Shown here: positions 1 to 15,357 of the stretch, piece after piece
How the letters are laid out: each line of letters opens with the position of its first letter
How positions within the stretch are numbered: the first letter of the stretch is position 1
UHGV virus genome: UHGV-1775856
From: a virus
Strand: one strand, 5' to 3'
Length of the DNA stretch: 15,357 bases
Program-made: the position numbers and the translations under genes
The notes under the pieces: generated by a model
Database searches by the model: none
The model's input: the letters and a program-made list of their open reading frames with translations, nothing else
What the model was told of the DNA's origin: nothing

Positions 1-1
1 C

Positions 2-235
2 CTGCTGATACTCAGCGGTTGCTCCGGCAGTCGATCAGCGAATTTAACGCCGACGCCGACAAAGGTTAACCACCCTGCCCCCAAAAGTGCATTTATGTGC
101 AGGATGCCAGAGTTTAGCAGTGAATATTTTGATGATCTGCCAGCGTATATCCTCGATACAGAAACGATGCTGATGGGGATTAACAGGAAGAATCGCAACG
201 TTAATGATTACAACCGCGCTATCAGCGGTAACTAA
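2..235 (+). CDS. 5'-truncated ORF for a putative small lipoprotein; the frame is open from the window edge to TAA at 233-235, and the first residues in the window (LLILSGC) look like the end of a signal peptide with a lipobox
   Basis: Frame 2 has no stop from position 2 to 233. LSGC fits the lipobox pattern L-[AS]-[GA]-C. Its stop is 11 nt before the ATG of the next ORF, suggesting an operon. It is absent from the ORF track because it has no start codon in the window. P1 carries a lipoprotein gene (mlp) near repA by my recollection, unverified. Confidence 0.35.
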   Translation: MLILSGCSGSRSANLTPTPTKVNHPAPKSAFMCRMPEFSSEYFDDLPAYILDTETMLMGINRKNRNVNDYNRAISGN

Positions 236-246
236 AAGGGATTTTT

Positions 247-639
247 ATGTCTGATAAAGTAACAGTAAAGCAAACTATCAACAAAGCGACTTCAATCTAC
301 AAAATTGAGCACATCACTGTTGGCAAGCCAGGATCTGAACAATACCGTCATGCTTTCGAGCTTGCCGATCAGCTTGGTTTAAAACACCCGGATTGCATCG
401 AGCATGTATTTCCGACCTATGCTGATGAGCAATGTACTCATGTTCTTACCGAAGAGGATTTTTTCAGCACTGAAGAACGAGAAGGCGTTGATCGCTGCAT
501 TGGTGTGATTTGTTCTTCGGTAAGTGATGAGTTATTCCCTAATGTGCCTGAATATGGTGGTATTGGATACCAATTCCTGTACGAAGGCGATGAGCTTAAA
601 TGTTATGAACATGGTCTTCTTATCGAAAGCGTAGAATAA
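247..639 (+). CDS. hypothetical protein, 130 aa, function unknown
   Basis: ATG start with AAGGG Shine-Dalgarno about 8 nt upstream; followed by a hairpin and T-rich tract; no motif recognised. Confidence 0.6.
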   Translation: MSDKVTVKQTINKATSIYKIEHITVGKPGSEQYRHAFELADQLGLKHPDCIEHVFPTYADEQCTHVLTEEDFFSTEEREGVDRCIGVICSSVSDELFPNVPEYGGIGYQFLYEGDELKCYEHGLLIESVE

Positions 640-652
640 TACCCTTCCTTCC

Positions 653-677
653 AACCGGCTATGTTGGCCGGTTTATT
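653..677 (+). terminator. putative intrinsic terminator after the 130-aa ORF
   Basis: Stem AACCGGCT (653-660), 5-nt loop, GGCCGGTT (666-673), followed by TTTATT. Confidence 0.4.
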
Positions 678-681
678 CAAC

Positions 682-690
682 TTATCCACA
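682..690 (+). promoter_or_regulatory. DnaA box, perfect match to the consensus TTATCCACA, at the left edge of the plasmid origin
   Basis: Exact 9-mer TTATCCACA, immediately upstream of a GATC cluster and iterons, as in P1-type oriR. Confidence 0.55.
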
Positions 691-695
691 GCATA

Positions 696-752
696 GATCC
701 AATAAACAGATCCCAAAGAGAACCTAGGAAGATCCAAAGAAGATCCCGGATC
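696..752. promoter_or_regulatory. cluster of five GATC (Dam) sites in 57 bp, embedded in AGATCC-like heptamer repeats; origin methylation/SeqA region
   Basis: GATC at 696, 709, 731, 742 and 749. P1 oriR is known to hold five Dam sites in heptamer repeats next to DnaA boxes and iterons. Confidence 0.5.
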
Positions 753-793
753 GCTGTAAGCCGCGCCGTTCGTGGCCTGAAACGGGATCAACA

Positions 794-900
794 TTGACTA
801 TACGCGATTTTATGTTGACTGTGTGCGATTTTATGTTGACTGCACGCGATTTATTGTTGACTATACGCGACAGAAACGTTGACTGTACGCGATTTTAGAG
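794..900 (+). repeat. five direct iterons (core TTGACTRYRYGCGAT) at 21-22 bp spacing; RepA binding sites of the origin (incC-like)
   Basis: Copies start at 794, 815, 836, 857 and 879, spaced 21, 21, 21 and 22 bp (two helical turns), directly upstream of repA. Confidence 0.8.
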
Positions 901-973
901 CCTGAATATTCACAGCTGTTGATAACAGTCATCTAAATTAACGCCAGGCCGCGCCACACATGGAGAAACCACG

Positions 974-1858
974 ATGCCGGAAGAAAGTAAAGGCTTCCTT
1001 AGCGTTGAAGAAGTTGCAGGAAATACAGGAGAAATCCACAGCCTGAAGCCCAATAACAACAGCACTATACAACCCATAGCTTTGTTGCGCTTAGGTGTGT
1101 TTGTGCCAACCTTAAAATCTACCAATGTGGCGCTACGTCGCGGATCGTCAGTTACAACAAACACAACGAACGCAACCGAAGAACTATCAAGCCTCAAAAT
1201 TGTTGAGCAGGAAGGCTATGAGGGAATTGAAATTCATGGTCCACGCCTGGATATGGATACTGATTTTAAGGTGTGGGTGGGCATAACCTCCGCGTTGTTT
1301 GACTATGCTCCTGATGATGACGGCATAATCACCCTGCCATTCTCCGAGTTTGCCGATCGATGCGGCTATCCACGTAAGCGCCTTTCAAAGGCGTTCCGTA
1401 AAAGTATTGATGACTCTCTGACACGCATTCAGCAGACAGTTGTCAAATTCCGCTTCCCGGCGGCAAAAGGTCATCTCAATAACATTAACGTCAACTTGTT
1501 GGCATATAGCAGCCTGAATACCGAGCTTGATGTTATCGAGATCCAGCCGCAAAAACAGCTATCTGAACTTTACTATGTTGACTATAAGCGAATCCTGAAG
1601 CTGAAGATGCTGGATAAGCTCGGGCGCAAAGAGACGGCCAAGGTGCTGTATACATTCTTTGAGGCTCTACCCGCCAACCCGGCACCTGTCAGCATTGAGC
1701 GCCTTAGAGCAAGGCTTAATCTCAAATCATCCGTTAGCGTGCAAAATAGCGTTATCAGAAAAGCCATGAAAGATTTGGAAGCTATTGAATATCTTAAATT
1801 TTCAGAGATAAAAAACGGCAGAAAAATCGGCTTCCAGATCCATAAGCGCAATCCATAA
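974..1858 (+). CDS. repA: plasmid replication initiator RepA (P1/RepFIB-like, iteron-binding)
   Basis: 294-aa ORF flanked on both sides by iteron arrays. It contains blocks I recall as conserved in P1-type RepA (QPIALLRLGVFVP, GPRLDMDTDFKVW, C-terminal HKRNP), but the overall sequence and the iterons differ from the P1 19-bp iteron, so this is a divergent allele. Confidence 0.85.
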   Translation: MPEESKGFLSVEEVAGNTGEIHSLKPNNNSTIQPIALLRLGVFVPTLKSTNVALRRGSSVTTNTTNATEELSSLKIVEQEGYEGIEIHGPRLDMDTDFKVWVGITSALFDYAPDDDGIITLPFSEFADRCGYPRKRLSKAFRKSIDDSLTRIQQTVVKFRFPAAKGHLNNINVNLLAYSSLNTELDVIEIQPQKQLSELYYVDYKRILKLKMLDKLGRKETAKVLYTFFEALPANPAPVSIERLRARLNLKSSVSVQNSVIRKAMKDLEAIEYLKFSEIKNGRKIGFQIHKRNP

Positions 1859-1860
1859 TA

Positions 1861-2116
1861 TTGACTATATGCGATAGCGAGAAGTTGACTATAGGCGACA
1901 TTCGTTGACGCTGGTGGATTTTTGCTGGCGTCAATATTCTGCAAGTCGCTATTGAGATGGCTTTTAGGGTCATTTCATCGCGTATAGTCAACGTTTCTCC
2001 CGACAATATCTTACATAGTCGATCTTTGGTGGAGTTAAATCGACTACAGTCAACTTTTGACTGTAGTCACATCGCGCATAGTCAACTATTCAAATTAACC
2101 TTCGCGCATAGTCAAC
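1861..2116. repeat. second iteron field downstream of repA, with copies in both orientations (incA-like copy-control locus)
   Basis: Plus-oriented TTGACT cores at 1861, 1885, 1905 and about 2056; minus-oriented copies (seen as GCGCATAGTCAA or CGTATAGTCAACG) at about 1927, 1981, 2043, 2073 and 2103. Several form inverted pairs. Confidence 0.7.
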
Positions 2117-2150
2117 ATTTGCGCGGTTCTCATCAAGCAGTGGTATTGAT

Positions 2151-2960
2151 ATGCAAGAAGAGAAACAACACTACCTCTACGTTCTGGTGCCAGAGAACGG
2201 AGATACTTTTAAAATCGGCATTTCATGTGGTCCATTGGCACGGTTTAAAGGGCTACAAGTGAGTCCCGATTTTGCGCTTTCACGGGTCTATCGTGGTACA
2301 CGTTTGGCAATGGTTAATCTTGAGCGGGCTTTACACGCAACCTTTTTCCCCTGGAATGCGCCGTGGGAGAAAAGCGTCGGTGGCGGGCATACTGAATGGT
2401 TTACACGAGAGTGTCTTGATAAGGTTTTGGCTCATATCGAATATCTAAATGATATGTGGGGAGGGATTCTCGAGCGCATTAAGTCGAATGATTTACTTCA
2501 GCGTCCAGTAGATGCTGCTTGCTCTTTCGAAAAAGAGCTGGATGTTACTTCTATCGTGACTTTCAAAGATGACGCAGGAATGAGGGACGTGGCTTATGTC
2601 TCCATATCTGGCTATGAACCGGACGCGATCCGCGCTCAATGTGAATTGCTGAAAGCAATGTTTATGCTTCGGACTAAATATCCCTGGGATACAGGGCGGG
2701 TGTGCTTCCCTATGGAAGAGTTAACCGCCACCATTGATTCCCAGCTTTACCACGATAATCCAGAGAAGTTTTTTAGCCTTTTAGCCGGTAATGGGCTTAA
2801 CTGTGTGTCCGGGCTGGGGCGAAGTAGAATCCAACATGCCTCGCTCTTCGGTCCCTTCTTTTACGATCGACACGGGTACTTTGAGGCTGAACTTCCGGCG
2901 CTTACGCGTGCTATAGATACTATCGATTTCGAACGATTATTCGCTGCTCTTAGCAAATAA
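2151..2960 (+). CDS. T5orf172/GIY-YIG-like domain protein, 269 aa; N-terminal nuclease-like domain plus a C-terminal region of about 160 aa of unknown function
   Basis: N-terminus carries the T5orf172/MUG113 signature: YLYVL, KIGIS, R, LH..F, GGHTEWF, in the right order and spacing. The gene starts about 35 bp after the last iteron and ends at a strong terminator. It lies between the replication and partition modules, where P1 (from memory) has no gene. Confidence 0.6.
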   Translation: MQEEKQHYLYVLVPENGDTFKIGISCGPLARFKGLQVSPDFALSRVYRGTRLAMVNLERALHATFFPWNAPWEKSVGGGHTEWFTRECLDKVLAHIEYLNDMWGGILERIKSNDLLQRPVDAACSFEKELDVTSIVTFKDDAGMRDVAYVSISGYEPDAIRAQCELLKAMFMLRTKYPWDTGRVCFPMEELTATIDSQLYHDNPEKFFSLLAGNGLNCVSGLGRSRIQHASLFGPFFYDRHGYFEAELPALTRAIDTIDFERLFAALSK

Positions 2961-2965
2961 CACTG

Positions 2966-2990
2966 ATGCCCCTGAACGGGGCTTTTTTGT
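2966..2990 (+). terminator. rho-independent terminator after the T5orf172-like gene
   Basis: GCCCC (2968-2972), loop TGAAC, GGGGC (2978-2982), then TTTTTT. Confidence 0.7.
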
Positions 2991-3077
2991 GCCTTTCTTG
3001 TAACTCTCAATCGTGCAAAATGAACCAAACATGCAGAGAATGCTATGTACAAGCATCTACGCATACATTATTATTTT

Positions 3078-3113
3078 ATGCAGCATTTTTAATTAAATTC
3101 AAAAATACAGCAT
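3078..3113. promoter_or_regulatory. putative par operon promoter/operator: imperfect 13-bp inverted repeat in an AT-rich leader
   Basis: ATGCAGCATTTTT (3078-3090) and AAAAATACAGCAT (3101-3113) match 11 of 13 as inverted repeats, just upstream of the parA Shine-Dalgarno; ParA autoregulates at such a site in P1. Confidence 0.4.
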
Positions 3114-3128
3114 AAAGGATGACTTTCG

Positions 3129-4325
3129 ATGAGTGATTCCAGCCAGCTTCACAAGGTTGCTCAAAGAGCAAACAGAATGCTCAATGTTCTGACTGAACAA
3201 GTACAGTTGCAAAAGGATGAGCTACACGCGAACGAGTTTTACCAGGTCTATGCGAAAGCGGCACTGGCAAAATTGCCTCTACTGACTCGAGCGAACGTTG
3301 ACTATGCCGTAAGTGAAATGGAAGAAAAGGGTTATGTTTTCGATAAACGCCCTGCTGGCTCTTCAATGAAATATGCGATGTCAATTCAGAACATCATTGA
3401 CATATATGAACATCGCGGAGTGCCAAAATACCGGGATCGCTACAGCGAAGCGTATGTGATTTTCATCTCCAATCTTAAAGGCGGTGTGTCAAAAACTGTA
3501 TCGACGGTTTCTCTGGCGCATGCAATGCGTGCCCACCCTCATCTTCTGATGGAAGATTTAAGGATTCTGGTTATTGACCTTGATCCGCAATCTTCAGCAA
3601 CGATGTTTTTAAGCCATAAACACTCTATTGGTATCGTAAACGCAACATCTGCACAGGCTATGTTGCAGAATGTAAGCCGTGAAGAGCTGTTAGAGGAGTT
3701 TATTGTTCCTTCTGTTGTACCTGGGGTTGACGTTATGCCTGCGTCGATTGACGATGCCTTTATTGCATCCGATTGGAGAGAGCTGTGCAATGAGCATCTA
3801 CCGGGTCAGAACATCCATGCTGTCCTGAAAGAAAATGTGATTGATAAGCTGAAGAGCGATTATGACTTTATCCTCGTTGATAGTGGTCCTCACCTTGACG
3901 CCTTCCTGAAAAATGCTTTGGCCTCGGCCAATATACTGTTTACACCTCTGCCGCCAGCAACTGTCGATTTCCACTCATCGCTTAAATACGTTGCCCGCCT
4001 TCCTGAGTTGGTAAAACTCATTTCGGATGAAGGCTGCGAGTGCCAGCTTGCGACTAACATTGGTTTTATGTCCAAGTTGAGTAACAAGGCAGATCATAAG
4101 TATTGCCATAGCCTGGCTAAAGAAGTGTTCGGTGGGGATATGCTTGATGTCGTCCTCCCTCGCCTTGACGGTTTTGAACGCTGCGGCGAGTCTTTTGACA
4201 CTGTTATTTCAGCTAACCCGGCAACGTATGTTGGTAGTGCTGATGCATTGAAGAACGCGCGAATTGCCGCGGAAGATTTTGCTAAAGCAGTTTTTGACCG
4301 TATTGAATTTATCAGATCTAACTGA
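3129..4325 (+). CDS. parA: partition ATPase ParA (type Ia, with N-terminal DNA-binding extension)
   Basis: 398 aa; deviant Walker A KGGVSKT; length and sequence recognised as P1 ParA-like; followed 16 bp later by parB. Confidence 0.92.
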   Translation: MSDSSQLHKVAQRANRMLNVLTEQVQLQKDELHANEFYQVYAKAALAKLPLLTRANVDYAVSEMEEKGYVFDKRPAGSSMKYAMSIQNIIDIYEHRGVPKYRDRYSEAYVIFISNLKGGVSKTVSTVSLAHAMRAHPHLLMEDLRILVIDLDPQSSATMFLSHKHSIGIVNATSAQAMLQNVSREELLEEFIVPSVVPGVDVMPASIDDAFIASDWRELCNEHLPGQNIHAVLKENVIDKLKSDYDFILVDSGPHLDAFLKNALASANILFTPLPPATVDFHSSLKYVARLPELVKLISDEGCECQLATNIGFMSKLSNKADHKYCHSLAKEVFGGDMLDVVLPRLDGFERCGESFDTVISANPATYVGSADALKNARIAAEDFAKAVFDRIEFIRSN

Positions 4326-4341
4326 GGAGTAAGAAACCCCC

Positions 4342-5343
4342 ATGTCAAAGAAAAACAGACCAACAATTGGGCGAACCCTTAATCCTTCAATATTAAGCGG
4401 ATTTGATAGTTCTTCAGCCTCTGGCGATCGAGTCGAGCAGGTATTCAAGTTATCAACTGGTCGCCAGGCCACATTTATTGAAGAGGTAATACCTCCGAAC
4501 CAGGTAGAAAGCGATACCTTTGTTGATCAGCATAACAACGGGCGTGACCAGGCATCTCTTACGCCAAAATCATTAAAAAGTATCCGAAGCACTATTAAGC
4601 ATCAGCAATTTTACCCTGCAATAGGTGTTAGACGGGCTACAGGGAAAATTGAAATTTTGGATGGTTCCCGGCGTCGAGCTTCTGCCATCTTAGAGAACGT
4701 AGGGTTGCGGGTTTTAGTCACGGACCAGGAGATCAGCGTTCAGGAAGCGCAAAATTTAGCGAAAGACGTTCAGACAGCATTGCAGCACAGCATTCGAGAA
4801 ATAGGTCTGCGTTTGATGCGAATGAAAAATGATGGGATGAGTCAGAAGGATATTGCAGCCAAAGAAGGGCTGTCTCAGGCGAAGGTCACGCGTGCTCTCC
4901 AGGCAGCGAGTGCTCCGGAAGAATTAGTCGCCCTTTTCCCTGTTCAGTCGGAATTAACCTTTTCGGACTACAAAACGCTTTGTGCTGTTGGCGACGAAAT
5001 GGGGAACAAGAATTTAGAGTTTGATCAGCTTATTCAAAACATATCCCCGGAAATAAACGACATCTTATCCATTGAAGAAATGGCCGAAGATGAAGTTAAA
5101 AATAAAATCCTGCGCTTGATAACAAAGGAAGCCTCACTACTCACGGATAAAGGTTCTAAAGATAAGTCCGTAGTTACTGAATTATGGAAATTTGAGGACA
5201 AGGATCGCTTTGCAAGGAAGCGCGTGAAAGGCCGTGCATTTTCTTATGAGTTTAATCGACTTTCAAAAGAGCTACAGGAAGAACTCGACAGGATGATTGG
5301 GCATATCCTTAGAAAGAGCCTCGATAAAAAGCCGAAGCCTTAA
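4342..5343 (+). CDS. parB: partition centromere-binding protein ParB
   Basis: 333 aa; sequence recognised as P1 ParB-like; immediately followed by a parS-like site. Confidence 0.92.
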   Translation: MSKKNRPTIGRTLNPSILSGFDSSSASGDRVEQVFKLSTGRQATFIEEVIPPNQVESDTFVDQHNNGRDQASLTPKSLKSIRSTIKHQQFYPAIGVRRATGKIEILDGSRRRASAILENVGLRVLVTDQEISVQEAQNLAKDVQTALQHSIREIGLRLMRMKNDGMSQKDIAAKEGLSQAKVTRALQAASAPEELVALFPVQSELTFSDYKTLCAVGDEMGNKNLEFDQLIQNISPEINDILSIEEMAEDEVKNKILRLITKEASLLTDKGSKDKSVVTELWKFEDKDRFARKRVKGRAFSYEFNRLSKELQEELDRMIGHILRKSLDKKPKP

Positions 5344-5344
5344 A

Positions 5345-5432
5345 CTTTCGCCATTCAAATTTCACTATTAACCAACTGTTTTTAAAGTAAATCCATCTAA
5401 AATTTCAAGGTGAAATCGCCACGATTTCACCT
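5345..5432. other. parS: parS centromere: box A (ATTTCAC) and box B (TCGCCA) motifs flanking an AT-rich, IHF-site-like centre
   Basis: Box B TCGCCA at 5348-5353 and 5416-5421; box A ATTTCAC at 5359-5365 and 5424-5430, plus an inverted ATTTCA at 5411-5416; the arrangement matches published P1 parS as I recall it. Confidence 0.8.
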
Positions 5433-5488
5433 TGGATTTTACCTTCCTCCCCTACTCCCGAAAAAAATAAAAAAATTGCTTGTCACGA

Positions 5489-5517
5489 GAAAGTCAACAA
5501 GTGACTTTCAATAAAAT
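5489..5517 (+). promoter_or_regulatory. candidate promoter for the structural operon: perfect 8-bp inverted repeat GAAAGTCA-ACAAG-TGACTTTC followed by a -10-like ATAAAAT
   Basis: Arms at 5489-5496 and 5502-5509, then AATAAAAT at 5510-5517. P1 late promoters are reported to carry an inverted repeat centred near -22 plus a -10 element; I do not recall the exact consensus. Confidence 0.35.
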
Positions 5518-5568
5518 CTCTTCCGAAAAGGGATTCACACAAGTGCCTTGTGTTTAAGGAAGAGTAAA

Positions 5569-7275
5569 TTGAGTAACTTACGCGAATACCAGAATCGTAT
5601 TGCAGATATCGCAAAACGCTCTAAAGCTGTGCTTGGCTGGGCAAGCACTGCGCAGTTCGGTACTGATAACCAATTCATTAAAGATGATGCCGCGCGTGCC
5701 GCATCTATCCTTGAAGCTGCACGTAAAGACCCGGTTTTTGCGGGTATCTCTGATAATGCCACCGCTCAAATCGCTACAGCGTGGGCAAGTGCACTGGCTG
5801 ACTACGCCGCAGCACATAAATCTATGCCGCGTCCGGAAATTCTGGCCTCCTGCCACCAGACGCTGGAAAACTGCCTGATTGAGTCCACCCGCAATAGCAT
5901 GGATGCCACTAATAAAGCGATGCTGGAATCCGTCGCAGCAGAGATGATGAGCGTTTCTGACGGTGTTATGCGTCTGCCTTTATTCCTCGCGATGATCCTG
6001 CCTGTTCAGTTGGGGGCAGCTACCGCTGATGCGTGTACCTTCATTCCGGTTACGCGTGACCAGTCCGACATCTATGAAGTCTTTAACGTGGCAGGTTCCT
6101 CTTTTGGTTCTTATGCTGCTGGTGATGTTCTGGACATGCAATCCGTCGGTGTGTACAGCCAGTTACGCCGCCGCTATGTGCTGGTGGCAAGCTCCGATGG
6201 CACCAGCAAAACCGCAACCTTCAAGATGGAAGACTTCGAAGGCCAGAATGTACCAATCCGAAAAGGTCGCACTAATATCTACGTTAACCGTATTAAGTCT
6301 GTTGTTGATAACGGTTCCGGCAGCCTACTTCACTCGTTTACTAATGCTGCTGGTGAGCAAATCACTGTTACCTGCTCTCTGAACTACAACATTGGTCAGA
6401 TTGCCCTGTCGTTCTCCAAAGCGCCGGATAAAGGCACTGAGATCGCAATTGAGACGGAAATCAATATTGAAGCCGCTCCTGAGCTGATCCCGCTGATCAA
6501 CCACGAAATGAAGAAATACACCCTGTTCCCAAGCCAGTTCGTTATCGCGGCTGAGCACACGGTACAGGCGGCGTATGAAGCACAGCGTGAATTTGGTCTG
6601 GACCTGGGTTCCCTACAGTTCCGCACCCTGAAGGAATACCTGTCTCATGAACAGGATATGCTGCGTCTTCGCATCATGATCTGGCGTACTCTTGCGACCG
6701 ACACCTTTGACATCGCTCTGCCGGTTAACCAGTCCTTTGATGTATGGGCAACCATCATTCGTGGCAAATTCCAGACTGTATATCGCGACATTATTGAGCG
6801 CGTTAAATCTTCTGGTGCGATGGGGATGTTTGCTGGTGCTGATGCAGCATCTTTCTTCAAACAGTTGCCGAAGGATTTCTTCCAGCCAGCCGAAGACTAT
6901 ATCCAGACTCCGTATGTTCACTACATCGGTACCCTGTTCGGTAACGTGAAAGTGTACGAAGTACCTGCTGGTATTTGTAAGAACTTAACGACAGAGAACA
7001 TTCAGTTCAGCTCGATGGATGTGCTGTGCTACGTCCGTGATGAAAATCCGGGTAAAGCAGGCTTCGTGACTGGTGATGCTGTCCCGGCTATCCCGTTCCA
7101 GCATCCGACCACTCCGGCGCTGGTCAACCGTACCACACTGTGGGGTTCGGCTATCAACGATATGCACCCACGCAACGGCGCTGATTACTTCACTCGTGTA
7201 ACGCTGACAATGGCCAAAAAAGGCGGGCTTAACTTCATTAGCGGCGACACGATTGATGCCGGTGACTCTGAGTAA
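5569..7275 (+). CDS. large virion structural protein, possibly the major head protein (P1 gene 23 position); start assigned to TTG at 5569
   Basis: Long ORF (track 5548-7275) with no in-frame ATG near the 5' end; TTG at 5569 sits 6 nt after AAGGAAG. It is first in an operon with a sheath-like gene and is followed by a GC hairpin. The head assignment rests on position only. Confidence 0.7.
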   Translation: MSNLREYQNRIADIAKRSKAVLGWASTAQFGTDNQFIKDDAARAASILEAARKDPVFAGISDNATAQIATAWASALADYAAAHKSMPRPEILASCHQTLENCLIESTRNSMDATNKAMLESVAAEMMSVSDGVMRLPLFLAMILPVQLGAATADACTFIPVTRDQSDIYEVFNVAGSSFGSYAAGDVLDMQSVGVYSQLRRRYVLVASSDGTSKTATFKMEDFEGQNVPIRKGRTNIYVNRIKSVVDNGSGSLLHSFTNAAGEQITVTCSLNYNIGQIALSFSKAPDKGTEIAIETEINIEAAPELIPLINHEMKKYTLFPSQFVIAAEHTVQAAYEAQREFGLDLGSLQFRTLKEYLSHEQDMLRLRIMIWRTLATDTFDIALPVNQSFDVWATIIRGKFQTVYRDIIERVKSSGAMGMFAGADAASFFKQLPKDFFQPAEDYIQTPYVHYIGTLFGNVKVYEVPAGICKNLTTENIQFSSMDVLCYVRDENPGKAGFVTGDAVPAIPFQHPTTPALVNRTTLWGSAINDMHPRNGADYFTRVTLTMAKKGGLNFISGDTIDAGDSE

Positions 7276-7301
7276 TCAGGGGAAGTTCTCCGTTTAACAT
7301 A

Positions 7302-7320
7302 GCGCCCCCGTGCGGGGCGC
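7302..7320 (+). other. GC-rich hairpin with no U-tract between the 575-aa and 529-aa genes; possible partial terminator or mRNA stabiliser
   Basis: GCGCCCC (7302-7308), loop CGTGC, GGGGCGC (7314-7320). Confidence 0.35.
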
Positions 7321-7335
7321 ATAACAGGGAAAGTT

Positions 7336-8925
7336 ATGTCTCAATATTCAATTCAACAGTCATTAGGTAATGCATCCGGCGTCGCGGTTAGCCCGATCAA
7401 TGCCGATGCGACGTTATCTACCGGTGTTGCATTAAATAGCAGCTTGTGGGCTGGTATTGGCGTATTTGCGCGTGGCAAGCCGTTTACTGTTCTTGCGGTT
7501 ACTGAGTCCAATTACGAAGATGTTCTCGGCGAACCGCTGAAGCCGTCTTCCGGCTCACAGTTCGAACCAATTCGCCATGTATACGAAGCTATTCAGCAAA
7601 CATCTGGTTATGTTGTTCGCGCTGTTCCGGATGATGCGAAGTTCCCGATTATTATGTTCGATGAATCAGGCGAACCGGCTTACAGTGCGTTGCCATACGG
7701 TTCTGAAATTGAACTTGATAGTGGCGAAGCCTTTGCTATCTACGTTGATGATGGTGATCCGTGTATTTCACCTACCCGTGAGTTAACCATCGAAACGGCA
7801 ACAGCGGACAGCGCGGGTAATGAACGCTTCCTCTTAAAACTGACCCAGACGACTTCGCTCGGCGTGGTAACGACCCTGGAGACACACACTGTGTCTTTGG
7901 CGGAAGAAGCGAAAGATGACATGGGCCGCTTGTGTTATCTGCCTACGGCTCTGGAAGCCCGTTCTAAATATCTGCGCGCGGTTGTTAATGAAGAGCTGAT
8001 TTCGACAGCGAAAGTAACAAACAAAAAATCGTTGGCGTTCACTGGCGGTACCAACGGCGATCAGTCGAAAATCTCAACCGCTGCGTACCTGCGTGCGGTG
8101 AAAGTGCTGAACAATGCGCCGTACATGTACACCGTTGTTCTCGGCCTGGGGTGCTATGACAATGCGGCGATCACTGCGTTAGGTAATATCTGTTCTGATC
8201 GCCTGATTGATGGCTTCTTTGATGTCAAACCGACATTGACGTACACGGAAGCGATCTCTGCTGTTGAAGATACCGGTTTACTTGGTACCGATTATGTAAG
8301 CTGTGCTGTCTATCATTTCCCGTTCTCCTGCAAAGACAAATGGACCCAATCCCGCGTGGTCTTCGGTCTGTCTGGCGCGGCGTATGCGGCGAAAGCTCGT
8401 GGCGTCAAGAAAAACTCCGATGTCGGCGGTTGGCATTACTCACCGGCTGGTGAAGAACGTGCCGTCATAGCTCGTGCATCACTTCAGCCGCTGTATCCTG
8501 AAGACACCCCGGACGAAGAAGCTATGGTCAAGGGCCGACTCAATAAAGTATCTGTAGGTACTTCGGGCCAGATGATCATCGATGATGCTTTAACTTGCTG
8601 CACGCAGGACAACTATCTGCATTTCCAGCACGTCCCATCCCTGATGAACGCAATCAGCCGTTTCTTTGTCCAGTTAGCCCGACAGATGAAGCATAACCCG
8701 GACGGCATTACTGAGTCTGGCCTGACTAAAGGGATGACCAAACTTTTGGATCGCTTTGTCGCCTCCGGCGCTCTGGTGGCTCCTCGTGATCCTGATGCTG
8801 ACGGTACAGAACCGTATGTGCTGAAAGTTACGCAGGCGGAATTCGATAAATGGGAAGTAGTCTGGGCCTGCTGCCCGACTGGCGTAGCCCGTCGTATCCA
8901 GGGCGTACCGCTGCTTATTAAGTAA
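7336..8925 (+). CDS. contractile tail sheath-like protein
   Basis: 529 aa; AGGGAAAG Shine-Dalgarno. The segment AAYAAKARGVKKNSDVGGWHYSPAG resembles the recalled P2 FI sheath segment (ARALGLRAKIDQEQGWHKT), and the C-terminal region has sheath-like hydrophobic periodicity; the size fits a sheath subunit. Confidence 0.7.
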   Translation: MSQYSIQQSLGNASGVAVSPINADATLSTGVALNSSLWAGIGVFARGKPFTVLAVTESNYEDVLGEPLKPSSGSQFEPIRHVYEAIQQTSGYVVRAVPDDAKFPIIMFDESGEPAYSALPYGSEIELDSGEAFAIYVDDGDPCISPTRELTIETATADSAGNERFLLKLTQTTSLGVVTTLETHTVSLAEEAKDDMGRLCYLPTALEARSKYLRAVVNEELISTAKVTNKKSLAFTGGTNGDQSKISTAAYLRAVKVLNNAPYMYTVVLGLGCYDNAAITALGNICSDRLIDGFFDVKPTLTYTEAISAVEDTGLLGTDYVSCAVYHFPFSCKDKWTQSRVVFGLSGAAYAAKARGVKKNSDVGGWHYSPAGEERAVIARASLQPLYPEDTPDEEAMVKGRLNKVSVGTSGQMIIDDALTCCTQDNYLHFQHVPSLMNAISRFFVQLARQMKHNPDGITESGLTKGMTKLLDRFVASGALVAPRDPDADGTEPYVLKVTQAEFDKWEVVWACCPTGVARRIQGVPLLIK

Positions 8926-8934
8926 GGAAATACA

Positions 8935-9750
8935 ATGAGCAAAAACTTTTTTCAATCCGGGGCATTTTTGGGGAATGGACTGTCTCGTTTCGCTTTGAAC
9001 TCTGATCCTGTGCAGTTGATGGAGTCTGCCCGAGCAAGCGCCGAACCGACAACAGATCCGGTTATTAATAATAATCCGAAACCGGCGGCACAGACTAACG
9101 ATAACGTTCCATCTGCCACGGCTCCTGAGCAAATCCTGGAAGGGAAAGACGGTAAAGAATGGACCGTCGAACAGGCGCACCAGATGATTCTGGAAGCTGC
9201 AAATCGAAGTGCTATGCAGAATGCGTTGAGTGATGCGGCCGACGCCGTTTTCGCCTGGGCTGATAGCGGTGATCTGACTTTCGACTCCCTTGATGGTTTC
9301 GTTCAGGCTATCGCTGGTATCTCTGATGACGACGACTCCGAAGTTACAGAAGAACAGGACGATGCCTATAACGAAGCATGGGCAAATGTTGCTGACTTCC
9401 TCGCAGCATGCGGTGTAGATGATGACCTGATCGAAGCACTGGCTGACGATGAAGACGACGACGCAGCTGCTGATGTTGGTGCCTCTATCGCTGGTTTAGA
9501 TAGCGACGACCGTGACGAACTGGAAGCGGCGTTTGTTGTTGCTGGCACTTCTGATGAAATGCTGACTGAAGCATTTAAGAAGGTTGTTCGTAACGGTGAG
9601 ATCAAACTCATCCGTAAACGCCTGCGTAAAAAACGTCTGACTGCGGCTCAAAAATCGGCGCTGAAAAAAGCGCGTCGTAAAGCCCAGACCGGCGCGGCAA
9701 AACTGGCCCGCAAAAAGTCAATGAAACTGCGCCGTAAGCGCCTCGGCTAA
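8935..9750 (+). CDS. highly acidic protein with a Lys/Arg-rich C-terminal tail, function unknown
   Basis: 271 aa; Shine-Dalgarno AAGGAAA; Asp/Glu-rich central region (for example DDDDSEVTEEQDD and ADDEDDDAAAD), and a last ~50 aa that are almost all K/R/A. Confidence 0.7.
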   Translation: MSKNFFQSGAFLGNGLSRFALNSDPVQLMESARASAEPTTDPVINNNPKPAAQTNDNVPSATAPEQILEGKDGKEWTVEQAHQMILEAANRSAMQNALSDAADAVFAWADSGDLTFDSLDGFVQAIAGISDDDDSEVTEEQDDAYNEAWANVADFLAACGVDDDLIEALADDEDDDAAADVGASIAGLDSDDRDELEAAFVVAGTSDEMLTEAFKKVVRNGEIKLIRKRLRKKRLTAAQKSALKKARRKAQTGAAKLARKKSMKLRRKRLG

Positions 9751-9785
9751 AGGAGGAGGCCGGAGAACTCCGGCCTTTAACTTGA

Positions 9786-10367
9786 ATGGCACCTATACCT
9801 TATGGGGTTTACAGCCAGGCTGACGGTGTATCGCCATATCTGAAAGTTACTTTAACGAACTCTCAGTACCAGGTTACCGGATATATCAGCCAGGGAGCGG
9901 CAATGAACATGGCCCAGAATTGGGAAGCGCCGTTTACCGGTATGTCCATGGGATCTGTTGCTGGTGCCTTCAGTGGTTTTGCGCAGGTTGGTACTGAAAC
10001 AACGTCGGTTGCCCGTTGGAACAGCTTAATGGTTTGGGAAGGGGGAACACCGCCGACTTTCACGCTGCCAGTAACTTTCATCGCTTTGTTTGACCCATTC
10101 ACGGAGGTTTCAGGAGCTATCGCCGCATTGTCAGCGATGATTAGCCCGGAACTTAAAGATGCCAGTATTGGTGGTCGAATCCCGGAGCGTGTGACGCTAA
10201 ACATTGGTCGCCGGATCAACATCATTGATGTCGCTATCCAGGACATAAGTTTCGATCTCGATGCGCCCAGGGACAGCAATGGGCATTTCCTGAAAAACAC
10301 CGTCAACCTCCAGTTGACCGGTTCTTCGATATATAACAGCTCCGATATTGTTCGGGCGTTCCAGTAA
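9786..10367 (+). CDS. hypothetical protein in the tail/baseplate-associated module
   Basis: 193 aa, co-directional and tightly packed in the structural operon; the nearest Shine-Dalgarno (AGGAGGAGG, 9751-9759) is separated from the ATG by a hairpin. Confidence 0.65.
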   Translation: MAPIPYGVYSQADGVSPYLKVTLTNSQYQVTGYISQGAAMNMAQNWEAPFTGMSMGSVAGAFSGFAQVGTETTSVARWNSLMVWEGGTPPTFTLPVTFIALFDPFTEVSGAIAALSAMISPELKDASIGGRIPERVTLNIGRRINIIDVAIQDISFDLDAPRDSNGHFLKNTVNLQLTGSSIYNSSDIVRAFQ

Positions 10368-10378
10368 AAGGATTTTAT

Positions 10379-10888
10379 ATGGGGCACAATAATACTAAGG
10401 GAAACCGTAAATTTATTAAGGGCCGCTATACTGCCAACGCGGCCAAAGGCGAACGACTGGTATCTTCTGAATTCCAGCTCACTTTTGCAGGCCATGAAGA
10501 TATCAGCGTACTGGTTCGCACGTCGCAAATTCCTGAAATGACCCGCGAGGATGTGGAGGACTATGGTCCGAATGGTGTGAAGTTCAACCAGCACGGTCCA
10601 ATTCGAAACTCTGGGGAAATCCAGGTCCAGTGCGTGGAGACTATCGAAGGCGATATTCTTCAGTTCATTAAAGATCGCATTGCGGCGAAGGACTATGTTG
10701 ATATCACGATGGCTGCGACCCCTGAATCCAAATCTTCCGGGGTTAACGCTGTGACAAAAGCTGCTACAACAATTGAAATGTTGGACTGCAAAATCTACAG
10801 TGATGCAATCGACTTTAGTACCGAAGATGTGACTGCTGCTGTGCGCCCGTCACTTCGTATCGTCTACAACTGGATTGAGTGGGATTAA
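10379..10888 (+). CDS. hypothetical protein, possible tail tube or baseplate component
   Basis: 169 aa; AAGGA Shine-Dalgarno 6 nt before the ATG; last gene before a strong terminator; the size is typical of contractile-tail tube or baseplate subunits. Confidence 0.7.
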   Translation: MGHNNTKGNRKFIKGRYTANAAKGERLVSSEFQLTFAGHEDISVLVRTSQIPEMTREDVEDYGPNGVKFNQHGPIRNSGEIQVQCVETIEGDILQFIKDRIAAKDYVDITMAATPESKSSGVNAVTKAATTIEMLDCKIYSDAIDFSTEDVTAAVRPSLRIVYNWIEWD

Positions 10889-10906
10889 GAGTCATCCCTT
10901 GTATTT

Positions 10907-10931
10907 TAAAGCTCCTTCGGGAGCTTTTTTT
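10907..10931 (+). terminator. rho-independent terminator closing the structural operon
   Basis: AAAGCTCC (10908-10915), loop TTCG, GGAGCTTT, then a run of seven T. Confidence 0.75.
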
Positions 10932-10991
10932 ATAACTATTTTATATAAACATGCATCGATAACATTGTCTGGAGTTTTATGTTAGATTATT

Positions 10992-11008
10992 AATGTTCTA
11001 ATAAACTA
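10992..11008 (+). promoter_or_regulatory. C1-repressor-operator-like site upstream of the 210-aa gene
   Basis: AATGTTCTAATAAACTA matches the P1 C1 operator consensus ATTGCTCTAATAAATTT at 13 of 17 positions, including the CTAATAAA core, inside an AT-rich promoter-like region. Confidence 0.35.
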
Positions 11009-11059
11009 CAATTATTGAGGTAGATGTTTGTGCCTGTACTGTTAAAGGGGGACTCTAAA

Positions 11060-11656
11060 ATGGCTGTGATTCCAATGTCGTACTCCCCGGGTACTGTCGC
11101 TCGTCGATTTTCGATCCTGGACGGAGTTACCATCCAGGGTGTGCTTTACCAGGTTATATGGGATTCCAAAACCCCATTTGCAGCTGTAATAGAGGCTGCG
11201 CCTTCTATTATCGATGGTGATATGCGCCATAAGGTTGTCGCTACTCTTGAACTTCAACGTCGCCCGCAGCTTGAAGGCGTACTGGTAAGGAAGTTCTGGG
11301 AGGATAGCGATGTTGCCCAGATTGAAGGTATCGTGGTTGATGGAACCGTCCGGGATGTCGGTTTAGCTACTTTTGTTTACGAAACCGTAGCCTCAAAAGC
11401 TGGTGTTGTTTTGCTCAGTGATAATGAGCAATACGAAGGTGGAAAAGCTCTTTGGCAACACATCGCCCGTCGCTCTTCCGAGCTAAAAGTGTTTATCCTT
11501 GACACCGATGCCGCTCAGTATTACCCGTTTGACGGCGAACGTGTTTGCTATGACGGGGTAAGTATTCCTGAATCCGAGATATGGAGTGAACACCCAGATC
11601 GAAGTAAGCATGGGGTTGTTCTGGTCGCTGAATCCATAATTGGAAATGCGGCATAG
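11060..11656 (+). CDS. hypothetical protein, about 200 aa, function unknown; likely C1-controlled
   Basis: ORF track 11024-11656. ATG at 11060 has AAGGGGG about 9 nt upstream; the ATG at 11024 has GAGGT only 3 nt upstream. It has its own promoter region after the operon terminator. Confidence 0.65.
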   Translation: MAVIPMSYSPGTVARRFSILDGVTIQGVLYQVIWDSKTPFAAVIEAAPSIIDGDMRHKVVATLELQRRPQLEGVLVRKFWEDSDVAQIEGIVVDGTVRDVGLATFVYETVASKAGVVLLSDNEQYEGGKALWQHIARRSSELKVFILDTDAAQYYPFDGERVCYDGVSIPESEIWSEHPDRSKHGVVLVAESIIGNAA

Positions 11657-11838
11657 CAGTAAAAAATTCCTTGCTCCTTAAAAGGGGAGAGGGTTAATCT
11701 ACGTATGCTAAGCATAGAGATGGCCTCAGATTAATGTTAAGCGTCTTGCAGGACGCGTAATGTTATCTGGGGCGTTCTTCTATCTGCTTTTCGGGTAATG
11801 CCTGAAGCAGATAGCCTCAAGCACCCGTAACGATTGTA

Positions 11839-12165
11839 TCAATGTCTGGCTTTTTTTCTATAGAAATCACCAGGAAGGGTGAATATCCACATCAGAAGAA
11901 ATGTTGCAGCAAACATGATCCCTAATGGCCAGACCGCGCCAAAGAAAATCCATACTAAGATCTCCTCTGTTCGTTCTTTGCGGTCGATATCGACAAGCAT
12001 TCTTCGGCTGATCATGTATACACAGAAGCCAATACAAACATATCCTGCAAAAGCGATCGCTAACTGTAAAAAATCAGATTGCCTCTCCGACCTCAAACTG
12101 AAAACGCCAGGTGACTCCAGATTAGAGCAATCTATCACCCTCTGAATCCTGCCGGTATACCCCAT
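11839..12165 (-). CDS. possible small membrane protein with two hydrophobic helices, overlapping the 3' end of repL
   Basis: Two hydrophobic segments (LAIAFAGYVCIGFCVYMI and ILVWIFFGAVWPLGIMFAATFLLMWIF); no convincing Shine-Dalgarno at any candidate start (12165, 12015 or 12000); the position matches where P1 has the small rlf genes downstream of repL, by recollection. Confidence 0.3.
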   Translation of the reverse strand: MGYTGRIQRVIDCSNLESPGVFSLRSERQSDFLQLAIAFAGYVCIGFCVYMISRRMLVDIDRKERTEEILVWIFFGAVWPLGIMFAATFLLMWIFTLPGDFYRKKARH

Positions 12166-12980
12166 TGTTCGTTATCTTTATTTTTGGCTAAAACCGCATT
12201 AAGAGCTTCGTTTACCGTCATGCAATGCGGCAGATTATCGAAGTTTGATACACCGCCAATATCAGGAGAACGCTTGTTCTTCAGGTAAGCATATTTCCGC
12301 GCTGCCGCCTCTACTTTCTGCTTGAACTCATGTTTTTGAGCGCGTTTTTTGGATAACCGCAGATTGTCAGCCTTTGTTTTTGCCTCAGCGATCCATGAAG
12401 TCAATTTTTTGAGTCTGGTCGTTCCGGCACCGCCGGAAACTGATCTTTTTGTTTTTTTAACTTGTGACTTCTTATTCTTTATTGCCACGTCATCCTGACA
12501 GGGGGAGGGGGTATCATTTTGACATGGGGGTGTGGATAAAAAATTAAATAAAGCCAATGTCTTAGCGAGAACAGCTTTAACCTTGGTTGCCGCTGAAGAG
12601 ATCTTTAATTTGCTTTCAATCAGCGCATTTTTGGCTTGTTGTGCGAAGGCCAAAAAGGATGGTGTAAACCGGTACAGGTTAGCGCGACGTTCACGGTGAT
12701 CGCCGATAACAATCTCTACAGACAGAATTCCTTTGTTTACAGCTTCACGGAATGCACGAACGACGGTTGATTGGCTATAACCAGTTTCTGCCGCGATCAG
12801 GCGGTGAGGCTTGTGAATGAAGTATTCACTGGTTGTTGCCGCTAGATTTGCACATTGCGACAGGATATGCCCGGCGCTACGGGATAGACCGGAGTGTGTT
12901 ACAAAGCAGGCCAATTCATAGCCAGAAAAAGTAAAATCGCTCATCGTTATACAGCTCAGGAAAGTGACTTTAGCCAGCAT
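12135..12980 (-). CDS. repL: lytic replication protein RepL
   Basis: 281 aa, directly downstream of kilA in the same orientation and under a C1 operator, as in the P1 lytic replicon; the RepL length matches my recollection; the N-terminal third looks like a winged-helix domain. Confidence 0.8.
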   Translation of the reverse strand: MLAKVTFLSCITMSDFTFSGYELACFVTHSGLSRSAGHILSQCANLAATTSEYFIHKPHRLIAAETGYSQSTVVRAFREAVNKGILSVEIVIGDHRERRANLYRFTPSFLAFAQQAKNALIESKLKISSAATKVKAVLAKTLALFNFLSTPPCQNDTPSPCQDDVAIKNKKSQVKKTKRSVSGGAGTTRLKKLTSWIAEAKTKADNLRLSKKRAQKHEFKQKVEAAARKYAYLKNKRSPDIGGVSNFDNLPHCMTVNEALNAVLAKNKDNEQWGIPAGFRG

Positions 12981-13009
12981 TACAATGCTGGTGGTTCTTA
13001 CTACGTCTG

Positions 13010-13810
13010 TTAGCGCGTTGCCGCGACAGGTACCAGCACACCAGCATCAAGCAATCGCTTCATCAGCCACTGCTGACCTTTGCCGGTTATACGAGTCGTG
13101 AAAGAAATCCTGCTTCCATTGCTTGTATCGATCACGGTTTCTTTAAGGGTGAAATACCCACGGGATATGTATTCTTGTTTGGGGACGTTCCTGCGTTCAC
13201 CGGTTGCGATCAGAATTCCGTTATCACGCAACCAGGTGAAGAGATAGTTTTGGCCCAGGCCGAGCACTTTGGCATAGTTGCCGATTAGAACCCCGCTGGC
13301 GGTAGCAACGCGTTCGGCGAATTCGACTTTAGGTGCATCCATCAGCATTTTTTGCTCCAGCCGTTGCTTTTGCTCTGCCAGGTCAGCAGCCAAACGGAGA
13401 GCTTCTGGGAGGCTCTTCGGAATAGCAGGTTGTAATCTTCCGGCTCGATAGTCGATAAATGTCTGGTTTACCTTCAGCCGAAACGCGGGAGAAATCCAGC
13501 CTGCGTACTCCACTGCGAGCAATTCATGGGCAAAAGTGCCGCCGCCACGGCCTTCGAACGAAACTATGCAATTCTGCATAGTTTCTTTTTCAAGCTCTTC
13601 GATGAGCTGTTTGGCTGACAGCGTTCTTAGCCATTGAGCTGGCGCTTTATGGGCACCGAGTCCGCTCGCTCTGTGTAGAGCATTAAGGTTGTAACGGCCA
13701 GCGCGGTCGGTCGTAATTTCAACACCACAAATAACGGGCAGAGTGGTTGAAGGATCGACATTTTGATGAAGGTTTGATATATTCATATCCGCATTGAATG
13801 TTTGTTGCAT
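13010..13810 (-). CDS. kilA: KilA (KilA-N domain at the N-terminus, KilAC domain at the C-terminus)
   Basis: 266 aa, the P1 KilA length as I recall it; GGAG Shine-Dalgarno 6 nt before the ATG at 13810; the C-terminal ~130 aa are clearly paralogous to the C-terminus of the upstream ant gene. Confidence 0.85.
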   Translation of the reverse strand: MQQTFNADMNISNLHQNVDPSTTLPVICGVEITTDRAGRYNLNALHRASGLGAHKAPAQWLRTLSAKQLIEELEKETMQNCIVSFEGRGGGTFAHELLAVEYAGWISPAFRLKVNQTFIDYRAGRLQPAIPKSLPEALRLAADLAEQKQRLEQKMLMDAPKVEFAERVATASGVLIGNYAKVLGLGQNYLFTWLRDNGILIATGERRNVPKQEYISRGYFTLKETVIDTSNGSRISFTTRITGKGQQWLMKRLLDAGVLVPVAATR

Positions 13811-13879
13811 TTTTTCTCCAAATTTGCATCAACCTTCAATCACCAGCTCGAAATGGTGATTCTTTGCACTTAGAAAACG

Positions 13880-13896
13880 AAATTTATTAGAGCAAA
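13880..13896 (-). promoter_or_regulatory. C1 repressor operator (Op53-like) in the kilA-repL promoter region
   Basis: The minus strand reads TTTGCTCTAATAAATTT, a 16 of 17 match to the P1 C1 operator consensus ATTGCTCTAATAAATTT, about 70 bp upstream of the kilA start. Three GATC sites lie just upstream at 13909-13931. Confidence 0.65.
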
Positions 13897-13941
13897 TTTT
13901 TCTGATTCGATCCAGATCGGGTTGGACGATCTGCTCAGAAA

Positions 13942-13968
13942 CCTGCCAGTTTGCTGGCAGGTTTTTTT
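13942..13968 (+). terminator. hairpin plus T-run in the ant-kilA intergenic region; strong intrinsic terminator in plus-strand orientation, weaker on the minus strand
   Basis: CCTGCCAG (13942-13949), loop TTTG, CTGGCAGG, then TTTTTTT (13962-13968). On the minus strand, which is the direction of ant transcription, only UUUCU follows the stem. Confidence 0.5.
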
Positions 13969-13974
13969 CTTTTG

Positions 13975-15018
13975 TTAACCTATTGCTACTGGTTTTAACA
14001 AACCAGCATCAAGTAGCTTGCGAGTTAACCACTGCTGGCCTTTACCCGTTAATTGGGGCGTCAGCCGTATCTGGTAGCCATTTTCATCATCCAGCACCAC
14101 TTCTTTCACCGTGAAATACCCGGCGTTGATGTACTGTTGGCGCGGTACGTTTTTGCGCGCACCAAAAGCCATGAGAATGCCGTTCTGGCGCAACCATGAG
14201 AAAAGGGCGTTTTGCTTAAGTCCAACGACCTTTGCAAAGTTCCCGATCAGGATTCCATTGGCCACTGATACCCGGTCGGCAAAATCGACTTTAGGGGCTG
14301 CGGCCACCAGCTGTTGTTCCAGCTGCATTTTCTGTTCTGCCAACTCGGCAGCCAGGCGTAGAGCTTCTGGTAATGTTTGGGGGATCGATGGGGTAGGGGA
14401 GTTTGCCTGCTGCAATTCTTCCAGTTTGTCGATCAGCGAACGGCGGACGGCTTTTGATTCGCGTGCGGCGACTCGCAGGGCTTGTTTGTAGGTCATGGTT
14501 ATGACAACCATAGGCGTACCGCCACCTGGCGGCACGGTTGCACTTTTTGTGTAACCGTCCTCACCTTCTAATTCGTCGAGTATTTTTTCGATGAATTTGT
14601 TGTTCCGAACCTCTGGTTCCCCACATAACTTACGCGCTTCATTGACCATCTTTAACAGTGTCAGGCTGTCGATTGTGTCTCCGGTGTTGGGGATGATATT
14701 CACGGCTGGTGCTGGCGTAGCTGACGTAACAGGTGCTGTTTTTTCAACATTCAAATTATTACCGGTCATTCTATGTGCCTCCTTTCTCATTTCTGCTGCC
14801 ACTGTTGCGTAACGTAGACGTCCTTGTTCAATCAAATAATCCCTGATCTCGGCTATCAGTAGCTTGTTGATCACAGCCTTATCTGTTCGGGTATAAAAAC
14901 GTCTGGTTATCATGAAATAGTTGGCAATTGCGCCGGGGATCTCCCGTGTCGGCATACAGGCAGTATGCAGGGCGATCGCTTCGGCTATGTCATTACGGGT
15001 GACGAGAGGTTTTTTCAT
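13975..15018 (-). CDS. ant: antirepressor Ant (AntA/Rha-like middle region plus C-terminal KilAC domain)
   Basis: 347 aa; the start ATG overlaps the icd stop in an ATGA arrangement; GGGGGG Shine-Dalgarno; the C-terminal KilAC domain is paralogous to kilA; internal in-frame Met codons could give a shorter Ant2-like product. Confidence 0.8.
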   Translation of the reverse strand: MKKPLVTRNDIAEAIALHTACMPTREIPGAIANYFMITRRFYTRTDKAVINKLLIAEIRDYLIEQGRLRYATVAAEMRKEAHRMTGNNLNVEKTAPVTSATPAPAVNIIPNTGDTIDSLTLLKMVNEARKLCGEPEVRNNKFIEKILDELEGEDGYTKSATVPPGGGTPMVVITMTYKQALRVAARESKAVRRSLIDKLEELQQANSPTPSIPQTLPEALRLAAELAEQKMQLEQQLVAAAPKVDFADRVSVANGILIGNFAKVVGLKQNALFSWLRQNGILMAFGARKNVPRQQYINAGYFTVKEVVLDDENGYQIRLTPQLTGKGQQWLTRKLLDAGLLKPVAIG

Positions 15019-15236
15019 AAACCCCCCTGAACGTCGGCAGAGAAGGGGAGGCTCCAGTAACTAAGTGGGTTGCGGGAGTTAGTTGAAAAACGGGCAGTAA
15101 AAATGCAGGGGCCGTCAGGCAATTGAGAGCGTGCTTCGTCTTCTGTTGCTGCGATAACGAAGTGATAGTGGTGTTTTTTACAGGAATAGAAACGCCAGAT
15201 GAATTCTTGGCGTGCGCAAGGATTGGCATTAACCAT
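15015..15236 (-). CDS. icd: Icd-like small protein (immI operon), translationally coupled to ant
   Basis: 73-aa ORF with GAGG Shine-Dalgarno; its TGA stop overlaps the ant ATG; the position and 73-aa size match P1 icd as I recall it. The upstream c4 RNA region is cut off by adapter sequence. Confidence 0.55.
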   Translation of the reverse strand: MVNANPCARQEFIWRFYSCKKHHYHFVIAATEDEARSQLPDGPCIFTARFSTNSRNPLSYWSLPFSADVQGGL

Positions 15237-15287
15237 AGTTACGGCCTCACAATCAGGTTTAACAACCTGCTACCCGCTGTCAAACAG

Positions 15288-15357
15288 CTGTCTCTTATAC
15301 ACATCTCCGAGCCCACGAGACCGGAGCCTATCTCGTATGCCGTCTTCTGCTTGAAAA
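15288..15357 (+). other. Illumina Nextera adapter read-through (sequencing artefact, not biological)
   Basis: CTGTCTCTTATACACATCT (Tn5 mosaic end, 15288-15306), then CCGAGCCCACGAGAC, an 8-nt index-like CGGAGCCT (15322-15329), then ATCTCGTATGCCGTCTTCTGCTTG (P7), then AAAA. Confidence 0.93.

Follow-up and report, generated by a model that had tools for sequence, protein, structure and literature searches.

A p0111-type replication module beside a P1-type partition system in a P1-like virus genome

Organisation of the replication region

The window, by which we mean the whole 15,357-nt stretch of the virus genome UHGV-1775856 analysed here, carries a replication cassette between upfA and the par operon, the same slot that the IncY replicon occupies in P1. 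The features of the region are listed in Table 1, in which L005 and L006 denote two diverged relatives that, together with the window, represent three p0111-type lineages.

Table 1 Features of the replication and partition region, in window coordinates
Feature	Position	Strand	Remarks
Terminator-like hairpin and T run after upfA	651-667	+	
DnaA box TTATCCACA	682-690	+	perfect match; invariant in the window, L005 and L006; aligns with the P1 DnaA boxes
Five GATC (Dam) sites at 696, 709, 731, 742, 749	695-754	+	heptamers (A/G)GATC(C/G)N
GC-rich block GCCGCGCC	760-767	+	last position with detectable P1 similarity
Sixth GATC	786-789	+	abuts the first iteron; kept in two diverged relatives; absent from P1
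Five direct origin iterons (incC-like)	791-811, 812-832, 833-853, 854-874, 876-896	+	spacing 21/21/21/22
Inverted DnaA box TTATCAACA	917-925	-	one mismatch; between iterons and repA
repA, 294 aa	974-1858	+	p0111-type initiator (Rep_3 WH1-WH2 family)
Iteron-like site inside repA, core TTGACTATAAGCGA	1575-1595	+	one mismatch
Control (incA-like) iteron field	1858-2118	both	six strong and two weak copies
Forward control iterons	1858-1878, 1882-1902, 1902-1922 (weak)	+	
Reverse control iterons	1974-1994, 2005-2025 (weak, decayed), 2036-2056, 2068-2088, 2098-2118	-	spacing 31/31/32/30
T5orf172/GIY-YIG-like gene, 269 aa	2151-2960	+	nuclease-like N-terminal domain (~5-115) and lineage-specific C-terminal domain
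Intrinsic-terminator-like hairpin GCCCC-TGAAC-GGGGC, then TTTTTTG	2968-2989	+	closes the cassette
Right breakpoint	3027-3030		sharp; P1 locus 2774-2777; the Ppar -35 lies 16 nt further on
parA, P1 type	3129-4325	+	Pfam
parB, P1 type	4342-5343	+	Pfam
parS (incB)	5348-5430	+	P1-type A boxes and TCGCCA B boxes intact; aligned with the annotated P1 parS

An earlier note on this DNA had described an origin of P1-like layout, and its elements were recovered here: a perfect TTATCCACA at 682-690, followed at 695-754 by all five of the proposed GATC heptamers (AGATCCA, AGATCCC, AGATCCA, AGATCCC and GGATCGC). Five GATC sites fall within 58 bp where about 0.28 would be expected, given 74 GATC across the 15,357-bp window. 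This block (695-754) is about 75% identical to the Dam-site block of P1, is almost invariant among the three p0111-type lineages, and is presumed to be the region of methylation-dependent opening and sequestration. The association of a DnaA box and clustered GATC sites with adjacent iterons is a trait of P1-family replicons, and here the block aligns at about 75% identity with the DnaA and Dam sites annotated in P1. At the place of the inverted DnaA box on the right, both L005 and L006 carry a perfect TTATCCACA.

The origin iterons share the core TTGACTRYRYGCGAT and conform to the pattern TTGACTRYRYGCGA, which was found at 12 places in the window where 1.39 would be expected, a count of at least 12 being reached in none of 200 shuffles. 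The 21-bp period of five direct copies claimed previously was upheld, the last interval being 22 bp, and a direct-iteron array of this kind, upstream and at helical-repeat spacing, is again characteristic of P1-family replicons. No match above 8 bits was found anywhere in the window with a PWM built from 14 annotated P1 iterons, and the P1-type 19-bp iterons (GATGTGTGCTGGAGGGAAA) that define IncY are absent from the window. A further iteron-like site lies within repA; 17 nt of it (1577-1593) form the longest run identical across the window, L005 and L006, and no internal iteron was found in P1 repA.

The second iteron field downstream of repA, also a trait of the P1 family, agrees with the incA-like field in both orientations described earlier, although the count of about nine copies is revised to six strong and two weak ones. 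Among the three p0111-type lineages, whose repA genes are 71-76% identical at the nucleotide level, the left-hand block of the origin and the iterons hardly vary. A hairpin (TTGACGCTGG...CTGGCGTCAA) at 1905-1934 was considered as a repA terminator and dropped, because its left arm, a weak iteron, is alone conserved in L005 and L006. Our literature search returned only an unrelated review, and no experiment dealing with the iterons of p0111-type elements, their binding by RepA, copy number or incompatibility.

RepA and typing of the replicon

The initiator is a Rep_3 protein with the WH1-WH2 arrangement, and its homology to P1 RepA (40-42% identity; BLASTP 42% over 272 aa, E 9e-71) is a further P1-family trait. 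It matched Pfam Rep3_C at 27.3 bits (cut-off 21.1), Rep3_N at 22.0 bits, slightly below the cut-off of 22.4, and PHROG 775 with an E value of 2.6e-134. NCBIfam gave no family for RepA or the T5orf172 protein, and among PDB sequences RepA had no match below E 0.39. The blastn alignment with P1 repA was limited to a 59-nt stretch at 76%, compared with the level of about 95% nucleotide identity to P1 repA used for IncY typing. The earlier statement that most of RepA and the iterons differ from the P1 IncY replicon was thus correct, at 40-42% for the protein and with no P1-type iteron present.

A consensus scan of the + strand over 760-974 gave no sigma-70 promoter for repA, so that autoregulation through a promoter overlapping the iterons, as in P1, is assumed. 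One candidate picked by eye, TTGACT in the last iteron with GAATAT 19 nt further on, was poor and is not conserved in L005.

MOB-suite labels in PLSDB proved uninformative or misleading ('IncHI1B' for a carrier 99.9% identical to the window, 'rep_cluster_2164' for L005), and the replicon was therefore typed by direct comparison with the repA of pO111_2, p0111 being defined as at least 95% nucleotide identity over most of the length of that reference gene. The window repA is 98.5% identical to it over 885 of 885 nt (NC_013370.1), which places the divergent RepA of the earlier note in the p0111 type. From the record title, we take NC_013370 to be the RefSeq copy of AP010962.1. The latter is the p0111 reference (PMC11165635). 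The window RepA is 100% identical to that of RCS47 and 99.7% identical to those of SJ46 and JL22, and the three elements are 97-99% identical to the window over 660-2150. The RepA of SJ46 has been reported to be 42% identical to P1 RepA (PMC5241659).

Boundaries of the cassette and the partition system

As far as position 640, the window is about 98% identical to P1. Identity falls to about 75% over 660-767, is undetectable over 768-3026 and returns to 98% from 3027-3030. On the left, 55-60 matches per 60 nt were counted until about 640, followed by 46 of 52 and 42 of 56, and we place the left edge of the cassette at 651-667 because the high identity to P1 ends about there. The right edge is sharp, lies at the same point in other plasmids, and the flanks on both sides are 97-98% identical to P1; the breakpoints against P1 that the earlier note had proposed to look for can in this way be located. 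The two findings that would have spoken against it were not made, as repA and the iterons lie in the stretch without nucleotide similarity to P1 and divergence is not uniform across the window.

The near-identity of ParA, ParB and parS to P1 suggested earlier held throughout, with 99.7% identity for ParA, 100% for ParB and intact parS boxes. The corresponding values against P7 are only 57% and 40%, and the partition system is of P1 specificity (incB) by all three of its components.

A p0111-type maintenance replicon alternative to IncY

Taken together, positions 641-3026 very probably constitute a p0111-type maintenance replicon, a homologous and long-diverged alternative to the IncY replicon that is controlled in the P1 manner, is exchanged by recombination in its flanks, and forms with IncY an old dimorphism.

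For the P1 oriR, the work of Abeles, Chattoraj and colleagues has established what DnaA, Dam methylation, incC, incA and handcuffing do. By analogy, RepA monomers would bind the five 21-bp origin iterons, and theta replication would be started by RepA and by host DnaA acting at the boxes on either side, the Dam-methylated GATC heptamers serving as the region of opening and sequestration. The downstream iteron field would titrate RepA and pair with the origin ('handcuffing'), holding the element at about one copy per chromosome. As the window differs from P1 both in RepA (about 41% identity) and in iteron sequence, no cross-titration is expected and the incA/incC incompatibility should be removed, so that IncY and p0111 types are expected to be compatible in replication. 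As ParB and parS are identical to those of P1, incompatibility through partition (incB) should remain, and a partial incompatibility with P1 is expected from the P1-type par.

Exchange between IncY and p0111 would proceed through homologous recombination in the flanks of about 98% identity. The modular exchange put forward in the earlier note is supported by the sharp right edge and these flanks, but its description as a swap takes P1 as the point of reference. Both replicon alternatives, with identical cassette boundaries, are also found in a second clade of P1-like elements, which is about 72% identical: L006 has a p0111-like RepA (84%) and the T5orf172 gene, and JK004 an IncY-like RepA (85%) with P1-like iterons. 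The backbones of these two elements are 88-95% alike and are interrupted by an unalignable block with the same boundaries, and the between-clade difference of each replicon type is about that of the backbone (71-73% nucleotide identity). In PLSDB, the closest relative of the L006 replicon was the cassette of E. coli, at about 72%. Since the same two alternatives occur in the second clade, the dimorphism appears, as judged from these two outgroup elements, to be old; the swap may have run in either direction, and the state seen in the window is not necessarily the derived one.

The T5orf172 gene and other explanations

The gene that the earlier note had placed at the module boundary was confirmed as a T5orf172 gene, but it belongs to the p0111 cassette and does not merely mark its boundary, being found in about 400 of 404 cassette carriers (401 tblastn matches, 391 of them near full length) and in L006. 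Its nuclease domain matched Pfam PF10544 at 26.9 bits (cut-off 20), with residues Y10, K21, G23, R31, H62 and E82 conserved. Between the two clades the protein is 44-45% identical, against 84% for RepA. In pO111_2 the gene is broken into two ORFs, and L005 lacks it; it is therefore dispensable for replication. In a predicted structure made from a 4-row alignment (pLDDT 69), the C-terminal half weakly resembles Rep WH1 domains, iteron-binding initiator domains being its best, though weak, structural matches (Foldseek E at least 0.08, TM 0.34-0.40). A search for a C-terminal half copied from the cognate RepA, as in Odn, was negative (BLASTP E 3, hhalign probability 0.1%).

It was considered whether this protein drives or polices the dimorphism, either as a homing endonuclease cutting the IncY allele and co-converting the replicon or as an Odn-like nuclease acting on rival iterons by means of a Rep-like winged-helix domain. 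The placement of the gene as the last of the cassette on the right in both clades, its conserved GIY-YIG/T5orf172 domain and the fast evolution of the protein are compatible with such a role, as are the cleavage of PLE iterons by ICP1 Odn, which joins T5orf172 and RepA_N domains (PMC8263062), and the occurrence of T5orf172 genes at exchange boundaries (PMC10448857). Against it are the marginal structural scores, the lack of sequence similarity to the cognate RepA, the loss of the intact gene from pO111_2 and L005, and the fact that homologous recombination between the 98%-identical flanks is enough to account for the exchange; no target site was identified. We consider the explanation unlikely. 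In its specific form, a nuclease tethered by a Rep WH1-like domain to the origin or iterons of a competing replicon, or to the cassette-less IncY allele, and acting as a weapon or as a homing element by which the p0111 cassette is maintained and spread, it is equally doubtful; if true, however, the protein would be the phage-plasmid counterpart of ICP1 Odn and could help to explain the persistence of an ancient replicon polymorphism with two alleles and fixed boundaries across P1-like clades.

Recent capture of the replicon by a P1 backbone from an unrelated non-phage plasmid, for instance of IncFIB type, is very improbable. The RepA is annotated as 'RepFIB/RepB family' and is slightly nearer to RepFIB/SSU5-type initiators (45-49%) than to P1 RepA (42%), and a few cassette carriers are large or conjugative plasmids. 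However, no RepA of a plasmid or phage falls in the range of 60-80% identity, all matches of at least 80% being the same cassette or its L005/L006 variants; the next-nearest RepA proteins in plasmids and phages, of RepFIB or SSU5 type, are less than 50% identical. The cassette moreover has the exact P1 layout in the same slot with 75% identity in the DnaA/GATC block, the P1-like element of about 72% identity has it at the same place and as diverged as its backbone, and p0111 is confined to the P1-like community in the literature (PMC9603915).

Divergence of a P1-type replicon in place by local acceleration, with no exchange, would suit two homologous and collinear replicons and the graded left edge (98%, then 75%, then nothing), but is already contradicted and scarcely credible, as similarity on the right changes over only a few bases and the flanks are 98% identical, both alternatives recur in the second clade in backbones 88-95% alike, and the Salmonella core-gene tree needs about 17 switches (PMC11165635). 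The graded block on the left, moreover, hardly varies among p0111-type lineages, and is so to be counted as a part of the cassette that is under functional constraint.

Distribution and significance

The homologous exchange of p0111 and IncY replicons favoured here is a reading that is already published (PMC9603915, PMC11165635, PMC10879196, PMC5241659). The IncY/p0111 dimorphism has been described, with repA'(p0111) and gp57 of JL22 replacing repA(IncY) (PMC9603915); 132 p0111 and 94 IncY elements were counted and about 17 type switches inferred on the core-gene tree of Salmonella elements (PMC11165635), and 63 of 119 phage-plasmids were typed as p0111 (PMC10879196). In PLSDB, the rep gene, the T5orf172 gene and P1-type par are contiguous in 382 plasmids, which gives the number of elements combining this repA with P1-type par that the earlier note had left to be counted, and the IncY replicon is accompanied by P1-type par in 143. 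The p0111 cassette was present in 419 of 5,426 complete E. coli genomes. A p0111 module takes the place of the IncY module of P1 in about half of all P1-like phage-plasmids, and its occurrence next to a P1 partition system that is left unaltered is widespread and has been reported before.

The result mostly confirms textbook and surveillance knowledge, according to which P1-like phage-plasmids are of IncY or p0111 type with the rest of the genome in common. These elements are frequent carriers of ESBL, mcr-1 or cnf3 genes, and their replicon typing relies on this distinction. The published descriptions that we found name repA alone, and the design of mini-replicons and incompatibility probes needs the details of the iterons described here, namely their sequence, spacing and orientation and the intragenic copy. 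The dimorphism across clades and the unusual T5orf172 protein should be regarded as modest leads rather than results.

Comparison with known systems

The likeness of the T5orf172 protein to ICP1 Odn, in which a T5orf172 domain is joined to a Rep-like DNA-binding domain (PMC8263062), is marginal and lies in the predicted structure. The order of domains is reversed, the nuclease being N-terminal in the window protein, and the putative Rep-like fold is of WH1 (Rep_3) type as against RepA_N in Odn.

Replicons of RepFIB type, found in IncFIB plasmids and SSU5-like phage-plasmids, belong to the same initiator family, with RepA 44-49% identical over nearly the full length. They show no nucleotide similarity to the window except about 128 nt at about 70% within repA in some Klebsiella phage-plasmids, and their contexts differ.

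In P1, the origin iterons have the same 21/21/21/22 spacing as in the window (L001, 1298/1319/1340/1361/1383), but their sequence is unrelated (TTGACTRYRYGCGAT in the window, ATGTGTGCTGGAGGG in P1). P1 has two DnaA boxes in tandem on the left where the window has one, and the right DnaA box is inverted in the window, unlike in P1. The control field runs as three forward and five reverse copies in the window, and as three forward and six reverse copies (31/31/31/30/31) in the incA of P1 and P7; the T5orf172 gene before par is an extra gene relative to P1.

The closest systems are the p0111 carriers themselves. RCS47, SJ46, JL22 and pO111_2, the last being the plasmid of E. coli O111:H- 11128 from which the PlasmidFinder p0111 reference was taken, share with the window the order upfA, oriR, repA, iterons, T5orf172 gene, parA and parB. 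The T5orf172 gene is intact in the window and in two ORFs in pO111_2, and the insertion sequence that interrupts RCS47 between repL and the bplB side is missing from the window; the window otherwise shows no difference of substance from these carriers.

Substitution of the replication module relative to P1

The 15.4-kb window belongs to a P1-like phage-plasmid of the genus Punavirus. Among phages, RCS47 matched best (98.1% identity over 98% of the window), followed in order by SJ46, several records labelled 'P1', JL22 and phi456, with the P1 reference covering only 77%. The gene order was upfA, oriR/repA, T5orf172 gene, parA, parB, parS, genes 23, 22, 21, pmgG, bplB, a variable block, repL, kilA, ant1/2 and icd.

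The identity profile was computed against the P1 reference NC_005856 (Table). The right junction of the replicon was sharp: at 3027-3030, 16 nt ahead of the -35 hexamer of Ppar, P1 identity resumed over just a few bases. RepA was 40-42% identical to P1 RepA (E 9e-71), and when the window was scanned with a matrix of the 14 annotated P1 iterons, no P1-type iteron scored above 8 bits. ParA and ParB were 99.7% and 100% identical to those of P1, only 57% and 40% to those of P7, and the parS A and B boxes were intact; the partition module is of the P1 type, not the P7 type. ParA/ParB of RCS47 (3629-5843 in that locus) were 100% identical to those of the window (3129-5343), and hence also P1-type. 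The earlier note had described a RepA and iterons divergent from P1 beside a nearly P1-identical par operon, and this was borne out. As the profile and the sharp junction revealed neither high P1 identity across repA and the iterons nor uniform divergence, its interpretation as modular exchange of the replication module stands.

In the second substituted block, which corresponds to 'variable region 5' (PMC9603915), pmgF, rlfB and rlfA of P1 were replaced.

Features of the window and identity to P1
Feature	Position	Strand	Remarks
upfA and upstream	1 to ~640		~98% to P1 (55-60 matches per 60 nt)
DnaA box, GATC heptamers, GC-rich block	660-767		~75% to P1
DnaA box, perfect	682-690		TTATCCACA
Five GATC sites	696, 709, 731, 742, 749		each within (A/G)GATC(C/G)N heptamer
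Iterons, repA, control field, T5orf172 gene	768-3026		no alignment to P1 except 59 nt at 76% within repA
Five direct origin iterons	starts 791, 812, 833, 854, 876		core TTGACTRYRYGCGA
DnaA box, one mismatch	917-925		inverted
repA	974-1858
Control-field forward iterons	1858, 1882, 1902 (weak)	+	position-weight scan
Control-field reverse iterons	1974, 2005 (weak), 2036, 2068, 2098	-	position-weight scan
Ppar, parA, parB, parS, 23, 22, 21, pmgG, bplB	3027-10930		98.0% to P1
Second substituted block	10931-12120		no alignment to P1
210-aa ORF, unknown function	11024-11656		PHROG 7522
hok/sok-type toxin-antitoxin locus	11652-11826	-	Rfam sok, 82.5 bits
108-aa ORF	11839-12165	-	by eye resembles small membrane protein
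repL, kilA, ant, icd	12121-15290		97.1% to P1

Replicon type and distribution

Replicon typing of repA, a check suggested in the earlier note, assigned the replicon to the p0111 type: the gene was 98.5% identical over 885/885 nt to repA of pO111_2 (NC_013370.1, which we take to be the RefSeq copy of the pO111_2 record, AP010962.1). Both repA identity and iteron sequence spoke against the IncY type of P1 and P7, and all testable sequence-level features of a P1-family replicon were present. The interval 640-5440 was 98.9% identical to pO111_2, and JL22 was 97.3% identical to window 660-2150. The p0111 reference gene has been named as AP010962.1 (PMC11165635), and JL22 has been called p0111 (PMC9603915).

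The interval 660-3030 was held by 404 PLSDB plasmids, 401 of them at an identity of at least 95%. A replicon contiguous with P1-type par, the pairing whose frequency the earlier note had proposed to count, was found in 382 PLSDB plasmids for the p0111 type versus 143 for IncY, the latter probably an underestimate because many records start within repA. Of 5,426 complete E. coli genomes, 419 also carried the cassette, nearly all of them on a plasmid. Plasmid NZ_CP148417.1 matches the replicon of the window at 99.9-100% identity, yet carries the MOB-suite type 'IncHI1B' in PLSDB, which looks like a mis-assigned p0111 replicon.

Origin and control field

Each origin element listed by the earlier note (DnaA box, five GATC in heptamers, five direct iterons, repA) was found, and the architecture is real and well above chance. 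Five GATC sites lie in 58 bp, where ~0.28 were expected from the window-wide density (74 in 15,357 bp), and the window contains 12 iteron cores where 1.39 were expected, a count of 12 being reached in 0/200 shuffles. The origin iterons of P1 have the same 21/21/21/22 spacing (1298/1319/1340/1361/1383 in the reference locus). The window was compared with two further p0111-type lineages, E. coli plasmid pNCYU-26-73-5 (CP042620.1; L005) and a contig from run ERR2144811 (L006). Across the three, the DnaA box, five GATC heptamers, GC block and iteron cores were almost invariant and repA was only 71-76% identical at the nucleotide level; this conservation despite repA divergence is the strongest internal support for function. 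No repA promoter was found by consensus scan, and autoregulation therefore stays an assumption.

The block 660-767 matched the SSU5-like PhiR41_1 and CMS-2020a at 83%, compared with 75% for P1. These are otherwise unrelated phage-plasmids, with RepA 45% identical and repA without nucleotide similarity to the window; the origin-opening block may reflect shared constraint, or exchange separate from repA.

The control field was scanned with a position-weight matrix built from the origin iterons. Iterons in both orientations were confirmed, and the 'about nine' of the earlier note proved a mild over-count (six strong and two weak). The reverse iterons were spaced at 31/31/32/30. In P1/P7 incA, three forward iterons are followed by six reverse ones ~31 bp apart, and the layout is closer to P1 than that note could know. 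At 2005-2025 the weak reverse iteron has decayed; L005 and L006 both have a good iteron in the corresponding place. The reverse iteron at 2036-2056 and a partial forward iteron (within 2036-2072) formed a near-perfect 12+12-nt palindrome, GACTACAGTCAA CTT TTGACTGTAGTC, not seen in L005 or L006.

An iteron-like site with one mismatch, TTGACTATAAGCGA, was located within the repA coding sequence at 1575-1595; P1 repA has no internal iteron. Its 17-nt core (1577-1593) was the longest run identical across the window, L005 and L006, and third positions were conserved in 6/8 spanning codons versus 27% overall. It may be an additional site for RepA binding or control, or merely a conserved run of YVDYKRIL codons.

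Source and age of the cassette

RepA matches in plasmids and phages were either at least 80% identical (the cassette and variants) or below 50% (RepFIB, SSU5 and P1 types), with none between 50% and 80%, which argues against recent import from a known non-phage plasmid. L005 has this origin, repA (85% aa) and control field as well, set among rearranged P1-like tail genes. Its replicon (3900-5330) lacks both a neighbouring par operon and a T5orf172 gene, so the core of the replicon can move independently of the remaining cassette.

In L006, a 95.7-kb P1-like contig with ~72% identity over par-23-22 to both P1 and the window, the order is oriR - repA (84% aa) - iterons - T5orf172 (44-45% aa) - parA - parB. 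The backbone of Cronobacter phage JK004 is close to that of L006 (ParA 94.7%, ParB 88.9%, gp23 89.2%; 87.6% nt right of the replicon). The JK004 replicon has an IncY-type RepA (85% to P1), P1-like iterons (5 + 3 forward + 5 reverse) and no T5orf172 gene, and P1 aligns straight across it at 71%. The unalignable block between L006 and JK004 has the same limits as that between the window and P1: it begins just past the GATC/GC block and ends shortly before Ppar. Divergence between the clades is about equal for each replicon type and for the backbone, and both types occur in both clades. The simplest reading is therefore that the P1-like lineage has kept an old two-allele cassette system, whose types are often switched through recombination in the conserved flanks; the age of the dimorphism is read from two outgroup elements only, L006 and JK004. 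The 'replicon swap' of the earlier note is correct as a process; the state seen in the window need not be the derived one.

The T5orf172 gene

The T5orf172 gene does sit at the module boundary, as had been noted, but it belongs to the cassette: tblastn found it in 401 plasmids, all at an identity of at least 90% with nothing more distant, and it is also present in L006. Since pO111_2 has it as two separate ORFs and L005 lacks it altogether, the gene is dispensable for replication. When 5.8 billion proteins were searched by word index and 1.84 billion representatives scanned in full with HMMER, the L006 copy was the only full-length relative. Remaining matches covered only residues ~5-115, the T5orf172 domain (conserved Y10, K21, G23, R31, E58, H62, E82, W83 and F84), and the C-terminal half is specific to this lineage.

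The best matches of the C-terminal half, in the full-length model and in a separate domain model (pLDDT 69), were iteron-binding initiators; the top Foldseek ranks (RepE54, 6h24, RctB and pPS10 RepA) were marginal (E 0.08 or worse, TM 0.34-0.40). Sequence and profile comparisons showed no similarity to the neighbouring RepA. T5orf172 genes mark phage-phage exchange boundaries (PMC10448857), and Odn of ICP1, a T5orf172 nuclease with a RepA_N domain, cuts the iterons of its satellite's origin (PMC8263062); these precedents make the position and architecture suggestive. From the marginal fold match and the location, an Odn-like or homing role might be proposed, which we regard as improbable.

Comparison with known replicons

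The p0111 module is ordinary and already in the literature and typing databases. P1-like phage-plasmids were IncY in 31/55 and p0111 in 24/55, and in JL22 repA (IncY) was replaced by repA' (p0111) and an unknown gene, gp57 (PMC9603915). Among Salmonella elements, 132 were p0111 and 94 IncY, with ~17 type changes inferred on a core-gene tree (PMC11165635); typed phage-plasmids were p0111 in 63/119 and IncY in 52/119 (PMC10879196), and SJ46 RepA was 42% identical to P1 RepA (PMC5241659). Our literature search found no paper describing p0111 iterons, and the iteron anatomy may be the only new descriptive content. The surplus over what is known is modest: the iteron-level description, the trans-clade dimorphism and the T5orf172/WH1-like lead.

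The cassette most likely works like the P1 plasmid replicon. The working of P1 oriR was established by Abeles, Austin, Chattoraj and colleagues. By homology, RepA monomers would bind the five origin iterons and DnaA the flanking boxes, the Dam-methylated GATC heptamers would form the opening region, sequestered after firing, and the downstream iterons would titrate RepA and handcuff the origin, giving a low copy number. Since RepA and the iterons are both unlike those of P1, the p0111 and IncY types should not interfere via incA/incC; ParB and parS are identical to those of P1, so incB (partition) incompatibility with P1 should persist.

Follow-up and report, generated by a model that had tools for sequence, protein, structure and literature searches.

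The window (the whole 15,357-nt stretch of DNA analysed here) is a p0111-type P1-like phage-plasmid of the RCS47/SJ46/JL22 type. In its maintenance region, a replicon cassette is followed by the par operon (table 1). The last gene of the cassette, between the incA-like iterons and the par promoter, is an intact ORF encoding a T5orf172-family protein. The initial annotation had noticed this ORF in the gap between rep and par, with replicon iterons upstream and a terminator of its own downstream, and each of these elements is confirmed. The start codon is an ATG located 31 nt 3′ of the last iteron and is preceded by a weak Shine-Dalgarno sequence. A sigma-70 promoter scan upstream of the gene gave no match, and within the incA-like field neither a terminator nor a sigma-70 match was predicted. 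The five-iteron arrangement upstream of repA is also present in the related locus L003, whose RepA is 84% identical to that of the window; two PLSDB records carry a RepA in the range of 80–90% identity to that of the window. As RNA, the hairpin downstream of the gene has a predicted stability of −11.9 kcal/mol (z −2.95), and a similar hairpin followed by a T-tract lies 3′ of the homologue in L079. The predicted terminator shields the autoregulated par promoter from read-through. The GC content of the gene is not anomalous and therefore gives no compositional hint of a recent foreign origin.

Table 1. Organization of the rep-par region in the window
Feature	Position	Strand	Basis and remarks
Exchangeable replicon cassette (incC iterons, repA, incA iterons, T5orf172 gene, terminator)	768..3029	+	blastn vs P1
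Five direct iterons upstream of repA (incC/origin-type)	792..892	+	Repeat search; 21-22 nt apart
repA, Rep3-family initiator, p0111 type	974..1858	+	Pfam Rep3_C, Rep3_N
incA-like iteron field	1859..2120	.	Repeat search (direct and inverted pairs); two forward copies 1859-1898; four reverse copies 1978-1996, 2040-2058, 2072-2090, 2102-2120
T5orf172-family gene	2151..2960	+	ORF list, translation, Pfam; 269 aa
T5orf172 / GIY-YIG-fold nuclease domain, N-terminal	2172..2405	+	aa 8-85
C-terminal domain	2463..2957	+	aa 105-269; family-specific, fast-evolving, acidic
Predicted intrinsic terminator of the gene	2968..2990	+	Hairpin GCCCC-TGAAC-GGGGC, then TTTTTTGTGC
Right flank: P1-identical par promoter/operator region	3030..3128	+	100/100 identity to P1 (L002 5001-5100)
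parA	3129..4325	+	ParA 99.7% identical to P1
parB	4342..5343	+	ParB 100% identical to P1

The N-terminal domain matches the Pfam T5orf172 profile PF10544 (E 6.9e-6; 26.9 bits for a gathering cut-off of 20), and the motifs YLYVL, KIGIS, and GGHTEWF correspond to residues 8–12, 21–25, and 78–84. Against the same profile, 25.1 bits are reached by the homologue P0009 and 26.7 bits by P0011; the Pfam match to MUG113 is under its own cut-off. In an alignment of 62 sequences, Y10, K21, G23, R31, E58, and E82 are invariant and H62 is nearly so. An AF2 model built on the 62-sequence alignment predicts a GIY-YIG alpha/beta fold for this domain, and a fold search relates it to SLX1 (PDB 6seh, 7cq2, and 7wme). 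The likeness is one of fold only, as SLX1 is eukaryotic, works with SLX4, and has a RING/PHD domain. ICP1 ORF88 is also among the structural matches of the protein. Profile score, conserved Y10, R31, and E82, and fold all uphold the T5orf172/GIY-YIG assignment first made from short motifs. In RefSeq the same ORF is named "GIY-YIG nuclease family protein". PHROGs places it in family 2876, of "unknown function", with a weak match to an endonuclease family, and scans of the protein with NCBIfam and PADLOC gave no match.

The C-terminal part, of about 165 residues, had been said to resemble nothing described. In agreement with this, it matched none of the models of Pfam, NCBIfam, and PADLOC, an hmmsearch of PDB sequences was negative, and no known DNA-binding family was detected. 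Structure prediction combined with a fold search had been proposed at the outset for this domain. The AF2 model (pLDDT 83.5; DSSP order helix-strand-helix-helix-strand-strand) predicts a winged-helix-like core at residues ~157–230, with weak fold matches to WH or Rep WH1 domains. The calculated pI is 5.4–5.6 for the whole protein and ~5.1 for the C-terminal domain, and the protein is acidic in all four lineages of the family described below.

Alignment of the junction with P1 places the gene in a larger unit of exchange. By blastn, positions 1–767 and 3027–10392 of the window are homologous to P1 at 94.3% and 98.0% identity, respectively, and between these arms nothing is alignable except 59 nt inside repA. 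The exact right junction with the P1 homology is at position 3030. The P1 maintenance region (oriR-repA-incA-parAB-parS) has the same layout, and upfA, the DnaA-box/GATC part of oriR, Ppar, parA, and parB are 94–100% identical. In contrast, the RepA proteins are 41–42% identical, the iterons are of another type, and P1 has 171–190 bp without a gene where the window cassette holds the nuclease gene. No remnant of this gene was detected in the P1 incA-Ppar spacer by tblastn or blastn-short. The initial annotation had described the P1 par promoter as following incA directly; it was right in that no gene intervenes, but 190 bp separate the last incA iteron (L002 4826) from the −35 box of Ppar (L002 5017). 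Its proposal of a single-gene cargo inserted at a P1 rep-par junction has to be given up: the whole incC-repA-incA-gene block differs and replaces the 1.5-kb IncY block of P1.

A second pair of elements shows the same limits. L003 and L077 share a backbone with 94–99% DNA identity and 100% identical ParA, whereas their RepAs are 40% and their nucleases 29% identical. The exchanged block extends from the first iteron to 63–84 nt beyond the stop codon of the nuclease gene, limits that are also those separating the window from P1; they thus recur in two independent backbone pairs. T5orf172 HEGs have been found at exchange boundaries and beside essential genes (PMC10448857), a pattern that both pairs fit. 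Taken alone, the location of the nuclease at the cassette edge is a weak argument, as any swap of a heterologous block by homologous recombination gives the same edges. The gene is swapped along with the replication module of P1-like phage-plasmids.

The distribution of the gene follows the replicon type. The segment from the 3′ end of repA to the gene is found in one piece in 390 of 403 PLSDB records (~97%), and the gene is present in all 30 ParA-seeded contigs with a p0111-type repA. Conversely, none of the 44 IncY P1/P7-type replicons sampled with ParA as seed carries it. Among 80 ParA-seeded loci, the slot contains a member of the T5orf172 family or nothing, and never another defence gene. 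Only four lineages of the full-length family were recovered from a search of 5.8 billion protein clusters (1.84 billion representatives). These are mutually only 27–44% identical, but all four occur in P1-like elements, in the interval from the incA iterons to parA, beside three RepA types, with a start codon 20–33 nt 3′ of the last iteron. A scan of genome contigs for the family returned one locus, of the window type, and when viral and metagenome data were scanned with the family as seed, only window-type copies came up; no P0009- or P0011-type copy was found in PLSDB. The more distant N-terminal relatives P0013, P0014, and P0017 have contexts unrelated to replicons, so that the link to the rep-par junction is limited to the four lineages. 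Presence/absence polymorphism exists between elements with 99% identical RepA (L079 with the gene, L106 and L107 without) and between elements with related RepA (L077 with the gene; L080, L108, and P1 without). The empty site in L106 and L107 is a deletion remnant that keeps the first ~11 codons. As it is the only resolved empty site, losses are documented and gains are not.

The initial annotation had set variable cargo against a gene conserved in all relatives with this replicon type. The PLSDB and contig counts agree with the second as far as presence is concerned, but the gene is repeatedly pseudogenised. We identified three independent nonsense alleles, W68*, S112* (five loci), and Q228* (two loci), in addition to one frameshift, one IS200/IS605 insertion, and the deletion remnant. 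Over ~74 loci, about 85% of the sampled copies are intact and about 14% are disrupted. The repA, parA, and parB genes of the loci with a disrupted copy contain no stops. As nonsense, frameshift, IS, and deletion alleles recur, the gene is dispensable and needed for neither replication nor partition. Constraint on it is relaxed but real: pN/pS is 0.29, against 0.00–0.05 for repA/parAB (0.02 for repA), and is well under 1 in both halves of the gene. Near-universal with p0111-type repA, but repeatedly inactivated and less constrained than repA and parAB, it is not a functional core gene. Within the p0111 type, pS is 0.028 for the gene and 0.038–0.049 for its flanks; this flank-like diversity indicates long vertical co-inheritance and not recent spread. 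Between the window and L003, where synonymous sites are saturated and dN alone is given without dN/dS, the C-terminal half has a dN of 0.72 and repA of 0.13, a rate ~5.6 times faster. By analogy, the combination of a constant catalytic domain with a second domain that changes rapidly recalls the pattern of HEGs and of SNIPE-type nucleases.

We tentatively favour, with a probability of roughly 40%, a free-standing homing-type or competition endonuclease tied to the exchange of replicon cassettes. Dispensable and fast-evolving, the gene probably encodes a selfish or competing nuclease and would not be inserted cargo; among the defence, anti-defence, and selfish functions first proposed, the selfish one is the best of the three, and the defence option found no PADLOC match. 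The analysis establishes the family and the fold of the protein, its conserved catalytic-type residues, the linkage of the gene to the cassette, its restriction to one slot, and its dispensability; a nuclease activity, a target, co-transcription with repA, and a homing or killing outcome are inferred. The protein would be an endonuclease from the T5orf172 branch of the GIY-YIG superfamily, encoded by a free-standing gene that resides in an exchangeable replicon cassette. Little of it would be made, probably by way of the repA transcript or of a promoter that overlaps the RepA-bound iterons. It would cut the DNA of another P1-like element, co-resident or incoming, that has a different rep-par junction or cassette. 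The cut rival would be lost, or else repaired from the nuclease-carrying plasmid, a repair that would copy the adjacent replicon cassette together with the nuclease gene. When no rival allele is around the gene would drift, which would account for both its fast evolution and its repeated decay.

Several known systems resemble this arrangement in part. In I-TevI/Seg-type GIY-YIG HEGs, the nuclease domain is N-terminal and the variable domain C-terminal. The domain order here matches that of these phage T4 enzymes, an analogy that we count in favour of homing: a catalytic domain of GIY-YIG fold is followed by a separate C-terminal domain, which in I-TevI has a targeting role. They are likewise encoded by free-standing genes between conserved genes and spread by co-conversion of flanking markers, as we propose here. 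Unlike I-TevI, the protein belongs to the T5orf172 branch, has KIG instead of YIG, lacks an I-TevI-type zinc finger or HTH, and is acidic, not basic. An acidic pI is unusual in a sequence-specific DNA-binding HEG, and HEG families usually occupy many sites. The homing reading is weakened by the acidity of the protein, which has no recognised DNA-binding family, by the confinement of its family to one slot, and also by the flank-like diversity of the gene and the origin of the one resolved empty site by deletion. On the other side, presence/absence polymorphism at a single locus and degenerate copies, both seen here, are traits of free-standing HEGs. The T5orf172 HEGs of ICP1 and other phages are also free-standing, and "HEG-islands" have been described (Barth, Dunham and Seed 2023, PMC10448857). 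ICP1-type HEGs share with our gene the nuclease family, a position next to an essential and modular locus, where a block exchanged between otherwise near-identical genomes ends, and an unstable content, with low-identity homologues or absence at one place. However, they bind DNA through their N-terminal part, usually made up of CapR, DUF723, or DUF4397 zinc fingers, whereas our protein starts with the nuclease and continues with a family-specific, acidic domain that is predicted to be winged-helix-like. In addition, they reside in a lytic phage genome and not, like the present gene, in a plasmid-prophage replicon, whose cassette is flanked by a single nuclease gene.

The strongest competitor, although itself unlikely, is a replicon accessory or regulator working with its own RepA and iterons to tune copy number, handcuffing, or origin processing. 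Such a protein could possibly bind RepA through its WH1-like domain, nick or occupy incA, or be a partly domesticated nuclease like the CapR of PLE. Should it modulate RepA, a classic iteron replicon would gain a new accessory factor. Against such a role, the inactivating nonsense, frameshift, IS, and deletion alleles occur in otherwise intact plasmids, including L024 (97,897 bp) and L031 (103,445 bp), and all 44 sampled IncY P1/P7-type replicons do without the gene. The window and L003 share iterons and have 84% identical RepAs, but their C-terminal domains are only 32% identical, which is hard to fit with a partner-specific role. Comparison of the C-terminal domain with the cognate RepAs by hhalign gave a probability of 0.2%, with no detectable similarity to any neighbouring RepA, and the catalytic-type residues are still invariant, unlike what is expected of a purely regulatory derivative.

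Less probable again is a nuclease for anti-phage defence, superinfection exclusion, or anti-defence, whose variable C-terminal domain would direct the cutting of incoming foreign DNA. Defence is a known role of GIY-YIG nucleases, and SNIPE diversifies in its non-nuclease domains, which bind protein (PMC13190303); the fast-evolving C-terminal domain could be compared to these. Moreover, phage-plasmids are known carriers of accessory genes, and the genes of some more distant N-terminal relatives have Mrr/WYL-type neighbours (P0014). Nevertheless, no PADLOC-DB v2 model matched at E<=1, and the protein has neither a transmembrane segment, nor DUF4041, nor a partner gene, whereas the SNIPE set combines TM, DUF4041, and GIY-YIG. 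The slot was never occupied by other defence genes in the 80 ParA-seeded loci, and the gene moves with the replicon module and is not tied to the regions known to vary among P1-like elements (PMC9603915). The frequent pseudogenes are compatible with defence but not diagnostic of it.

We give a still lower probability to an initiator-mimic incompatibility weapon, in which a Rep-WH1-like C-terminal domain would bring the nuclease to a rival replicon to destroy or convert it. The rival would be found through its foreign iterons or by pairing with foreign or iteron-bound RepA, and nuclease expression would depend on how far RepA occupies the neighbouring incA iterons. Phage-plasmids with otherwise near-identical backbones carry at least three types of Rep-iteron cassette; the resulting conflict would drive this striking diversity and would parallel, on plasmids, the arms race between ICP1 Odn and PLE. 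Odn (ICP1 Gp88) is an origin-directed nuclease (Barth et al. 2021, PMC8263062). Like the present protein it belongs to the T5orf172 nucleases, and its catalytic Glu, E180, corresponds by motif position to E82 here. It is similarly tied to modular Rep-and-iteron replicons whose swapping alters specificity; the weak fold matches of our C-terminal model also favour Rep-type WH domains. However, Odn binds DNA through an N-terminal domain with 42% identity to the RepA_N of its target, whereas the putative targeting domain here has no detectable homology to an initiator DNA-binding domain. Odn is also encoded by the attacker of the replicon, while the present gene lies inside the replicon cassette. 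The least probable reading, a formerly active and now functionless relic retained only by linkage to repA, would fit the at least five independent inactivation types in ~74 sampled loci, a pN/pS roughly 6 to >25 times that of neighbouring genes, and the absence from every sampled IncY element, but it is at odds with ~85% of intact copies, a pN/pS that stays well under 1 in both halves, catalytic-type residues invariant across lineages 27–44% identical, and an ORF still open in four lineages with saturated synonymous sites.

If the protein is, as in the homing-type or competition reading, an active nuclease that biases cassette survival when two P1-like elements meet, it would explain why IncY and p0111 replicons alternate on one backbone. 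It would also extend from lytic phages to plasmid replicons the notion that nuclease genes mark boundaries of genetic exchange, and plasmid incompatibility would gain a further layer, based on a nuclease. P1-like phage-plasmids occur widely and carry resistance genes. The gene, so far mentioned merely as an unknown ORF, is nonetheless common, being found in 412 of 5426 complete E. coli genomes.

The window represents a P1-like phage-plasmid of the same kind as RCS47, SJ46, and JL22; over 4.7 kb, these phages and hundreds of Escherichia coli and Salmonella plasmids are 99–100% identical to it. The initial annotation had read the T5orf172 gene as a single-gene insertion at the rep/par junction of a phage-plasmid. 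Instead, a whole 2.26-kb cassette replaces the IncY block of P1. Homology to P1 (94%, positions 1–767) breaks off between the DnaA-box/GATC part of oriR and the iterons, close to both. At 3027–3030 it restarts, about 70 nt past the ORF stop codon and a short way upstream of the Ppar promoter elements; these fall inside the P1-identical stretch. Nothing is alignable with P1 between these limits, and RepA is only 41–42% identical to that of P1, ParA and ParB being 99.7–100% identical. The block of iterons, repA, iterons, ORF, and terminator therefore occupies the place of the 1.5-kb IncY block. In P1, 171–190 bp of unassigned DNA separate the last incA iteron from the boundary and Ppar, and no remnant of the T5orf172 gene was found in this spacer. 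The gene is already annotated and very common, and its replacement together with repA is in print; its function is unstudied. The element pSvP1 carries two ORFs between repA and parA (PMC6906374). Our literature search returned no paper connecting T5orf172 with phage-plasmids.

Layout of the replication and partition region of the window
Feature	Position	Strand	Remark
upfA	247–639	+	
Five direct iterons	792–892	+	
repA	974–1858	+	Rep3 family
incA-like iteron field	1859–2120		
T5orf172 ORF	2151–2960	+	269 aa
Hairpin with T-run	2968–2990		3' of T5orf172 ORF
P1 par promoter region	between hairpin and parA		
parA	3129–4325	+	
parB	4342–5343	+	
P1 head and tail genes	downstream of parB		

An ORF called at 1957–2262 (+) is spurious, as it translates the iteron field into repeated "AYSQH"-type peptides. 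The same holds for residues 1–41 of the homologous protein P0004 (10001–10123 in its locus, L003), whose true start lies at 10124. The iteron-like 16-mer TGTTGACTATAAGCGA (94% to the reference iteron) is found within the repA coding sequence at 1576–1591 and is kept in the 84%-identical repA of L003 at 9612–9627; RepA may bind at this internal site.

The T5orf172 motifs quoted in the initial annotation are present in the translated ORF, and the domain is borne out by a Pfam match at residues 8–85 (26.9 bits, gathering score 20). RefSeq names the product "GIY-YIG nuclease family protein." Residues Y10, K21, G23, R31, E58, and E82 are invariant across 62 aligned sequences. In the AlphaFold2 model built from this alignment (pLDDT 83.5, pTM 0.63), the N-terminal part matches, by Foldseek against viral models, phage T5orf172 proteins, CapR-homology homing-endonuclease genes (HEGs), and Odn (ICP1 ORF88). 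The core of the C-terminal part (residues ~157–230) is modeled as helix-strand-helix-helix-strand-strand. This part has no similarity to Pfam or PDB sequences, its fold search gave no match reaching E 1e-3, and comparison with the neighboring RepAs detected no sequence similarity (hhalign probability 0.2%). The proteins of all four full-length lineages described below have a pI of 5.4–5.6 (C-terminal part ~5.1; RepA, 9.3). Their acidity weakens a simple reading as a DNA-binding domain; it would be compatible with binding to protein. Two features are new: this acidic C-terminal domain, winged-helix-like in the model, and a domain order that is the reverse of that in phage T5orf172 HEGs.

We searched 5.8 billion clusters with a word index, using the single protein and then a four-lineage profile, and scanned 1.84 billion representatives in full with HMMER. 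Only four full-length lineages were found: the window type (1241 member sequences), P0004, P0009 from Salmonella enterica, and P0011 from a faeces metagenome. The remaining ~150 matches cover the N-terminal domain only; among these relatives, P0014 and P0017 lie in unrelated genomic settings and the contig of P0013, 1.4 kb long, shows no context. All four full-length lineages occupy a single slot in P1-like elements, downstream of the incA iterons and upstream of parA, a restriction that is new. The adjoining RepA is p0111-like in the window and L003 (84% identical to each other), IncY-like in locus L077 (83% identical to P1), and of a third type in locus L079 (42–48% identical to all others). 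Co-transfer of the gene with at least three replicon types is likewise new. The backbones of L003 and L077 are 94–99% identical in DNA (ParA 100%, ParB 98%, gp23 99%), with RepA 40% and the nuclease 29% identical; the block exchanged between them starts at the first iteron and ends 63–84 nt beyond the nuclease stop codon. Iterons, repA, iterons, and nuclease gene are thus transferred together as a single cassette, and this holds for two independent backbone lineages. The terminator T-tract and ~50 nt beyond it are alike in the window (2977–3029) and L079 (about 6015–6065), whose nucleases are only 28% identical, and a conserved cassette end is suggested for these two types. The start codon follows the last iteron by 20–33 nt in each of the four lineages and has a weak Shine-Dalgarno sequence. 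In the window, neither a sigma-70 match nor a terminator is predicted in the stretch from repA to the ORF. From these features we infer co-transcription with repA or a promoter overlapping RepA-bound iterons.

In PLSDB, the RepA of the window (at least 90% identity) is present in ~396 records and the ORF in 401. A probe covering the 3' end of repA through the end of the ORF matched 403 records, 390 in one piece; the exceptions listed are partial or cut at record ends. Two plasmid records carry a RepA 80–90% identical to that of the window; a search of PLSDB for diverged T5orf172 homologues found none. Of 5426 complete E. coli genomes, 412 have the ORF, which is nearly always plasmid-borne in them. 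Among 80 viral contigs, an unbiased set seeded on ParA, it occurs in 30/30 p0111-type versus 0/44 IncY replicons. The RepA and ParA types in these contigs (L080–L159) show independent assortment of the replication and partition modules: IncY RepA is paired with P1-type ParA in 17 loci and with a P7-like 401-aa ParA in 27, p0111 RepA with P1-type ParA only (30 loci), and the third RepA type with P7-like ParA.

In ~74 loci of the window type, internal stops are absent from repA, parA, and parB, whose pN/pS is 0.00–0.05. The T5orf172 ORF has a pN/pS of 0.29, alike in both halves, three independent nonsense alleles (W68*; S112* in five loci including L024; Q228* in two including L031), and one frameshift allele (L076). 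It is annotated as split in the pO111 record NC_013370. In the viral contig L044, an IS200/IS605-type insertion with deletion replaces nt 295–523 of the gene; the element (8277–10039) encodes a TnpB-like protein of 389 aa and a TnpA-like protein of 141 aa. L106 and L107 lack the gene though their RepA is 99% identical to that of L079. In both, the first ~11 codons of the gene (MNQTNDLYLYI) remain, joined to the terminator T-tract, so ~890 bp have been deleted. Between the window and L003, dN is 0.13 for repA, 0.07 for parA, 0.26 for parB, 0.13 for gp23, 0.28 for the nuclease domain, and 0.72 for the C-terminal half, which is not alignable at the DNA level. Given these findings, the gene is dispensable for plasmid maintenance. 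Some constraint still acts on it: ~85% of copies remain intact, and across lineages with saturated synonymous sites the ORF is still open. This pattern of dispensability and rate is new.

The nearest characterized relatives are phage T5orf172 HEGs, which are found next to essential genes where exchanged blocks end (PMC10448857). Odn, another close one, is a T5orf172 nuclease whose RepA-like domain directs cleavage of a rival element's iteron origin, and it thereby selects for replicon swapping (PMC8263062). We tentatively favor, at a probability of about 40%, a selfish or competitive role: the predicted nuclease would act against other P1-like elements and thereby favor its own replicon cassette. 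This reading fits the joining of a conserved nuclease core to a fast-diverging second domain, the presence/absence polymorphism with recurrent decay, and the position of the gene at one end of an essential module that can be swapped. Against it, the boundary argument is partly trivial, losses but no gains are documented, the internal diversity of the p0111 type indicates long vertical inheritance, and the protein is acidic with a target that is only hypothetical.

Strict synteny and hints of a Rep-like fold would suit an accessory or regulator of RepA and the iterons. We consider this unlikely in view of the natural null alleles, the absence of the gene from IncY replicons, and two cassettes with common iterons whose C-terminal domains are 32% identical. 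A defence or exclusion nuclease is somewhat less likely still, a PADLOC search being without match and the slot never being taken by another defence gene in the 80 ParA-seeded loci. We give slightly less credence to an initiator-mimic incompatibility nuclease driving replicon diversification. A relic without function is the least probable, with pN/pS well under 1 and invariant catalytic-type residues.

Elsewhere in the window, Rfam detects a sok antitoxin RNA (RF01794) at 11652–11826 (−) (82.5 bits, E 2e-17), overlapped by minus-strand small ORFs of 53–55 aa. The match indicates a type I toxin-antitoxin module of the hok/sok kind, flanked by the tail-tube gene and the Ant/KilA-like genes. Two neighboring, ordinary-looking Ant-type anti-repressor-like genes (PHROG 63) lie at 13013–13810 (−) and 13978–15018 (−) and presumably form part of the usual P1 immunity/kilA region.

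Follow-up and report, generated by a model that had tools for sequence, protein, structure and literature searches.

Upstream of the structural genes in the 15,357-nt stretch of DNA analysed here (the window), a perfect inverted repeat, GAAAGTCA-ACAAG-TGACTTTC, is present at positions 5489-5509 (full sequence GAAAGTCAACAAGTGACTTTC), with 8-bp arms at 5489-5496 and 5502-5509 separated by a 5-nt spacer. A sequence-only reading of this locus had proposed that the repeat belongs to an activator-dependent late promoter of the type described for P1-like phages, and that this promoter switches on a head-sheath operon. The questions raised by the locus are whether such a promoter is present and whether the repeat is the element that defines it. 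The individual observations behind the proposal could be recovered: besides the repeat itself, a -10-like (A)TAAAAT follows at 5511/5512-5517, and the repeat centre (5499) would lie at about -25/-26, near the proposed 25 bp, if transcription starts near 5524-5525. The lack of an obvious -35 was also borne out. The hexamers located 16-18 bp upstream of the -10 (GAAAGT, AAAGTC and AGAAAG) share 0-1 of 6 positions with TTGACA, and a consensus -35/-10 scan found no sigma-70 promoter on the + strand in 5200-5700; a standard sigma-70 promoter at this site was rejected, as no -35/-10 pair with 16-18 bp spacing is present on that strand in this region.

Positions 4800-6300 are 99.1-99.7% identical to phage P1 and P1-type phages (megablast), and a blastn search with the whole window aligned 3027-10930 without gaps to positions 61315-53412 of the P1 genome NC_005856, with 98% identity. 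Judged by these alignments, the window is a phage P1-type plasmid prophage. Since the match over 3027-10930 is gap-free, the window carries the partition genes parA (3129-4325) and parB (4342-5343) and the parS centromere (5348-5430), all assigned from the P1 match and annotation, followed on the + strand by the structural genes. These are gene 23 (5569-7275), annotated in P1 as encoding the major capsid protein precursor of 568 aa with a TTG start, gene 22 for the tail sheath (7336-8925, in a colinear gap-free match with P1 57006-55417), gene 21 for a baseplate or tail tube protein (8935-9750), the morphogenesis gene pmgG (9786-10367) and bplB, which encodes a putative baseplate or tail tube protein (10379-10888); the last four were located from the list of open reading frames and the P1 match. 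Downstream of bplB, a hairpin resembling an intrinsic terminator, AAAGCTCC-TTCG-GGAGCTTT, with a UUCG loop and followed by a T run (10908-10935, + strand), is likely the end of the operon. Two stretches of the window, 768-3026 and 10931-12120, have no blastn similarity to P1 NC_005856; the former is a plasmid replication region with an origin, a repA-like ORF (974-1858) and a 269-aa ORF (2151-2960), and the latter corresponds to the pmgF/rlfA/rlfB region. The P1 late operon and par genes are thus present, while other modules have been exchanged.

The site under study is annotated in NC_005856 as 'predicted late promoter LP23' (58825-58843, corresponding to window 5499-5517), and P7 bears the same annotation (AF503408, 61543-61561). 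With these entries in the reference genomes of P1 and P7, LP23 is already known, and it belongs to a well-characterised class; late promoters of the P1 type have been studied since the early 1990s. The 24-nt scoring window of LP23 (5494-5517, + strand), defined from the P1 annotation and the matrix score described below, reads TCAAC AAGTGACTT TCAA TAAAAT. It includes a 9-bp palindrome, AAGTGACTT (AAGT-G-ACTT; 5499-5507), which is annotated in P1 as the '-22 region of LP23' and presumed to be the Lpa binding site, and, 4 bp 3' of this palindrome, the hexamer TAAAAT (5512-5517, + strand), annotated as the minus_10_signal of LP23. The predicted transcription start is a G at 5525 (+ strand), 8 nt past the -10 and 22 nt from position 5503, the midpoint of the palindrome. 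The promoter lies 51 bp upstream of gene 23, which is followed by genes 22 and 21, pmgG and bplB on the same strand. Among the 11 late promoters of the P1 record, LP23 alone carries the label 'predicted', and the literature searched yielded neither a mapped start site nor an Lpa footprint or reporter data for this promoter.

To place LP23 among its counterparts, all 11 annotated P1 late promoters were extracted and aligned in register, the other ten being LPs, LPsit, LPdar, LPlyz, LP26, LPpmgL, LPpac, LPpro, LPmat and LPhot. All of them, LP23 included, combine a 9-bp palindrome centred near -22 with a TAnnnT-type -10 and lack a -35, and their consensus is t-n-(a/g)-A-C AAGTGACTT n4 TAnAAT. The LP23 9-mer agrees with this consensus at 9/9 positions and is identical to the LPmat element, and the 4-bp distance between palindrome and -10 (TCAA in LP23) is found in 10 of the 11 promoters, LP23 among them. 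LP23 was held out of a weight matrix derived from nine of the other late promoters; the training sites score 22-28.5 bits with this matrix, and LP23 scores 24.1 bits. It is the sole site above 11 bits in the window, the next best reaching 10.8 bits, and the window thus holds one late promoter. The best unannotated site across the P1 genome scores 18.8 bits with the same matrix. A 24-nt match of this kind to the P1 late-promoter consensus is far beyond chance.

Other assignments of the LP23 site were examined and discarded. A divergent promoter using the same palindrome, as in LP26/LPpmgL, was rejected, the minus strand having ACTTTC at the -10 position. No operator of the P1 C1 repressor (17-bp asymmetric ATTGCTCTAATAAATTT) is present at LP23, and within the window this operator is matched with three mismatches or fewer at one place only, 13880-13896 upstream of kilA, so that the site is ruled out as a C1 operator. 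Two features of the region are recorded here in their own right. Positions 5493-5499, which comprise the 5' flank and the first A of the 9-mer, resemble a -35 located only 12 bp from the -10; the same is seen at all P1 late promoters, the hexamers being TTGACA in LPpac, GTGACA in LPs, CTGACA in LPmat and TCAACA in both LP23 and LP26. Further upstream, an A-rich tract, GAAAAAAATAAAAAAATT, occupies 5450-5470, about -75 to -55 from the predicted start, and an A/T-rich tract is kept at this position in all relatives despite sequence divergence. It could be UP-element-like, or just correspond to the AT-rich spacer that the old P1 record K02380 mentions.

Two further late-promoter-like sites were observed. 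At 12962-12980 (+ strand), AAGTGACTT-TAGC-CAGCAT combines a perfect 9-mer and the right spacing with a weak -10 (8.7 bits on the full matrix); this site is located at the repL start, antisense into kilA, and its P1 equivalent (about 50744-50726, minus strand) has no promoter annotation. The other is the best unannotated P1 site mentioned above, ACAACAAGTGACTGGTGATAACCT, on the minus strand of NC_005856 at 76780-76803. It is located at the gene 25/7 junction and may thus be an internal late promoter.

These comparisons bear differently on the two halves of the original proposal. The assignment to a P1-like activator-dependent late promoter stands, whereas the element that defines such promoters is the 9-bp palindrome at about -22 and not the 8-5-8 inverted repeat, whose right arm covers the last six bases of the palindrome. 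LP23 differs from the other ten promoters in that its flanks extend the symmetry of the palindrome to the full repeat. The absence of the repeat upstream of other late operons had been named beforehand as the observation that would count against it, and absence is what was found: in the corresponding region of the other ten P1 late promoters, perfect repeats do not exceed 5 bp, and the 8-5-8 pattern occurs once in the P1 genome, at LP23, the next best match having at least four mismatches. The repeat was consequently rejected as a general late-promoter feature.

The same repeat could still be a functional operator peculiar to this promoter, either as an extended or second Lpa site or as the target of another regulator tuning LP23 in the P1/P7 lineage. 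It is perfect, is the only one exceeding 5 bp around any P1 late promoter, and brings a third AAGT half-site with its left arm (5491-5494). Three of its inner pairs follow from the palindrome core and the common TCAAC flank, and the match of the five further pairs has an estimated chance probability of about 1e-3 to 1e-2; yet about 2.3 perfect 8-bp short-loop inverted repeats are expected by chance in a window of this size, as computed from dinucleotide shuffles of the window (which actually contains ten, mostly terminators and protein-binding sites). Almost all sampled P1/P7-type contigs keep the repeat, but this retention weighs little because these sequences are at least 94% identical in this region. 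The more diverged relatives are more informative, and they, like the ten late promoters devoid of the repeat, argue against the operator.

The comparison set consisted of nine relatives and about 180 viral and metagenomic contigs. Within it, the P1/P7-type sequences keep the 8-5-8 repeat, some contigs of the Escherichia albertii type have TGACTTTT at its position, and the Salmonella Newport-type plasmids have TGACTTGC. In the Wandsworth and JK004 types, GAAA of the left arm is replaced by GCTT or GTTT, uncompensated on the other side, and single changes are tolerated in the right arm (TTTC to TTGC, TTTT or TTAC). Of the nine relatives, 3-4 have the outer A-T pairs disrupted, and none of the eight pairs (0/8) is altered on both sides in any of them. 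The repeat was thus also rejected as a conserved structure, being devoid of covariation and losing its outer pairs in diverged clades. Because the extended symmetry is uncompensated in these relatives and absent at the other late promoters, the bases that prolong it beyond the palindrome are, from these alignments, most likely incidental flanking bases of the P1/P7 lineage, and we consider a separate operator function improbable. The resemblance of the arms to ParB box A (CTTTCAA versus ATTTCAA/C, a 6/7 match) is at chance level for the region by our estimate, and this candidate was set aside.

The promoter elements proper show the opposite behaviour to that of the repeat. In P1 and in P7, the 24-nt LP23 sequence is identical to that of the window, with the same position between parS and gene 23 and the same distance to the TTG codon. 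In relatives with 77-81% identity in gp23 and a DNA identity of about 70% in this region, the flanks have diverged but GTCAACAAGTGACTT, the length of the 4-bp spacer and a -10 of sequence TAA(A/T)AT are all retained. The 9-bp palindrome does not vary among the P1, P7, Newport, Wandsworth and JK004 types.

A scan of genome contigs for more diverged relatives added one new clade, represented by Candidatus Pantoea alvi (contig PQJV01000018.1, about 1420-1450). There, GTCAAC ATATCACTT TCCA TAAAAT stands upstream of a homologue of gene 23 (77% identity) and retains the LP23 layout and spacing with a 9-mer altered at three positions; with ATATCACTT as the 9-mer in this clade, the element varies within the wider family. 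All LP23 relatives share the flanking GTCAAC without change, Pantoea alvi with its altered 9-mer among them. In the Serratia marcescens plasmid NZ_OW849140.1 (about 420-450), TCAAT AACTCACTT TCGT TAATAT (11 bits) precedes a remote homologue of the capsid gene product (44% identity), the spacing to the start codon (52 bp) being the same, and this similarity suggests a related but diverged -22 element. No such motif was found in D6 or in the relatives from Enterobacter and Vibrio. When metagenomes were scanned with a relaxed motif, only the same P1-type clades and chance matches were returned, and a plasmid search with the Pantoea sequence returned no close relatives.

According to statements in PMC3152322 and PMC1891329, the late activator Lpa binds a sequence centred at -22 and requires the host protein SspA. 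The lpa gene (gene 10) is located outside the 15.4-kb window, and that this element carries it is presumed from complete genomes that are nearly identical. Six phages are identical in sequence to the window over 5440-5900, and their lpa genes are 100% identical in MH422554, MH445380, MH445381, JL22 and phi456 and 99.3% identical in SJ46; lpa is also 100% identical in P1 and P7. The Cronobacter phage JK004, which retains the motif, encodes an lpa with 67% identity, and D6, whose lpa is 31% identical, has no such motif upstream of its capsid gene.

The expression of the operon could be followed in published RNA-seq data from a P1vir infection (Table S1 of PMC8201110), which give log fold changes per gene and are not resolved to 5' ends. 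Between 10 and 30 min, the value for gene 23 increases from 5.4 to 12.1 and that for gene 22 from 4.7 to 11.4, similarly to the known late genes pacA (3.6 and 10.7), R (3.8 and 11.2) and pmgC (3.1 and 10.9), whereas parB, adjacent upstream, is already at 9.2 at 10 min and reaches 11.4 at 30 min (PMC8201110). Genes 21, pmgG and bplB show a somewhat smaller rise between 10 and 30 min, of about 5 log units (PMC8201110). The late-gene-like profile of gene 23 against that of parB indicates that the kinetic class switches between these two genes.

An origin of gene 23 RNA mainly from elsewhere has to be weighed against these data. The P1 record predicts two sigma-70 promoters, 'P1 23' and 'P2 23', upstream of gene 23, the par operon is oriented the same way, and gene 23 RNA is detectable already at 10 min, so that these promoters or read-through from parA-parB might supply most of the transcript and leave the late-promoter-like motif unused. 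However, the spacer of 'P1 23' is 21 bp, and the scan of 5200-5700 described above found no sigma-70 promoter on the + strand. Read-through, for its part, is opposed by a perfect 13-bp hairpin followed by TTTT, formed by the inverted ParB boxes of parS (5404-5436) between parB and LP23, by the level of gene 23, which is about 3.8 log units under parB at 10 min and above it at 30 min in the manner of late genes, and by the prediction that the ribosome-binding site is largely paired in a read-through RNA (see below). We therefore regard this origin as very unlikely. The parS hairpin was flagged by the terminator scan and may also terminate par-operon transcription just 5' of LP23, which is consistent with the lower gene 23 level relative to parB at 10 min in the published RNA-seq.

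It is extremely improbable that the repeat acts in RNA, as a hairpin terminating or stabilising par-operon read-through transcripts: its 8-bp stem folds at -9.1 kcal/mol (z-score -4.2 versus shuffles), but no U run follows the stem (AAUAAAAUCUC), the terminator scan did not flag it, covariation is lacking, and the repeat is absent from late mRNA because it is located 5' of the predicted LP23 start. As an intrinsic (Rho-independent) terminator it was rejected, with 3/8 G-C pairs in the stem, AATAAAATCTC thereafter and a negative scan.

Taken with the LP23 annotation, the held-out score, the conservation in relatives, the co-occurrence with lpa and the RNA-seq kinetics, the view that the head-sheath operon is driven by a P1-type activator-dependent late promoter is well supported, and we assign 5494-5517 with high confidence to LP23, an Lpa-dependent late promoter carried here by a P1-type plasmid prophage. 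For LP23, the binding of Lpa, the requirement for SspA and the precise start are extrapolated from the literature on other P1 late promoters. By analogy with these, the early gene lpa would produce the activator Lpa during lytic growth, and Lpa would bind AAGTGACTT (5499-5507), the palindrome whose midpoint is some 22 bp ahead of the start. Together with SspA associated with the host RNA polymerase, it would let the sigma-70 polymerase use the -10 TAAAAT without a -35. Transcription would then start near 5525 and proceed through genes 23, 22 and 21, pmgG and bplB to the terminator at about 10908-10935, giving a predicted transcript of about 5.4 kb. If this reading of LP23 is true, changing the core AAGTGACTT to AACTGAGTT should abolish activity.

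The layout of LP23 can be compared with other systems in which an activator compensates for a poor promoter. The C protein of phage Mu is, like Lpa, a phage activator of morphogenetic operons at promoters with a poor or absent -35, but it binds from -30 to -55, whereas the P1 site is located between the -10 and the would-be -35 and needs SspA (PMC3152322). In Francisella, PigR and the RNA polymerase-bound MglA-SspA also recall the P1 system, as a DNA-bound activator is thought to act via an SspA-family protein; the organism, the activator and the DNA site all differ, so that the analogy with P1 would be mechanistic only. The Francisella MglA-SspA model was proposed, with P1 Lpa/SspA cited as precedent, before PigR was named (PMC1891329), and PigR is named in PMC4382096.

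Phages P2 and P4 also encode late activators of morphogenetic operons whose promoters have a poor or missing -35, Ogr and Delta, respectively.

The translation start of gene 23 also needed revision. The first gene of the operon had been read as a 575-aa protein starting at a TTG codon; a TTG start is correct, but the conserved and annotated codon is at 5569 (568 aa), not at 5548, where the longest open reading frame of the ORF list begins. TTG 5569 is invariant in 9/9 relatives and is preceded, at a distance of 4 nt, by the Shine-Dalgarno region AAGGAAGAG (5556-5564, + strand), which is conserved in relatives as AAGGAAGA or AAAGGACA. TTG 5548 is replaced by CTG in diverged clades, and a 1-nt indel between the two codons breaks the frame. 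The mature gp23 has SVAAEM as its N-terminus by Edman sequencing, the first 120 residues being removed in head maturation (PMC9024508). With the start at 5569, SVAAEM begins at residue 121, and the residue count agrees (120 removed and 448 mature residues make 568). N-terminal sequencing of the virion protein, which had been suggested as a check, cannot decide the start codon because these residues are removed.

The Shine-Dalgarno region has a second feature. CTCTTCC, located between the -10 and the predicted start (5518-5524, + strand), is perfectly complementary to GGAAGAG of the gene 23 Shine-Dalgarno (5558-5564) and is a candidate anti-Shine-Dalgarno sequence that would be present only in read-through RNA. 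Among the P1 late promoters, only LP23 and LPdar, upstream of the holin gene lydA, show a discriminator complementary to the ribosome-binding site of the first gene (shuffle p of about 0.002 for the 7-nt match of LP23 and about 0.05 for CCTCCT/AGGAGG of LPdar). In the Newport/JK004/Wandsworth lineage, the same columns contain GUCCU and AGGAC, so that the pairing is kept with three in-register two-sided changes, which probably go back to a single evolutionary event; Pantoea alvi has lost the pairing. In RNA starting at 5525, the predicted probability of an unpaired ribosome-binding site is 0.67-0.75, versus 0.22-0.27 in read-through RNA, and the corresponding values for JK004 are 0.74 versus 0.17-0.19. 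Single-sequence folding z-scores of the leader were not significant, its consensus fold on an automatic alignment was weak (-2.55 kcal/mol) and devoid of covariation, and the helix is visible only in the register of a longer alignment. From these models, it is possible, although we consider it doubtful, that only LP23-initiated RNA is efficiently translated and that RNA started upstream masks the gene 23 ribosome-binding site, a reading that depends on the start site inferred at 5525. The complementarity itself is possibly a new detail of this promoter.

The present analysis corrects the diagnostic signal of P1-type elements, which is TnAAC-AAGTGACTT-n4-TAnAAT and not a long inverted repeat, and the start of gene 23, which begins at a conserved TTG giving 568 aa. 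If the masking of the ribosome-binding site were true, it would safeguard the lysogen against making capsid protein, and the phage-plasmid would silence, at the level of translation, a structural operon located directly 3' of its constitutively transcribed partition operon.

Follow-up and report, generated by a model that had tools for sequence, protein, structure and literature searches.

The late operon and gene 21

We analysed a window of 15,357 nucleotides (UHGV virus genome UHGV-1775856) that contains a late operon with the P1-like gene order 23-22-21-pmgG-bplB; prt and pro are located elsewhere (Table 1). Gene 21, the subject of this analysis, shares 97-99% nucleotide identity with gene 21 of P1, P7, SJ46 and their relatives, and belongs to a P1-like phage-plasmid. 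It is an ATG-initiated open reading frame of 271 codons plus a stop (TAA at 9748-9750). An AAGGA Shine-Dalgarno sequence stands before the ATG, and a gap of 10 nt separates the gene from the end of the sheath gene. Its position directly 3' of the sheath gene, pointed out in the original prediction, is confirmed and is kept in distant relatives. Throughout the P1 lineage it is flanked by sheath and tube-type genes and is not a neighbour of the portal and protease genes, which counts against a role in the head. The region around the hairpin that follows gene 21 (9735-9800) has a predicted RNA folding energy of -24.8 kcal/mol (z=-2.7), and this hairpin was not called by the terminator scan.

Table 1. 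Coordinates of genes and features in and around gene 21 (positions are those of the window).
Feature	Position	Strand	Basis
Late promoter LP23, drives 23-22-21-pmgG-bplB	5499..5517	+	Identical to annotated P1 LP23
Gene 23, major capsid protein (MCP), TTG start, 568 aa	5569..7275	+	P1 annotation
Gene 23 maturation site MLE120/S121	5926-5928	+	Edman-determined site (PMC9024508)
Gene 22, tail sheath	7336..8925	+	phrog_1036, E=2.7e-231; P1 cryo-EM (PMC10304247)
Gene 21, coding sequence under study	8935..9750	+	ORF list, translation, nucleotide identity, phrog_1053 match
gp21 N-terminal 30 residues (FxxGxxLxxxLxxxA...), up to candidate site LME30/S31	8935..9024	+	Conserved in enterobacterial part of family
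gp21 Pro/Ala-rich variable linker, residues 31-87, with candidate sites ILE69/G70 and ILE87/A88	9025..9195	+	
gp21 acidic helical domain, residues 88-212, up to conserved site LTE212/A213	9196..9570	+	
gp21 basic C-terminal module, residues 213-271	9571..9747	+	Conservation, AF2, hhalign
GC-rich hairpin directly 3' of gene 21 stop, no strong T tract	9755..9778	+	
pmgG, tube-linking / baseplate-tube junction protein	9786..10367	+	phrog_1114; PMC12810830
bplB, tail tube protein	10379..10888	+	phrog_1120; cryo-EM (PMC10304247, PMC12810830)
Intrinsic terminator closing the late operon, 8-bp stem then T run	10908..10927	+	

The charge profile bears out the predicted Asp/Glu-rich centre followed by a basic tail of about 50 residues. 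Residues 111-215 contain 34 D+E against 2 K+R (net -32) and residues 216-271 contain 25 K+R against 1 D+E (net +24); the tail quoted in the original prediction corresponds exactly to residues 224-271. The pI of the whole protein (29 kDa) is 4.6. The acidic domain (13.0 kDa) has a pI of 4.05 and a net charge of -35, and the basic module (6.8 kDa) has a pI of 12 and a net charge of +25. In the AF2 model gp21 consists of helices and a single short hairpin, with residues 1-70 disordered. The N-terminal 30 residues (pLDDT <50) may be a targeting or propeptide segment, and the linker at residues 31-87 is of low complexity and variable length in the alignment. The acidic domain is predicted to be compact and helical rather than a long coiled coil, which counts against gp21 being a prohead core protein. 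In the basic module, a beta-hairpin (VVRNGEI) is predicted to be followed by a helix-turn-helix (E217-224, H237-249, H253-270).

Family, annotation and published record

The only PHROG match of gp21 is phrog_1053 (E=8.6e-99). A word-indexed search returned 85 homologues, from close to distant, and an exhaustive search (E<=1e-3) placed 600 representative clusters (50% identity) in the family. The basic tail is the most conserved part, where the majority of invariant or almost invariant columns are found. It is conserved position by position (KVVRNGKV..IRKR.RK.RLSAAQK.ALKKARRKA.T.AAKLARKKSMKLR.KRG), with about 50% identity across the family as against 21-33% for the MCP. Given this conserved tail, the breadth of the family and the near-identity of the gene among P1-like phages, the acidic/basic layout is not a chance of composition. 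In the relatives P0190, P0210 and P0213 the basic module occurs as a tandem duplicate, giving these proteins a polyprotein-like appearance (P0190 and P0210 are on short contigs that carry no gene context). One relative is encoded in a T4-like module among head and neck genes, in the order S77 protease, Gp23, an unidentified gene, gp13 and the gp21 homologue, which speaks for a head role.

A profile scan of viral contigs with gp21 alignment A1 returned near-identical P1 loci only, and the subfamily alignments A3 and A4 were used next. Searches of isolated phages with distant family members (tblastn) found P1-like phages and Xanthomonas phage Rb1 only, and these matches carry no informative annotation. 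No meaningful sequence match in Pfam, NCBIfam or PDB was identified for gp21, the family profile, the isolated tail or the isolated acidic domain, and no fold match to gp21 was found. The Pfam scan with subfamily A4 gave only scattered chance matches.

In GenBank, gene 21 is labelled "baseplate or tail tube" or "tail tube protein", a label that has spread to homologues; the P7 annotation has placeholder names only. The label "baseplate or tail tube" is said to derive from electron microscopy of amber mutants, and counts against a head role. By CRISPRi, gene 21 has been called "essential", but nothing can be concluded from this call, since the roadblock has polar effects on pmgG and bplB. Polarity on these two genes could account for the classical phenotype as well as for the CRISPRi call.

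Cryo-EM has identified BplB as the P1 tube, Tub as the initiator and PmgG as the linker (PMC10304247, PMC12810830). A text search of these papers found no mention of gp21, and it is not among the proteins modelled. It is also absent from the published P1 virion proteome table. Processing would leave just two fully tryptic peptides in the range of 6-35 residues (LTAAQK and AQTGAAK) from the acidic and basic domains, with one further peptide (residues 4-18) from the N-terminal fragment. Thus, tryptic LC-MS/MS with a two-peptide threshold would probably miss mature gp21 products. Peptides of interest for virion mass spectrometry are DELEAAFVVAGTSDEMLTE, EWTVEQAHQMILE and residues 213-271.

A tail tube protein of the T4 gp19 type was considered and rejected: the AF2 model is helical, not a beta-sandwich, there is no match to gp19 in Pfam or PHROGs, the tube is BplB, and gp21 is missing from the proteome table. 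A chaperone of the lambda gpG/GT type was rejected as well, as the neighbours of gene 21 are the sheath gene and pmgG and there is no overlapping plus-strand open reading frame within 8935-9750. The P1 tape-measure gene, sit, is located elsewhere in the P1 genome. Its proposed chaperone is pmgB, just upstream of sit (PMC9024508). The original prediction fairly remarked that the placement is odd for a tube or chaperone gene; gp21 is best read as neither, and not as a DNA mimic.

Recent structural papers describe P1 as having no separate scaffold protein, and the P1 literature treats the 120-residue delta domain of the capsid protein as the scaffold (PMC9024508, PMC12810830), which counts against a core role for gp21. 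Our literature search found no claim that gp21 is a scaffold.

Candidate protease sites and the capsid maturation site

The P1 capsid protein gp23 is cut at AMLE120/S121, as established by Edman data (PMC9024508), and its delta domain has further hydrophobic-x-E/[AS] motifs at E49 and E105. The visible part of DarA begins at residue 70, directly past DLLE68/A69. We identified four motifs in gp21 that resemble these capsid and DarA sites: LME30/S, ILE69/G, ILE87/A and LTE212/A. The N-terminal hydrophobic-hydrophobic-[E or D]/[SAG] motifs follow phage type, with E where the phage is E-type and D where it is D-type.

Covariation was evaluated in 96 distinct loci or phages that carry both gp21-like and MCP genes. 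In 92 of them, the residue at the position of gp21 E212 is identical to that at the position of MCP E120 (58 D/D pairs, 34 E/E pairs and no mixed pairs). The remaining four are misalignments of the MCP, so that all 92 alignable cases are concordant. Fitch parsimony on neighbour-joining trees indicates 3-4 independent switches between E and D, every one concordant. The P3 residue is correlated too (identical in 23/96 loci, compared with 9.9 in shuffles; none of 2000 shuffles reached the observed value). As a specificity control, we scored 20 D/E-rich columns of gp21-like proteins, among which only E87 (0.99) and E212 (1.00) follow phage type; the others score 0.03-0.82. The E87 column follows the E/D type in 99% of 89 sequences, and within the MCP only columns of the delta domain do so.

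From this pattern we infer that gp21 is a substrate of the head-maturation protease. If the shared motif reflects cleavage by the same protease, gp21 should be inside the prohead, and the covariation thus predicts for gp21 what holds for gp68 of T4, a location within the prohead and cleavage by the head protease. Counting against a protease substrate is the lack of any protease family match for P1 Pro in Pfam and PHROGs. DarA_N proteins could not be used as a third covarying substrate, because those in loci L004 and L008 are without the long propeptide.

Function of gp21 and comparison with known systems

The prohead core protein gp68 of T4, also termed a head scaffolding protein, numbers about 240 copies, and the T4 protease degrades it by cutting at L/I-x-E sites (PMC9958956, PMC9026906). 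Its N-terminal half is acidic and is followed by an invariant [LIV]-x-E67/ site, by the pattern x-[IVLM]-V-K-x-V-x-x-x-G-E-[IV] and by a basic tail. The gp21 family has the same type of architecture, with an acidic part, an L/I-x-E site, the shared pattern x-x-(V)K-x-V-x-x-x-G-E-[IV] and a Lys/Arg-rich helical tail, which in gp68 ends in ...R-K-x-x-G-L. The junctions read LNE67/FIVKHVSARGEI...RKALGLS in gp68 and LTE212/AFKKVVRNGEI...RKRLG in gp21, where the family consensus ends in ...KRGL.

Comparison of the basic C-terminal domain with a diverse gp68 alignment (A7) using hhalign gave probabilities of 81.6% for A1, 93.0% for A4 and 83.4% for A3 (E between 1e-5 and 4e-7), in a region that is compositionally biased. 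In the A1 comparison gp21 E212 is aligned to gp68 E67. With a narrower, less diverse gp68 alignment (A6) the values were 69%, 71% and 11%. Against the HMMER tail model, real gp68 sequences score modestly above half-wise shuffles (mean 6.1 bits versus -3.6 +/- 3.5). The likeness to gp68 is a consistent signal, but it is seen only at the profile-profile level and within the biased region. Precomputed Pfam domains, which are absent from all 85 gp21 homologues, include PF26830 for gp68 homologues. There is no cross-match among PHROG families either, gp21 being confined to phrog_1053 and gp68 to phrog_1049, 14114, 3503 and 33445. The Pfam set scanned here did not include PF26830 and left T4 gp68 itself unmatched; thus, hmmscan of gp21 is no test of gp68 membership. 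The original prediction would have given way to clear homology to a scaffolding protein. The shared layout and hhalign probabilities of 82-93% come close to this, at the level of profiles only.

We consider it likely that gp21 belongs to the prohead interior as a core protein of scaffold type that the head protease cuts, and that it is an enlarged, distant counterpart of T4 gp68 rather than a tail protein. The internal virion protein suggested by the original prediction would survive in this modified form, as a core component processed within the prohead. The protein would be made in quantity from LP23 alongside the capsid protein and built into the prohead interior. The protease that removes the N-terminal 120 residues of the capsid protein at MLE/S would act on gp21 as well, cutting behind E87 and E212 and probably also behind E30 and E69. 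Processing would separate the disordered N-terminal part, the very acidic folded helical domain of 125 residues and the basic module of 59 residues (+25). With E212 cut, the acidic body and the basic module would no longer be linked, much as the herpesvirus scaffold is released from its capsid-binding C-terminal tail. Speculatively, the basic module might bind the inner surface of the capsid, the portal or DNA, and the acidic domain might mask it before cleavage.

Alternatively, gp21 may be the precursor of a DNA-bound internal peptide, with the 59-residue module (+25) delivered to the head, staying on the genome and possibly being injected, a reading that retains part of the idea in the original prediction. 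The acidic domain would then be a removable DNA-like mask in the cytoplasm, and the peptide a histone-like counter-ion, a condenser or a DNA-protecting passenger. Conservation of the module above that of the MCP (about 50% versus 21-33%) fits an invariant ligand such as DNA, and the tandem duplication of the module in some relatives, the near-cancelling net charges (-35 versus +25) and the probable invisibility of mature products to tryptic LC-MS/MS are all in keeping with such a peptide. However, reviews of T4 describe gp68 as degraded, with peptides that mostly leave the prohead (PMC9958956, PMC9026906), and P1 cryo-EM reports no such component, though averaging would hide any short peptides bound to DNA. 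There is also no match to a known DNA-binding family, and the histone-like condenser analogy of the original prediction falls with the lack of a histone-like family match. We regard this explanation as doubtful.

A tail assembly factor that is not incorporated into the tail, such as a chaperone or catalyst for sheath, tube or baseplate, would explain the conserved placement of gene 21 (sheath upstream, pmgG and bplB downstream), the historical label "baseplate or tail tube", and the absence of gp21 from the virion proteome and cryo-EM models. The basic tail might bind inside the tube, since a negative charge has been reported for the BplB lumen (PMC10304247), or gp21 might restrain sheath protein until a tube exists. 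We find this improbable. A tail factor leaves unexplained why two gp21 motifs switch between E and D with the capsid site (92/92 alignable cases, 3-4 switches) while 18 other acidic columns do not, given that the maturation protease acts inside proheads. The gp68-like architecture is equally unaccounted for, a plus-strand frameshift partner is absent, gene 21 is away from the tape-measure gene, and the mutant phenotype and CRISPRi call are explicable by polarity. An anti-restriction protein that mimics DNA, as Ocr and ArdA do, or some other factor of defence or counter-defence within the structural operon, is very hard to credit: Asp/Glu-rich residues 111-215 and the packaging of anti-restriction proteins by P1 (the Dar system; PMC9024508, PMC12810830) are all that speaks for it, but Ocr and ArdA are not among the Pfam matches, there is no Pfam, NCBIfam, PDB or fold match, expression is late behind LP23, gene 21 is a syntenic core gene of diverse phages (600 clusters) and not accessory, nothing in Ocr or ArdA corresponds to the conserved protease-type sites or the basic module, and the published Dar system comprises six defined proteins that exclude gp21 (PMC9024508).

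P1 is one of the classic model phages, and phage-plasmids of its kind commonly carry resistance genes. Should gp21 be a prohead core protein of the gp68 type, the annotation of gene 21 should be corrected, P1 head assembly would be more T4-like than HK97-like, and there would be a new candidate player in the unexplained head-size dimorphism of P1. If the basic peptide is retained, a widespread class of packaged basic peptides would have been overlooked across 600 clusters, perhaps including the tails of T4 gp68. More generally, covariation of the P1 residue between a capsid maturation site and motifs elsewhere can identify prohead-protease substrates from sequence alone.

Several other core and scaffold proteins share features with gp21. 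The major scaffolding core protein of T4, gp22, is similar in length (269 versus 271 aa), likewise acidic and helical, and cut by the head protease at L/I-x-E sites. However, the hhalign probability is 0.3% and gp22 lacks the basic C-terminal module. No relationship of gp21 to T4 gp67 was found by hhalign. The internal proteins IPI-III of T4 have an N-terminal targeting sequence that is removed at L/I-x-E, reminiscent of the short conserved N-terminus of gp21 up to LME30/S31 and its basic product. They differ in that they show no homology to gp21 and remain largely intact once cut, and their injection is established. The scaffolds of P22 (gp8) and herpesvirus combine an acidic elongated or helical body with a short basic C-terminal capsid-binding helix-turn-helix or tail, a layout similar to that of gp21, and in herpesvirus the protease cuts just before the capsid-binding tail (the maturational site) to free the scaffold. 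No sequence or fold match to these scaffolds was found, and the gp21 tail is far more basic (+25 over 59 residues).

With its extra disordered N-terminal region and larger folded acidic domain, gp21 is about twice as long as gp68, and the delta domain of the partner capsid protein is also longer in P1 (120 residues versus 65 in T4). Gene 21 lies between sheath and tube-type genes, whereas the gp68 gene lies between the portal and protease genes (T4-like order 20-67-68-21). Effects on head size are known for T4 gp68 and, by analogy, gp21 might speculatively influence head size in P1.

Gene 21 and its neighborhood

The window (15.4 kb) comes from a P1-like phage-plasmid (Punavirus), and the ORF under study is its gene 21, with 97-99% DNA identity to gene 21 of P1, P7, SJ46, RCS47 and others, in which it is labelled "gp21; baseplate or tail tube", "tail tube protein" or "hypothetical protein". 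An ORF with a T5orf172 domain sits between repA and parA (interval 1858-3129), where phage P1 presumably has the incA iteron region only. Downstream of bplB the window departs from P1, in which pmgF, rlfB and rlfA stand at this place; this region looks like a variable cargo spot. A strong, GC-rich hairpin without a proper T tract separates the gene 21 stop codon from pmgG (RNA fold of 9735-9800: -24.8 kcal/mol, z=-2.7), and no clear Shine-Dalgarno sequence precedes pmgG. The two features combined might reduce production of PmgG, of which a virion has 6 copies, compared with the genes upstream.

Features of the window and candidate protease sites in gp21 (arrow, predicted cut)
Feature	Position	Strand	Remarks
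repA, Rep3-type	974-1858	+	294-aa RepA
ORF with T5orf172 (GIY-YIG-related) domain	2151-2960	+	269 aa; Pfam E=6.9e-6
parA	3129-4325	+	
parB	4342-5343	+	parS next
LP23 late promoter	between parS and gene 23	+	
gene 23	5569-7275	+	major capsid protein
gp23 delta domain	5569-5928		residues 1-120
gene 22	7336-8925	+	sheath
gene 21	8935-9750	+	feature under study
hairpin	9755-9778	+	
pmgG	9786-10367	+	
bplB	10379-10888	+	terminator after bplB
210-aa ORF	11024-11656	+	phrog_7522; weak GNAT-like match
108-aa hydrophobic ORF	11839-12165	-	
repL, kilA, ant1		-	
gp21 site LME30↓S31			end of conserved N-terminal segment
gp21 site ILE69↓G70			
gp21 site ILE87↓A88			start of helical domain
gp21 site LTE212↓A213			directly before basic module

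The P1 lineage keeps the order capsid, (small gene), sheath, gp21-like and PmgG-like, even at 21-33% capsid identity. In a distant relative with two basic modules (L005 5703-6941), the homologue lies in a T4-like head/neck cluster, after an S77 protease, Gp23, an unidentified gene and a gp13-like gene, and the sheath and tube are seven genes beyond it.

The protein encoded by gene 21 has 271 residues and a pI of 4.6. The original prediction described its acidic center and basic tail accurately, as the charge profile gives a net -32 for residues 111-215 and +24 for residues 216-271. Conservation of this feature is strong: an indexed search returned 85 homologues and an exhaustive profile search 600 representative clusters (393 with E<=1e-10). 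The basic tail, compared among approximately 200 representatives, is position by position the best-conserved part in an alignment reaching down to ~33% identity. AlphaFold2, run with the family alignment, predicts a disordered N-terminal 70 residues, a confident helical domain (78-203, pLDDT 82-90), and a disordered junction (208-224) followed by a beta-hairpin and helix-turn-helix. In three relatives (P0190, P0210, P0213) the complete basic module occurs twice in tandem, with an acidic stretch before each copy, an arrangement that suggests that the module is released by cleavage.

Candidate protease sites in gp21 and the capsid cleavage site

In the P1 capsid protein the cut falls between E120 and S121 (AMLE↓SVAAEM; Edman data, PMC9024508), a numbering that we checked against the sequence, and DarA is visible by cryo-EM only from residue 70, just past DLLE68↓A69. 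The four gp21 motifs resemble these sites and occupy conserved positions. Motifs of this kind are frequent in acidic helical proteins, and we therefore sought a test independent of motif counting.

Some gp21 relatives have Asp rather than Glu immediately before the basic tail. Loci were collected from IMG/VR using three subfamily alignments, together with three metagenomic contigs; in each, the gp21-like gene and a P1-type capsid gene were identified, and both families were aligned. The gp21 E212 column agrees with the capsid E120 column in 92 of 96 distinct pairs (58 D/D and 34 E/E). There are no mixed pairs, the other four being capsid misalignments. Neighbour-joining trees and Fitch parsimony indicate three to four independent switches between E and D, concordant in both proteins each time. 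The P3 residue (third before the cut) is also correlated, being identical in 23 of the 96 pairs versus 9.9 expected, a count reached by none of 2000 shuffles.

Among 20 D/E-rich gp21-family columns used as a control, only E212 (1.00) and E87 (0.99) track phage type, i.e., Glu or Asp before the capsid cut; the others score 0.03-0.82. The only capsid columns that track type are in the removed delta domain, and acidic columns of the mature part do not. N-terminal gp21-like motifs have D in D-type and E in E-type phages. The simplest explanation of these sequence patterns is that one protease reads both the capsid propeptide and gp21, and that its preference at the P1 subsite changed several times. 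As such a protease acts inside the prohead, gp21 should be prohead-internal.

Besides the proven MLE120↓S, the delta domain contains SILE49↓A and LIE105↓S, and two of its columns also track E/D type (0.99 and 0.82), suggesting that the gp23 propeptide is cut into pieces. The D-type capsid site has the form hydrophobic-L-D↓S (loci L171-L175, L178, L189, L191, L091-L170). Several P1-type myophage lineages appear to have switched the subsite preference of the head protease from Glu to Asp, which is unusual compared to the L/I-x-E specificity of the T4 type. RefSeq and phrog_1801 label the P1 prohead protease gene, pro (L010 4015-5034; NC_005856 19014-20033), as "tail fiber protein", and searches of Pfam, NCBIfam and PHROGs matched Pro to no family of proteases.

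Published virion data and a proposed role of gp21

Gonzales et al. (PMC9024508) do not list gp21 in their table of virion proteins identified by LC-MS/MS. Four good tryptic peptides are expected from the uncut protein, so its absence argues against uncut gp21 being part of the virion. With cuts at E30, E87 and E212, the acidic domain is predicted to yield one 102-residue tryptic and one semi-tryptic peptide, and the basic module no peptide of more than 7 residues. Thus, the proteome is compatible with retained fragments, notably the 6.8-kDa, net +25 peptide. In the cryo-EM papers from 2023 and 2026, gp21 is neither mentioned nor modelled; there, BplB is the tube, Tub the tube initiator and PmgG the tube-linker (PMC10304247, PMC12810830). 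No separate scaffolding protein has been identified in P1 according to the proteome and 2026 papers, which propose the cleaved 120-residue gp23 N-terminus as scaffold (PMC9024508, PMC12810830). A CRISPRi screen scored gene 21 as essential; this is uninformative because a roadblock has polar effects, as its authors stress, and gene 21 is followed by pmgG and bplB.

We propose that LP23 would drive expression of gp21 together with the capsid protein, that gp21 would be incorporated into the prohead core, and that the head protease would then split it into three products: the N-terminal part, the acidic domain (13 kDa) and the basic module (6.8 kDa). Cleavage at E212 would uncouple the body from the basic module, whose partner might, speculatively, be the capsid inner surface, the portal or DNA. 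The acidic domain might mask the module and, by analogy with T4 gp68, gp21 might influence head size. A precursor of a DNA-bound peptide would be a variant of this explanation rather than an alternative. A tail-assembly chaperone matches the gene position and the old annotation, but leaves the covariation with the capsid site and the gp68-like layout unexplained. A DNA mimic has composition as its sole support. The interpretation in the original prediction is right in part (an internal head protein) and wrong in part (a DNA mimic; an unusual tube or chaperone). A prohead core role for gp21 would correct an annotation that has long stood for a model phage. The interest of this finding is moderate, and would rise should the basic peptide turn out to be packaged alongside the DNA.

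Comparison with T4 head-core proteins

Profile comparison with T4 head-core proteins found no relation of gp21 to gp22 or gp67, and matched the C-terminal half of gp68 to the gp21 tail. A diverse gp68 alignment gave hhalign probabilities of 81.6%, 93.0% and 83.4% against three gp21 subfamily profiles, with gp21 E212 aligned to gp68 E67 in the A1 subfamily comparison; a narrower gp68 alignment gave 69%, 71% and 11%. In a HMMER tail model, real gp68 sequences score ~2.8 sd above half-wise shuffles, and HMMER-level family models of gp21 and gp68 did not cross-match. The C-terminus of phrog_33445 (262 residues, function not annotated) matches the gp68 tail with E-values as low as 1.4e-7; this family may represent a further long version of the gp68 architecture and possibly a gp68-gp21 bridge.

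T4 reviews describe gp68 as a component of the prohead core, present in ~240 copies and degraded at L/I-x-E sites by the T4 protease (itself named gp21). It is dispensable for assembly, and was linked to head-size determination in the 1984 paper defining its gene (PMC9958956, PMC9026906). T4 gp68 resembles gp21 in miniature: its N-terminal half is acidic, the invariant [LIV]-x-E67 comes next, followed by FIVKHVSARGEI..., and the Lys/Arg-rich tail ends in RKALGL(S). On these alignments homology is probable, and the functional analogy is strong. The protein fits best among the prohead core proteins typified by T4 gp68, as a new and larger member of that kind.

Follow-up and report, generated by a model that had tools for sequence, protein, structure and literature searches.

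The open reading frame (ORF) at positions 11030-11656 (plus strand) of the P1-like viral genome UHGV-1775856 is an ordinary accessory gene. The best explanation, to which we give a probability of roughly 0.6, is a self-contained, 'moron-like' gene that lies in a known swap-site of P1-like elements, encodes a protein resembling the GNAT (Gcn5-related N-acyltransferase) enzymes and is largely independent of the lytic programme. Under this explanation the protein would transfer an acyl group from acyl-CoA to an amine of a protein or of a small molecule. Transcription would start from the gene's own weak sigma-70 promoter within 10931-11029, and expression would probably proceed largely independently of the lytic programme, also in the plasmid prophage. 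The window referred to below is the whole stretch of 15,357 nt that was analysed.

An accessory gene in variable region 5 of P1-like elements

The window is a segment of a P1-like phage-plasmid carrying repA, parAB, genes 23-22-21, pmgG and bplB, followed on the opposite strand by repL, kilA and ant. The gene is placed between bplB and repL and points in the same direction as the late structural operon. Its position agrees with an earlier sequence-only reading, which had put it after the structural operon and before the lytic replicon. The strong terminator that this reading had put at 10907-10931 is present at 10908-10934 (plus strand, terminator scan), where it closes the late structural operon (23-22-21-pmgG-bplB). 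It comprises a stem of 8 bp closed by a UUCG loop (10908-10927; AAAGCUCC-UUCG-GGAGCUUU) followed by T7 (U7 in the RNA), folds at -12.5 kcal/mol (z = -4.2, with equally stable structures in 0 of 200 shuffles) and is common to 603 P1-like plasmids. The A+T-rich region described after the terminator was also recovered, with 77 % A+T over 10931-11029.

The predicted ORF of 200-210 aa with a Shine-Dalgarno sequence is present and intact, and the alternative starts give products of 198, 208 or 210 aa. The real start is more likely to be the GTG at 11030 (208 aa, ending in TAG; Shine-Dalgarno GAGG at 11017-11020) than the listed ATG at 11024 (210 aa); the remaining candidate, ATG 11060, has a Shine-Dalgarno sequence AAGGGGGA at 11045-11052 and gives the 198-aa product. 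The gene had been called one of unknown function, and it is annotated as 'hypothetical protein' in every record examined. It is under strong purifying selection, with a pN/pS of about 0.09 (0.08-0.11 against P1-like and P4-like alleles), and the ORF is intact in all 29 P1-like loci. About a fifth of the P1-like plasmids carry it (125 of 603), and the allele occurs in about 2 % of complete Escherichia coli genomes (127 of 5426).

BLAST boundaries delimit a 761-bp segment specific to this P1 sub-lineage (10931-11691), which stands in place of 264 bp with an intact hok ORF in the P1 variant MH422554; window positions 10800-10930 correspond to 2921-3051 of locus L003, and 11692-12300 to 3316-3924. 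Reference P1 has rlfA-rlfB-pmgF at the same site, known as variable region 5 of P1-like phages (PMC9603915, PMC6906374). Immediately beyond the gene, 175 nt at 11652-11826 (minus strand) fit the Rfam sok/hok-leader model (RF01794 sok; 82.5 bits, gathering score 59) and are 98 % identical to the MH422554 module. Unlike an intact hok/sok type I toxin-antitoxin module, this one lacks the hok ORF, whose place is taken by the GNAT-like gene running in the reverse direction. Aligned similarity to the intact hok locus breaks off just upstream of the hok ATG, a minus-strand codon that overlaps with the stop of the GNAT-like ORF; the ORF following the retained ATG runs antisense to the GNAT-like gene and is not Hok-like, leaving a leader/sok remnant without a toxin. 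The right edge of the variable region is marked by a half-retained Orlf (Op55) operator, ATTGCTCTAATCTGGAG, at 12115-12131 (minus strand), just past the repL stop. Its first 11 bases agree with P1 Orlf, it scores 5.2 bits on the C1 weight matrix described below, and homology to reference P1 picks up again at 12121.

Homologs were found in a wide range of contexts, in mobile elements and on chromosomes of other Enterobacterales, as essentially one ORF with only ~25 nt of leader, the upstream region being different in each copy. On mobile elements these were the dar operon of a distant P1-like element, where the homolog lies between ddrA and ddrB and is preceded by a terminator-like hairpin, the end of a lambdoid prophage adjoining int/xis, P4-like islands beside int, and a 110-kb viral contig, after an NAD ligase gene. 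Relatives also occupy fixed chromosomal sites in the Enterobacterales genera Buttiauxella, Cedecea and Pantoea: an rsmI-[gene]-aga arrangement occurs in 12 Buttiauxella, Cedecea and Dryocola genomes, and a Pantoea homolog adjoins an ECF sigma/anti-sigma pair. One homolog adjoins a cluster with a C39-peptidase ABC exporter and a glycosyltransferase. No partner gene recurred across these contexts. A 534-568-aa protein, which gave no Pfam or PADLOC match, was considered as a partner and rejected; in P4-like islands its gene and the homolog always converge, and it is absent from phages and P1-like plasmids.

Presence of the gene thus varies at a fixed site flanked by conserved operons, and unrelated elements share the gene. 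It resembles phage morons and the cargo of P1 variable regions in being a single gene between two operons with a terminator in front, and in being present in some relatives only and shared with unrelated mobile elements. It differs from them in that its promoter is a candidate one and in that terminator scanning and folding found no intrinsic terminator 3' of the gene.

Divergent GNAT fold of the encoded protein

The statement that the protein has no recognisable motif was overturned by profile and structure searches, from which the protein is predicted to be a divergent member of the GNAT fold. The AlphaFold2 model is confident (pLDDT 90.6, pTM 0.87) and matches GNAT acetyltransferases only. 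In the predicted structure a mixed beta-sheet, the V-shaped opening between beta4 and beta5 and helices alpha3 and alpha4 are all present. Foldseek against the PDB returned Naa60, HAT1 and NatD with probabilities of 0.96-1.0. Structurally, the protein comes closest to acetyltransferases that act on protein N-termini or lysines; the BFVD matches are to phage proteins with the label NAT_SF. The motif A pattern (Q/R-x-x-G-x-G/A, following beta4) is found as R108-D-V-G111-L-A113, in which the pyrophosphate-binding pattern R-x-x-G-x-A is retained; in an alignment of 17 members A113 is invariant, and most members keep the R/Q and the G.

Sequence models gave weaker signals. No curated GNAT sequence model matched significantly, Pfam Acetyltransf_1 reaching 14 bits against a gathering cut-off of 20.7. 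Weak matches to this model fell on the same motif in 17 of 123 family members (best member E = 6e-4), and some members are named N-acetyltransferase in UniRef and IMG. A profile search of the PDB gave an arylalkylamine N-acetyltransferase at a non-significant E = 0.085. Alignment of the family with a RimJ-like neighbour by hhalign had a probability of 0.8 %, with the motif A region alone aligned. A search of NCBIfam with the protein gave no match, PADLOC defence models none even at E <= 10, and the PHROG match was to PHROG 7522, of unknown function.

The nearest solved structures within the superfamily are Hat1, Naa40/NatD, Naa60, ESCO1 and arylalkylamine N-acetyltransferases. Compared with these, the protein has only ~10 % sequence identity and stays under the Pfam gathering score. 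At the N-terminus it has an additional part rich in beta structure, and at the C-terminus a loop region of 40 residues in which Y174 and W185 are invariant; the family also has a signature of its own, S-D-x-x-Q-Y-x-G-G-K-x-L-W. Small phage-borne proteins of GNAT fold are known from phage-host conflict, among them Mu Mom, which has a role in tRNA-dependent DNA adenine modification, and phiKMV Rac; the anti-CRISPR AcrVA5 is another phage GNAT enzyme with a known role in such conflict. One homolog of the present protein likewise lies within an anti-restriction (dar) operon. The protein is acidic (pI 4.9), as are its close relatives (pI ~4.9), and the idea of a DNA mimic was dropped because pI values vary widely in the family, around a median of 5.8.

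C1-operator-like site and expression

The spacer at 10931-11003 (plus strand) is specific to the P1 context and is presumed to contain the promoter. Among the phages of the collection, those that have it (RCS47, SJ46, 673R5) all have this cassette. The sequences upstream of homologs in other elements do not resemble it, and no homology to P1 operator regions was found, the best match being 14/15 to Oc4 without flank similarity. A 45-nt block at 10972-11016 is invariant in the 29 loci, in which 8-10 % of neighbouring columns vary. Two candidate -10 elements lie on the plus strand: an extended -10 element, TGTTAGATT (TGnTAGATT), at 10980-10988, read from the sequence and invariant in the 29 loci, and the hexamer TACAAT at 11007-11012, identified from alignments of leader DNA across contexts. 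The hexamer travels with the gene, appearing as TATAAT in P4-like islands and as TACTAT in the dar-operon context. The consensus scan detected no sigma-70 promoter on the plus strand at its threshold, so we infer the gene's own promoter from the terminator and the conservation. Of the earlier proposal of a separately promoted gene, the separate unit stands, with its strong terminator, conserved A+T-rich leader and own ribosome-binding site, and the promoter, below the scan threshold, is a candidate.

The sequence-only reading had further drawn attention to a C1-operator-like 17-mer, which is present at 10992-11008 (plus strand) as AATGTTCTAATAAACTA within the invariant block and agrees with the consensus ATTGCTCTAATAAATTT at 13 of 17 positions. 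If it were a working C1 operator, the gene would be silent in the plasmid prophage and switched on at induction, and the product would be an early lytic or host-takeover function, a reading that we consider unlikely. A weight matrix was built from the 20 C1 operators annotated in P1 (AF234172), as that reading had suggested for scoring the site. Its positive control was the operator Op53/OrepL upstream of kilA-repL, TTTGCTCTAATAAATTT at 13880-13896 (minus strand), a genuine operator identical to the annotated P1 OrepL that scored 23.7 bits with one mismatch. The 17-mer scored 13.0 bits, under every stand-alone annotated operator (14.5-27.2 bits), and only Oc1b, half of a bivalent operator, scores lower. 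At position 5 it has T, where the annotated sites have C in 19 of 20 and A in one, and at position 15 it has C, where they have T in 18 and A in 2; neither base is ever found at these positions in the 20 sites. The T at position 5 interrupts the left half (T3 G4 C5. C7 T8 A9 A10 T11), the rest of this core being intact, whereas all weak annotated operators keep an intact ATTGCTCTAA left half.

The 17-mer is the second-best matrix match in the window, and 13 bits were reached in 98 of 5000 sequences obtained by dinucleotide shuffling of the 99-nt spacer (p ~0.02). Unannotated matches of at least 13 bits occur at about 1.2-1.6e-5 per position in P1 and unrelated loci, and about 0.4 matches of this strength are expected by chance in the whole window. 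Because 2 % of shuffles are as good and chance matches are this frequent, the match exceeds chance only marginally; an unrelated coding gene contains a match of 21 bits. All 29 P1-like loci have the same 17-mer, which favours a functional site but is uninformative alone, because with 8-10 % of columns variable a run of 17 unchanged positions has a probability of 17 %. The invariant 45-nt block and the 2 % shuffle probability leave room for a real, weak operator.

The position of the 17-mer is likewise two-sided. It overlaps TACAAT and lies 3 nt downstream of the extended -10 candidate, and real operators (Ossb, OrepL) are in comparable positions. Its core falls within the P1-specific upstream part, as would suit control by C1, but the site as a whole straddles a junction, with its first 12-13 bases being specific to the P1 context and its last 4-5 belonging to the leader that also accompanies the gene in non-P1 elements. 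No match of at least 10 bits was found near the homologs in dar, lambdoid, P4-like or chromosomal contexts, whose upstream regions are unrelated. The absence of the 17-mer outside P1 neither proves nor disproves a function in P1. The closest parallel is P1 Orlf (Op55), the operator in front of the reference cargo rlfA-rlfB: the present gene occupies the same bplB-repL slot, likewise with a C1-like 17-mer near the start of the cargo gene, and the geometry seen here would allow promoter occlusion. Cargo and strand both differ, however, and the 17-mer has 13.0 bits against 17.4 for Orlf, with the ATTGCTCTAA left half broken.

The proposed C1 control therefore stands as something that could occur, and the weak score, the deviant positions 5 and 15 and the junction site argue against claiming more. 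Lxc strengthens C1 binding at operators (PMC8546580). Given the overlap of the 17-mer with the candidate -10 elements, expression could be dampened by C1 together with Lxc, at most as a weak modulation and not as the tight off/on switching of true early operons. An early lytic or host-takeover function is weakened because relatives sit where genes are expressed without C1, next to integrases in prophages and islands and at fixed chromosomal sites. A self-contained accessory gene, transcribed largely independently of the lytic programme, is the reading that we prefer.

Alternative roles and significance

A role in protection, detoxification or immunity, in which the acetyltransferase would make an antibiotic, a bacteriocin or some other toxic small molecule harmless to the lysogen, is improbable on present evidence. 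It would suit the homolog beside the C39-peptidase ABC exporter and glycosyltransferase cluster, the stable single chromosomal genes in several genera and the frequency of resistance cargo in P1-like variable regions (PMC9603915). Against it are the lack of an NCBIfam match, the structural closeness to protein N-terminal or lysine acetyltransferases, and the absence of a partner gene recurring across contexts; the PLSDB rows examined give 'hypothetical protein' only, though the table also carries predicted resistance genes.

We would put somewhat less trust still in a shared-tool origin, in which an uncharacterised GNAT-like family of ~200 aa is passed among phages, satellites and phage-plasmids for defence or counter-defence, with P1-like elements coupling it to induction via a degenerate C1 operator. 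Each host element would then wire the bare ORF into its own circuit. The family comprises 265 clusters at 50 % identity.

It is very unlikely that the gene is expressed late, by read-through or a late signal, as a Dar-like anti-restriction or counter-defence factor during infection. Its orientation with the late structural operon and the homolog between ddrA and ddrB are in keeping with such a role, but the gene here lies behind a strong terminator, and in the dar context a terminator-like hairpin stands in front of the homolog. With an Lpa -22 box consensus (AAGTGACTT) built from 11 annotated P1 late promoters, no box was found upstream of the gene; the late promoter LP23 of the window is at 5499. 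Mom ranks far below generic GNATs in the structural comparison and requires for its activity an HTH-like insertion that has no helical counterpart in the model, and the acidity of the protein is out of keeping with nucleic-acid binding. A GNAT-type toxin of an addiction module (TacT/AtaT-like) in the place of hok is scarcely credible, with no antitoxin ORF in the 99-nt upstream or 35-nt downstream spacer, homologs solitary in all contexts including the stable chromosomal sites, and an orientation inverted relative to the hok leader, which therefore cannot control the gene.

For P1 biology, the locus shows how a swap of cargo put a hok/sok module out of action and removed half of the Orlf operator. 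Should C1 bind the weak 17-mer, the sequence space tolerated in operators would be extended, a modest gain. Recognition of a GNAT fold in a 'hypothetical protein' under selection gives a biochemical hypothesis, acyl-CoA-dependent acylation, together with a short list of residues for mutagenesis. The placement of the gene and its relatives at a recombination hot-spot, by the integrase of P4-like islands and in a dar operon fits a role in phage-host or phage-phage conflict.

The gene and its predicted product

Judged by its ORF content and database matches, the window is a segment of a P1-like (Punavirus) phage-plasmid. On the plus strand lie a Rep3-type repA, a T5orf172-domain ORF, parA, parB, gene 23, gene 22 (7336-8925), gene 21, pmgG and bplB (10379-10888), and on the minus strand repL (12135-12980), kilA (13010-13810) and ant1. 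The T5orf172-domain ORF (269 aa, 2151-2960, plus strand) lies between repA and parA; in reference P1, the incA iterons alone occupy the matching stretch. The gene considered here is located between bplB and repL, where the sequence-only reading had placed it, and its ORF was found intact at 11024-11656 on the plus strand.

Three candidate starts were identified. For ATG 11024, the GAGG at 11017-11020 ends only 3 nt before the codon, and one of 29 related loci has CTG in its place. GTG 11030 is the counterpart of the ATG in homologs starting MPVLLKGDS, and the ten codons that follow from it vary between lineages mostly synonymously and are thus translated. ATG 11060 is preceded by a strong AAGGGGGA box, and in an E. 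coli chromosomal allele (P0095) an in-frame stop just upstream leaves its equivalent as the sole start. We take GTG 11030 as the probable main start, giving 208 aa, with ATG 11060 (198 aa) as a viable alternative.

The product had been described as lacking any recognisable motif, a description that did not survive the profile and structure searches proposed along with it. Curated sequence libraries contributed very little: Pfam Acetyltransf_1 scored 14 bits, under its 20.7 cut-off, the PHROG match was to PHROG 7522, a family without assigned function, and PADLOC and NCBIfam gave zero matches for the protein. The protein family comprised 157 close hits, and a library clustered at 50 % identity gave 265 representatives at E <= 0.001, nearly all of about 200 aa. 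An AlphaFold model based on 123 family members was confident (pLDDT 90.6, pTM 0.87), and Foldseek matched it to Naa60, HAT1 and NatD in the PDB with probability 0.96-1.0, indicating a GNAT (Gcn5-related N-acyltransferase) fold. The top viral-model matches were uncharacterised phage proteins, several of them tagged NAT_SF. The sequence matches in Pfam and the PDB are weak and map to the beta4-alpha3 region, where the family keeps R/Q-x-x-G-x-A, here R108-D-V-G111-L-A113. A family signature of invariant or near-invariant residues was also defined, consisting of S130-D131-x-x-Q-Y-x-G-G-K-x-L-W with Y174 and W185 in a C-terminal loop region. Some members already bear an N-acetyltransferase label (UniRef, NCBI, IMG). 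The ORF was intact in 29/29 loci with pN/pS of 0.08-0.11, a sign of strong purifying selection. We conclude that the gene encodes a functional, divergent GNAT-fold protein; the modelled fold and the motif would suggest acyl transfer from acyl-CoA.

A cargo site that has lost hok

Reference P1 carries rlfA, rlfB and pmgF between bplB and repL, an interval reported as a highly variable region of P1-like phage-plasmids in two surveys (PMC9603915, PMC6906374). In the P1 variant MH422554, an intact hok/sok module lies between the same two genes. The window is collinear with MH422554 to 10930 and again from 11692, and 761 bp comprising the spacer and the GNAT-like gene stand in for 264 bp of MH422554 that include the hok ORF. 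The hok leader is kept (Rfam sok, 82.5 bits, 11652-11826, minus strand), is 98 % identical to the MH422554 module and reaches the position of the hok ATG; on the opposite strand the GNAT-like ORF ends there, its TAG stop overlapping that ATG. Should the hok promoter have remained active, RNA made from it would extend, in antisense, over the 3' end of the GNAT-like gene. The right-hand boundary of the variable region truncates the C1 operator Orlf (Op55), whose first 11 bases match P1 while the rest is replaced; the half-deleted site ATTGCTCTAATCTGGAG (12115-12131, minus strand, directly after the repL stop) scored 5.2 bits. The cassette was present in 125 of the 603 plasmids with the shared bplB terminator and in 127 of 5426 complete E. 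coli genomes, nearly always on a plasmid of ~95-100 kb.

At the equivalent of 11839-12084 on the minus strand, records of related plasmids list a short ORF with a hydrophobic 81-aa product. Its ATG is AGG in the window (GGAGAGGCAATC versus GGAGATGCAATC in MH422554), so that either translation would have to start further upstream, at an ATG within repL (12165, giving 108 aa), or the ORF is inactive.

Relatives were found in several other kinds of element. A distant P1-like element of 90 kb has a 72 %-identical homolog in its operon for defence against restriction (dar), flanked by ddrA and ddrB and preceded by a terminator-like hairpin (5001-5636 in L007/L055, 2599-3234 in L053). A 68 % homolog lies at one end of a lambdoid prophage and converges with int and xis, and homologs of 86-88 % directly follow the integrase of P4-like islands. 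The order in these islands is int, the GNAT homolog, a gene for a 534-568-aa protein that is always convergent (about 5700-7400, minus strand, in L046, L047, L050, L051 and L062), alpA and a DUF3987 gene. The 534-568-aa protein had no match in Pfam, PADLOC or the phage collection and could represent an independent cargo or defence function. A 28 % relative follows a NAD-dependent DNA ligase gene in a 110-kb viral contig. Relatives at ~50 % identity occur singly on the chromosome. In 12 genomes, from Buttiauxella, Cedecea, Dryocola and relatives, they occupy one fixed position between rsmI and the aga genes, and in Pantoea they adjoin an ECF sigma/anti-sigma pair. No partner gene recurred across these contexts, and the up- and downstream DNA differed in every one; the mobile unit is therefore the ORF with a leader of ~25 nt, the rest being supplied by the host element.

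The C1-operator-like site and its surroundings

The upstream features named in the sequence-only reading were all recovered. The terminator, a hairpin at 10908-10927 with an 8-bp stem and a UUCG loop, runs into seven T and has a folding energy of -12.5 kcal/mol (z = -4.2), and the spacer at 10931-11029 is 77 % A+T. The proposed operator for C1, the P1 repressor, is a 17-mer at 10992-11008 that reads AATGTTCTAATAAACTA and agrees at 13/17 positions with the consensus ATTGCTCTAATAAATTT, also given in PMC8546580. The spacer differs by <=3 % among P1-like carriers, against up to 19 % at synonymous sites of the gene (11030-11656); gene alleles thus seem to be exchanged independently of the P1-specific upstream DNA, or the spacer is constrained.

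The P1 record AF234172 annotates 20 monovalent C1 operators, and these served to build a weight matrix. The 17-mer scored 13.0 bits, under all stand-alone annotated operators, which ranged from 14.5 (Oc1c) to 27.2 bits; Op53 (OrepL), the genuine operator in the window at 13880-13896, scored 23.7 bits. Among annotated sites only Oc1b, half of a bivalent operator, fell below it. Its mismatches at positions 2 and 17 also occur in real operators; the T it has at position 5 and the C at 15 occur in 0/20. The weak annotated operators Orlf, Oc1c and OpmgRb all have an intact left half, ATTGCTCTAA. Scores of >=13 bits were reached in 98 of 5000 dinucleotide shuffles of the 99-nt spacer, and unannotated matches of this strength occurred at ~1.2-1.6e-5 per position in P1 and unrelated loci, with roughly 0.4 expected by chance per 15-kb window. 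On these grounds the 17-mer is a borderline match.

C1-operator-like matches of 21.0, 15.1 and 15.3 bits were also present in L050, an E. coli P4-like island at a locus unrelated to P1 (6420-6436, 7086-7102 and 2791-2807). Two of the three lie inside a 534-aa gene without assigned function (38.5 % G+C), where shuffles of the gene give an expectation of 0.02. The 21-bit near-consensus site sits in this unrelated coding gene, its opposite strand encoding LNKLVQY, and one match as strong as 21 bits is about the chance level over all sequence scanned.

The 17-mer was invariant across 29 P1-like loci carrying the gene. It belongs to an invariant 45-nt block (10972-11016), flanked by columns of which 8-10 % vary. 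This conservation cannot be assigned to an operator, because the block also contains the sole credible promoter candidates, an extended -10-like TGTTAGATT (10980-10988) and TACAAT (11007-11012); no sigma-70 promoter was called on the plus strand by a consensus scan. The leader from ~11004, including TACAAT (TATAAT or TACTAT elsewhere), is the only non-coding sequence common to homologs in other elements, and the DNA before position 11004, to which the leading 12-13 bases of the 17-mer belong, is confined to this P1 sub-lineage. The 17-mer therefore spans the junction between context-specific DNA and a travelling leader. A protein bound at 10992-11008 would occlude either candidate -10, as at P1 Ossb or OrepL, a geometry compatible with repression. 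Overall, the position of the 17-mer is suggestive and its sequence not convincing.

Regulation and role of the cassette

Our preferred reading, to which we give a probability of about 0.6, is that an accessory gene for a GNAT-fold acyltransferase was inserted as cargo into a known P1 swap-site. The gene would be insulated from late transcription, have transcription of its own and be active in the plasmid prophage, with C1 and Lxc, which strengthens C1 binding, dampening it weakly at most. Such expression is expected because the relatives lie where genes are active in the absence of P1 C1 and the operator-like sequence is sub-threshold. The sequence-only reading had instead proposed tight repression by C1, with the gene off in the lysogen and expressed early in the lytic cycle at induction; the promoter geometry fits this account, the matrix score does not, and we consider it unlikely.

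That the product is a detoxifying or immunity acetyltransferase seems rather improbable. A late-expressed, Dar-like counter-defence factor, as the homolog in the dar operon might suggest, is very improbable, and no Lpa late-promoter box was found for the gene. A GNAT toxin in place of hok is scarcely credible.

The GNAT fold family, the P1 variable site and the C1 repressor system were already known. That the family is a mobile enzyme of defence or counter-defence, brought by P1 under the control of a degenerate C1 operator, is a long shot. The new elements are the recognition of a GNAT fold in a widespread 'hypothetical protein', a definition of the family signature and of where the family occurs, and a detailed picture of the swap by which hok was lost.

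What the first reader, a model, noticed from the sequence alone, without database searches (positions are those of the whole stretch)
11657..11838. Gene-free, highly structured 180-bp region between convergent transcription units
The region contains a near-perfect 16-bp palindrome GCGTCTTGCAGGACGC (11741-11756), a 10-bp-stem hairpin (11780-11814) and a shorter palindrome (11699-11719). None has a clean U-tract, so they are not standard intrinsic terminators. They may be protein-binding sites, bidirectional termination or processing signals, or a small RNA. The region lies just downstream of the lytic replicon.
Basis: seen in the sequence. Interest (0 to 1): 0.35.

Follow-up and report, generated by a model that had tools for sequence, protein, structure and literature searches.

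The report
Toxin-less hok/sok remnant in P1-like plasmid
The "gene-free structured region" is the leftover front half of a well-known RNA-controlled toxin–antitoxin locus (hok/sok) that still carries the gene for the antitoxin RNA but has lost its toxin gene, so it is a recognisable, mostly ordinary relic with one mildly interesting question: whether the orphan antitoxin is still used.

Summary
The three palindromes exist at the stated coordinates, and the interval folds far better than shuffled sequence (z -5.4 and -4.6). It is not anonymous structure. On the minus strand, 11652-11826 matches Rfam RF01794 ("sok", which in fact models the hok mRNA leader) at 82.5 bits (threshold 59, E 2e-17). 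It is 98% identical to the leader of an intact hokW/sokW-type locus at the same position in other P1-like phage-plasmids.

Each palindrome is a known hairpin of that RNA:
- 11780-11814 is the 5' stem-loop.
- 11723-11773, with the 16-nt palindrome at its tip, is the Sok target/terminator hairpin.
- 11699-11719 is the mok-start/Sok-recognition hairpin.

The window has no hok toxin ORF and no 3' fold-back element. A cassette carrying a 210-aa gene (ORF210, 11024-11656) replaced them, and its stop codon abuts the old hok ATG. About 22% of P1-like plasmids in PLSDB share this single-origin junction.

The sok promoter, RNA and terminator are kept in all of them, and substitutions preserve the hairpin. 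This suggests, but does not prove, continued use as an orphan antitoxin and/or as the ORF210 terminator. It cannot kill cells.

Verdict: a degenerate member of a known family. Interest is low to moderate.

The parts
11652..11826 (-). Remnant of the hok mRNA 5' leader, running from the predicted transcript start (G11826, GGGTGCTTGAGG = 'tac' end) to the position of the former hok start codon
   Evidence: Rfam RF01794 match over model positions 1-157 of 157: 82.5 bits, gathering score 59, E 1.9e-17. Positions 11692-11948 are 98% identical to the leader of an intact hok locus in MH422554. The same model scores 114.9 bits on that intact locus, where the Hok CDS follows on the same strand.
11833..11860 (-). 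hok promoter: -35 TAGAAA (11860-11855), 16-nt spacer, TG-extended -10 TACAAT (11838-11833). The transcript start is inferred at G11826.
   Evidence: Promoter scan, 9 of 12 matches with TG. The Rfam match starts 7 nt downstream of the -10. The promoter is destroyed in the SJ46-type relatives.
11780..11814 (-).
   Evidence: Perfect 10-bp inverted repeat. It corresponds to the first long helix of RF01794. Two of its pairs show compensatory changes across 50 distinct homologous leaders (A-U to G-C in 7 sequences, C-G to U-A in 4), and 98% of cells are paired.
11723..11773 (+). Sok terminator hairpin, which on the other strand is the sokT hairpin of the hok leader. The 16-nt palindrome 11741-11756 forms its tip.
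   Evidence: 22 bp, -27 kcal/mol on the + strand against -18 on the - strand. The tip is an insertion relative to the Rfam consensus, but it is present in at least 129 hokW-type loci. The B allele differs by 8 substitutions and 1 indel yet keeps -26.7 kcal/mol; only 0.4% of random mutants are as stable.
11774..11781 (+). U-rich tail of the Sok terminator (GTTCTTCT). The G at 11774 is a change private to this window.
   Evidence: Thirteen of the 14 distinct hok-less sequences have T or a gap at 11774. Intact alleles read TTTTCTCT or TTTCTTCT here. Two independent upstream replacements (types B and C) break at about 11781.
11671..11700 (+). sok promoter: -35 TTGCTC (11671-11676), 18-nt spacer, -10 TAATCT (11695-11700)
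   Evidence: It aligns with the sokW -10 (TAACCT), which was mutated to silence sokW in PMC8621323 (primers YO-421 and YO-422). Both hexamers are invariant in 14 distinct hok-less sequences, while 7 of the 18 spacer positions vary. It falls below the threshold of the consensus scan.
11705..11781 (+). Predicted Sok antisense RNA, about 75 nt (ends inferred, not mapped)
   Evidence: It is antisense to the leader. The sokW northern probe YO-592 corresponds to 11707-11736. The predicted fold is a single-stranded 5' tail followed by the terminator hairpin. It differs at only 2 positions (11719, 11774) from the Sok region of the intact P1-type locus.
The mok ATG is at 11715-11713 and its SD (GAGG) at 11727-11724.
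   Evidence: Third helix of RF01794. This is the hypervariable segment among hok-intact alleles (at least 10 variants), with a conserved stem base. The window carries the P1-type variant with 1 mismatch. The tail duplex is -21 to -22 kcal/mol with P1-type leaders and -10 to -14 with other alleles.
11652..11656 (.). Junction. The ORF210 stop codon TAG (11654-11656, +) overlaps the position of the former hok ATG (11654-11652, -).
   Evidence: Homology to ORF210 relatives in other contexts ends at 11655, and they stop at the same codon. Homology to the hok leader model ends at the ATG. The downstream frame encodes a non-Hok peptide. The junction 25-mer is shared by 21 IMG/VR loci.
11024..11656 (+). 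ORF210, the gene of the 10931-11691 cassette that occupies the place of the distal hok leader, the hok CDS and the fbi element
   Evidence: The hok region of the intact relative aligns with the window on both sides of 10931-11691 but not inside it. ORF210 is under purifying selection (28 synonymous vs 7 non-synonymous codon differences against SJ46). It matches phrog_7522, function unknown, with no Pfam, PADLOC or NCBIfam hit.

Best explanation
The interval is the toxin-less remnant of a hokW/sokW-type type I toxin-antitoxin locus in a P1-like phage-plasmid.

Anatomy. The minus strand carries the hok promoter and the 5' leader of the former hok mRNA: the 5' 'tac' end, the 5' stem-loop, the sokT hairpin and the mok start. 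The plus strand carries the complete sok gene: promoter, an antisense RNA of about 75 nt, and a terminator hairpin with a U-rich tail. The three palindromes are the three hairpins of this RNA.

How an intact locus works (established knowledge of hok/sok from plasmid R1 and of hokW/sokW). Sok pairs with the mok start region of the leader. This blocks mok translation and, through it, hok translation, and marks the duplex for RNase III. When the unstable Sok is lost, Hok is made and kills the cell.

What is different here. The distal leader, the hok ORF and the 3' fold-back (fbi) element were replaced by a cassette carrying ORF210. Its stop codon abuts the old hok ATG. The locus therefore cannot perform post-segregational killing.

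Shown: the identity of the RNA element, the absence of the toxin and fbi, a single-origin junction present in about a fifth of P1-like plasmids, and retention of the sok segment in every one of them.

Inferred: sok is still transcribed, its hairpin now also terminates ORF210 transcription, and the hok promoter produces a harmless leader transcript antisense to the ORF210 3' end.
For: - Identity. RF01794 matches at 82.5 bits (gathering score 59, E 1.9e-17) over the full model. The same model gives 114.9 bits on the intact locus of MH422554, where a 51-aa Hok (PF01848, E 2e-22; phrog_251 'MokW-like host killing') follows on the same strand. The window is 98% identical to that locus over 11692-11948.
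- Toxin absent. tblastn with Hok finds nothing in the window (best E 0.46). The frame after the aligned ATG encodes an unrelated, non-hydrophobic peptide. No sequence complementary to the 5' end (fbi) exists apart from the 5' end itself.
- Junction. Homology to ORF210 stops at the native stop codon, and 21 IMG/VR loci share the junction 25-mer. In PLSDB, 125 of about 565 P1-like plasmids carry ORF210, and all 125 keep the sok segment at least to 11781.
- RNA rather than DNA structure. Fold z-scores are -5.4 and -4.6. The 5' stem has compensatory pairs. The Sok hairpin is 9 kcal/mol more stable on the Sok strand, and its stability survives 8 substitutions and 1 indel in allele B (P about 0.004 by simulation).
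- sok promoter. The hexamers are invariant while 7 of 18 spacer sites vary. They are homologous to the experimentally defined sokW -10 (PMC8621323).
Against: - No expression data were available. The Sok ends, promoter activity and termination are inferred by homology.
- The sok promoter matches only 6 of 12 consensus positions and is not called by the scan.
- The window has a private T-to-G change in the terminator's U-tail (11774) and an unpaired position in the 5' helix.
- Rfam scores fall in hok-less copies (89.7, 82.5, 68.5, and none for SJ46). That is what simple decay would produce.
- The distal leader 11652-11691 resembles no sampled intact allele, so its origin is unresolved.
- The conservation statistics rest on few, phylogenetically related sequences.
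Confidence: 0.88

Rival explanations
1. Pure relic. The hok gene was deleted by the ORF210 cassette, and the leftover leader and sok sequence has no present function. It persists only because it is short and because recombination with hok-bearing relatives keeps refreshing it.
For: - Rfam scores are lower than for the intact locus, and the match is lost in SJ46.
- The hok promoter and 5' hairpin are destroyed in type B and replaced in type C.
- The window has a private mutation in the U-tail.
- Divergence of the Sok region between the window and SJ46 (about 18%) equals the divergence at fourfold sites of ORF210 (18.5%), so there is no rate slowdown.
- The RCS47 mosaic shows that sok alleles are swapped by recombination.
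- The B-type recognition sequence has no hok-bearing partner in IMG/VR or PLSDB.
Against: - All 125 ORF210 plasmids keep the segment.
- Two independent upstream replacements stop exactly at the Sok 3' end.
- Hairpin stability is preserved through 9 changes (0.4% of random mutants).
- The promoter hexamers are untouched while the spacer varies (P about 0.016).
- The arrangement has survived about 18% synonymous divergence.
Confidence: 0.35
2. Orphan antitoxin kept by selection. Sok is expressed without a cognate toxin and acts in trans on hok mRNAs of the P1-type allele carried by most sibling P1-like plasmids. It would neutralise their post-segregational killing (anti-addiction) when the plasmids compete or displace one another.
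For: - The sok gene is complete, with invariant promoter hexamers, and is retained in 125 of 125 plasmids.
- The predicted Sok differs at 2 of about 75 positions from that of the intact P1-type locus. Its 5' tail pairs at -21 to -22 kcal/mol with P1-type leaders and at -10 to -14 with other alleles.
- About 78% of P1-like plasmids carry the matching hok.
- There is a precedent for an expressed orphan type I antitoxin, orzP-only loci in E. coli MG1655 (PMC11264685).
- The anti-addiction concept is documented for type II systems (PMC10305079).
Against: - There is no expression or phenotype data.
- The near-identity to the P1-type allele may simply reflect recent recombination.
- The B allele's recognition region has drifted with no known target.
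- The review cited regards anti-addiction effects as rare and modest.
Confidence: 0.2
3. Co-opted terminator or insulator. What is conserved is the long hairpin with its U-rich tail. It serves as the transcription terminator of ORF210 (same strand, 67-125 nt after its stop) and keeps late-operon/ORF210 transcription from running antisense into the lytic replicon.
For: - ORF210 homologs in other contexts each have their own hairpin terminator within about 60 nt of the stop. The P1-like copy has none before the Sok hairpin.
- Structure is preserved while sequence drifts.
- The breakpoints of types B and C fall right after the U-rich tail.
- The hairpin is stronger on the + strand.
Against: - The U-tract is poor in this window (GTTCTTCT), and no terminator is called by the scan.
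- This reading does not explain the invariance of the sok promoter hexamers.
- It is not exclusive of Sok expression.
Confidence: 0.3
4. DNA-level palindromes that bind proteins (a repressor, a replication or partition factor) next to the lytic replicon.
For: Only the presence of palindromes near repL.
Against: - Every palindrome is accounted for by a helix of a curated RNA family.
- The same elements occur in lambdoid prophages that have no repL.
- The strand-asymmetric stability and the G-U pairs are RNA features.
- Reference P1 has the lytic replicon without this interval.
Confidence: 0.03
5. A complete, functional hok/sok killer locus whose toxin gene was overlooked.
For: A strong Rfam match, with the ATG retained at the hok start position.
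Against: - There is no Hok-like ORF in any frame of the window.
- The sequence after the ATG is the antisense of a conserved gene.
- There is no fbi element.
Confidence: 0.02

Closest known systems
hokW/sokW of Sakai prophage 5 and the homologous 'MokW' locus of P1-like phages (e.g. MH422554)
   Same: The leader architecture is the same, including the 16-nt palindromic tip. The 5' end (GGGTGCTTGAGG), mok start, sok -10 position and Sok hairpin also match. The window is 98% identical to the P1-like intact copy over 11692-11948. sokW has been validated experimentally as an antitoxin (PMC8621323).
   Different: The 51-aa Hok ORF, the distal leader of the intact type and the 3' fbi region are missing, replaced by ORF210. 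The sok -35 is TTGCTC rather than TTGACC or TTGCCT.
hok/sok of plasmid R1 (Rfam RF01794; Hok family PF01848)
   Same: The logic is the same: a leader with tac end, sokT and mok start, an antisense Sok with a single-stranded 5' tail plus terminator hairpin, and a sok promoter lying over the hok Shine-Dalgarno region. The full-length Rfam match is above threshold.
   Different: The Sok hairpin is about 16 nt longer, and the recognition sequence differs. There is no toxin, no fbi and no dcb, so the fold-back/3'-processing activation pathway and killing cannot occur.
Inactivated chromosomal hok loci of E. coli K-12 (Pedersen and Gerdes 1999, cited in PMC11264685) and the IS-disrupted hokW loci seen here
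   Same: These are hok loci disabled by DNA rearrangement while sok and the leader remain (IS insertions at the hok start in L044, L062, L081 and L108).
   Different: In those cases the hok ORF is still present, separated or deregulated by an IS element. Here the ORF is deleted and replaced by another gene through a precise junction that has since spread through a plasmid family.
Orphan type I antitoxin orzP (orz-only loci, E. coli MG1655)
   Same: An antitoxin sRNA gene retained without its toxin. For orzP, expression was confirmed by northern blot (PMC11264685).
   Different: It belongs to a different family (zor/orz) and is chromosomal. Expression of the orphan Sok has not been tested.

Membership tests
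[quoted passage not shown] | Hok/Gef-family toxin ORF (about 50 aa, PF01848) downstream of the leader | tested here: not met
   The ORFs after the leader (53 and 55 aa) have no Pfam or PHROG hit and are not hydrophobic. tblastn with the relative's Hok gives a best E of 0.46 across the window. The relative's ORF scores E 2e-22.
[quoted passage not shown] | hok mRNA 5' leader with conserved sequence and structure (tac end, 5' stem-loop, sokT hairpin, mok start hairpin) | tested here: met
   RF01794 full-length match: 82.5 bits against a gathering score of 59, E 1.9e-17. Compensatory pairs in the 5' stem.
[quoted passage not shown] | Antisense Sok RNA gene with its own promoter and terminator, overlapping the mok start region | tested here: inconclusive
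   The sequence elements are present and homologous to the validated sokW promoter and probe region. The fold is a 5' tail plus hairpin. Transcription could not be tested, and the promoter is below the scan threshold.
[quoted passage not shown] | mok reading frame that starts in the leader and overlaps hok (translational coupling) | tested here: not met
   The mok SD and ATG (11727-11713) are kept, but the frame runs 55 codons into the antisense of ORF210. There is no hok to couple to.
[quoted passage not shown] | 3' fold-back inhibitory element (fbi) complementary to the 5' tac end | tested here: not met
   CCTCAAGCACCC with up to 2 mismatches occurs only as the complement of the 5' end itself. 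The intact relative has CCTCAATGCACCC downstream of hok.
[quoted passage not shown] | Post-segregational killing or toxicity relieved by Sok | not testable with these tools
   This needs genetics. With no toxin ORF, killing is not expected.
Rho-independent (intrinsic) terminator | G+C-rich hairpin followed immediately by a U-tract | tested here: inconclusive
   The scan calls no terminator in 11657-11838. The Sok hairpin (-27 kcal/mol) is followed by GUUCUUCU, with 5 U in 8. Homologous alleles have UUUUCUCU. The stem is interrupted, and the scan does not model interrupted stems.
Orphan type I antitoxin (as orzP-only loci) | Antitoxin RNA gene present while the cognate toxin is absent from the locus | tested here: met
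   The arrangement is found in 125 PLSDB plasmids and at least 25 IMG/VR loci.
Orphan type I antitoxin (as orzP-only loci) | The orphan RNA is expressed | not testable with these tools

The most novel reading that the evidence does not exclude
The orphan sok gene is maintained by selection in about a fifth of P1-like phage-plasmids. It would act as a trans-acting 'anti-addiction' RNA that disarms the hok killer locus carried by the other four fifths, letting toxin-less plasmids displace or coexist with their hok-bearing siblings. It may at the same time serve as the terminator of the gene that replaced the toxin.
Probability: 0.2. Interest if true: 0.55.

Novelty: new member of a known kind. 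Interest (0 to 1): 0.25.

Why it matters
- Annotation. A region left blank or labelled 'hypothetical protein' in P1-like phage and plasmid records is a recognisable hok/sok remnant. Pipelines that look only for the Hok peptide will miss it. Pipelines that rely on the Rfam 'sok' hit alone would wrongly infer a working killer system.
- Biology. The locus is polymorphic in a clinically common plasmid family: about 78% of copies have hok and about 22% are toxin-less but keep sok. That sets up a simple experiment on whether an RNA antitoxin can outlive its toxin as an anti-addiction device or be recycled as a terminator.
- If it is only a relic, it is still a dated example of how toxin genes are lost while their regulators persist.

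Tried and rejected
- Intact toxin. I looked for a Hok ORF in all frames (tblastn, Pfam, PHROGs) and for an fbi element. None was found.
- Other RNA families. A permissive Rfam scan of 11350-11950 added only a chance snoRNA hit (24 bits against a gathering score of 70), which I rejected.
- Parent allele of the distal leader (11652-11691). None of 100 hok-intact loci carries it, so its origin is unresolved.
- A hok-bearing partner for the B-type Sok allele. Two IMG/VR scans and a PLSDB search returned only hok-less loci.
- Independent hok deletions. The four 'other' loci turned out to be IS insertions with hok still present kilobases downstream.
- Function of ORF210. There was no Pfam, PADLOC, NCBIfam or PDB-sequence hit. 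The AlphaFold model is mediocre (pLDDT 69.5) and gives only weak GNAT/HAT1-like matches (E 0.02, TM 0.39), which is not enough for an assignment.
- RNAalifold on the leader alignment chose an alternative 5' hairpin and gave almost no covariation term (-0.62). The loci had been collected with a fixed 26-nt pattern, so the central hairpin is uninformative there.
- Literature searches found no description of hok/sok, intact or truncated, in P1-like phage-plasmids.

Full report
**Observation**

- GCGTCTTGCAGGACGC lies at 11741-11756.
- A perfect 10-bp inverted repeat has arms at 11780-11789 and 11805-11814.
- A 13-nt palindrome, TATGCTAAGCATA, lies within 11699-11719.

The interval lies between the stop of a plus-strand 210-codon ORF (11024-11656) and the stop of a minus-strand 108-codon ORF (11839-12165) that follows repL (12135-12980). 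The flanks are therefore convergent, and the lytic replicon is indeed next door.

The structure is far beyond chance. The minus-strand RNA 11826-11652 folds at -59.4 kcal/mol against -38.1 +/- 3.9 for dinucleotide shuffles (z -5.4). The plus strand 11700-11800 gives z -4.6.

**Identity**

A scan of the whole window against Rfam gives a single hit above a curated threshold: RF01794 'sok', 11652-11826, minus strand, 82.5 bits (gathering score 59), E 1.9e-17, covering the whole model.

Despite its name, the model is in the sense of the hok mRNA. In the related P1-like phage MH422554 the same model scores 114.9 bits. There it is followed, on the same strand, by a 51-aa ORF annotated MokW that matches PF01848 Hok/Gef (E 2e-22) and phrog_251.

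The window is 98% identical to that locus from 11692 to 11948. The family is the hokW/sokW type, shown experimentally to be a type I toxin-antitoxin pair in Sakai prophage 5. That paper's sokW probe and its promoter-mutation primers map onto window 11707-11736 and onto the hexamer at 11695-11700 (PMC8621323).

**Anatomy**

On the minus strand:
- A TG-extended promoter (TAGAAA, 16 nt, TACAAT, 11860-11833) sits 7 nt upstream of G11826, where the Rfam match and the conserved GGGTGCTTGAGG 5' end begin.
Across 50 distinct homologous leaders, two of its pairs change on both sides and stay paired.
- The 16-nt palindrome is the tip of the long sokT hairpin. It is an insertion relative to the Rfam consensus, but it is present in every one of 129 hokW-type loci recovered from IMG/VR.
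- The short palindrome is the hairpin that holds the mok Shine-Dalgarno sequence and ATG (11727-11713). This is also the hypervariable segment among intact alleles, presumably the Sok recognition determinant.

On the plus strand lies the sok gene:
- Promoter: -35 TTGCTC (11671-11676), an 18-nt spacer, -10 TAATCT (11695-11700).
- RNA: a predicted transcript of about 75 nt with a single-stranded 5' tail.
- Terminator: a 22-bp hairpin (11723-11773, -27 kcal/mol) and the tail GUUCUUCU.

The hairpin is 9 kcal/mol stronger on the Sok strand because of G-U pairs. This is an RNA signature, not a DNA one.

**The toxin is missing**

- After the ATG that aligns with the hok start (11654-11652), the sequence is the antisense of ORF210. 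The resulting 53- and 55-codon frames are not Hok-like.
- tblastn with the relative's Hok finds nothing in 15 kb.
- The 3' fold-back element complementary to the 5' end is absent.
- Aligning the intact locus to the window shows that 264 nt (distal leader, hok, fbi) are replaced by 761 nt (10931-11691) carrying ORF210.
- ORF210 homologs in unrelated contexts end at the same ...AA-stop, and DNA homology to them stops at 11655. The junction is therefore exactly ORF210-stop/hok-ATG (CATAG/CTATG), possibly formed through microhomology.
- ORF210 is a real gene, with 28 synonymous and 7 non-synonymous codon differences against SJ46. Its function is unknown.

**Population view**

- The junction 25-mer occurs in 21 IMG/VR contigs, and two further loci carry small indel variants of it. 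All are P1-like.
- In PLSDB about 565 plasmids carry the leader. Of these, 125 have ORF210 and the junction, and the rest match only from 11688 onward. That is the pattern of the hok-intact relative and was verified in the IMG/VR set, where 100 of 129 loci encode Hok.
- The hok-less loci fall into three types:
  - Type A (this window) has the complete leader.
  - Type B (SJ46-like) has the hok promoter and 5' hairpin scrambled.
  - Type C (L008, L105) has a 1.75-kb two-gene insert replacing ORF108's end, the hok promoter and the 5' hairpin.
- In types B and C the conserved sequence resumes at about 11781, the end of the Sok terminator tail. The minimal unit retained everywhere is thus the sok gene.

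**Is the remnant still used?**

For:
- It is retained in 125 of 125 ORF210 plasmids.
- Alleles A and B differ by 8 substitutions and 1 indel in the hairpin, yet fold equally well (-27.0 and -26.7 kcal/mol). Only 0.4% of random mutants with the same load do so.
- Both sok promoter hexamers are invariant in 14 distinct hok-less sequences while 7 of 18 spacer sites vary (hypergeometric P about 0.016, sequences not independent).
- The arrangement has outlived about 18% divergence at fourfold sites.

Against:
- The Sok region evolves as fast as those fourfold sites.
- Rfam scores decline in hok-less copies.
- This window has a private T-to-G change in the U-tail.
- Sok alleles are shuffled by recombination, as in RCS47.
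- The B-type recognition sequence has no hok-bearing partner anywhere I could search.

I conclude that the segment is probably still transcribed and probably serves at least as the terminator of ORF210. ORF210 has no other hairpin downstream, although each of its homologs elsewhere has one. A trans-acting anti-addiction role is possible but unproven. The predicted Sok differs at 2 positions from that of the intact P1-type locus, and its tail pairs about 8-12 kcal/mol better with that allele than with other hokW alleles.

**Comparison and novelty**

This works like hok/sok and derives from hok/sok, but it fails three defining tests: toxin ORF, mok-hok overlap and fbi. It is a degenerate member, not a functional killer locus.

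It resembles the IS-inactivated chromosomal hok loci of E. coli and the expressed orphan antitoxin orzP (PMC11264685). It differs in that the toxin was cleanly replaced by another gene and the result spread through a plasmid family.

I found no paper describing hok/sok, intact or truncated, in P1-like phage-plasmids. The large Hok survey (bioRxiv 10.1101/2025.08.07.668861) searches by peptide and so would not see toxin-less loci.

The kind is known. The specific state is a new, modestly interesting member. Interest is 0.25.

Noticed in passing
window 11024-11656 (+); L147-L154: ORF210 is a conserved gene of unknown function under purifying selection (phrog_7522). Homologs (70-87% identity) sit in at least two other contexts: E. 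coli chromosomal islands, convergent with a 545-aa gene next to an AlpA-type regulator, and between darA and ddrB in other P1-like elements. One source names it 'N-acetyltransferase'. The AlphaFold model (pLDDT 69.5) gives only weak GNAT/HAT1 matches (E 0.02, TM 0.39).
   Followed up: partly
window 10889-12134; L155 (P1), L003 (SJ46), L008 5773-7523: The stretch between bplB and repL is a cargo hot spot in P1-like elements. Reference P1 has pmgF, rlfB and rlfA there. Most plasmids have ORF108 plus hok/sok. This window has ORF108, the sok remnant and ORF210. SJ46 adds a Lom-like gene. L008 and L105 carry a two-gene insert (a 351-aa ParA-like ATPase and a 123-aa protein) that may be a defence module.
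   Followed up: partly
alignment A2 columns 110-131 = window 11700-11721; loci L026-L145: Among 100 hok-intact hokW-type loci, the roughly 20 nt around the mok start (the Sok 5' tail target) are hypervariable, with at least 10 alleles, while the flanks are almost invariant. This looks like diversification of Sok-hok recognition specificity among co-resident prophages and plasmids.
   Followed up: partly
L044, L062, L081 (one insertion type) and L108: In lambdoid prophages, mobile elements are inserted at or just before the hok start codon (GGCTAT|TG... and CAAGGAGA|TG...). The hok ORF continues kilobases downstream. This is a second, independent way of silencing the toxin while keeping sok.
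   Followed up: partly
window 11839-12165 (-): ORF108 (phrog_3772, unknown function) is hydrophobic in its C-terminal half, overlaps the 3' end of repL by 31 nt, and ends 1 nt before the hok -10. It is conserved in most P1-like plasmids but absent from reference P1. A weak terminator-like hairpin (11882-11867) lies inside its 3' end.
   Followed up: no
alignment A2 columns 6-32 = window about 11823-11797 (-): RNAalifold prefers an alternative 5' hairpin (GUGCUUGAGGC / GYCUCRGGCAU) that competes with the 10-bp stem. This recalls the metastable 5' structures described for nascent hok mRNA. It has one-sided (G-U) changes only.
   Followed up: no
window 12135-12980 (-): The P1-type RepL protein (281 aa) matches no Pfam-A or NCBIfam model at E <= 0.01-0.1, although it is a long-studied replication initiator.
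   Followed up: no

Follow-up and report, generated by a model that had tools for sequence, protein, structure and literature searches.

Two neighbouring genes that end in the same kind of protein domain, and begin in different ones, raise the question of how such a pair arose, and whether the DNA they have in common makes the locus prone to rearrangement. We addressed this question for ant and kilA in a stretch of 15,357 nucleotides from the UHGV virus genome UHGV-1775856 (the window, below). A first-pass annotation of this DNA had described homologous C-terminal KilAC domains on unrelated N-terminal halves, labelled AntA/Rha-like and KilA-N, and a regulatory spacer between the genes; it had proposed domain shuffling as the origin of the pair, and had pointed to the repeat as a possible cause of deletions or recombination.

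Identity of the Locus

The minus strand of the window between positions 12135 and 15236 is the icd-ant1/ant2-kilA-repL region of phage P1. DNA identity is 96.9% to the P1 reference (AF234172/NC_005856) and 99.5-99.9% to P1-like phages and plasmids, collinearity with P1-like elements spans positions 1-15290, and every annotated feature of P1 (AF234172) maps onto the window. A window that is not P1-like is excluded by the identity and collinearity data. The earlier identification of the two genes as P1 ant and kilA therefore stands, on the 96.9% DNA identity and on the P1 annotation.

All the genes are on the minus strand. The cell-division inhibitor gene icd (15015..15236; NCBIfam NF033153, E=5e-14, and P1 annotation) is translationally coupled to ant1 (13975..15018), an ORF annotated as ant1 in P1, which encodes the long form of the antirepressor (347 aa). 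The P1 annotation coordinates place ant2 (13975..14769, 264 aa) in the same frame, with an internal start at Met84 of Ant1, and this methionine is found in the ant1 ORF of the window. Next are kilA (13010..13810, 266 aa), which opens the kilA-repL operon under C1 control, and, downstream in the same operon, the gene for the lytic replication initiator, repL (12135..12980), which contains oriL; both are ORFs with P1 annotation. The ORFs of ant1 and kilA are exactly where the first-pass annotation had put them. The ATG of ant1 overlaps the stop codon of icd (ATGA, 15015-15018). Thus, the icd-ant-kilA-repL synteny, the nested in-frame ant2 start, and the icd/ant1 overlap that mark the P1 locus are all present. 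The cluster of Ant1-identical proteins (P0320) has 895 members.

In P1, the immI/lytic-replicon junction (AF234172/NC_005856; X15639) has the order c4-icd-ant1/ant2, followed by Op53-P53-kilA-repL. The window has the same gene order and orientation, the same ORF lengths (347/264/266/281 aa), and the same 164-bp spacer, and it shares with P1 the operator, both promoters (P53 and P53as), the Dam sites, and the terminator. It differs from P1 at two residues of KilA and at 22 residues of Ant, of which 17 are inside one 18-residue allelic patch (aa 154-171, where only residue 167 is as in P1) that is part of a middle-domain loop; in addition, the window departs from the rlfA region of P1 downstream of repL. 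The comparison with P1 ant and kilA that had been recommended earlier was thus performed, and found the same locus with the same features. We conclude that the locus is very probably the usual, well-studied junction of immI and lytic replicon found in P1-like phage-plasmids, carrying an old shared KilAC module.

For P1, it is known that the Ant1/Ant2 complex binds and inactivates C1, that KilA is lethal when expressed, and that the antisense RNA is ~180 nt long (Riedel et al. 1993, in the references of PMC5944126; Hansen 1989, as cited in PMC9043618; reportedly also Heisig et al. 1989). Because the proteins are 94-99% identical to those of P1, Ant-C1 binding, KilA lethality, and the ~180-nt antisense RNA considered below are all probable in the window as well, as judged by likeness of sequence.

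The Regulatory Spacer

The spacer between ant and kilA (13811-13974, 164 bp) matches that of P1 in each of its parts: a C1 operator over the -10 element of the kilA promoter, three Dam sites, an antisense promoter, and a terminator. Only two bases differ from P1 (13906-13907); both are in the P53 region and outside the operator. The operator OrepL (formerly Op53), TTTGCTCTAATAAATTT, occupies 13880..13896 on the minus strand, the same position as the protein_bind feature of P1. It is identical to the P1 sequence, has one mismatch to the C1 operator consensus ATTGCTCTAATAAATTT, and is the only match to it in the window. The promoter PkilA (formerly P53; 13886..13914, minus strand, by P1 annotation coordinates), with -10 TCTAAT and -35 TGGATC, overlaps the operator, which lies over the -10, and one Dam site. 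The three GATC sites (13909-13912, 13915-13918, and 13928-13931) are the P1-annotated Dam sites 3, 2, and 1 of the kilA regulatory region. An intrinsic terminator, canonical in form, with a 13-bp stem and a T-rich tail, was detected at 13937..13976, on the plus strand, by a hairpin search and folding energy (-19.9 kcal/mol, z=-4.5); read on the minus strand, the hairpin has -18.1 kcal/mol and is followed by UUUCUG, a poor U-tract. The operator, the GATC sites, and the plus-strand terminator of the first-pass annotation were all found where it had placed them.

The antisense promoter PaskilA (formerly P53as; 13755..13783, plus strand), TCGACA-17-TATATT, is a P1 annotation with a start site mapped in P1; it matches the consensus at 10/12 positions and has an extended TG. 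Its predicted transcription start is near 13791, within the 5' end of kilA. The promoter assignments and the ~180-nt antisense RNA are transferred from the P1 annotation.

Very probably, ant and the kilA-repL operon are separately regulated transcription units, the former controlled by c4 antisense RNA and by translational coupling to icd, and the latter by C1 repression at Op53/P53, with a spacer that would insulate and regulate both units. From within kilA, the convergent P53as would produce an antisense RNA that crosses P53; the plus-strand terminator would end it after ~180 nt, just ahead of ant, and so halt it before entry into that gene.

The Shared KilAC Module

The KilAC modules comprise aa 210-347 of Ant (13975..14391; Pfam core aa 234-336, PF03374 E=1.2e-30) and aa 128-266 of KilA (13010..13429; Pfam core aa 152-254, E=2e-32), both on the minus strand. 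The scores of Ant1 and KilA against PF03374 (ANT/KilAC), 106.4 and 112.2 bits, respectively, are far above the gathering score of 25.3 bits, and both proteins are members of the family. BLASTP with composition-based statistics aligned KilA to Ant1 with 49% identity over 202 aa (E=3e-65); in the strong block, KilA 128-266 versus Ant1 210-347, 88/138 residues (64%) are identical, with a single one-residue gap. In the AF2 model of KilA, this module appears as a long helix, then an HTH-like helix pair, a beta wing, a beta hairpin, and a helix.

In nucleotides, the identity of the two copies of the block is 63% (70/80/41% at codon positions 1/2/3), and the exact runs common to both copies are all in one register, the longest being 12 nt. 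The claim of C-terminal homology, clear in protein and recognisable in DNA, is borne out by these pairwise alignments, in which the homology is continuous across the KilAC block. For this pair, dN is ~0.3, and dS is ~1.7 or undefined (saturated). Given the 63% nucleotide identity, the saturated dS, and the longest exact run of 12 nt, the KilAC duplication is old, and the copies diverged long ago.

The N-Terminal Halves

The front half of KilA was correctly called KilA-N. This domain (aa 27-123; 13442..13732, minus strand) matches PF04383 with E=3.7e-21 and 75.4 bits, above the gathering score of 23.8 bits, and of the two proteins KilA alone belongs to this family. Its AF2 model has pLDDT >90, and a weak Foldseek match links it to the APSES domain of Mbp1 (1bm8, probability 0.82).

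The AntA/Rha-like label of the Ant front half did not hold. No Pfam AntA, Rha, Bro-N, or KilA-N match to Ant1 or its segments was obtained even at E<=10, and no NCBIfam model matched Ant1 or KilA. Ant consists of an Ant1-only N-terminal extension, a middle domain, and KilAC. The extension (aa 1-83; 14770..15018, minus strand) is predicted to be helical, with four helices at low confidence in AF2, and has no Pfam match at E<=10; judged by eye in a pairwise alignment, about two-thirds of its residues are conserved in the ORF6N-type Ant variants described below. The middle domain (aa ~111-205; 14404..14688, minus strand) matches phrog_1726 (E=4e-21), and its AF2 element order is beta-alpha-alpha-beta-beta-alpha-alpha (pLDDT 75-86 in that stretch); outside the middle domain, the Ant1 model is poor, with a mean pLDDT of 51. 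Alignment depth for Ant was poor because the word-indexed homologue searches returned mostly fragments or near-identical sequences.

At least 325 representative clusters match the middle-domain family at E<=1e-3, and these relatives are usually N-terminal in proteins of ~230-260 aa. The family consensus reached Rha with E=0.0018 and 19.2 bits, below the gathering score of 29.9 bits of PF09669 (Phage_pRha), so that the N-terminal and middle region of Ant falls outside that family; Ant falls outside PF08346 (AntA/AntB), as well. Among 102 proteins scanned (Ant1 and 101 relatives), AntA was absent from the top families and Rha was matched in eight. A Rha-like middle domain was considered on the strength of these eight matches and rejected: in P0195 and P0103, the strongest matches among those inspected, Rha corresponds to an extra domain at the N-terminus, distinct from the middle one. 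When PDB sequences were searched with a profile of the Ant family, nothing was returned at E<0.3, and fold searches gave no significant matches. By its sequence profile, the Ant middle domain is a distinct family that has no Pfam model.

In a profile-profile comparison with hhalign, the Ant middle-domain and KilA-N families obtained a probability of 1%; at the level of sequence detection, the N-terminal halves are unrelated, as the first-pass annotation had it. It is conceivable, though in our view doubtful, that the two domains are divergent versions of one beta-alpha-alpha-beta-beta-alpha-alpha DNA-binding fold.

Domain Shuffling in Natural Variants

Domain shuffling is directly visible in P1-like plasmids, because in one variant, pM505-b (NZ_AP023222), ORF6N (E=8e-17) replaces the middle domain of Ant and is joined to a KilAC that is 100% identical. 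In all, 63 plasmid records contain DNA of the ORF6N type (identity >=95%). The ORF6N-KilAC variants (pM505-b and the c1-adjacent cassette in CP057976) resemble the window in having an Ant1-type N-terminal extension, an upstream icd, and a KilAC 93-100% identical to that of Ant in the window; they differ in a middle domain that is Pfam ORF6N and not P1-type. In some plasmids, this cassette is a second copy, located between pacB and c1. The KilAC of Ant is ~93% identical to that of this second ant-like gene beside c1, and 64% identical to that of KilA. Relatives are modular, too: behind a domain of the Ant middle type there may be a different C-terminal domain, e.g., T5orf172/MUG113, or KilAC (36/102), and relatives of KilA-N occur both with and without KilAC. 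Shuffling, as an evolutionary mode, was therefore rightly proposed.

A different history is that Ant2 and KilA are collinear, full-length paralogues from an ancient tandem duplication, in which the N-terminal domains have one fold but diverged past recognition in sequence, and no shuffling took place. Ant2 and KilA are of similar size (264 and 266 aa), their genes are adjacent and co-oriented, and the AF2 models share the order beta-alpha-alpha-beta-beta-alpha-alpha, then a long helix, and KilAC; moreover, the BLASTP alignment continues in register upstream (KilA 67-121 versus Ant 144-203, including ELE.E and GGG), and the best hhalign segment is in the same register (P=0.055). Against these points, the hhalign probability is 1%, structural searches gave no link between the Ant middle domain and KilA-N/APSES, and in small alpha/beta DNA-binding domains little weight can be put on secondary-structure elements that follow the same order. 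The variants argue the same way: the KilAC of Ant is much more like the one in the ORF6N-KilAC gene than the one in KilA, the middle domain can be swapped at its border with KilAC, and members of its family are joined to unrelated C-terminal domains, as well. We regard a purely collinear descent as unlikely, and favour shuffling.

KilAC is an old, mobile module, probably an effector or interaction domain, that phages join to one or another N-terminal domain, which would supply specificity; KilA-N, Bro-N, AntA/B, Rha, ORF6N, and the middle domain of P1 Ant are such partners. The window encodes two modular proteins of this type next to each other: Ant1/Ant2, with the Ant1-only extension, the middle domain, and KilAC, and KilA, with KilA-N and KilAC.

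The KilAC Repeat as a Supposed Recombination Substrate

The first-pass annotation had also seen in the repeated DNA a possible source of deletions or recombination. The KilAC segments are indeed direct repeats, 965 bp apart and in one reading register, and P1-like elements are clearly mosaic in the ant-kilA region; both points speak for an active repeat that yields ant-kilA fusions, deletions, or gene conversion in natural populations. Nevertheless, the 63% nucleotide identity and the longest exact match of 12 nt stand against an active repeat; a run of this length falls short of the ~25 nt that RecA-dependent recombination needs, at the least, to be efficient in E. coli, as Shen and Huang reportedly established in 1986. 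A deletion would also cost repL its only C1-controlled promoter. The recommended search of relatives was performed, taking as the mark of a fusion the repL-side flank together with the ant middle domain at fusion distance: no ant-kilA deletion fusion was found in a dedicated search of 512 plasmid records and 517 E. coli records, and the signature was absent from a spread sample of 669 plasmid hits. An active repeat is thus very improbable and the suggestion is not sustained; given the old divergence and the lack of fusions in these searches, the KilAC repeat is not a practical recombination substrate. It should be noted that a fusion deletion between the repeats would remove the KilA-N domain and the P53/Op53 region.

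Finally, the notion that the KilAC likeness is a compositional or low-complexity artefact, or limited to short motifs, has a helical Ala/Glu/Gln-rich segment, LPEALRLAAELAEQK, as its sole pointer and can be discarded, since the alignment is unbroken over 138 residues, the E-value was obtained with composition-based statistics, and each protein alone passes the PF03374 threshold.

Discussion

P1 KilA served to define KilAC (Iyer, Koonin and Aravind 2002, Genome Biol, as cited in PMC5944126, PMC9043618, and bioRxiv 10.1101/2024.01.05.574328), and its fusion to varied N-terminal domains has been published (as cited in PMC5944126 and bioRxiv 10.1101/2024.01.05.574328). Therefore, the shared KilAC is already known, and is not the fresh observation that it first appeared to be. 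As described in these sources, KilA-N and KilA-C take their names from KilA, and PF03374 ("ANT: phage antirepressor protein KilAC domain"), together with the KilA-N/Bro-N shuffling network of Iyer and colleagues, has the same pattern of one C-terminal module with varied N-terminal partners. Compared to that network, the window adds nothing of a new kind; in P1 Ant, the domain joined to KilAC comes from a family without a Pfam model. The ant/kilA pair is a long-known founding example of a published domain family.

Studies of related proteins suggest a functional split, in which KilAC would be a host-directed or protein-binding effector and the N-terminal domains would provide specificity. The KilA-C of phi11 Gp07 alone causes filamentation (PMC5944126); CreP, a stand-alone KilAC protein, blocks division and weakly co-precipitates FtsZ (bioRxiv 10.1101/2024.01.05.574328); and in Listeria AriS, KilAC inhibits the SOS response, while the N-terminal domain regulates phage genes (PMC9043618). 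The architecture of Listeria phage AriS (AntA/AntB and KilAC) and of S. aureus phi11 Gp07 (Bro-N and KilAC) resembles that in the window, with a C-terminal KilAC of autonomous activity and an exchangeable N-terminal domain; A. baylyi CreP is KilAC alone, with autonomous activity. Unlike the P1 proteins, all three have other N-terminal domains, hosts, and reported KilAC activities. The published activities disagree (division block versus SOS inhibition), and the sources are distant phages.

The KilAC pair has little import beyond correct annotation, the window being a standard P1-type phage-plasmid; an AntA/Rha-like label on P1 Ant is unwarranted without a profile or structure test, and the KilAC copies have diverged too far for the repeat to make the locus unstable. 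If the Ant middle domain and KilA-N did prove to be one fold, then P1 Ant2 and KilA would be paralogous over their full length, a plausible role for KilA would be that of a second antirepressor-type protein, under C1 control, and the different N-terminal domains of KilAC proteins would all fall into a single superfamily. The real plasticity of the locus comes from swaps of the Ant middle domain and from the second ant-like cassette beside c1, both of which could affect immunity specificity among the resistance-spreading P1-like plasmids.

Gene organization

The four minus-strand open reading frames of the region, repL (12135-12980), kilA (13010-13810; 266 aa), ant1 (13975-15018; 347 aa) and icd (15015-15236), are arranged as in phage P1, the stop codon of icd overlapping the start of ant1 as ATGA, and a spacer of 164 bp (13811-13974) separates kilA from ant1. 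Positions 12900-15100 are 96.9% identical to P1 (AF234172, NC_005856 and X15639; megablast, 100% query coverage), 99.5% identical to P1-like phages and 99.9% identical to one P1-like plasmid; collinearity with P1-like phages spans the window from 1 to 15290. The P1 record annotates this region as ant1/ant2, kilA and repL/oriL, and places the start of ant2 at Met84 of Ant1 (window 14769). It also lists OrepL (formerly Op53), PkilA (formerly P53), three Dam sites, and PaskilA (formerly P53as), an antisense promoter with a mapped start site.

Several departures from this layout were observed. A few database entries (among proteins P0317-P0321 and P0346) are "Icd-like" proteins of 418-420 aa that join Icd in frame to an Ant1 of 100% or 96% identity, which suggests that in some P1-like elements the icd stop codon was lost or the annotation ran through the ATGA overlap. 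Downstream of repL, at ~12100-12135, the sequence departs from the rlfA region of P1, and the breakpoint cuts the P1 operator Orlf (formerly Op55), leaving just its half GATTAGAGCAAT in the window. The homology with P1 ends at 15290, and the last ~70 bases of the window (15288-15357) are Illumina Nextera adapter read-through with the layout CTGTCTCTTATACACATCT-CCGAGCCCACGAGAC-CGGAGCCT(index)-ATCTCGTATGCCGTCTTCTGCTTG-AAAA; thus, the window is probably a short-read assembly contig with an artefactual end. Unrelated phages, among them phages of Listeria and Streptococcus, give short matches that are probably due to the same adapter contaminant in their records.

The shared KilAC module and its age

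KilA and Ant1 are homologous in their C-terminal parts (BLASTP, E=3e-65). The strong block, KilA 128-266 aligned with Ant1 210-347, contains 88 identical residues out of 138 (64%) with a single one-residue gap, and both proteins match PF03374, "Phage antirepressor protein KilAC domain" (112 and 106 bits; cutoff 25.3). The DNA of the block is 63% identical, with values of 70%, 80% and 41% for codon positions 1, 2 and 3. The similarity is therefore real, extensive and not confined to low-complexity segments, and the homology reported in the first-pass annotation is borne out for the proteins and is recognizable in the DNA. The pair itself is already known, being the type example of PF03374 in phage P1; as related in two later reports, Iyer, Koonin and Aravind (2002) took the C-terminal domain of P1 KilA to define KilAC, a mobile module found on varied N-terminal DNA-binding domains (PMC5944126; bioRxiv 10.1101/2024.01.05.574328).

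For this pair, we estimated dN at ~0.3 and dS at ~1.7 by two methods, with dS undefined by the Nei-Gojobori method, indicating saturation. Efficient RecA-dependent exchange in E. coli needs roughly 25 nt of identity, and the longest exact run common to ant and kilA, 12 nt, is well below this. We also searched for products of deletion between the repeats, using a query that combined the repL-side flank (12700-13009) with the region of the Ant middle domain (14420-14720). The two halves are 1410 bp apart in the normal locus and match separate places, whereas after a deletion they would be 445 bp apart and match one place; a fusion was defined as one place covering at least 80% of the query. None was found in 512 plasmid records or in 517 E. 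coli replicon records (514 genomes), and the signature was likewise absent from a spread sample of 669 plasmid hits. Given the short identical run and the lack of fusions in these records, the suggestion that the repeat could drive deletions is not supported.

The N-terminal domains

KilA carries a canonical KilA-N domain (aa 27-123), which is matched in Pfam by KilA only and not by Ant1. In Ant1, three parts can be distinguished: (i) the Ant1-only residues 1-83, predicted to be helical with low confidence and matching no Pfam family at E<=10; (ii) a compact middle domain (aa ~111-205, predicted pLDDT 75-86) with the predicted element order beta-alpha-alpha-beta-beta-alpha-alpha; and (iii) KilAC (aa 210-347). 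The middle domain has no Pfam match even at E<=10, and it matches phrog_1726 with E=4e-21. In an exhaustive search, it was matched by 325 representative clusters (E<=1e-3), typically proteins of 230-260 aa that carry the domain N-terminally, as Ant2 does; judged by these matches, the middle domain is a genuine family. When Ant1 and 101 relatives were scanned, KilAC was found in 36 of the 102 proteins, and others had T5orf172/MUG113 or nothing recognizable.

The front half of Ant had been described as AntA/Rha-like. AntA was not matched by Ant1 and was absent from the top Pfam families of the 102 proteins scanned, and the similarity of the Ant-type domain itself to Rha is sub-threshold (family consensus E=0.0018, 19.2 bits versus a cutoff of 29.9); thus, the label is unproven. 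Phage_pRha was matched by 8 of the 102 proteins. We rejected these matches as grounds for a Rha-like middle domain: in the best of them, P0195, and in P0103, it is an extra domain preceding the Ant-type domain that matches Rha. In one relative, P0146, a sub-threshold Rha similarity falls within the Ant-type domain (E=0.043).

A distant common ancestry of the Ant middle domain and KilA-N seems improbable to us. Ant2 (264 aa) and KilA (266 aa) are collinear, the models give both domains the same order of secondary-structure elements, and the weak alignments between the two N-terminal domains fall in the same register; however, comparison of the two family profiles yields a probability of 1% (P=0.055). 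Structure searches, limited by an Ant1 model of poor quality beyond the middle domain, gave no significant hit. By sequence, the two N-terminal domains are unrelated, as had been proposed.

Within the middle domain, positions 14506-14559 (Ant aa 154-171) form an 18-residue allelic patch, DGYTKSATVPPGGGTPMV here versus FYTKSAKSHGTRAGRSFE in P1, in which nearly every base differs from the P1 reference. The patch corresponds to the loop between the two beta strands, and most of the 3% by which the sequence diverges from P1 is due to it; relatives have several alternative versions of this loop.

Exchange at the module boundary

Domain shuffling was directly observed in plasmid pM505-b (NZ_AP023222; 3576-4667 of its locus), where the ant gene of immI, at the same position, encodes a 363-aa protein. 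This protein resembles the Ant of the window in its N-extension (about two-thirds of residues identical, by eye from the alignment) and in KilAC (100% identical); in contrast, a Pfam ORF6N domain (E=8e-17) takes the place of the middle domain. The DNA homology breaks off precisely at the edge of KilAC (query position 1486, window ~14385), and DNA of the ORF6N type is present in 63 plasmid records at >=95% identity.

In addition, some P1-like plasmids such as CP057976 (2063-3531 of its locus) have a second complete cassette between pacB (terminase) and c1/coi, which consists of an ash-like ORF, an icd-like gene and an ORF6N-KilAC antirepressor. This cassette is frequently truncated or disrupted by IS elements, and truncated copies occur in two other plasmid loci (L005 2491-3177 and L006 2491-2823). 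The KilAC of this cassette is ~93% identical in protein and ~86% in DNA to that of Ant, versus only 59-64% to that of KilA; hence, the KilAC of Ant is not the closest relative of the KilA module. In nature, recombination does take place at the module boundary, between copies much more similar than those of ant and kilA. For ant, the second cassette is a much better partner in recombination than kilA.

The kilA-ant1 spacer

The sequence TTTGCTCTAATAAATTT at 13880-13896 departs from the C1 operator consensus at one position. It is the window's single match, with 0.07 expected by chance; a scan of the window at <=3 mismatches found no second C1 operator. Together with GATC sites at 13909, 13915 and 13928 and a plus-strand 13-bp hairpin with a T-tail (13937-13976), this agrees with the Op53-like operator, three GATC sites and terminator previously assigned to the spacer. 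Two bases of the spacer differ from P1, both outside the operator. This sole difference, TT for CC at 13906-13907, lies between the -10 and -35 of P53 and directly adjoins the Dam site of the -35 element.

On the plus strand, TCGACA-17-TATATT at 13755-13783 (10/12, extended TG) coincides with P53as; the start site mapped in P1 corresponds to window ~13791, which is 20 nt into kilA. The hairpin (13937-13966; -19.9 kcal/mol, z=-4.5), followed by U7CUUUUGUU, is predicted to be a canonical terminator for the antisense transcript, which accounts for its plus-strand orientation. An antisense RNA of ~180 nt would thus cross the kilA ribosome-binding region, P53 and Op53, and end just short of the ant stop codon; the antisense length of Heisig et al. 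1989 reportedly agrees. On the minus strand, UUUCUG follows the hairpin (-18.1 kcal/mol), so for ant transcripts it would be at best a weak terminator.

An insertion of ~480 bp was seen in this spacer, downstream of the hairpin region, in the E. albertii plasmid NZ_CP034163 (1912-2551 of its locus), and also in NZ_CP126910 and NZ_CP117602; it has no obvious long ORF, and a locus tag is skipped there in the gene table.

Implications for KilAC function

In the KilA model (pLDDT 84), KilAC starts with a long helix, continues with an HTH-like helix pair and a beta wing, and ends in a beta hairpin and a helix; its matches to winged-helix proteins in the PDB are weak and do not reach significance. 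The KilA-C domain of phi11 Gp07 alone causes filamentation of E. coli (PMC5944126), and CreP, a stand-alone KilAC protein, arrests division and weakly co-precipitates FtsZ (bioRxiv 10.1101/2024.01.05.574328). AriS of Listeria inhibits the SOS response through its KilAC domain and regulates phage genes through its N-terminal domain; the N-domain alternates among AntA/B, Bro-N and Rha (PMC9043618). KilA has been considered a second antirepressor, according to a personal communication of Lobocka quoted in PMC8201110. The best-supported reading is that the two proteins would share KilAC as an effector or interaction module, with the target of each protein set by its N-terminal part.

What the first reader, a model, noticed from the sequence alone, without database searches (positions are those of the whole stretch)
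13880..13968. Plus-strand terminator opposite the kilA promoter suggests an antisense transcript across the C1-controlled promoter
The hairpin at 13942-13961 has its uninterrupted T-run on the plus strand, the strand antisense to ant and kilA. No plus-strand gene lies upstream for thousands of bases. A strong terminator in that orientation is most simply explained by a short antisense RNA starting inside or near kilA and ending here. Antisense control of the P1 kilA-repL promoter has been described, by my recollection.
Basis: inference. Interest (0 to 1): 0.35.

Follow-up and report, generated by a model that had tools for sequence, protein, structure and literature searches.

The report
Terminator of phage P1's known antisense RNA
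The hairpin is real and is most likely the stop signal of a short antisense RNA, already described in 1995, that phage P1 and its plasmid relatives make across the promoter of their lytic replication genes, so the finding is correct but not new.

Summary
A 13-pair hairpin (13937-13966; G+C-rich core 13942-13961) runs into seven T's (13962-13968) on the + strand. It is the most stable hairpin-plus-T-tail in my scan of the 15.4 kb window (-19.9 kcal/mol, z -5.8).

The window is a P1-type phage-plasmid, 99.3% identical to phage P1 here. The P1 GenBank record annotates promoter PaskilA (formerly P53as) and a start site for an "RNA antisense to 5' region of kilA". These map to window 13755-13783 and 13791. 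From that start to the T-run is 178 nt. I remember Heinrich et al. 1995 reporting a 180-base transcript, but I could not read the paper.

This RNA covers the kilA ribosome-binding site and start codon, then the C1 operator Op53 and promoter P53, and ends 7 nt before the ant stop codon.

Across 133 related loci:
- The promoter hexamers are invariant except in one contig with a deletion.
- The terminator stem changes only to wobble pairs, while its loop varies.
- A second hairpin upstream stays paired only on the + strand.

In the ant direction the T-tail is weak, so termination there is marginal at best.

The 3' end assignment is inferred, not measured.

The parts
13755..13783 (+). Promoter P53as (PaskilA) inside the 5' end of kilA, pointing away from kilA. 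The -35 is TCGACA (13755-13760), the spacer is 17 nt with TG at 13775-13776, and the -10 is TATATT (13778-13783).
   Evidence: Annotated in P1 AF234172 (window = locus + 10999). Identical to P1 here. Best promoter-like site of the window. Hexamers invariant in 51 of 52 haplotypes from 133 loci.
13791..13968 (+). Predicted antisense RNA, about 172-178 nt, running from the annotated start site to the T-run. It is complementary to the first 20 nt of the kilA coding sequence, its ribosome-binding site and its 5' leader (13791 to about 13879). It then crosses Op53 and P53.
   Evidence: Start site from the P1 annotation. The 3' end is inferred from the terminator. The whole RNA folds at -56.1 kcal/mol, z -4.1.
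13838..13861 (+). Hairpin 1, AATCACCA-N8-TGGTGATT. It can form in both the antisense RNA and the kilA leader.
   Evidence: Part of the minimum-energy fold. Paired in 99.8% (+) and 99.5% (-) of cells across 52 haplotypes, with little variation.
13880..13896 (-). C1 repressor operator Op53 (OrepL).
   Evidence: P1 annotation. It is the only match in the window to ATTGCTCTAATAAATTT within 3 mismatches, with 1 mismatch.
13886..13914 (-). C1-controlled promoter P53 (PkilA) for kilA-repL. The -10 is TCTAAT inside the operator and the -35 is at 13909-13914. It faces P53as, with the two start sites about 88 bp apart.
   Evidence: P1 annotations in AF234172 and X15638. The P53 start site near 13879 is my estimate from the -10.
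13901..13926 (+). Hairpin 2 of the antisense RNA: an 11-pair stem with loop CCAG. It contains two Dam GATC sites and the P53 -35. Its 5' arm, 13903-13908, is a polymorphism hot spot.
   Evidence: Fold. Paired in 94.6% of cells on the + strand against 70.1% on the - strand. Mean energy is -11.5 against -5.7 kcal/mol. The hot-spot arm has 7 transitions and 0 transversions, against 16 and 15 in the rest of the region (Fisher p = 0.019).
13937..13968 (+). Intrinsic terminator. The stem is 13937-13949 / 13954-13966 (core CCTGCCAG/CTGGCAGG), the loop is TTTG, and the T7 run is 13962-13968.
   Evidence: Across 52 haplotypes the stem is paired in 99.8% of cells. Its only two stem changes give G-U wobbles (13941 A>G, 13946 C>T), while loop positions 13952/13953 vary freely. 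The T-run is 6 or 7.
13010..13810 (-). kilA (266 aa), first gene of the lytic replicon. Its ribosome-binding site GGAG lies at 13815-13820.
   Evidence: ORF list. P1 annotations.
12135..12980 (-). repL (281 aa), the lytic replication initiator, co-transcribed with kilA from P53. It is the ultimate target of the control.
13975..15018 (-). ant1/ant2 antirepressor gene. Its stop codon lies 7 nt beyond the T-run, so on the - strand the hairpin follows ant directly.

Best explanation
The hairpin plus T-run is the intrinsic (Rho-independent) terminator of the P53as (PaskilA) antisense RNA of the P1-type lytic replicon. RNA polymerase starts at 13791 from a sigma-70 promoter with no C1 operator near it, located inside the first codons of kilA. 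It transcribes the + strand for about 178 nt and stops at 13962-13968, just before it would enter ant in antisense. Along the way the RNA is complementary to the kilA start codon, ribosome-binding site and leader. The transcribing polymerase also runs head-on across the C1-controlled promoter P53 and its operator. The expected effect is to damp kilA-repL expression, and so lytic replication, in two ways: interference between the two facing promoters, and possibly pairing with the 5' end of the kilA-repL mRNA. Shown here: the sequence elements, their identity with the annotated P1 elements, their strength relative to the rest of the window, and their conservation. Taken from the annotation and literature: the promoter is active and the start site is at this base. 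Inferred: the 3' end at this hairpin and the mode of inhibition.
For: The region is 99.3% identical to P1. Within 13614-14259 it differs from P1 only at 13906 and 13907, in the P53 spacer. The P1 record annotates PaskilA/P53as, its start site, Op53 and P53 at the matching positions. P53as is the top promoter-like site of the window and the only + strand one between 11000 and 15357. The terminator is the strongest in the window. Start to T-run is 178 nt, close to the 180-base transcript I remember from the abstract of Heinrich et al. 1995 (reference confirmed; text not held). No + strand gene lies within 2.3 kb upstream. Only one C1 operator-like site exists in the window, at P53 and not at P53as. 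In 133 loci the promoter, start site and terminator stem are conserved, and variation falls in the terminator loop. Hairpin 2 between P53 and the terminator keeps pairing through G-U wobbles that work only on the + strand RNA. That is indirect evidence that this strand is transcribed through P53. In a rearranged group (7 of the first 87 loci compared) sequence similarity breaks exactly after the T-run, so the terminator stays with the kilA side.
Against: I have no transcript data for this element, and I could not read the primary paper. The 3' end at this hairpin is therefore an inference from length. The '180 base' figure comes from memory. All relatives are 96% or more identical in this region, and full-length KilA relatives are 98.9% or more identical apart from one two-piece match. 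Conservation is therefore shallow, there are no double compensatory changes, and many loci share ancestry. The hairpin also sits right after the ant stop codon, so it could serve ant as well. The P1 record carries no terminator feature here. It carries none in the 12.9 kb I inspected, so that absence says nothing.
Confidence: 0.88

Rival explanations
1. The hairpin works mainly, or also, in the other direction. It would terminate the c4-icd-ant (immI) operon and keep those transcripts from reading into kilA-repL past the C1-controlled promoter. It would then be a two-way terminator or insulator.
For: On the - strand the hairpin begins about 9-12 nt after the ant1/ant2 stop codon. It folds at -18.1 kcal/mol, z -4.1. 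It is followed by TTTCT, so some termination is plausible. Read-through from ant would bypass C1 control of a lethal gene and of lytic replication, so an insulator there makes biological sense (inference).
Against: The - strand tail is UUUCUGAG. Its T-tail score is 2.84, against 5.78 on the + strand, and it falls to 0.56 if the stem is extended. The scan does not call the site on the - strand. When sequence next to the hairpin is replaced, the break comes after the + strand T-run, so that run is kept. RNA-seq of P1vir found ant1 and kilA to be the two most highly expressed phage genes. That fits leaky termination as well as it fits derepression of P53.
Confidence: 0.3
2. The inverted repeat is a DNA-level element, such as a protein-binding palindrome or recombination site, or a chance hairpin. 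Under this reading it has no role in ending an RNA.
For: It lies at a module boundary where one group of relatives has a different sequence, including a transposase gene, right next to it.
Against: None of 200 shuffles fold as well. An uninterrupted T7 follows directly. The loop varies at two positions while the stem changes only to wobble pairs, which is the pattern of an RNA stem rather than a protein-binding sequence. An annotated promoter and start site sit 146 nt upstream on the same strand with nothing else to stop that transcript.
Confidence: 0.03

Closest known systems
P53as (PaskilA) antisense RNA of the bacteriophage P1 lytic replicon (Heinrich, Riedel, Rueckert, Lurz, Schuster 1995, Nucleic Acids Res 23:1468; annotated in GenBank AF234172 / NC_005856)
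   Same: Same element. The promoter hexamers, spacer, start-site context, Op53, P53 hexamers and hairpin are base-for-base identical to P1. The only differences are two bases in the P53 spacer.
   Different: The host replicon is a P1-type phage-plasmid whose sequence downstream of repL differs from P1: there is no rlfA/rlfB and a sok-like remnant sits there instead. The P1 record does not mark the terminator. Assigning the 3' end to it is my inference.
Face-to-face promoter interference switches of temperate phages (coliphage 186 pR/pL, P2 Pe/Pc). This comparison comes from my own knowledge, not from a tool result.
   Same: Two converging sigma-70 promoters less than 100 bp apart, one of them repressor-controlled. 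Each transcript has to pass over the other promoter.
   Different: Here the constitutive transcript is a short non-coding RNA that ends at a strong terminator right after crossing the regulated promoter. It also covers the target's ribosome-binding site, so RNA pairing is possible as well as interference.
C4 antisense RNA of the neighbouring immI operon of P1/P7 (Citron and Schuster 1990, cited)
   Same: A small regulatory RNA of the same immunity and replication control region of the same phage.
   Different: C4 is processed from the sense transcript and acts on icd-ant translation at short target sites. The P53as RNA comes from its own promoter and is fully complementary to its target. Neither RNA got an Rfam match in this window, and the P53as RNA matches no Rfam family.

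Membership tests
P1 P53as / PaskilA antisense RNA | A sigma-70 promoter inside the 5' end of kilA, oriented against kilA | tested here: met
   13755-13783 is identical to the annotated PaskilA of AF234172. It is the best promoter-like site in the window, 10/12 with an extended -10.
P1 P53as / PaskilA antisense RNA | Transcription start at the base annotated in P1 (record position 49915) | tested here: met
   This maps to window 13791, 8 nt after the -10, in identical sequence context. The site is conserved; its use in this element was not measured.
P1 P53as / PaskilA antisense RNA | Converges on the C1-controlled operator-promoter Op53/P53 of kilA-repL | tested here: met
   Op53 is at 13880-13896 and P53 at 13886-13914, with kilA and repL downstream.
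P1 P53as / PaskilA antisense RNA | A transcript of about 180 bases | tested here: inconclusive
   The predicted length to the T-run is 172-178 nt. The 180-base figure is from my memory of the abstract, and the paper is not held. No transcript was measured.
P1 P53as / PaskilA antisense RNA | Constitutive, not repressed by C1 | not testable with these tools
   Consistent with the sequence only: no operator-like site lies within 3 mismatches anywhere in the window except at P53.
P1 P53as / PaskilA antisense RNA | Lowers P53 transcription, repL expression and lytic replication | not testable with these tools
   Needs a promoter-down mutant or reporter assays.
Intrinsic (Rho-independent) terminator | A G+C-rich stem, a short loop and an immediately following U-tract on the transcribed strand | tested here: met
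   13 pairs (6 G-C), a 4-nt loop, T7, -19.9 kcal/mol, z -5.84, T-tail score 5.78.
Bidirectional intrinsic terminator | A comparable U-tract after the hairpin on the opposite strand too | tested here: inconclusive
   The - strand tail is UUUCUGAG, with T-tail score 2.84, or 0.56 with the extended stem. The scan does not call it. Marginal at best.

The most novel reading that the evidence does not exclude
The antisense RNA may be more than a by-product of promoter interference. Hairpin 2, which spans the P53 -35 and two Dam sites, seems to be under selection as an RNA structure. Its variable arm is a hot spot where only transitions occur, and these swap Watson-Crick pairs for G-U pairs. So relatives may tune either P53 strength or the stability of the RNA while keeping the + strand fold. 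Together with the terminator, this 3' module could also act as a two-way insulator between the ant operon and the lytic replicon.
Probability: 0.25. Interest if true: 0.3.

Novelty: already known. Interest (0 to 1): 0.1.

Why it matters
The RNA sets a threshold on kilA-repL expression, and so on the switch of P1-type phage-plasmids from plasmid maintenance to lytic replication. These elements are common in E. coli and Salmonella: this region occurs in 510 plasmid records. repL is also used in P1-derived cloning vectors. The control was described in 1995 and is annotated in the P1 reference genome. What this check adds is small:
- It explicitly assigns the unannotated hairpin as the RNA's terminator.
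- It shows that promoter, start site and terminator are conserved across 133 loci.
- It gives a strand-specific hint that the RNA's 3' structure is constrained.

Tried and rejected
1. Reading the primary literature. Heinrich et al. 1995 and Lobocka et al. 2004 are not held under PMC id, DOI or PubMed id. Searches for P53as, PaskilA, Op53 plus antisense, and '180 base transcript' found nothing relevant to P1. Recent P1 transcriptome papers do not discuss this RNA.

2. Deep covariation analysis. DNA searches found only relatives 96% or more identical. Full-length KilA relatives are 98.9% or more identical, apart from one two-piece 84% match whose regulatory region is nearly identical to the window. 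All others share only the C-terminal domain. True compensatory changes therefore could not be sought.

3. The only distant RepL relative among phages, D6 (27% identity), has no kilA and a different layout. It cannot test conservation of the arrangement.

4. Rfam holds no family for this RNA. The only matches are sub-threshold and terminator-like.

5. The idea that the 30-codon ORF inside the RNA encodes a peptide. It has no Pfam match, it starts 7 nt from the 5' end without a ribosome-binding site, and one relative has a T-run insertion that shifts its frame. I treat it as spurious.

6. Reading the missing terminator feature in the P1 record as evidence against a terminator. The record shows no terminator features at all in the 12.9 kb inspected.

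Full report
**What is in the sequence**

The + strand at 13937-13966 reads AGAAACCTGCCAG-TTTG-CTGGCAGGTTTTT. Seven uninterrupted T's occupy 13962-13968, followed by C and TTTT.

The consensus scan lists the site with 13 pairs. It is the top site in 11000-15357 and second by pair count in the whole window. As RNA it folds at -19.9 kcal/mol, against -6.7 +/- 2.3 for 200 dinucleotide-preserving shuffles (z -5.84, none as good). In my own scan of both strands it is the most stable hairpin followed by a T-rich tail.

**Where the window comes from**

The 601 bases around the site are 99.3% identical to bacteriophage P1 and P7, and 99.7% identical to several P1-like phages. The whole window is 98.5% identical to a 98.7 kb E. 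coli plasmid of the P1 type.

In 12200-14499 the window differs from P1 by only scattered single bases. Within 13614-14259 the only differences are 13906 and 13907 (T,T in the window; C,C in P1). Left of about 12120 the window is unrelated to P1. P1 has rlfA/rlfB there, while the window has a small ORF and a sok-like remnant.

In the closest annotated plasmid, + strand genes fill 1-11656 and - strand genes fill 11839-15235. The + strand genes include a RepB-family replication initiator, an AAA ATPase, a ParB-family protein and hypothetical proteins. Three of the latter have the same lengths as P1 gp23, gp22 and gp21.

**What the P1 annotation says**

The P1 record AF234172 maps onto the window with an offset of 10999. 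The features are:

| Feature | Window coordinates | Strand |
|---|---|---|
| kilA | 13010-13810 | - |
| 'sigma 70 promoter PaskilA; corresponds to former P53as', -35 | 13755-13760 | + |
| same promoter, -10 | 13778-13783 | + |
| 'transcription start site of RNA antisense to 5' region of kilA' | 13791 | + |
| C1 operator Op53 | 13880-13896 | - |
| promoter P53 (PkilA) | 13886-13914 | - |
| three Dam sites | 13909-13931 | |
| ant1/ant2, ending at | 13975 | - |

Without that knowledge, the promoter scan picks exactly 13755-13783 (TCGACA, 17 nt, TATATT, with TG before the -10). This is the best promoter-like site of the whole window and the only + strand one between 11000 and 15357. The single match in the window to the C1 operator consensus is Op53. 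P53as therefore has no operator of its own.

The paper behind the annotation is Heinrich et al. [quoted passage not shown] It appears in two reference lists I could read. Neither it nor the P1 genome paper is held.

**Linking the start site to the hairpin**

From 13791 to the end of the T-run is 178 nt. From memory of the 1995 abstract, the P53as transcript is 180 bases, constitutive, unaffected by C1, and mutually inhibitory with P53. Also from memory, a P53as promoter-down mutant raises repL transcription and replication. I could not verify these statements with the tools.

The match in length, and the lack of any other + strand start or stop signal in between, make the hairpin the obvious terminator of this RNA. 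This step is still an inference. The P1 record marks no terminator here. It marks none in the 12.9 kb I inspected, so that absence carries no weight.

**Anatomy of the predicted RNA**

The 182 nt from 13791 fold at -56.1 kcal/mol (z -4.1) into four parts:
- **A 5' domain.** The anti-Shine-Dalgarno UCUCC, opposite the kilA ribosome-binding site at 13815-13820, lies in a predicted apical loop.
- **Hairpin 1** (13838-13861).
- **An unpaired A/U-rich stretch** that contains the complement of Op53.
- **Hairpin 2** (13901-13926, over the P53 -35 and two GATC sites), followed directly by the terminator.

I estimate the P53 start near 13879 from its -10. The two RNAs would then overlap by about 89 nt, including the kilA start codon and ribosome-binding site. 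The two start sites face each other about 88 bp apart. Two routes of inhibition are therefore open: interference between the converging polymerases, and pairing with the kilA-repL mRNA. Which one dominates cannot be decided here.

**Comparative evidence**

I collected 133 loci that carry the region: 80 viral contigs found by KilA, 42 metagenome contigs and 4 genome contigs found by DNA pattern, and annotated phage and plasmid records. They give 52 distinct haplotypes over 13755-13968.
- **Promoter.** The P53as hexamers are unchanged in every haplotype except one. That one is a metagenome contig with a 13-nt deletion that also breaks kilA.
- **Terminator.** The stem is paired in 99.8% of cells. 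Its only two stem changes, 13941 A>G and 13946 C>T, give G-U wobbles. Loop positions 13952 and 13953 vary (A, C, T), and the T-run is 6 or 7.
- **Rearranged group.** In a group of loci (7 of the first 87 compared) similarity stops exactly after the T-run. What follows is different sequence, with a 375-aa transposase-like ORF about 320 nt further on. This is probably a single inherited event.

All these sequences are 96% or more identical. Full-length KilA relatives are 98.9% or more identical, apart from one two-piece 84% match whose regulatory region is nearly identical to the window. The conservation is therefore shallow and partly reflects shared ancestry.

**A strand-specific signal**

The one polymorphism hot spot of the region is 13903-13908, the -35-proximal part of the P53 spacer and the 5' arm of hairpin 2. 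All seven variable positions of that arm (13901, 13903-13908) show transitions only. Each swaps a Watson-Crick pair for a G-U pair against the invariant arm GGGTTG (13919-13924).

The rest of the region shows 16 transition and 15 transversion alleles (Fisher one-sided p = 0.019). Across haplotypes, hairpin 2 is paired in 94.6% of cells on the + strand RNA, but would be paired in only 70.1% on the - strand. Mean energies are -11.5 and -5.7 kcal/mol.

This fits selection on the structure of a + strand RNA that runs across P53. It therefore supports, indirectly, a transcript that reaches the terminator. Alternatives are templated mutation within an imperfect palindrome, or a free spacer combined with mutation bias. 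The statistic is modest.

**The other direction**

On the - strand the hairpin starts about 9-12 nt after the ant stop codon and folds at -18.1 kcal/mol. Its tail is UUUCUGAG, however. The T-tail score is 2.84, against 5.78 on the + strand (weighting of d'Aubenton-Carafa et al. 1990, from memory). The scan does not call the site on that strand.

Partial termination of the c4-icd-ant operon, which would shield kilA-repL from read-through, remains possible. I give it 0.3 as an additional role. RNA-seq of P1vir, in which ant1 and kilA are the two most expressed genes, does not discriminate.

**Comparison with what is known, and verdict**

This is not a relative of the P53as element; it is that element, base for base, in a P1-type phage-plasmid. 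Of the defining features, promoter, start-site context and convergence on Op53/P53 are met. Transcript length fits by prediction only. Constitutive expression and the inhibitory effect cannot be tested here.

The RNA has no Rfam family. In design it resembles the face-to-face promoter switches of phages 186 and P2 (my own knowledge). It differs in being a short terminated non-coding RNA that also covers the target's ribosome-binding site.

The finding is already known, and the interest is low. The small additions are the explicit assignment of the unannotated hairpin as the terminator, the conservation data, and the wobble-only hot spot in hairpin 2.

Noticed in passing
window 13901-13926, hot spot at 13903-13908: Six adjacent positions in the P53 spacer are polymorphic among otherwise near-identical relatives, giving at least a dozen haplotypes. 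Every change is a transition that swaps a Watson-Crick pair for a G-U pair in a hairpin that forms well only on the + strand RNA. The window's own haplotype (T at 13906 and 13907) is rare: 2 of 133 loci.
   Followed up: partly
L004 2730-4313 and L005 (relatives); junction corresponds to window 13969: In 7 of the first 87 loci compared, similarity to the window breaks exactly after the terminator's T-run. Different sequence follows, with a 375-aa transposase-like ORF about 320 nt further on. Similarity resumes near the 3' end of ant, whose last residues differ.
   Followed up: partly
window 11652-11826 (-): A full-length Rfam match to the sok antitoxin RNA (82.5 bits) lies just downstream of repL, but no hok toxin ORF was found. 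tblastn with HokD from a relative finds nothing, and DNA similarity to that relative stops at 11692. This is probably a hok/sok remnant replacing P1's rlfA/rlfB.
   Followed up: partly
window 13560-13585 (+): A second + strand hairpin lies inside kilA, upstream of P53as: an 11-pair perfect stem, GAAACTATGCA/TGCATAGTTTC, followed by T5. The terminator scan lists it. Its function is unknown, and its stem is A+T-rich.
   Followed up: no
window 13798-13890 (+): A 30-codon ORF (MFVAFFLQICINLQSPARNGDSLHLENEIY) lies within the antisense RNA and starts 7 nt after its 5' end. It has no Pfam match and no ribosome-binding site. In one relative, PGAP called a 132-aa + strand ORF across this region, which looks spurious.
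   Followed up: partly
L088 (phage D6) 3324-3454: D6 has a distant RepL (27% identity) and no kilA. It has a - strand promoter-like site (TTGAAA, 17 nt, TAAAAT) at the very start of repL and a hairpin with T-runs on both sides 70-95 nt further on. The arrangement looks analogous to P53as plus terminator. Promoter-like sites in that stretch are no more frequent than chance, so this is a lead only.
   Followed up: partly
L112 (metagenome contig OLGE01005271.1), corresponding to window 13776-13788: One contig has a 13-nt deletion that removes the P53as -10 and shifts the kilA frame. It could be a natural P53as-minus, kilA-minus variant or an assembly error.
   Followed up: no
window 14500-14575 and 15288-15357: Two patches are unrelated or strongly diverged from P1 within otherwise 99% identical sequence. 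One is inside ant1. The other is at the right end of the window, where P1 has the c4 RNA gene, and the match to the nearest plasmids also stops at 15287-15290 there.
   Followed up: no
L093 and L094 (genome contigs): The P53-to-terminator pattern also occurs on a 2.9 kb contig of a Bacillota MAG and a 251-bp contig of an Acinetobacter assembly. These are most likely contamination or mis-binning of a P1-type element.
   Followed up: no

Follow-up and report, generated by a model that had tools for sequence, protein, structure and literature searches.

The window analysed in this study, a stretch of 15,357 nucleotides given as one strand of the virus genome UHGV-1775856, stops at its 3' end a short way upstream of icd, and this end raises the question of whether its last 70 bases are phage DNA at all and, if they are not, where the real sequence stops and what lies lost behind it. 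Gene content and alignments identified the window as a segment of a P1-like phage-plasmid, carrying repA, a GIY-YIG/T5orf172 gene, parA, parB, several structural or unknown genes, a sok-like RNA, repL, kilA, ant1/2 and icd. BLAST matched the window to 936 plasmid and 84 phage records, including a collinear alignment at approximately 98% with hundreds of P1-like plasmids of E. coli and Salmonella, and also with P1, P7, RCS47 and SJ46. P1 itself gave 77% coverage and 97.6% identity, and the DNA identity of P1-group phages to the window was approximately 95-98%. Over positions 13000-15287, the closest relative was the locus L013 (GCA_023273495.1), with 99.91% identity. An origin from a P1-derived cloning vector (PAC) was also considered and was ruled out, as 15 kb of the window is collinear at approximately 98% with natural P1-like plasmids.

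The final 70 bases are almost certainly an artefact of the sequencing library, the contig ending on a Nextera adapter. By direct reading, the window runs as ...gctgtcaaacag up to the junction and continues as CTGTCTCTTATACACATCT CCGAGCCCACGAGAC CGGAGCCT ATCTCGTATGCCGTCTTCTGCTTG AAAA, and each part of this string could be assigned. The first part, CTGTCTCTTATACACATCT at 15288-15306 (+), is the Tn5 mosaic end in reverse-complement orientation, exact in 19 of 19 positions, and this 19-mer occurs nowhere else in the window even when up to 3 mismatches are allowed, with 0 occurrences expected from shuffling. It is followed at 15307-15321 (+) by an exact match to CCGAGCCCACGAGAC, the complement of the Nextera Read-2 / index-1 primer site (transposase adapter B), then by the 8-nt i7 index CGGAGCCT, extracted from the window at 15322-15329 (+), and by an exact match to ATCTCGTATGCCGTCTTCTGCTTG, the complement of the P7 flow-cell oligo, at 15330-15353 (+). 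The index is N720, which is tabulated with the primer bases AGGCTCCG and the index CGGAGCCT (PMC7589761, Appendix B table). An exact comparison with adapter sequence had been set beforehand as the check on the initial annotation; a search of the whole window with the pattern CTGTCTCTTATACACATCTCCGAGCCCACGAGAC-N8-ATCTCGTATGCCGTCTTCTGCTTG returned a single match of 66 nt, at 15288-15353 (+), with 0 mismatches. These 66 nt agree fully with the published "Nextera adapter sequence for post-run trimming, Read 1" (PMC5827657). Thus, the reading of the terminal 70 bp as mosaic end, read-2 adapter, index and P7 sequence holds exactly for 66 of the 70 bases, but not for the last four, AAAA at 15354-15357 (+), which are part of no oligo.

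The four terminal bases are probably base calls past the end of the template. Calls of this kind appear as a run of A on a 4-channel instrument and as G with 2-channel chemistry, and the AAAA is presumably owed to 4-channel base calling. Compared with an i7-side read-through of a Nextera or Nextera XT library, all 58 fixed positions are identical, the 8 variable bases form a catalogued index, and both the Read-1 orientation and the position at the sequence end agree, with only the trailing AAAA lying outside the oligo. Other Nextera, TruSeq, P5 or P7 fragments were found nowhere else in the window, the 5' end included. There is nothing novel in the adapter itself, and it is not a biological feature.

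The point at which the real sequence stops was located by the ends of the BLAST alignments and by multiple alignments, which place the last real base at G15287 and the first adapter base at 15288. The listed P1-like alignments that reach the 3' part of the window end at 15279-15290, mostly at 15287 or 15290, and none of those listed, from plasmid or phage records, enters the adapter. Some ends fall at 15290 because of a zero-score extension, in which the mismatch at 15288 is followed by a T and a G at 15289-15290 that agree by chance. In the multiple alignments of 15 relatives (L001, L002, L003, L004 and L009-L019), all 15 read GTGGCAGGACGTGAC... after the equivalent of G15287, and the window reads CTGTCTCTTATAC... 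at this point. The 9 bases preceding the junction are GTCAAACAG; set by eye against the weak Tn5 target consensus, they were uninformative and carry no weight here. The initial annotation had stated that the assembly ends on untrimmed adapter; this is supported by the exact adapter identity together with the stop of homology at 15287-15290, from which we infer the failure of trimming. As to the opposite end, positions 1-69 begin within a gene, and the homologous CDS in pEND_Eco12053-2 (L004 1415-1837) spans -353 to 69 in window coordinates, so that the 5' end may be either a second contig break or merely the edge of the window.

The artefact most likely arose as follows. A Nextera library, made by Tn5 tagmentation, would have been prepared from DNA containing a P1-like phage-plasmid, with one Tn5 cut falling right after base 15287 and the N720 index and P7 being added by PCR. 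With an insert too short to fill the read, Read 1 on the + strand would have run on through the mosaic end, the primer site, the index, P7 and the AAAA; the mates, on the artefact reading, would start at 15287, proceed leftward and run into the i5 adapter ...CTGTCTCTTATACACATCTGACGCTGCCGACGA. Such reads would have been left untrimmed or only partly trimmed, and the assembler would have kept the adapter path as a dead-end tip, by which the contig came to end on adapter. Short tips of low coverage are normally clipped by assemblers. The survival of this one may be due to a gap in coverage over c4, for example, or to strain-level branching in that neighbourhood.

The same adapter was found in many other public records. 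Seventy-one GenBank phage records matched the 70-mer, 35 of the 71 across 80% or more of it; many of these matches lay at the ends of the records, and adapter-only matches occurred in unrelated phages of Listeria, Bacillus, Pseudomonas, Acinetobacter and others. Moreover, the same adapter, again carrying N720, closes four unrelated IMG/VR contigs (L005-L008) of the dataset 3300045988. In GTDB representative genomes, a search for the adapter bearing this index gave 0 matches. The window therefore shares its adapter with adapter-contaminated public assemblies, but its own plasmid-adapter junction, searched as a 40-mer, was found neither in IMG/VR (0 matches) nor in JGI metagenome contigs (0 matches). 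The adapter was also observed internally in some records, for example at 76690-76759 of MK327946.1 (168828 in length), within an annotated baseplate hub CDS, and at 107516-107585 of MT584805.1, within a DNA polymerase CDS, and it was further present at 6637-6706 of MH973725.1. Copies lying inside annotated CDSs suggest adapter-mediated misassemblies in those records.

The rival explanation that survives best, though it is very unlikely, is that the adapter is internal to a chimera: the window would have been taken from a longer contig that fused two unrelated pieces through shared adapter k-mers, and would happen to stop just past the adapter. The internal copies in MK327946.1 and MT584805.1 give precedents for such an arrangement, and the junction 40-mer is without a match in the two contig collections. 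On the other hand, the window ends 4 nt past P7 in a run of A, as do three of the four IMG/VR contigs, where the runs are A4, A5 and A8, and a length of 15357, not being round, speaks for a natural contig end. Even if the chimera were real, everything beyond 15287 would remain an artefact. Other contigs of the same assembly may share the contamination, internal chimeras included.

On the real side of the junction, the immI operon is present as far as the leader of icd. The last complete real gene is icd, encoding a cell-division inhibitor of 73 aa at 15015-15236 (-), as given by the ORF list and by the Icd annotation in matching records; its product is identical to P1 Icd in 69 of 73 residues (95%). 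The icd ORF overlaps by 4 nt with that of ant1 at 13975-15018 (-), which encodes the antirepressor of 347 aa and contains ant2 in frame at 13975-14769, as assigned by Pfam and by the P1 annotation. Ant1 carries an ANT/KilAC domain (Pfam, E = 1.2e-30), and an exact-protein look-up found the window's exact Ant1 protein in 5310 blocks of the contig collection. Previous studies have described that C1 represses transcription of the immI operon and that icd and ant are kept from being expressed by the C4 antisense RNA (PMC8198154, PMC6906374). The two targets of the C4 RNA were transferred from the annotated P1 genome (NC_005856) through a gap-free alignment, in which the window position equals that of locus L001 plus 11399. 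They are a2, in the leader of the icd-ant mRNA at 15277-15283 (-), and b2, in the icd leader at 15247-15254 (-). Compared with the P1/P7 immI arrangement (Op51-P51a/b-a1 b1-c4-a2 b2-icd-ant1/2), the window keeps ant1/2, icd, b2 and a2 in the order and spacing of P1, but it stops after a2, without c4, a1/b1, both promoters and Op51. If the terminal bases are an artefact, as preferred here, the immI operon (c4-icd-ant1/2) has been cut between a2 and c4. In a separate observation, some plasmids of approximately 98% identity (for example NZ_CP134391.1 and NZ_OY754380.1) cease to align at 15206, in the 5' part of icd, and a breakpoint within icd is compatible with exchange of the immI control region as a module.

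What has been lost can be read from the annotation of P1. The annotated 77-nt P1 c4 RNA would fall at 15287-15363 of the window, and G15287 is the 3'-terminal nucleotide of c4, the other 76 of its 77 nt being missing from the window. Farther out, and likewise missing from the window, the P1 annotation places the a1/b1 sites approximately 143-164 nt beyond the junction, P51b at 196-224 nt, P51a at 236-264 nt and the C1 operator Op51 at 263-279 nt; P51a/P51b and Op51 were conserved in every relative aligned. Furthermore, in the four relatives given an Rfam search (L001-L004: P1, MH422554, pCFSAN004176P_03 and pEND_Eco12053-2), C4 (RF01695) and c4-a1b1 (RF03163) were found just past the junction point in all four, with C4 at 68-71 bits (gathering score 45). 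Neither family was found in the window at the Rfam gathering score. A permissive Rfam search (E<=10) of positions 15000-15357, the last 358 nt, found no C4 and returned only two matches at chance level, one of them to c4-a1b1 (12.6 bits, E 1.3, where the gathering score is 46.7) and on the wrong strand. The window has no match to c4 because the contig is truncated at the junction. The claim that c4, the promoters and the C1 operator are missing is borne out by the P1 annotation, which places all of them past the junction, and by the Rfam search, which finds no C4. The broader claim that the sequence upstream of icd is missing is right from c4 outward but does not apply to b2 and a2, both of which are retained.

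The elements c4, a1/b1, P51a/P51b and Op51 are thus absent from the record, and nothing points to their absence from the real plasmid. It is highly improbable that the plasmid itself lacks c4 and the promoters, as an immI deletion or a virulent-type variant would, for this reading has no direct support, c4 being merely absent from the record, and three observations oppose it: tagmentation joins adapters at any Tn5 cut and marks no natural ends, c4 is directly adjacent in 15 of 15 relatives with this icd-ant region, and a2 and b2 are intact and match the c4 of seven relatives whose sequence is identical to the tail of the window. It would accordingly be wrong to take the lack of c4, the promoters and the operator for an immI-defective or virulent variant, or the contig end for a phage genome terminus.

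The Tn5 mosaic end, a functional recognition end for the transposase, was engineered by combining the natural outside end with the inside end. A real Tn5-derived transposon inserted between icd and c4, for example by transposon mutagenesis, would account for the 19-nt end, which is one that the transposase can recognise, but it hardly deserves credence, since the mosaic end is followed by the Illumina primer site, the index and P7 with no IS50 or cargo, the engineered hybrid is not a natural IS50 end, and neither a second end nor a 9-bp target duplication was seen. A chance match was ruled out, since the 66-nt Nextera pattern was matched by 0 of 200 dinucleotide-preserving shuffles of the window, and the analytic expectation for the 58 specified bases on both window strands is approximately 4e-31.

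With the adapter set aside as a library artefact, the retained C4 targets bear on the specificity of the immI operon to which they belong. The heteroimmunity of P1 and P7 has been attributed to sequence differences within immI (PMC8198154, PMC6906374). In the window, a2 reads ctgtcaa on the + strand, which is the P1 type, P7 having ctgctaa; b2 reads tcacaatc, which is the P7 type (L019), P1 having tcactaac. The window therefore combines a P1-type a2 with a P7-type b2, unlike either P1 or P7. In the seven relatives with the identical tail, c4 carries a' of the P1 type and b' of the P7 type, and a1 of the P1 type and b1 of the P7 type are also present, matching a2 and b2 of the window. A further type was found in L002, L009, L014, L016 and L018, with P7-type a-sites and a b-site cgtaagt paired to acttacg, and in every type seen among the aligned relatives all three a/b copies co-vary. 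Taking a2 and b2 as the basis within the window, the real plasmid probably has a coherent hybrid immI, with P1-type a and P7-type b in all three copies, and would be heteroimmune to both P1 and P7 at the level of immI.

The initial annotation had also held that the true neighbourhood cannot be inferred from this contig, which is correct for the contig taken alone and for everything past Op51, but not for the interval from c4 to Op51 once relatives are consulted. Ten contigs whose Ant1 is identical to that of the window were retrieved and compared together with the GenBank relatives. The last 46 nt of the window's real sequence were identical in seven loci (L003, L010, L011, L012, L013, L015 and L017), in all of which the sequence runs on into c4 as GTGGCAGGACGTGACAGGGTTGACAGACTGGCGATTGTGAAACCAGCAGGCC..., the continuation predicted for the contig. 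These seven loci are identical through c4 and then have at most 2 substitutions each as far as Op51, approximately 280 nt in all. Directly past Op51 (AAATTTATTAGAGCA), the seven loci fall into two sequence types, with three or more gene cassettes among them: one of the DUF5384 lipoprotein type, as in P7; one of YfjT and a 215-aa PTP-like protein, carried by L013; and one of SH3, YfjT and a 163-aa protein. The gene of P1 at the cassette position past Op51 is sim. Relatives with 99.6% identity over 13000-15287 carry cassettes other than the YfjT/PTP-like one of L013. Judged from these related sequences, the next approximately 280 nt, from c4 to Op51, would be predictable with good confidence, and the cassette beyond would not be predictable.

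It was further observed that P1-like plasmids with identical icd-ant-c4 diverge right past Op51 into at least 3-4 alternatives (sim; DUF5384; YfjT with the PTP-like protein; SH3 with YfjT), the divergence being seen from approximately 3080 onward in L003, from approximately 17330 onward in L004 and upstream of 2783 in L009-L018. Op51 looks like a sharp recombination boundary.

The junction also explains a small open reading frame at the end of the window. The initial annotation had warned that any ORF or boundary call past 15287 is meaningless, and indeed the ORF at 15199-15354 (+), a spurious one of 51 aa, runs straight into the adapter. It translates to MNSWRAQGLALTIVTASQSGLTTCYPLSNSCLLYTSPSPRDRSLSRMPSSA and a stop, ending in ...NSCLLYTSPSPRDRSLSRMPSSA before the stop; written as ...SGLTTCYPLSNS CLLYTSPSPRDRSLSRMPSSA and a stop, its last approximately 22 codons and the stop codon are adapter. 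The 51-aa product had no Pfam match, and the exact-protein look-up found no called gene for it. The consequence for the record is one of data hygiene only, namely that the terminal 70 bases ought to be trimmed off and the ORF at 15199-15354 discarded.

A minor observation concerns the sok-like RNA. An Rfam match of 82.5 bits placed sok (hok/sok antitoxin RNA with its leader) at 11652-11826 (-). An ORF of 53 aa at 11493-11654 (-), beginning MPHFQLWIQ..., starts at the terminal AUG of the sok model; its product is not Hok-like, and Pfam gave no match to it. The sok region may be a remnant of a hok/sok system without the toxin. A convergent ORF of 210 aa at 11024-11656 (+) abuts the point at which sok and the 53-aa ORF meet, and in some relatives a true HOK_GEF gene of 51 aa occupies this place.
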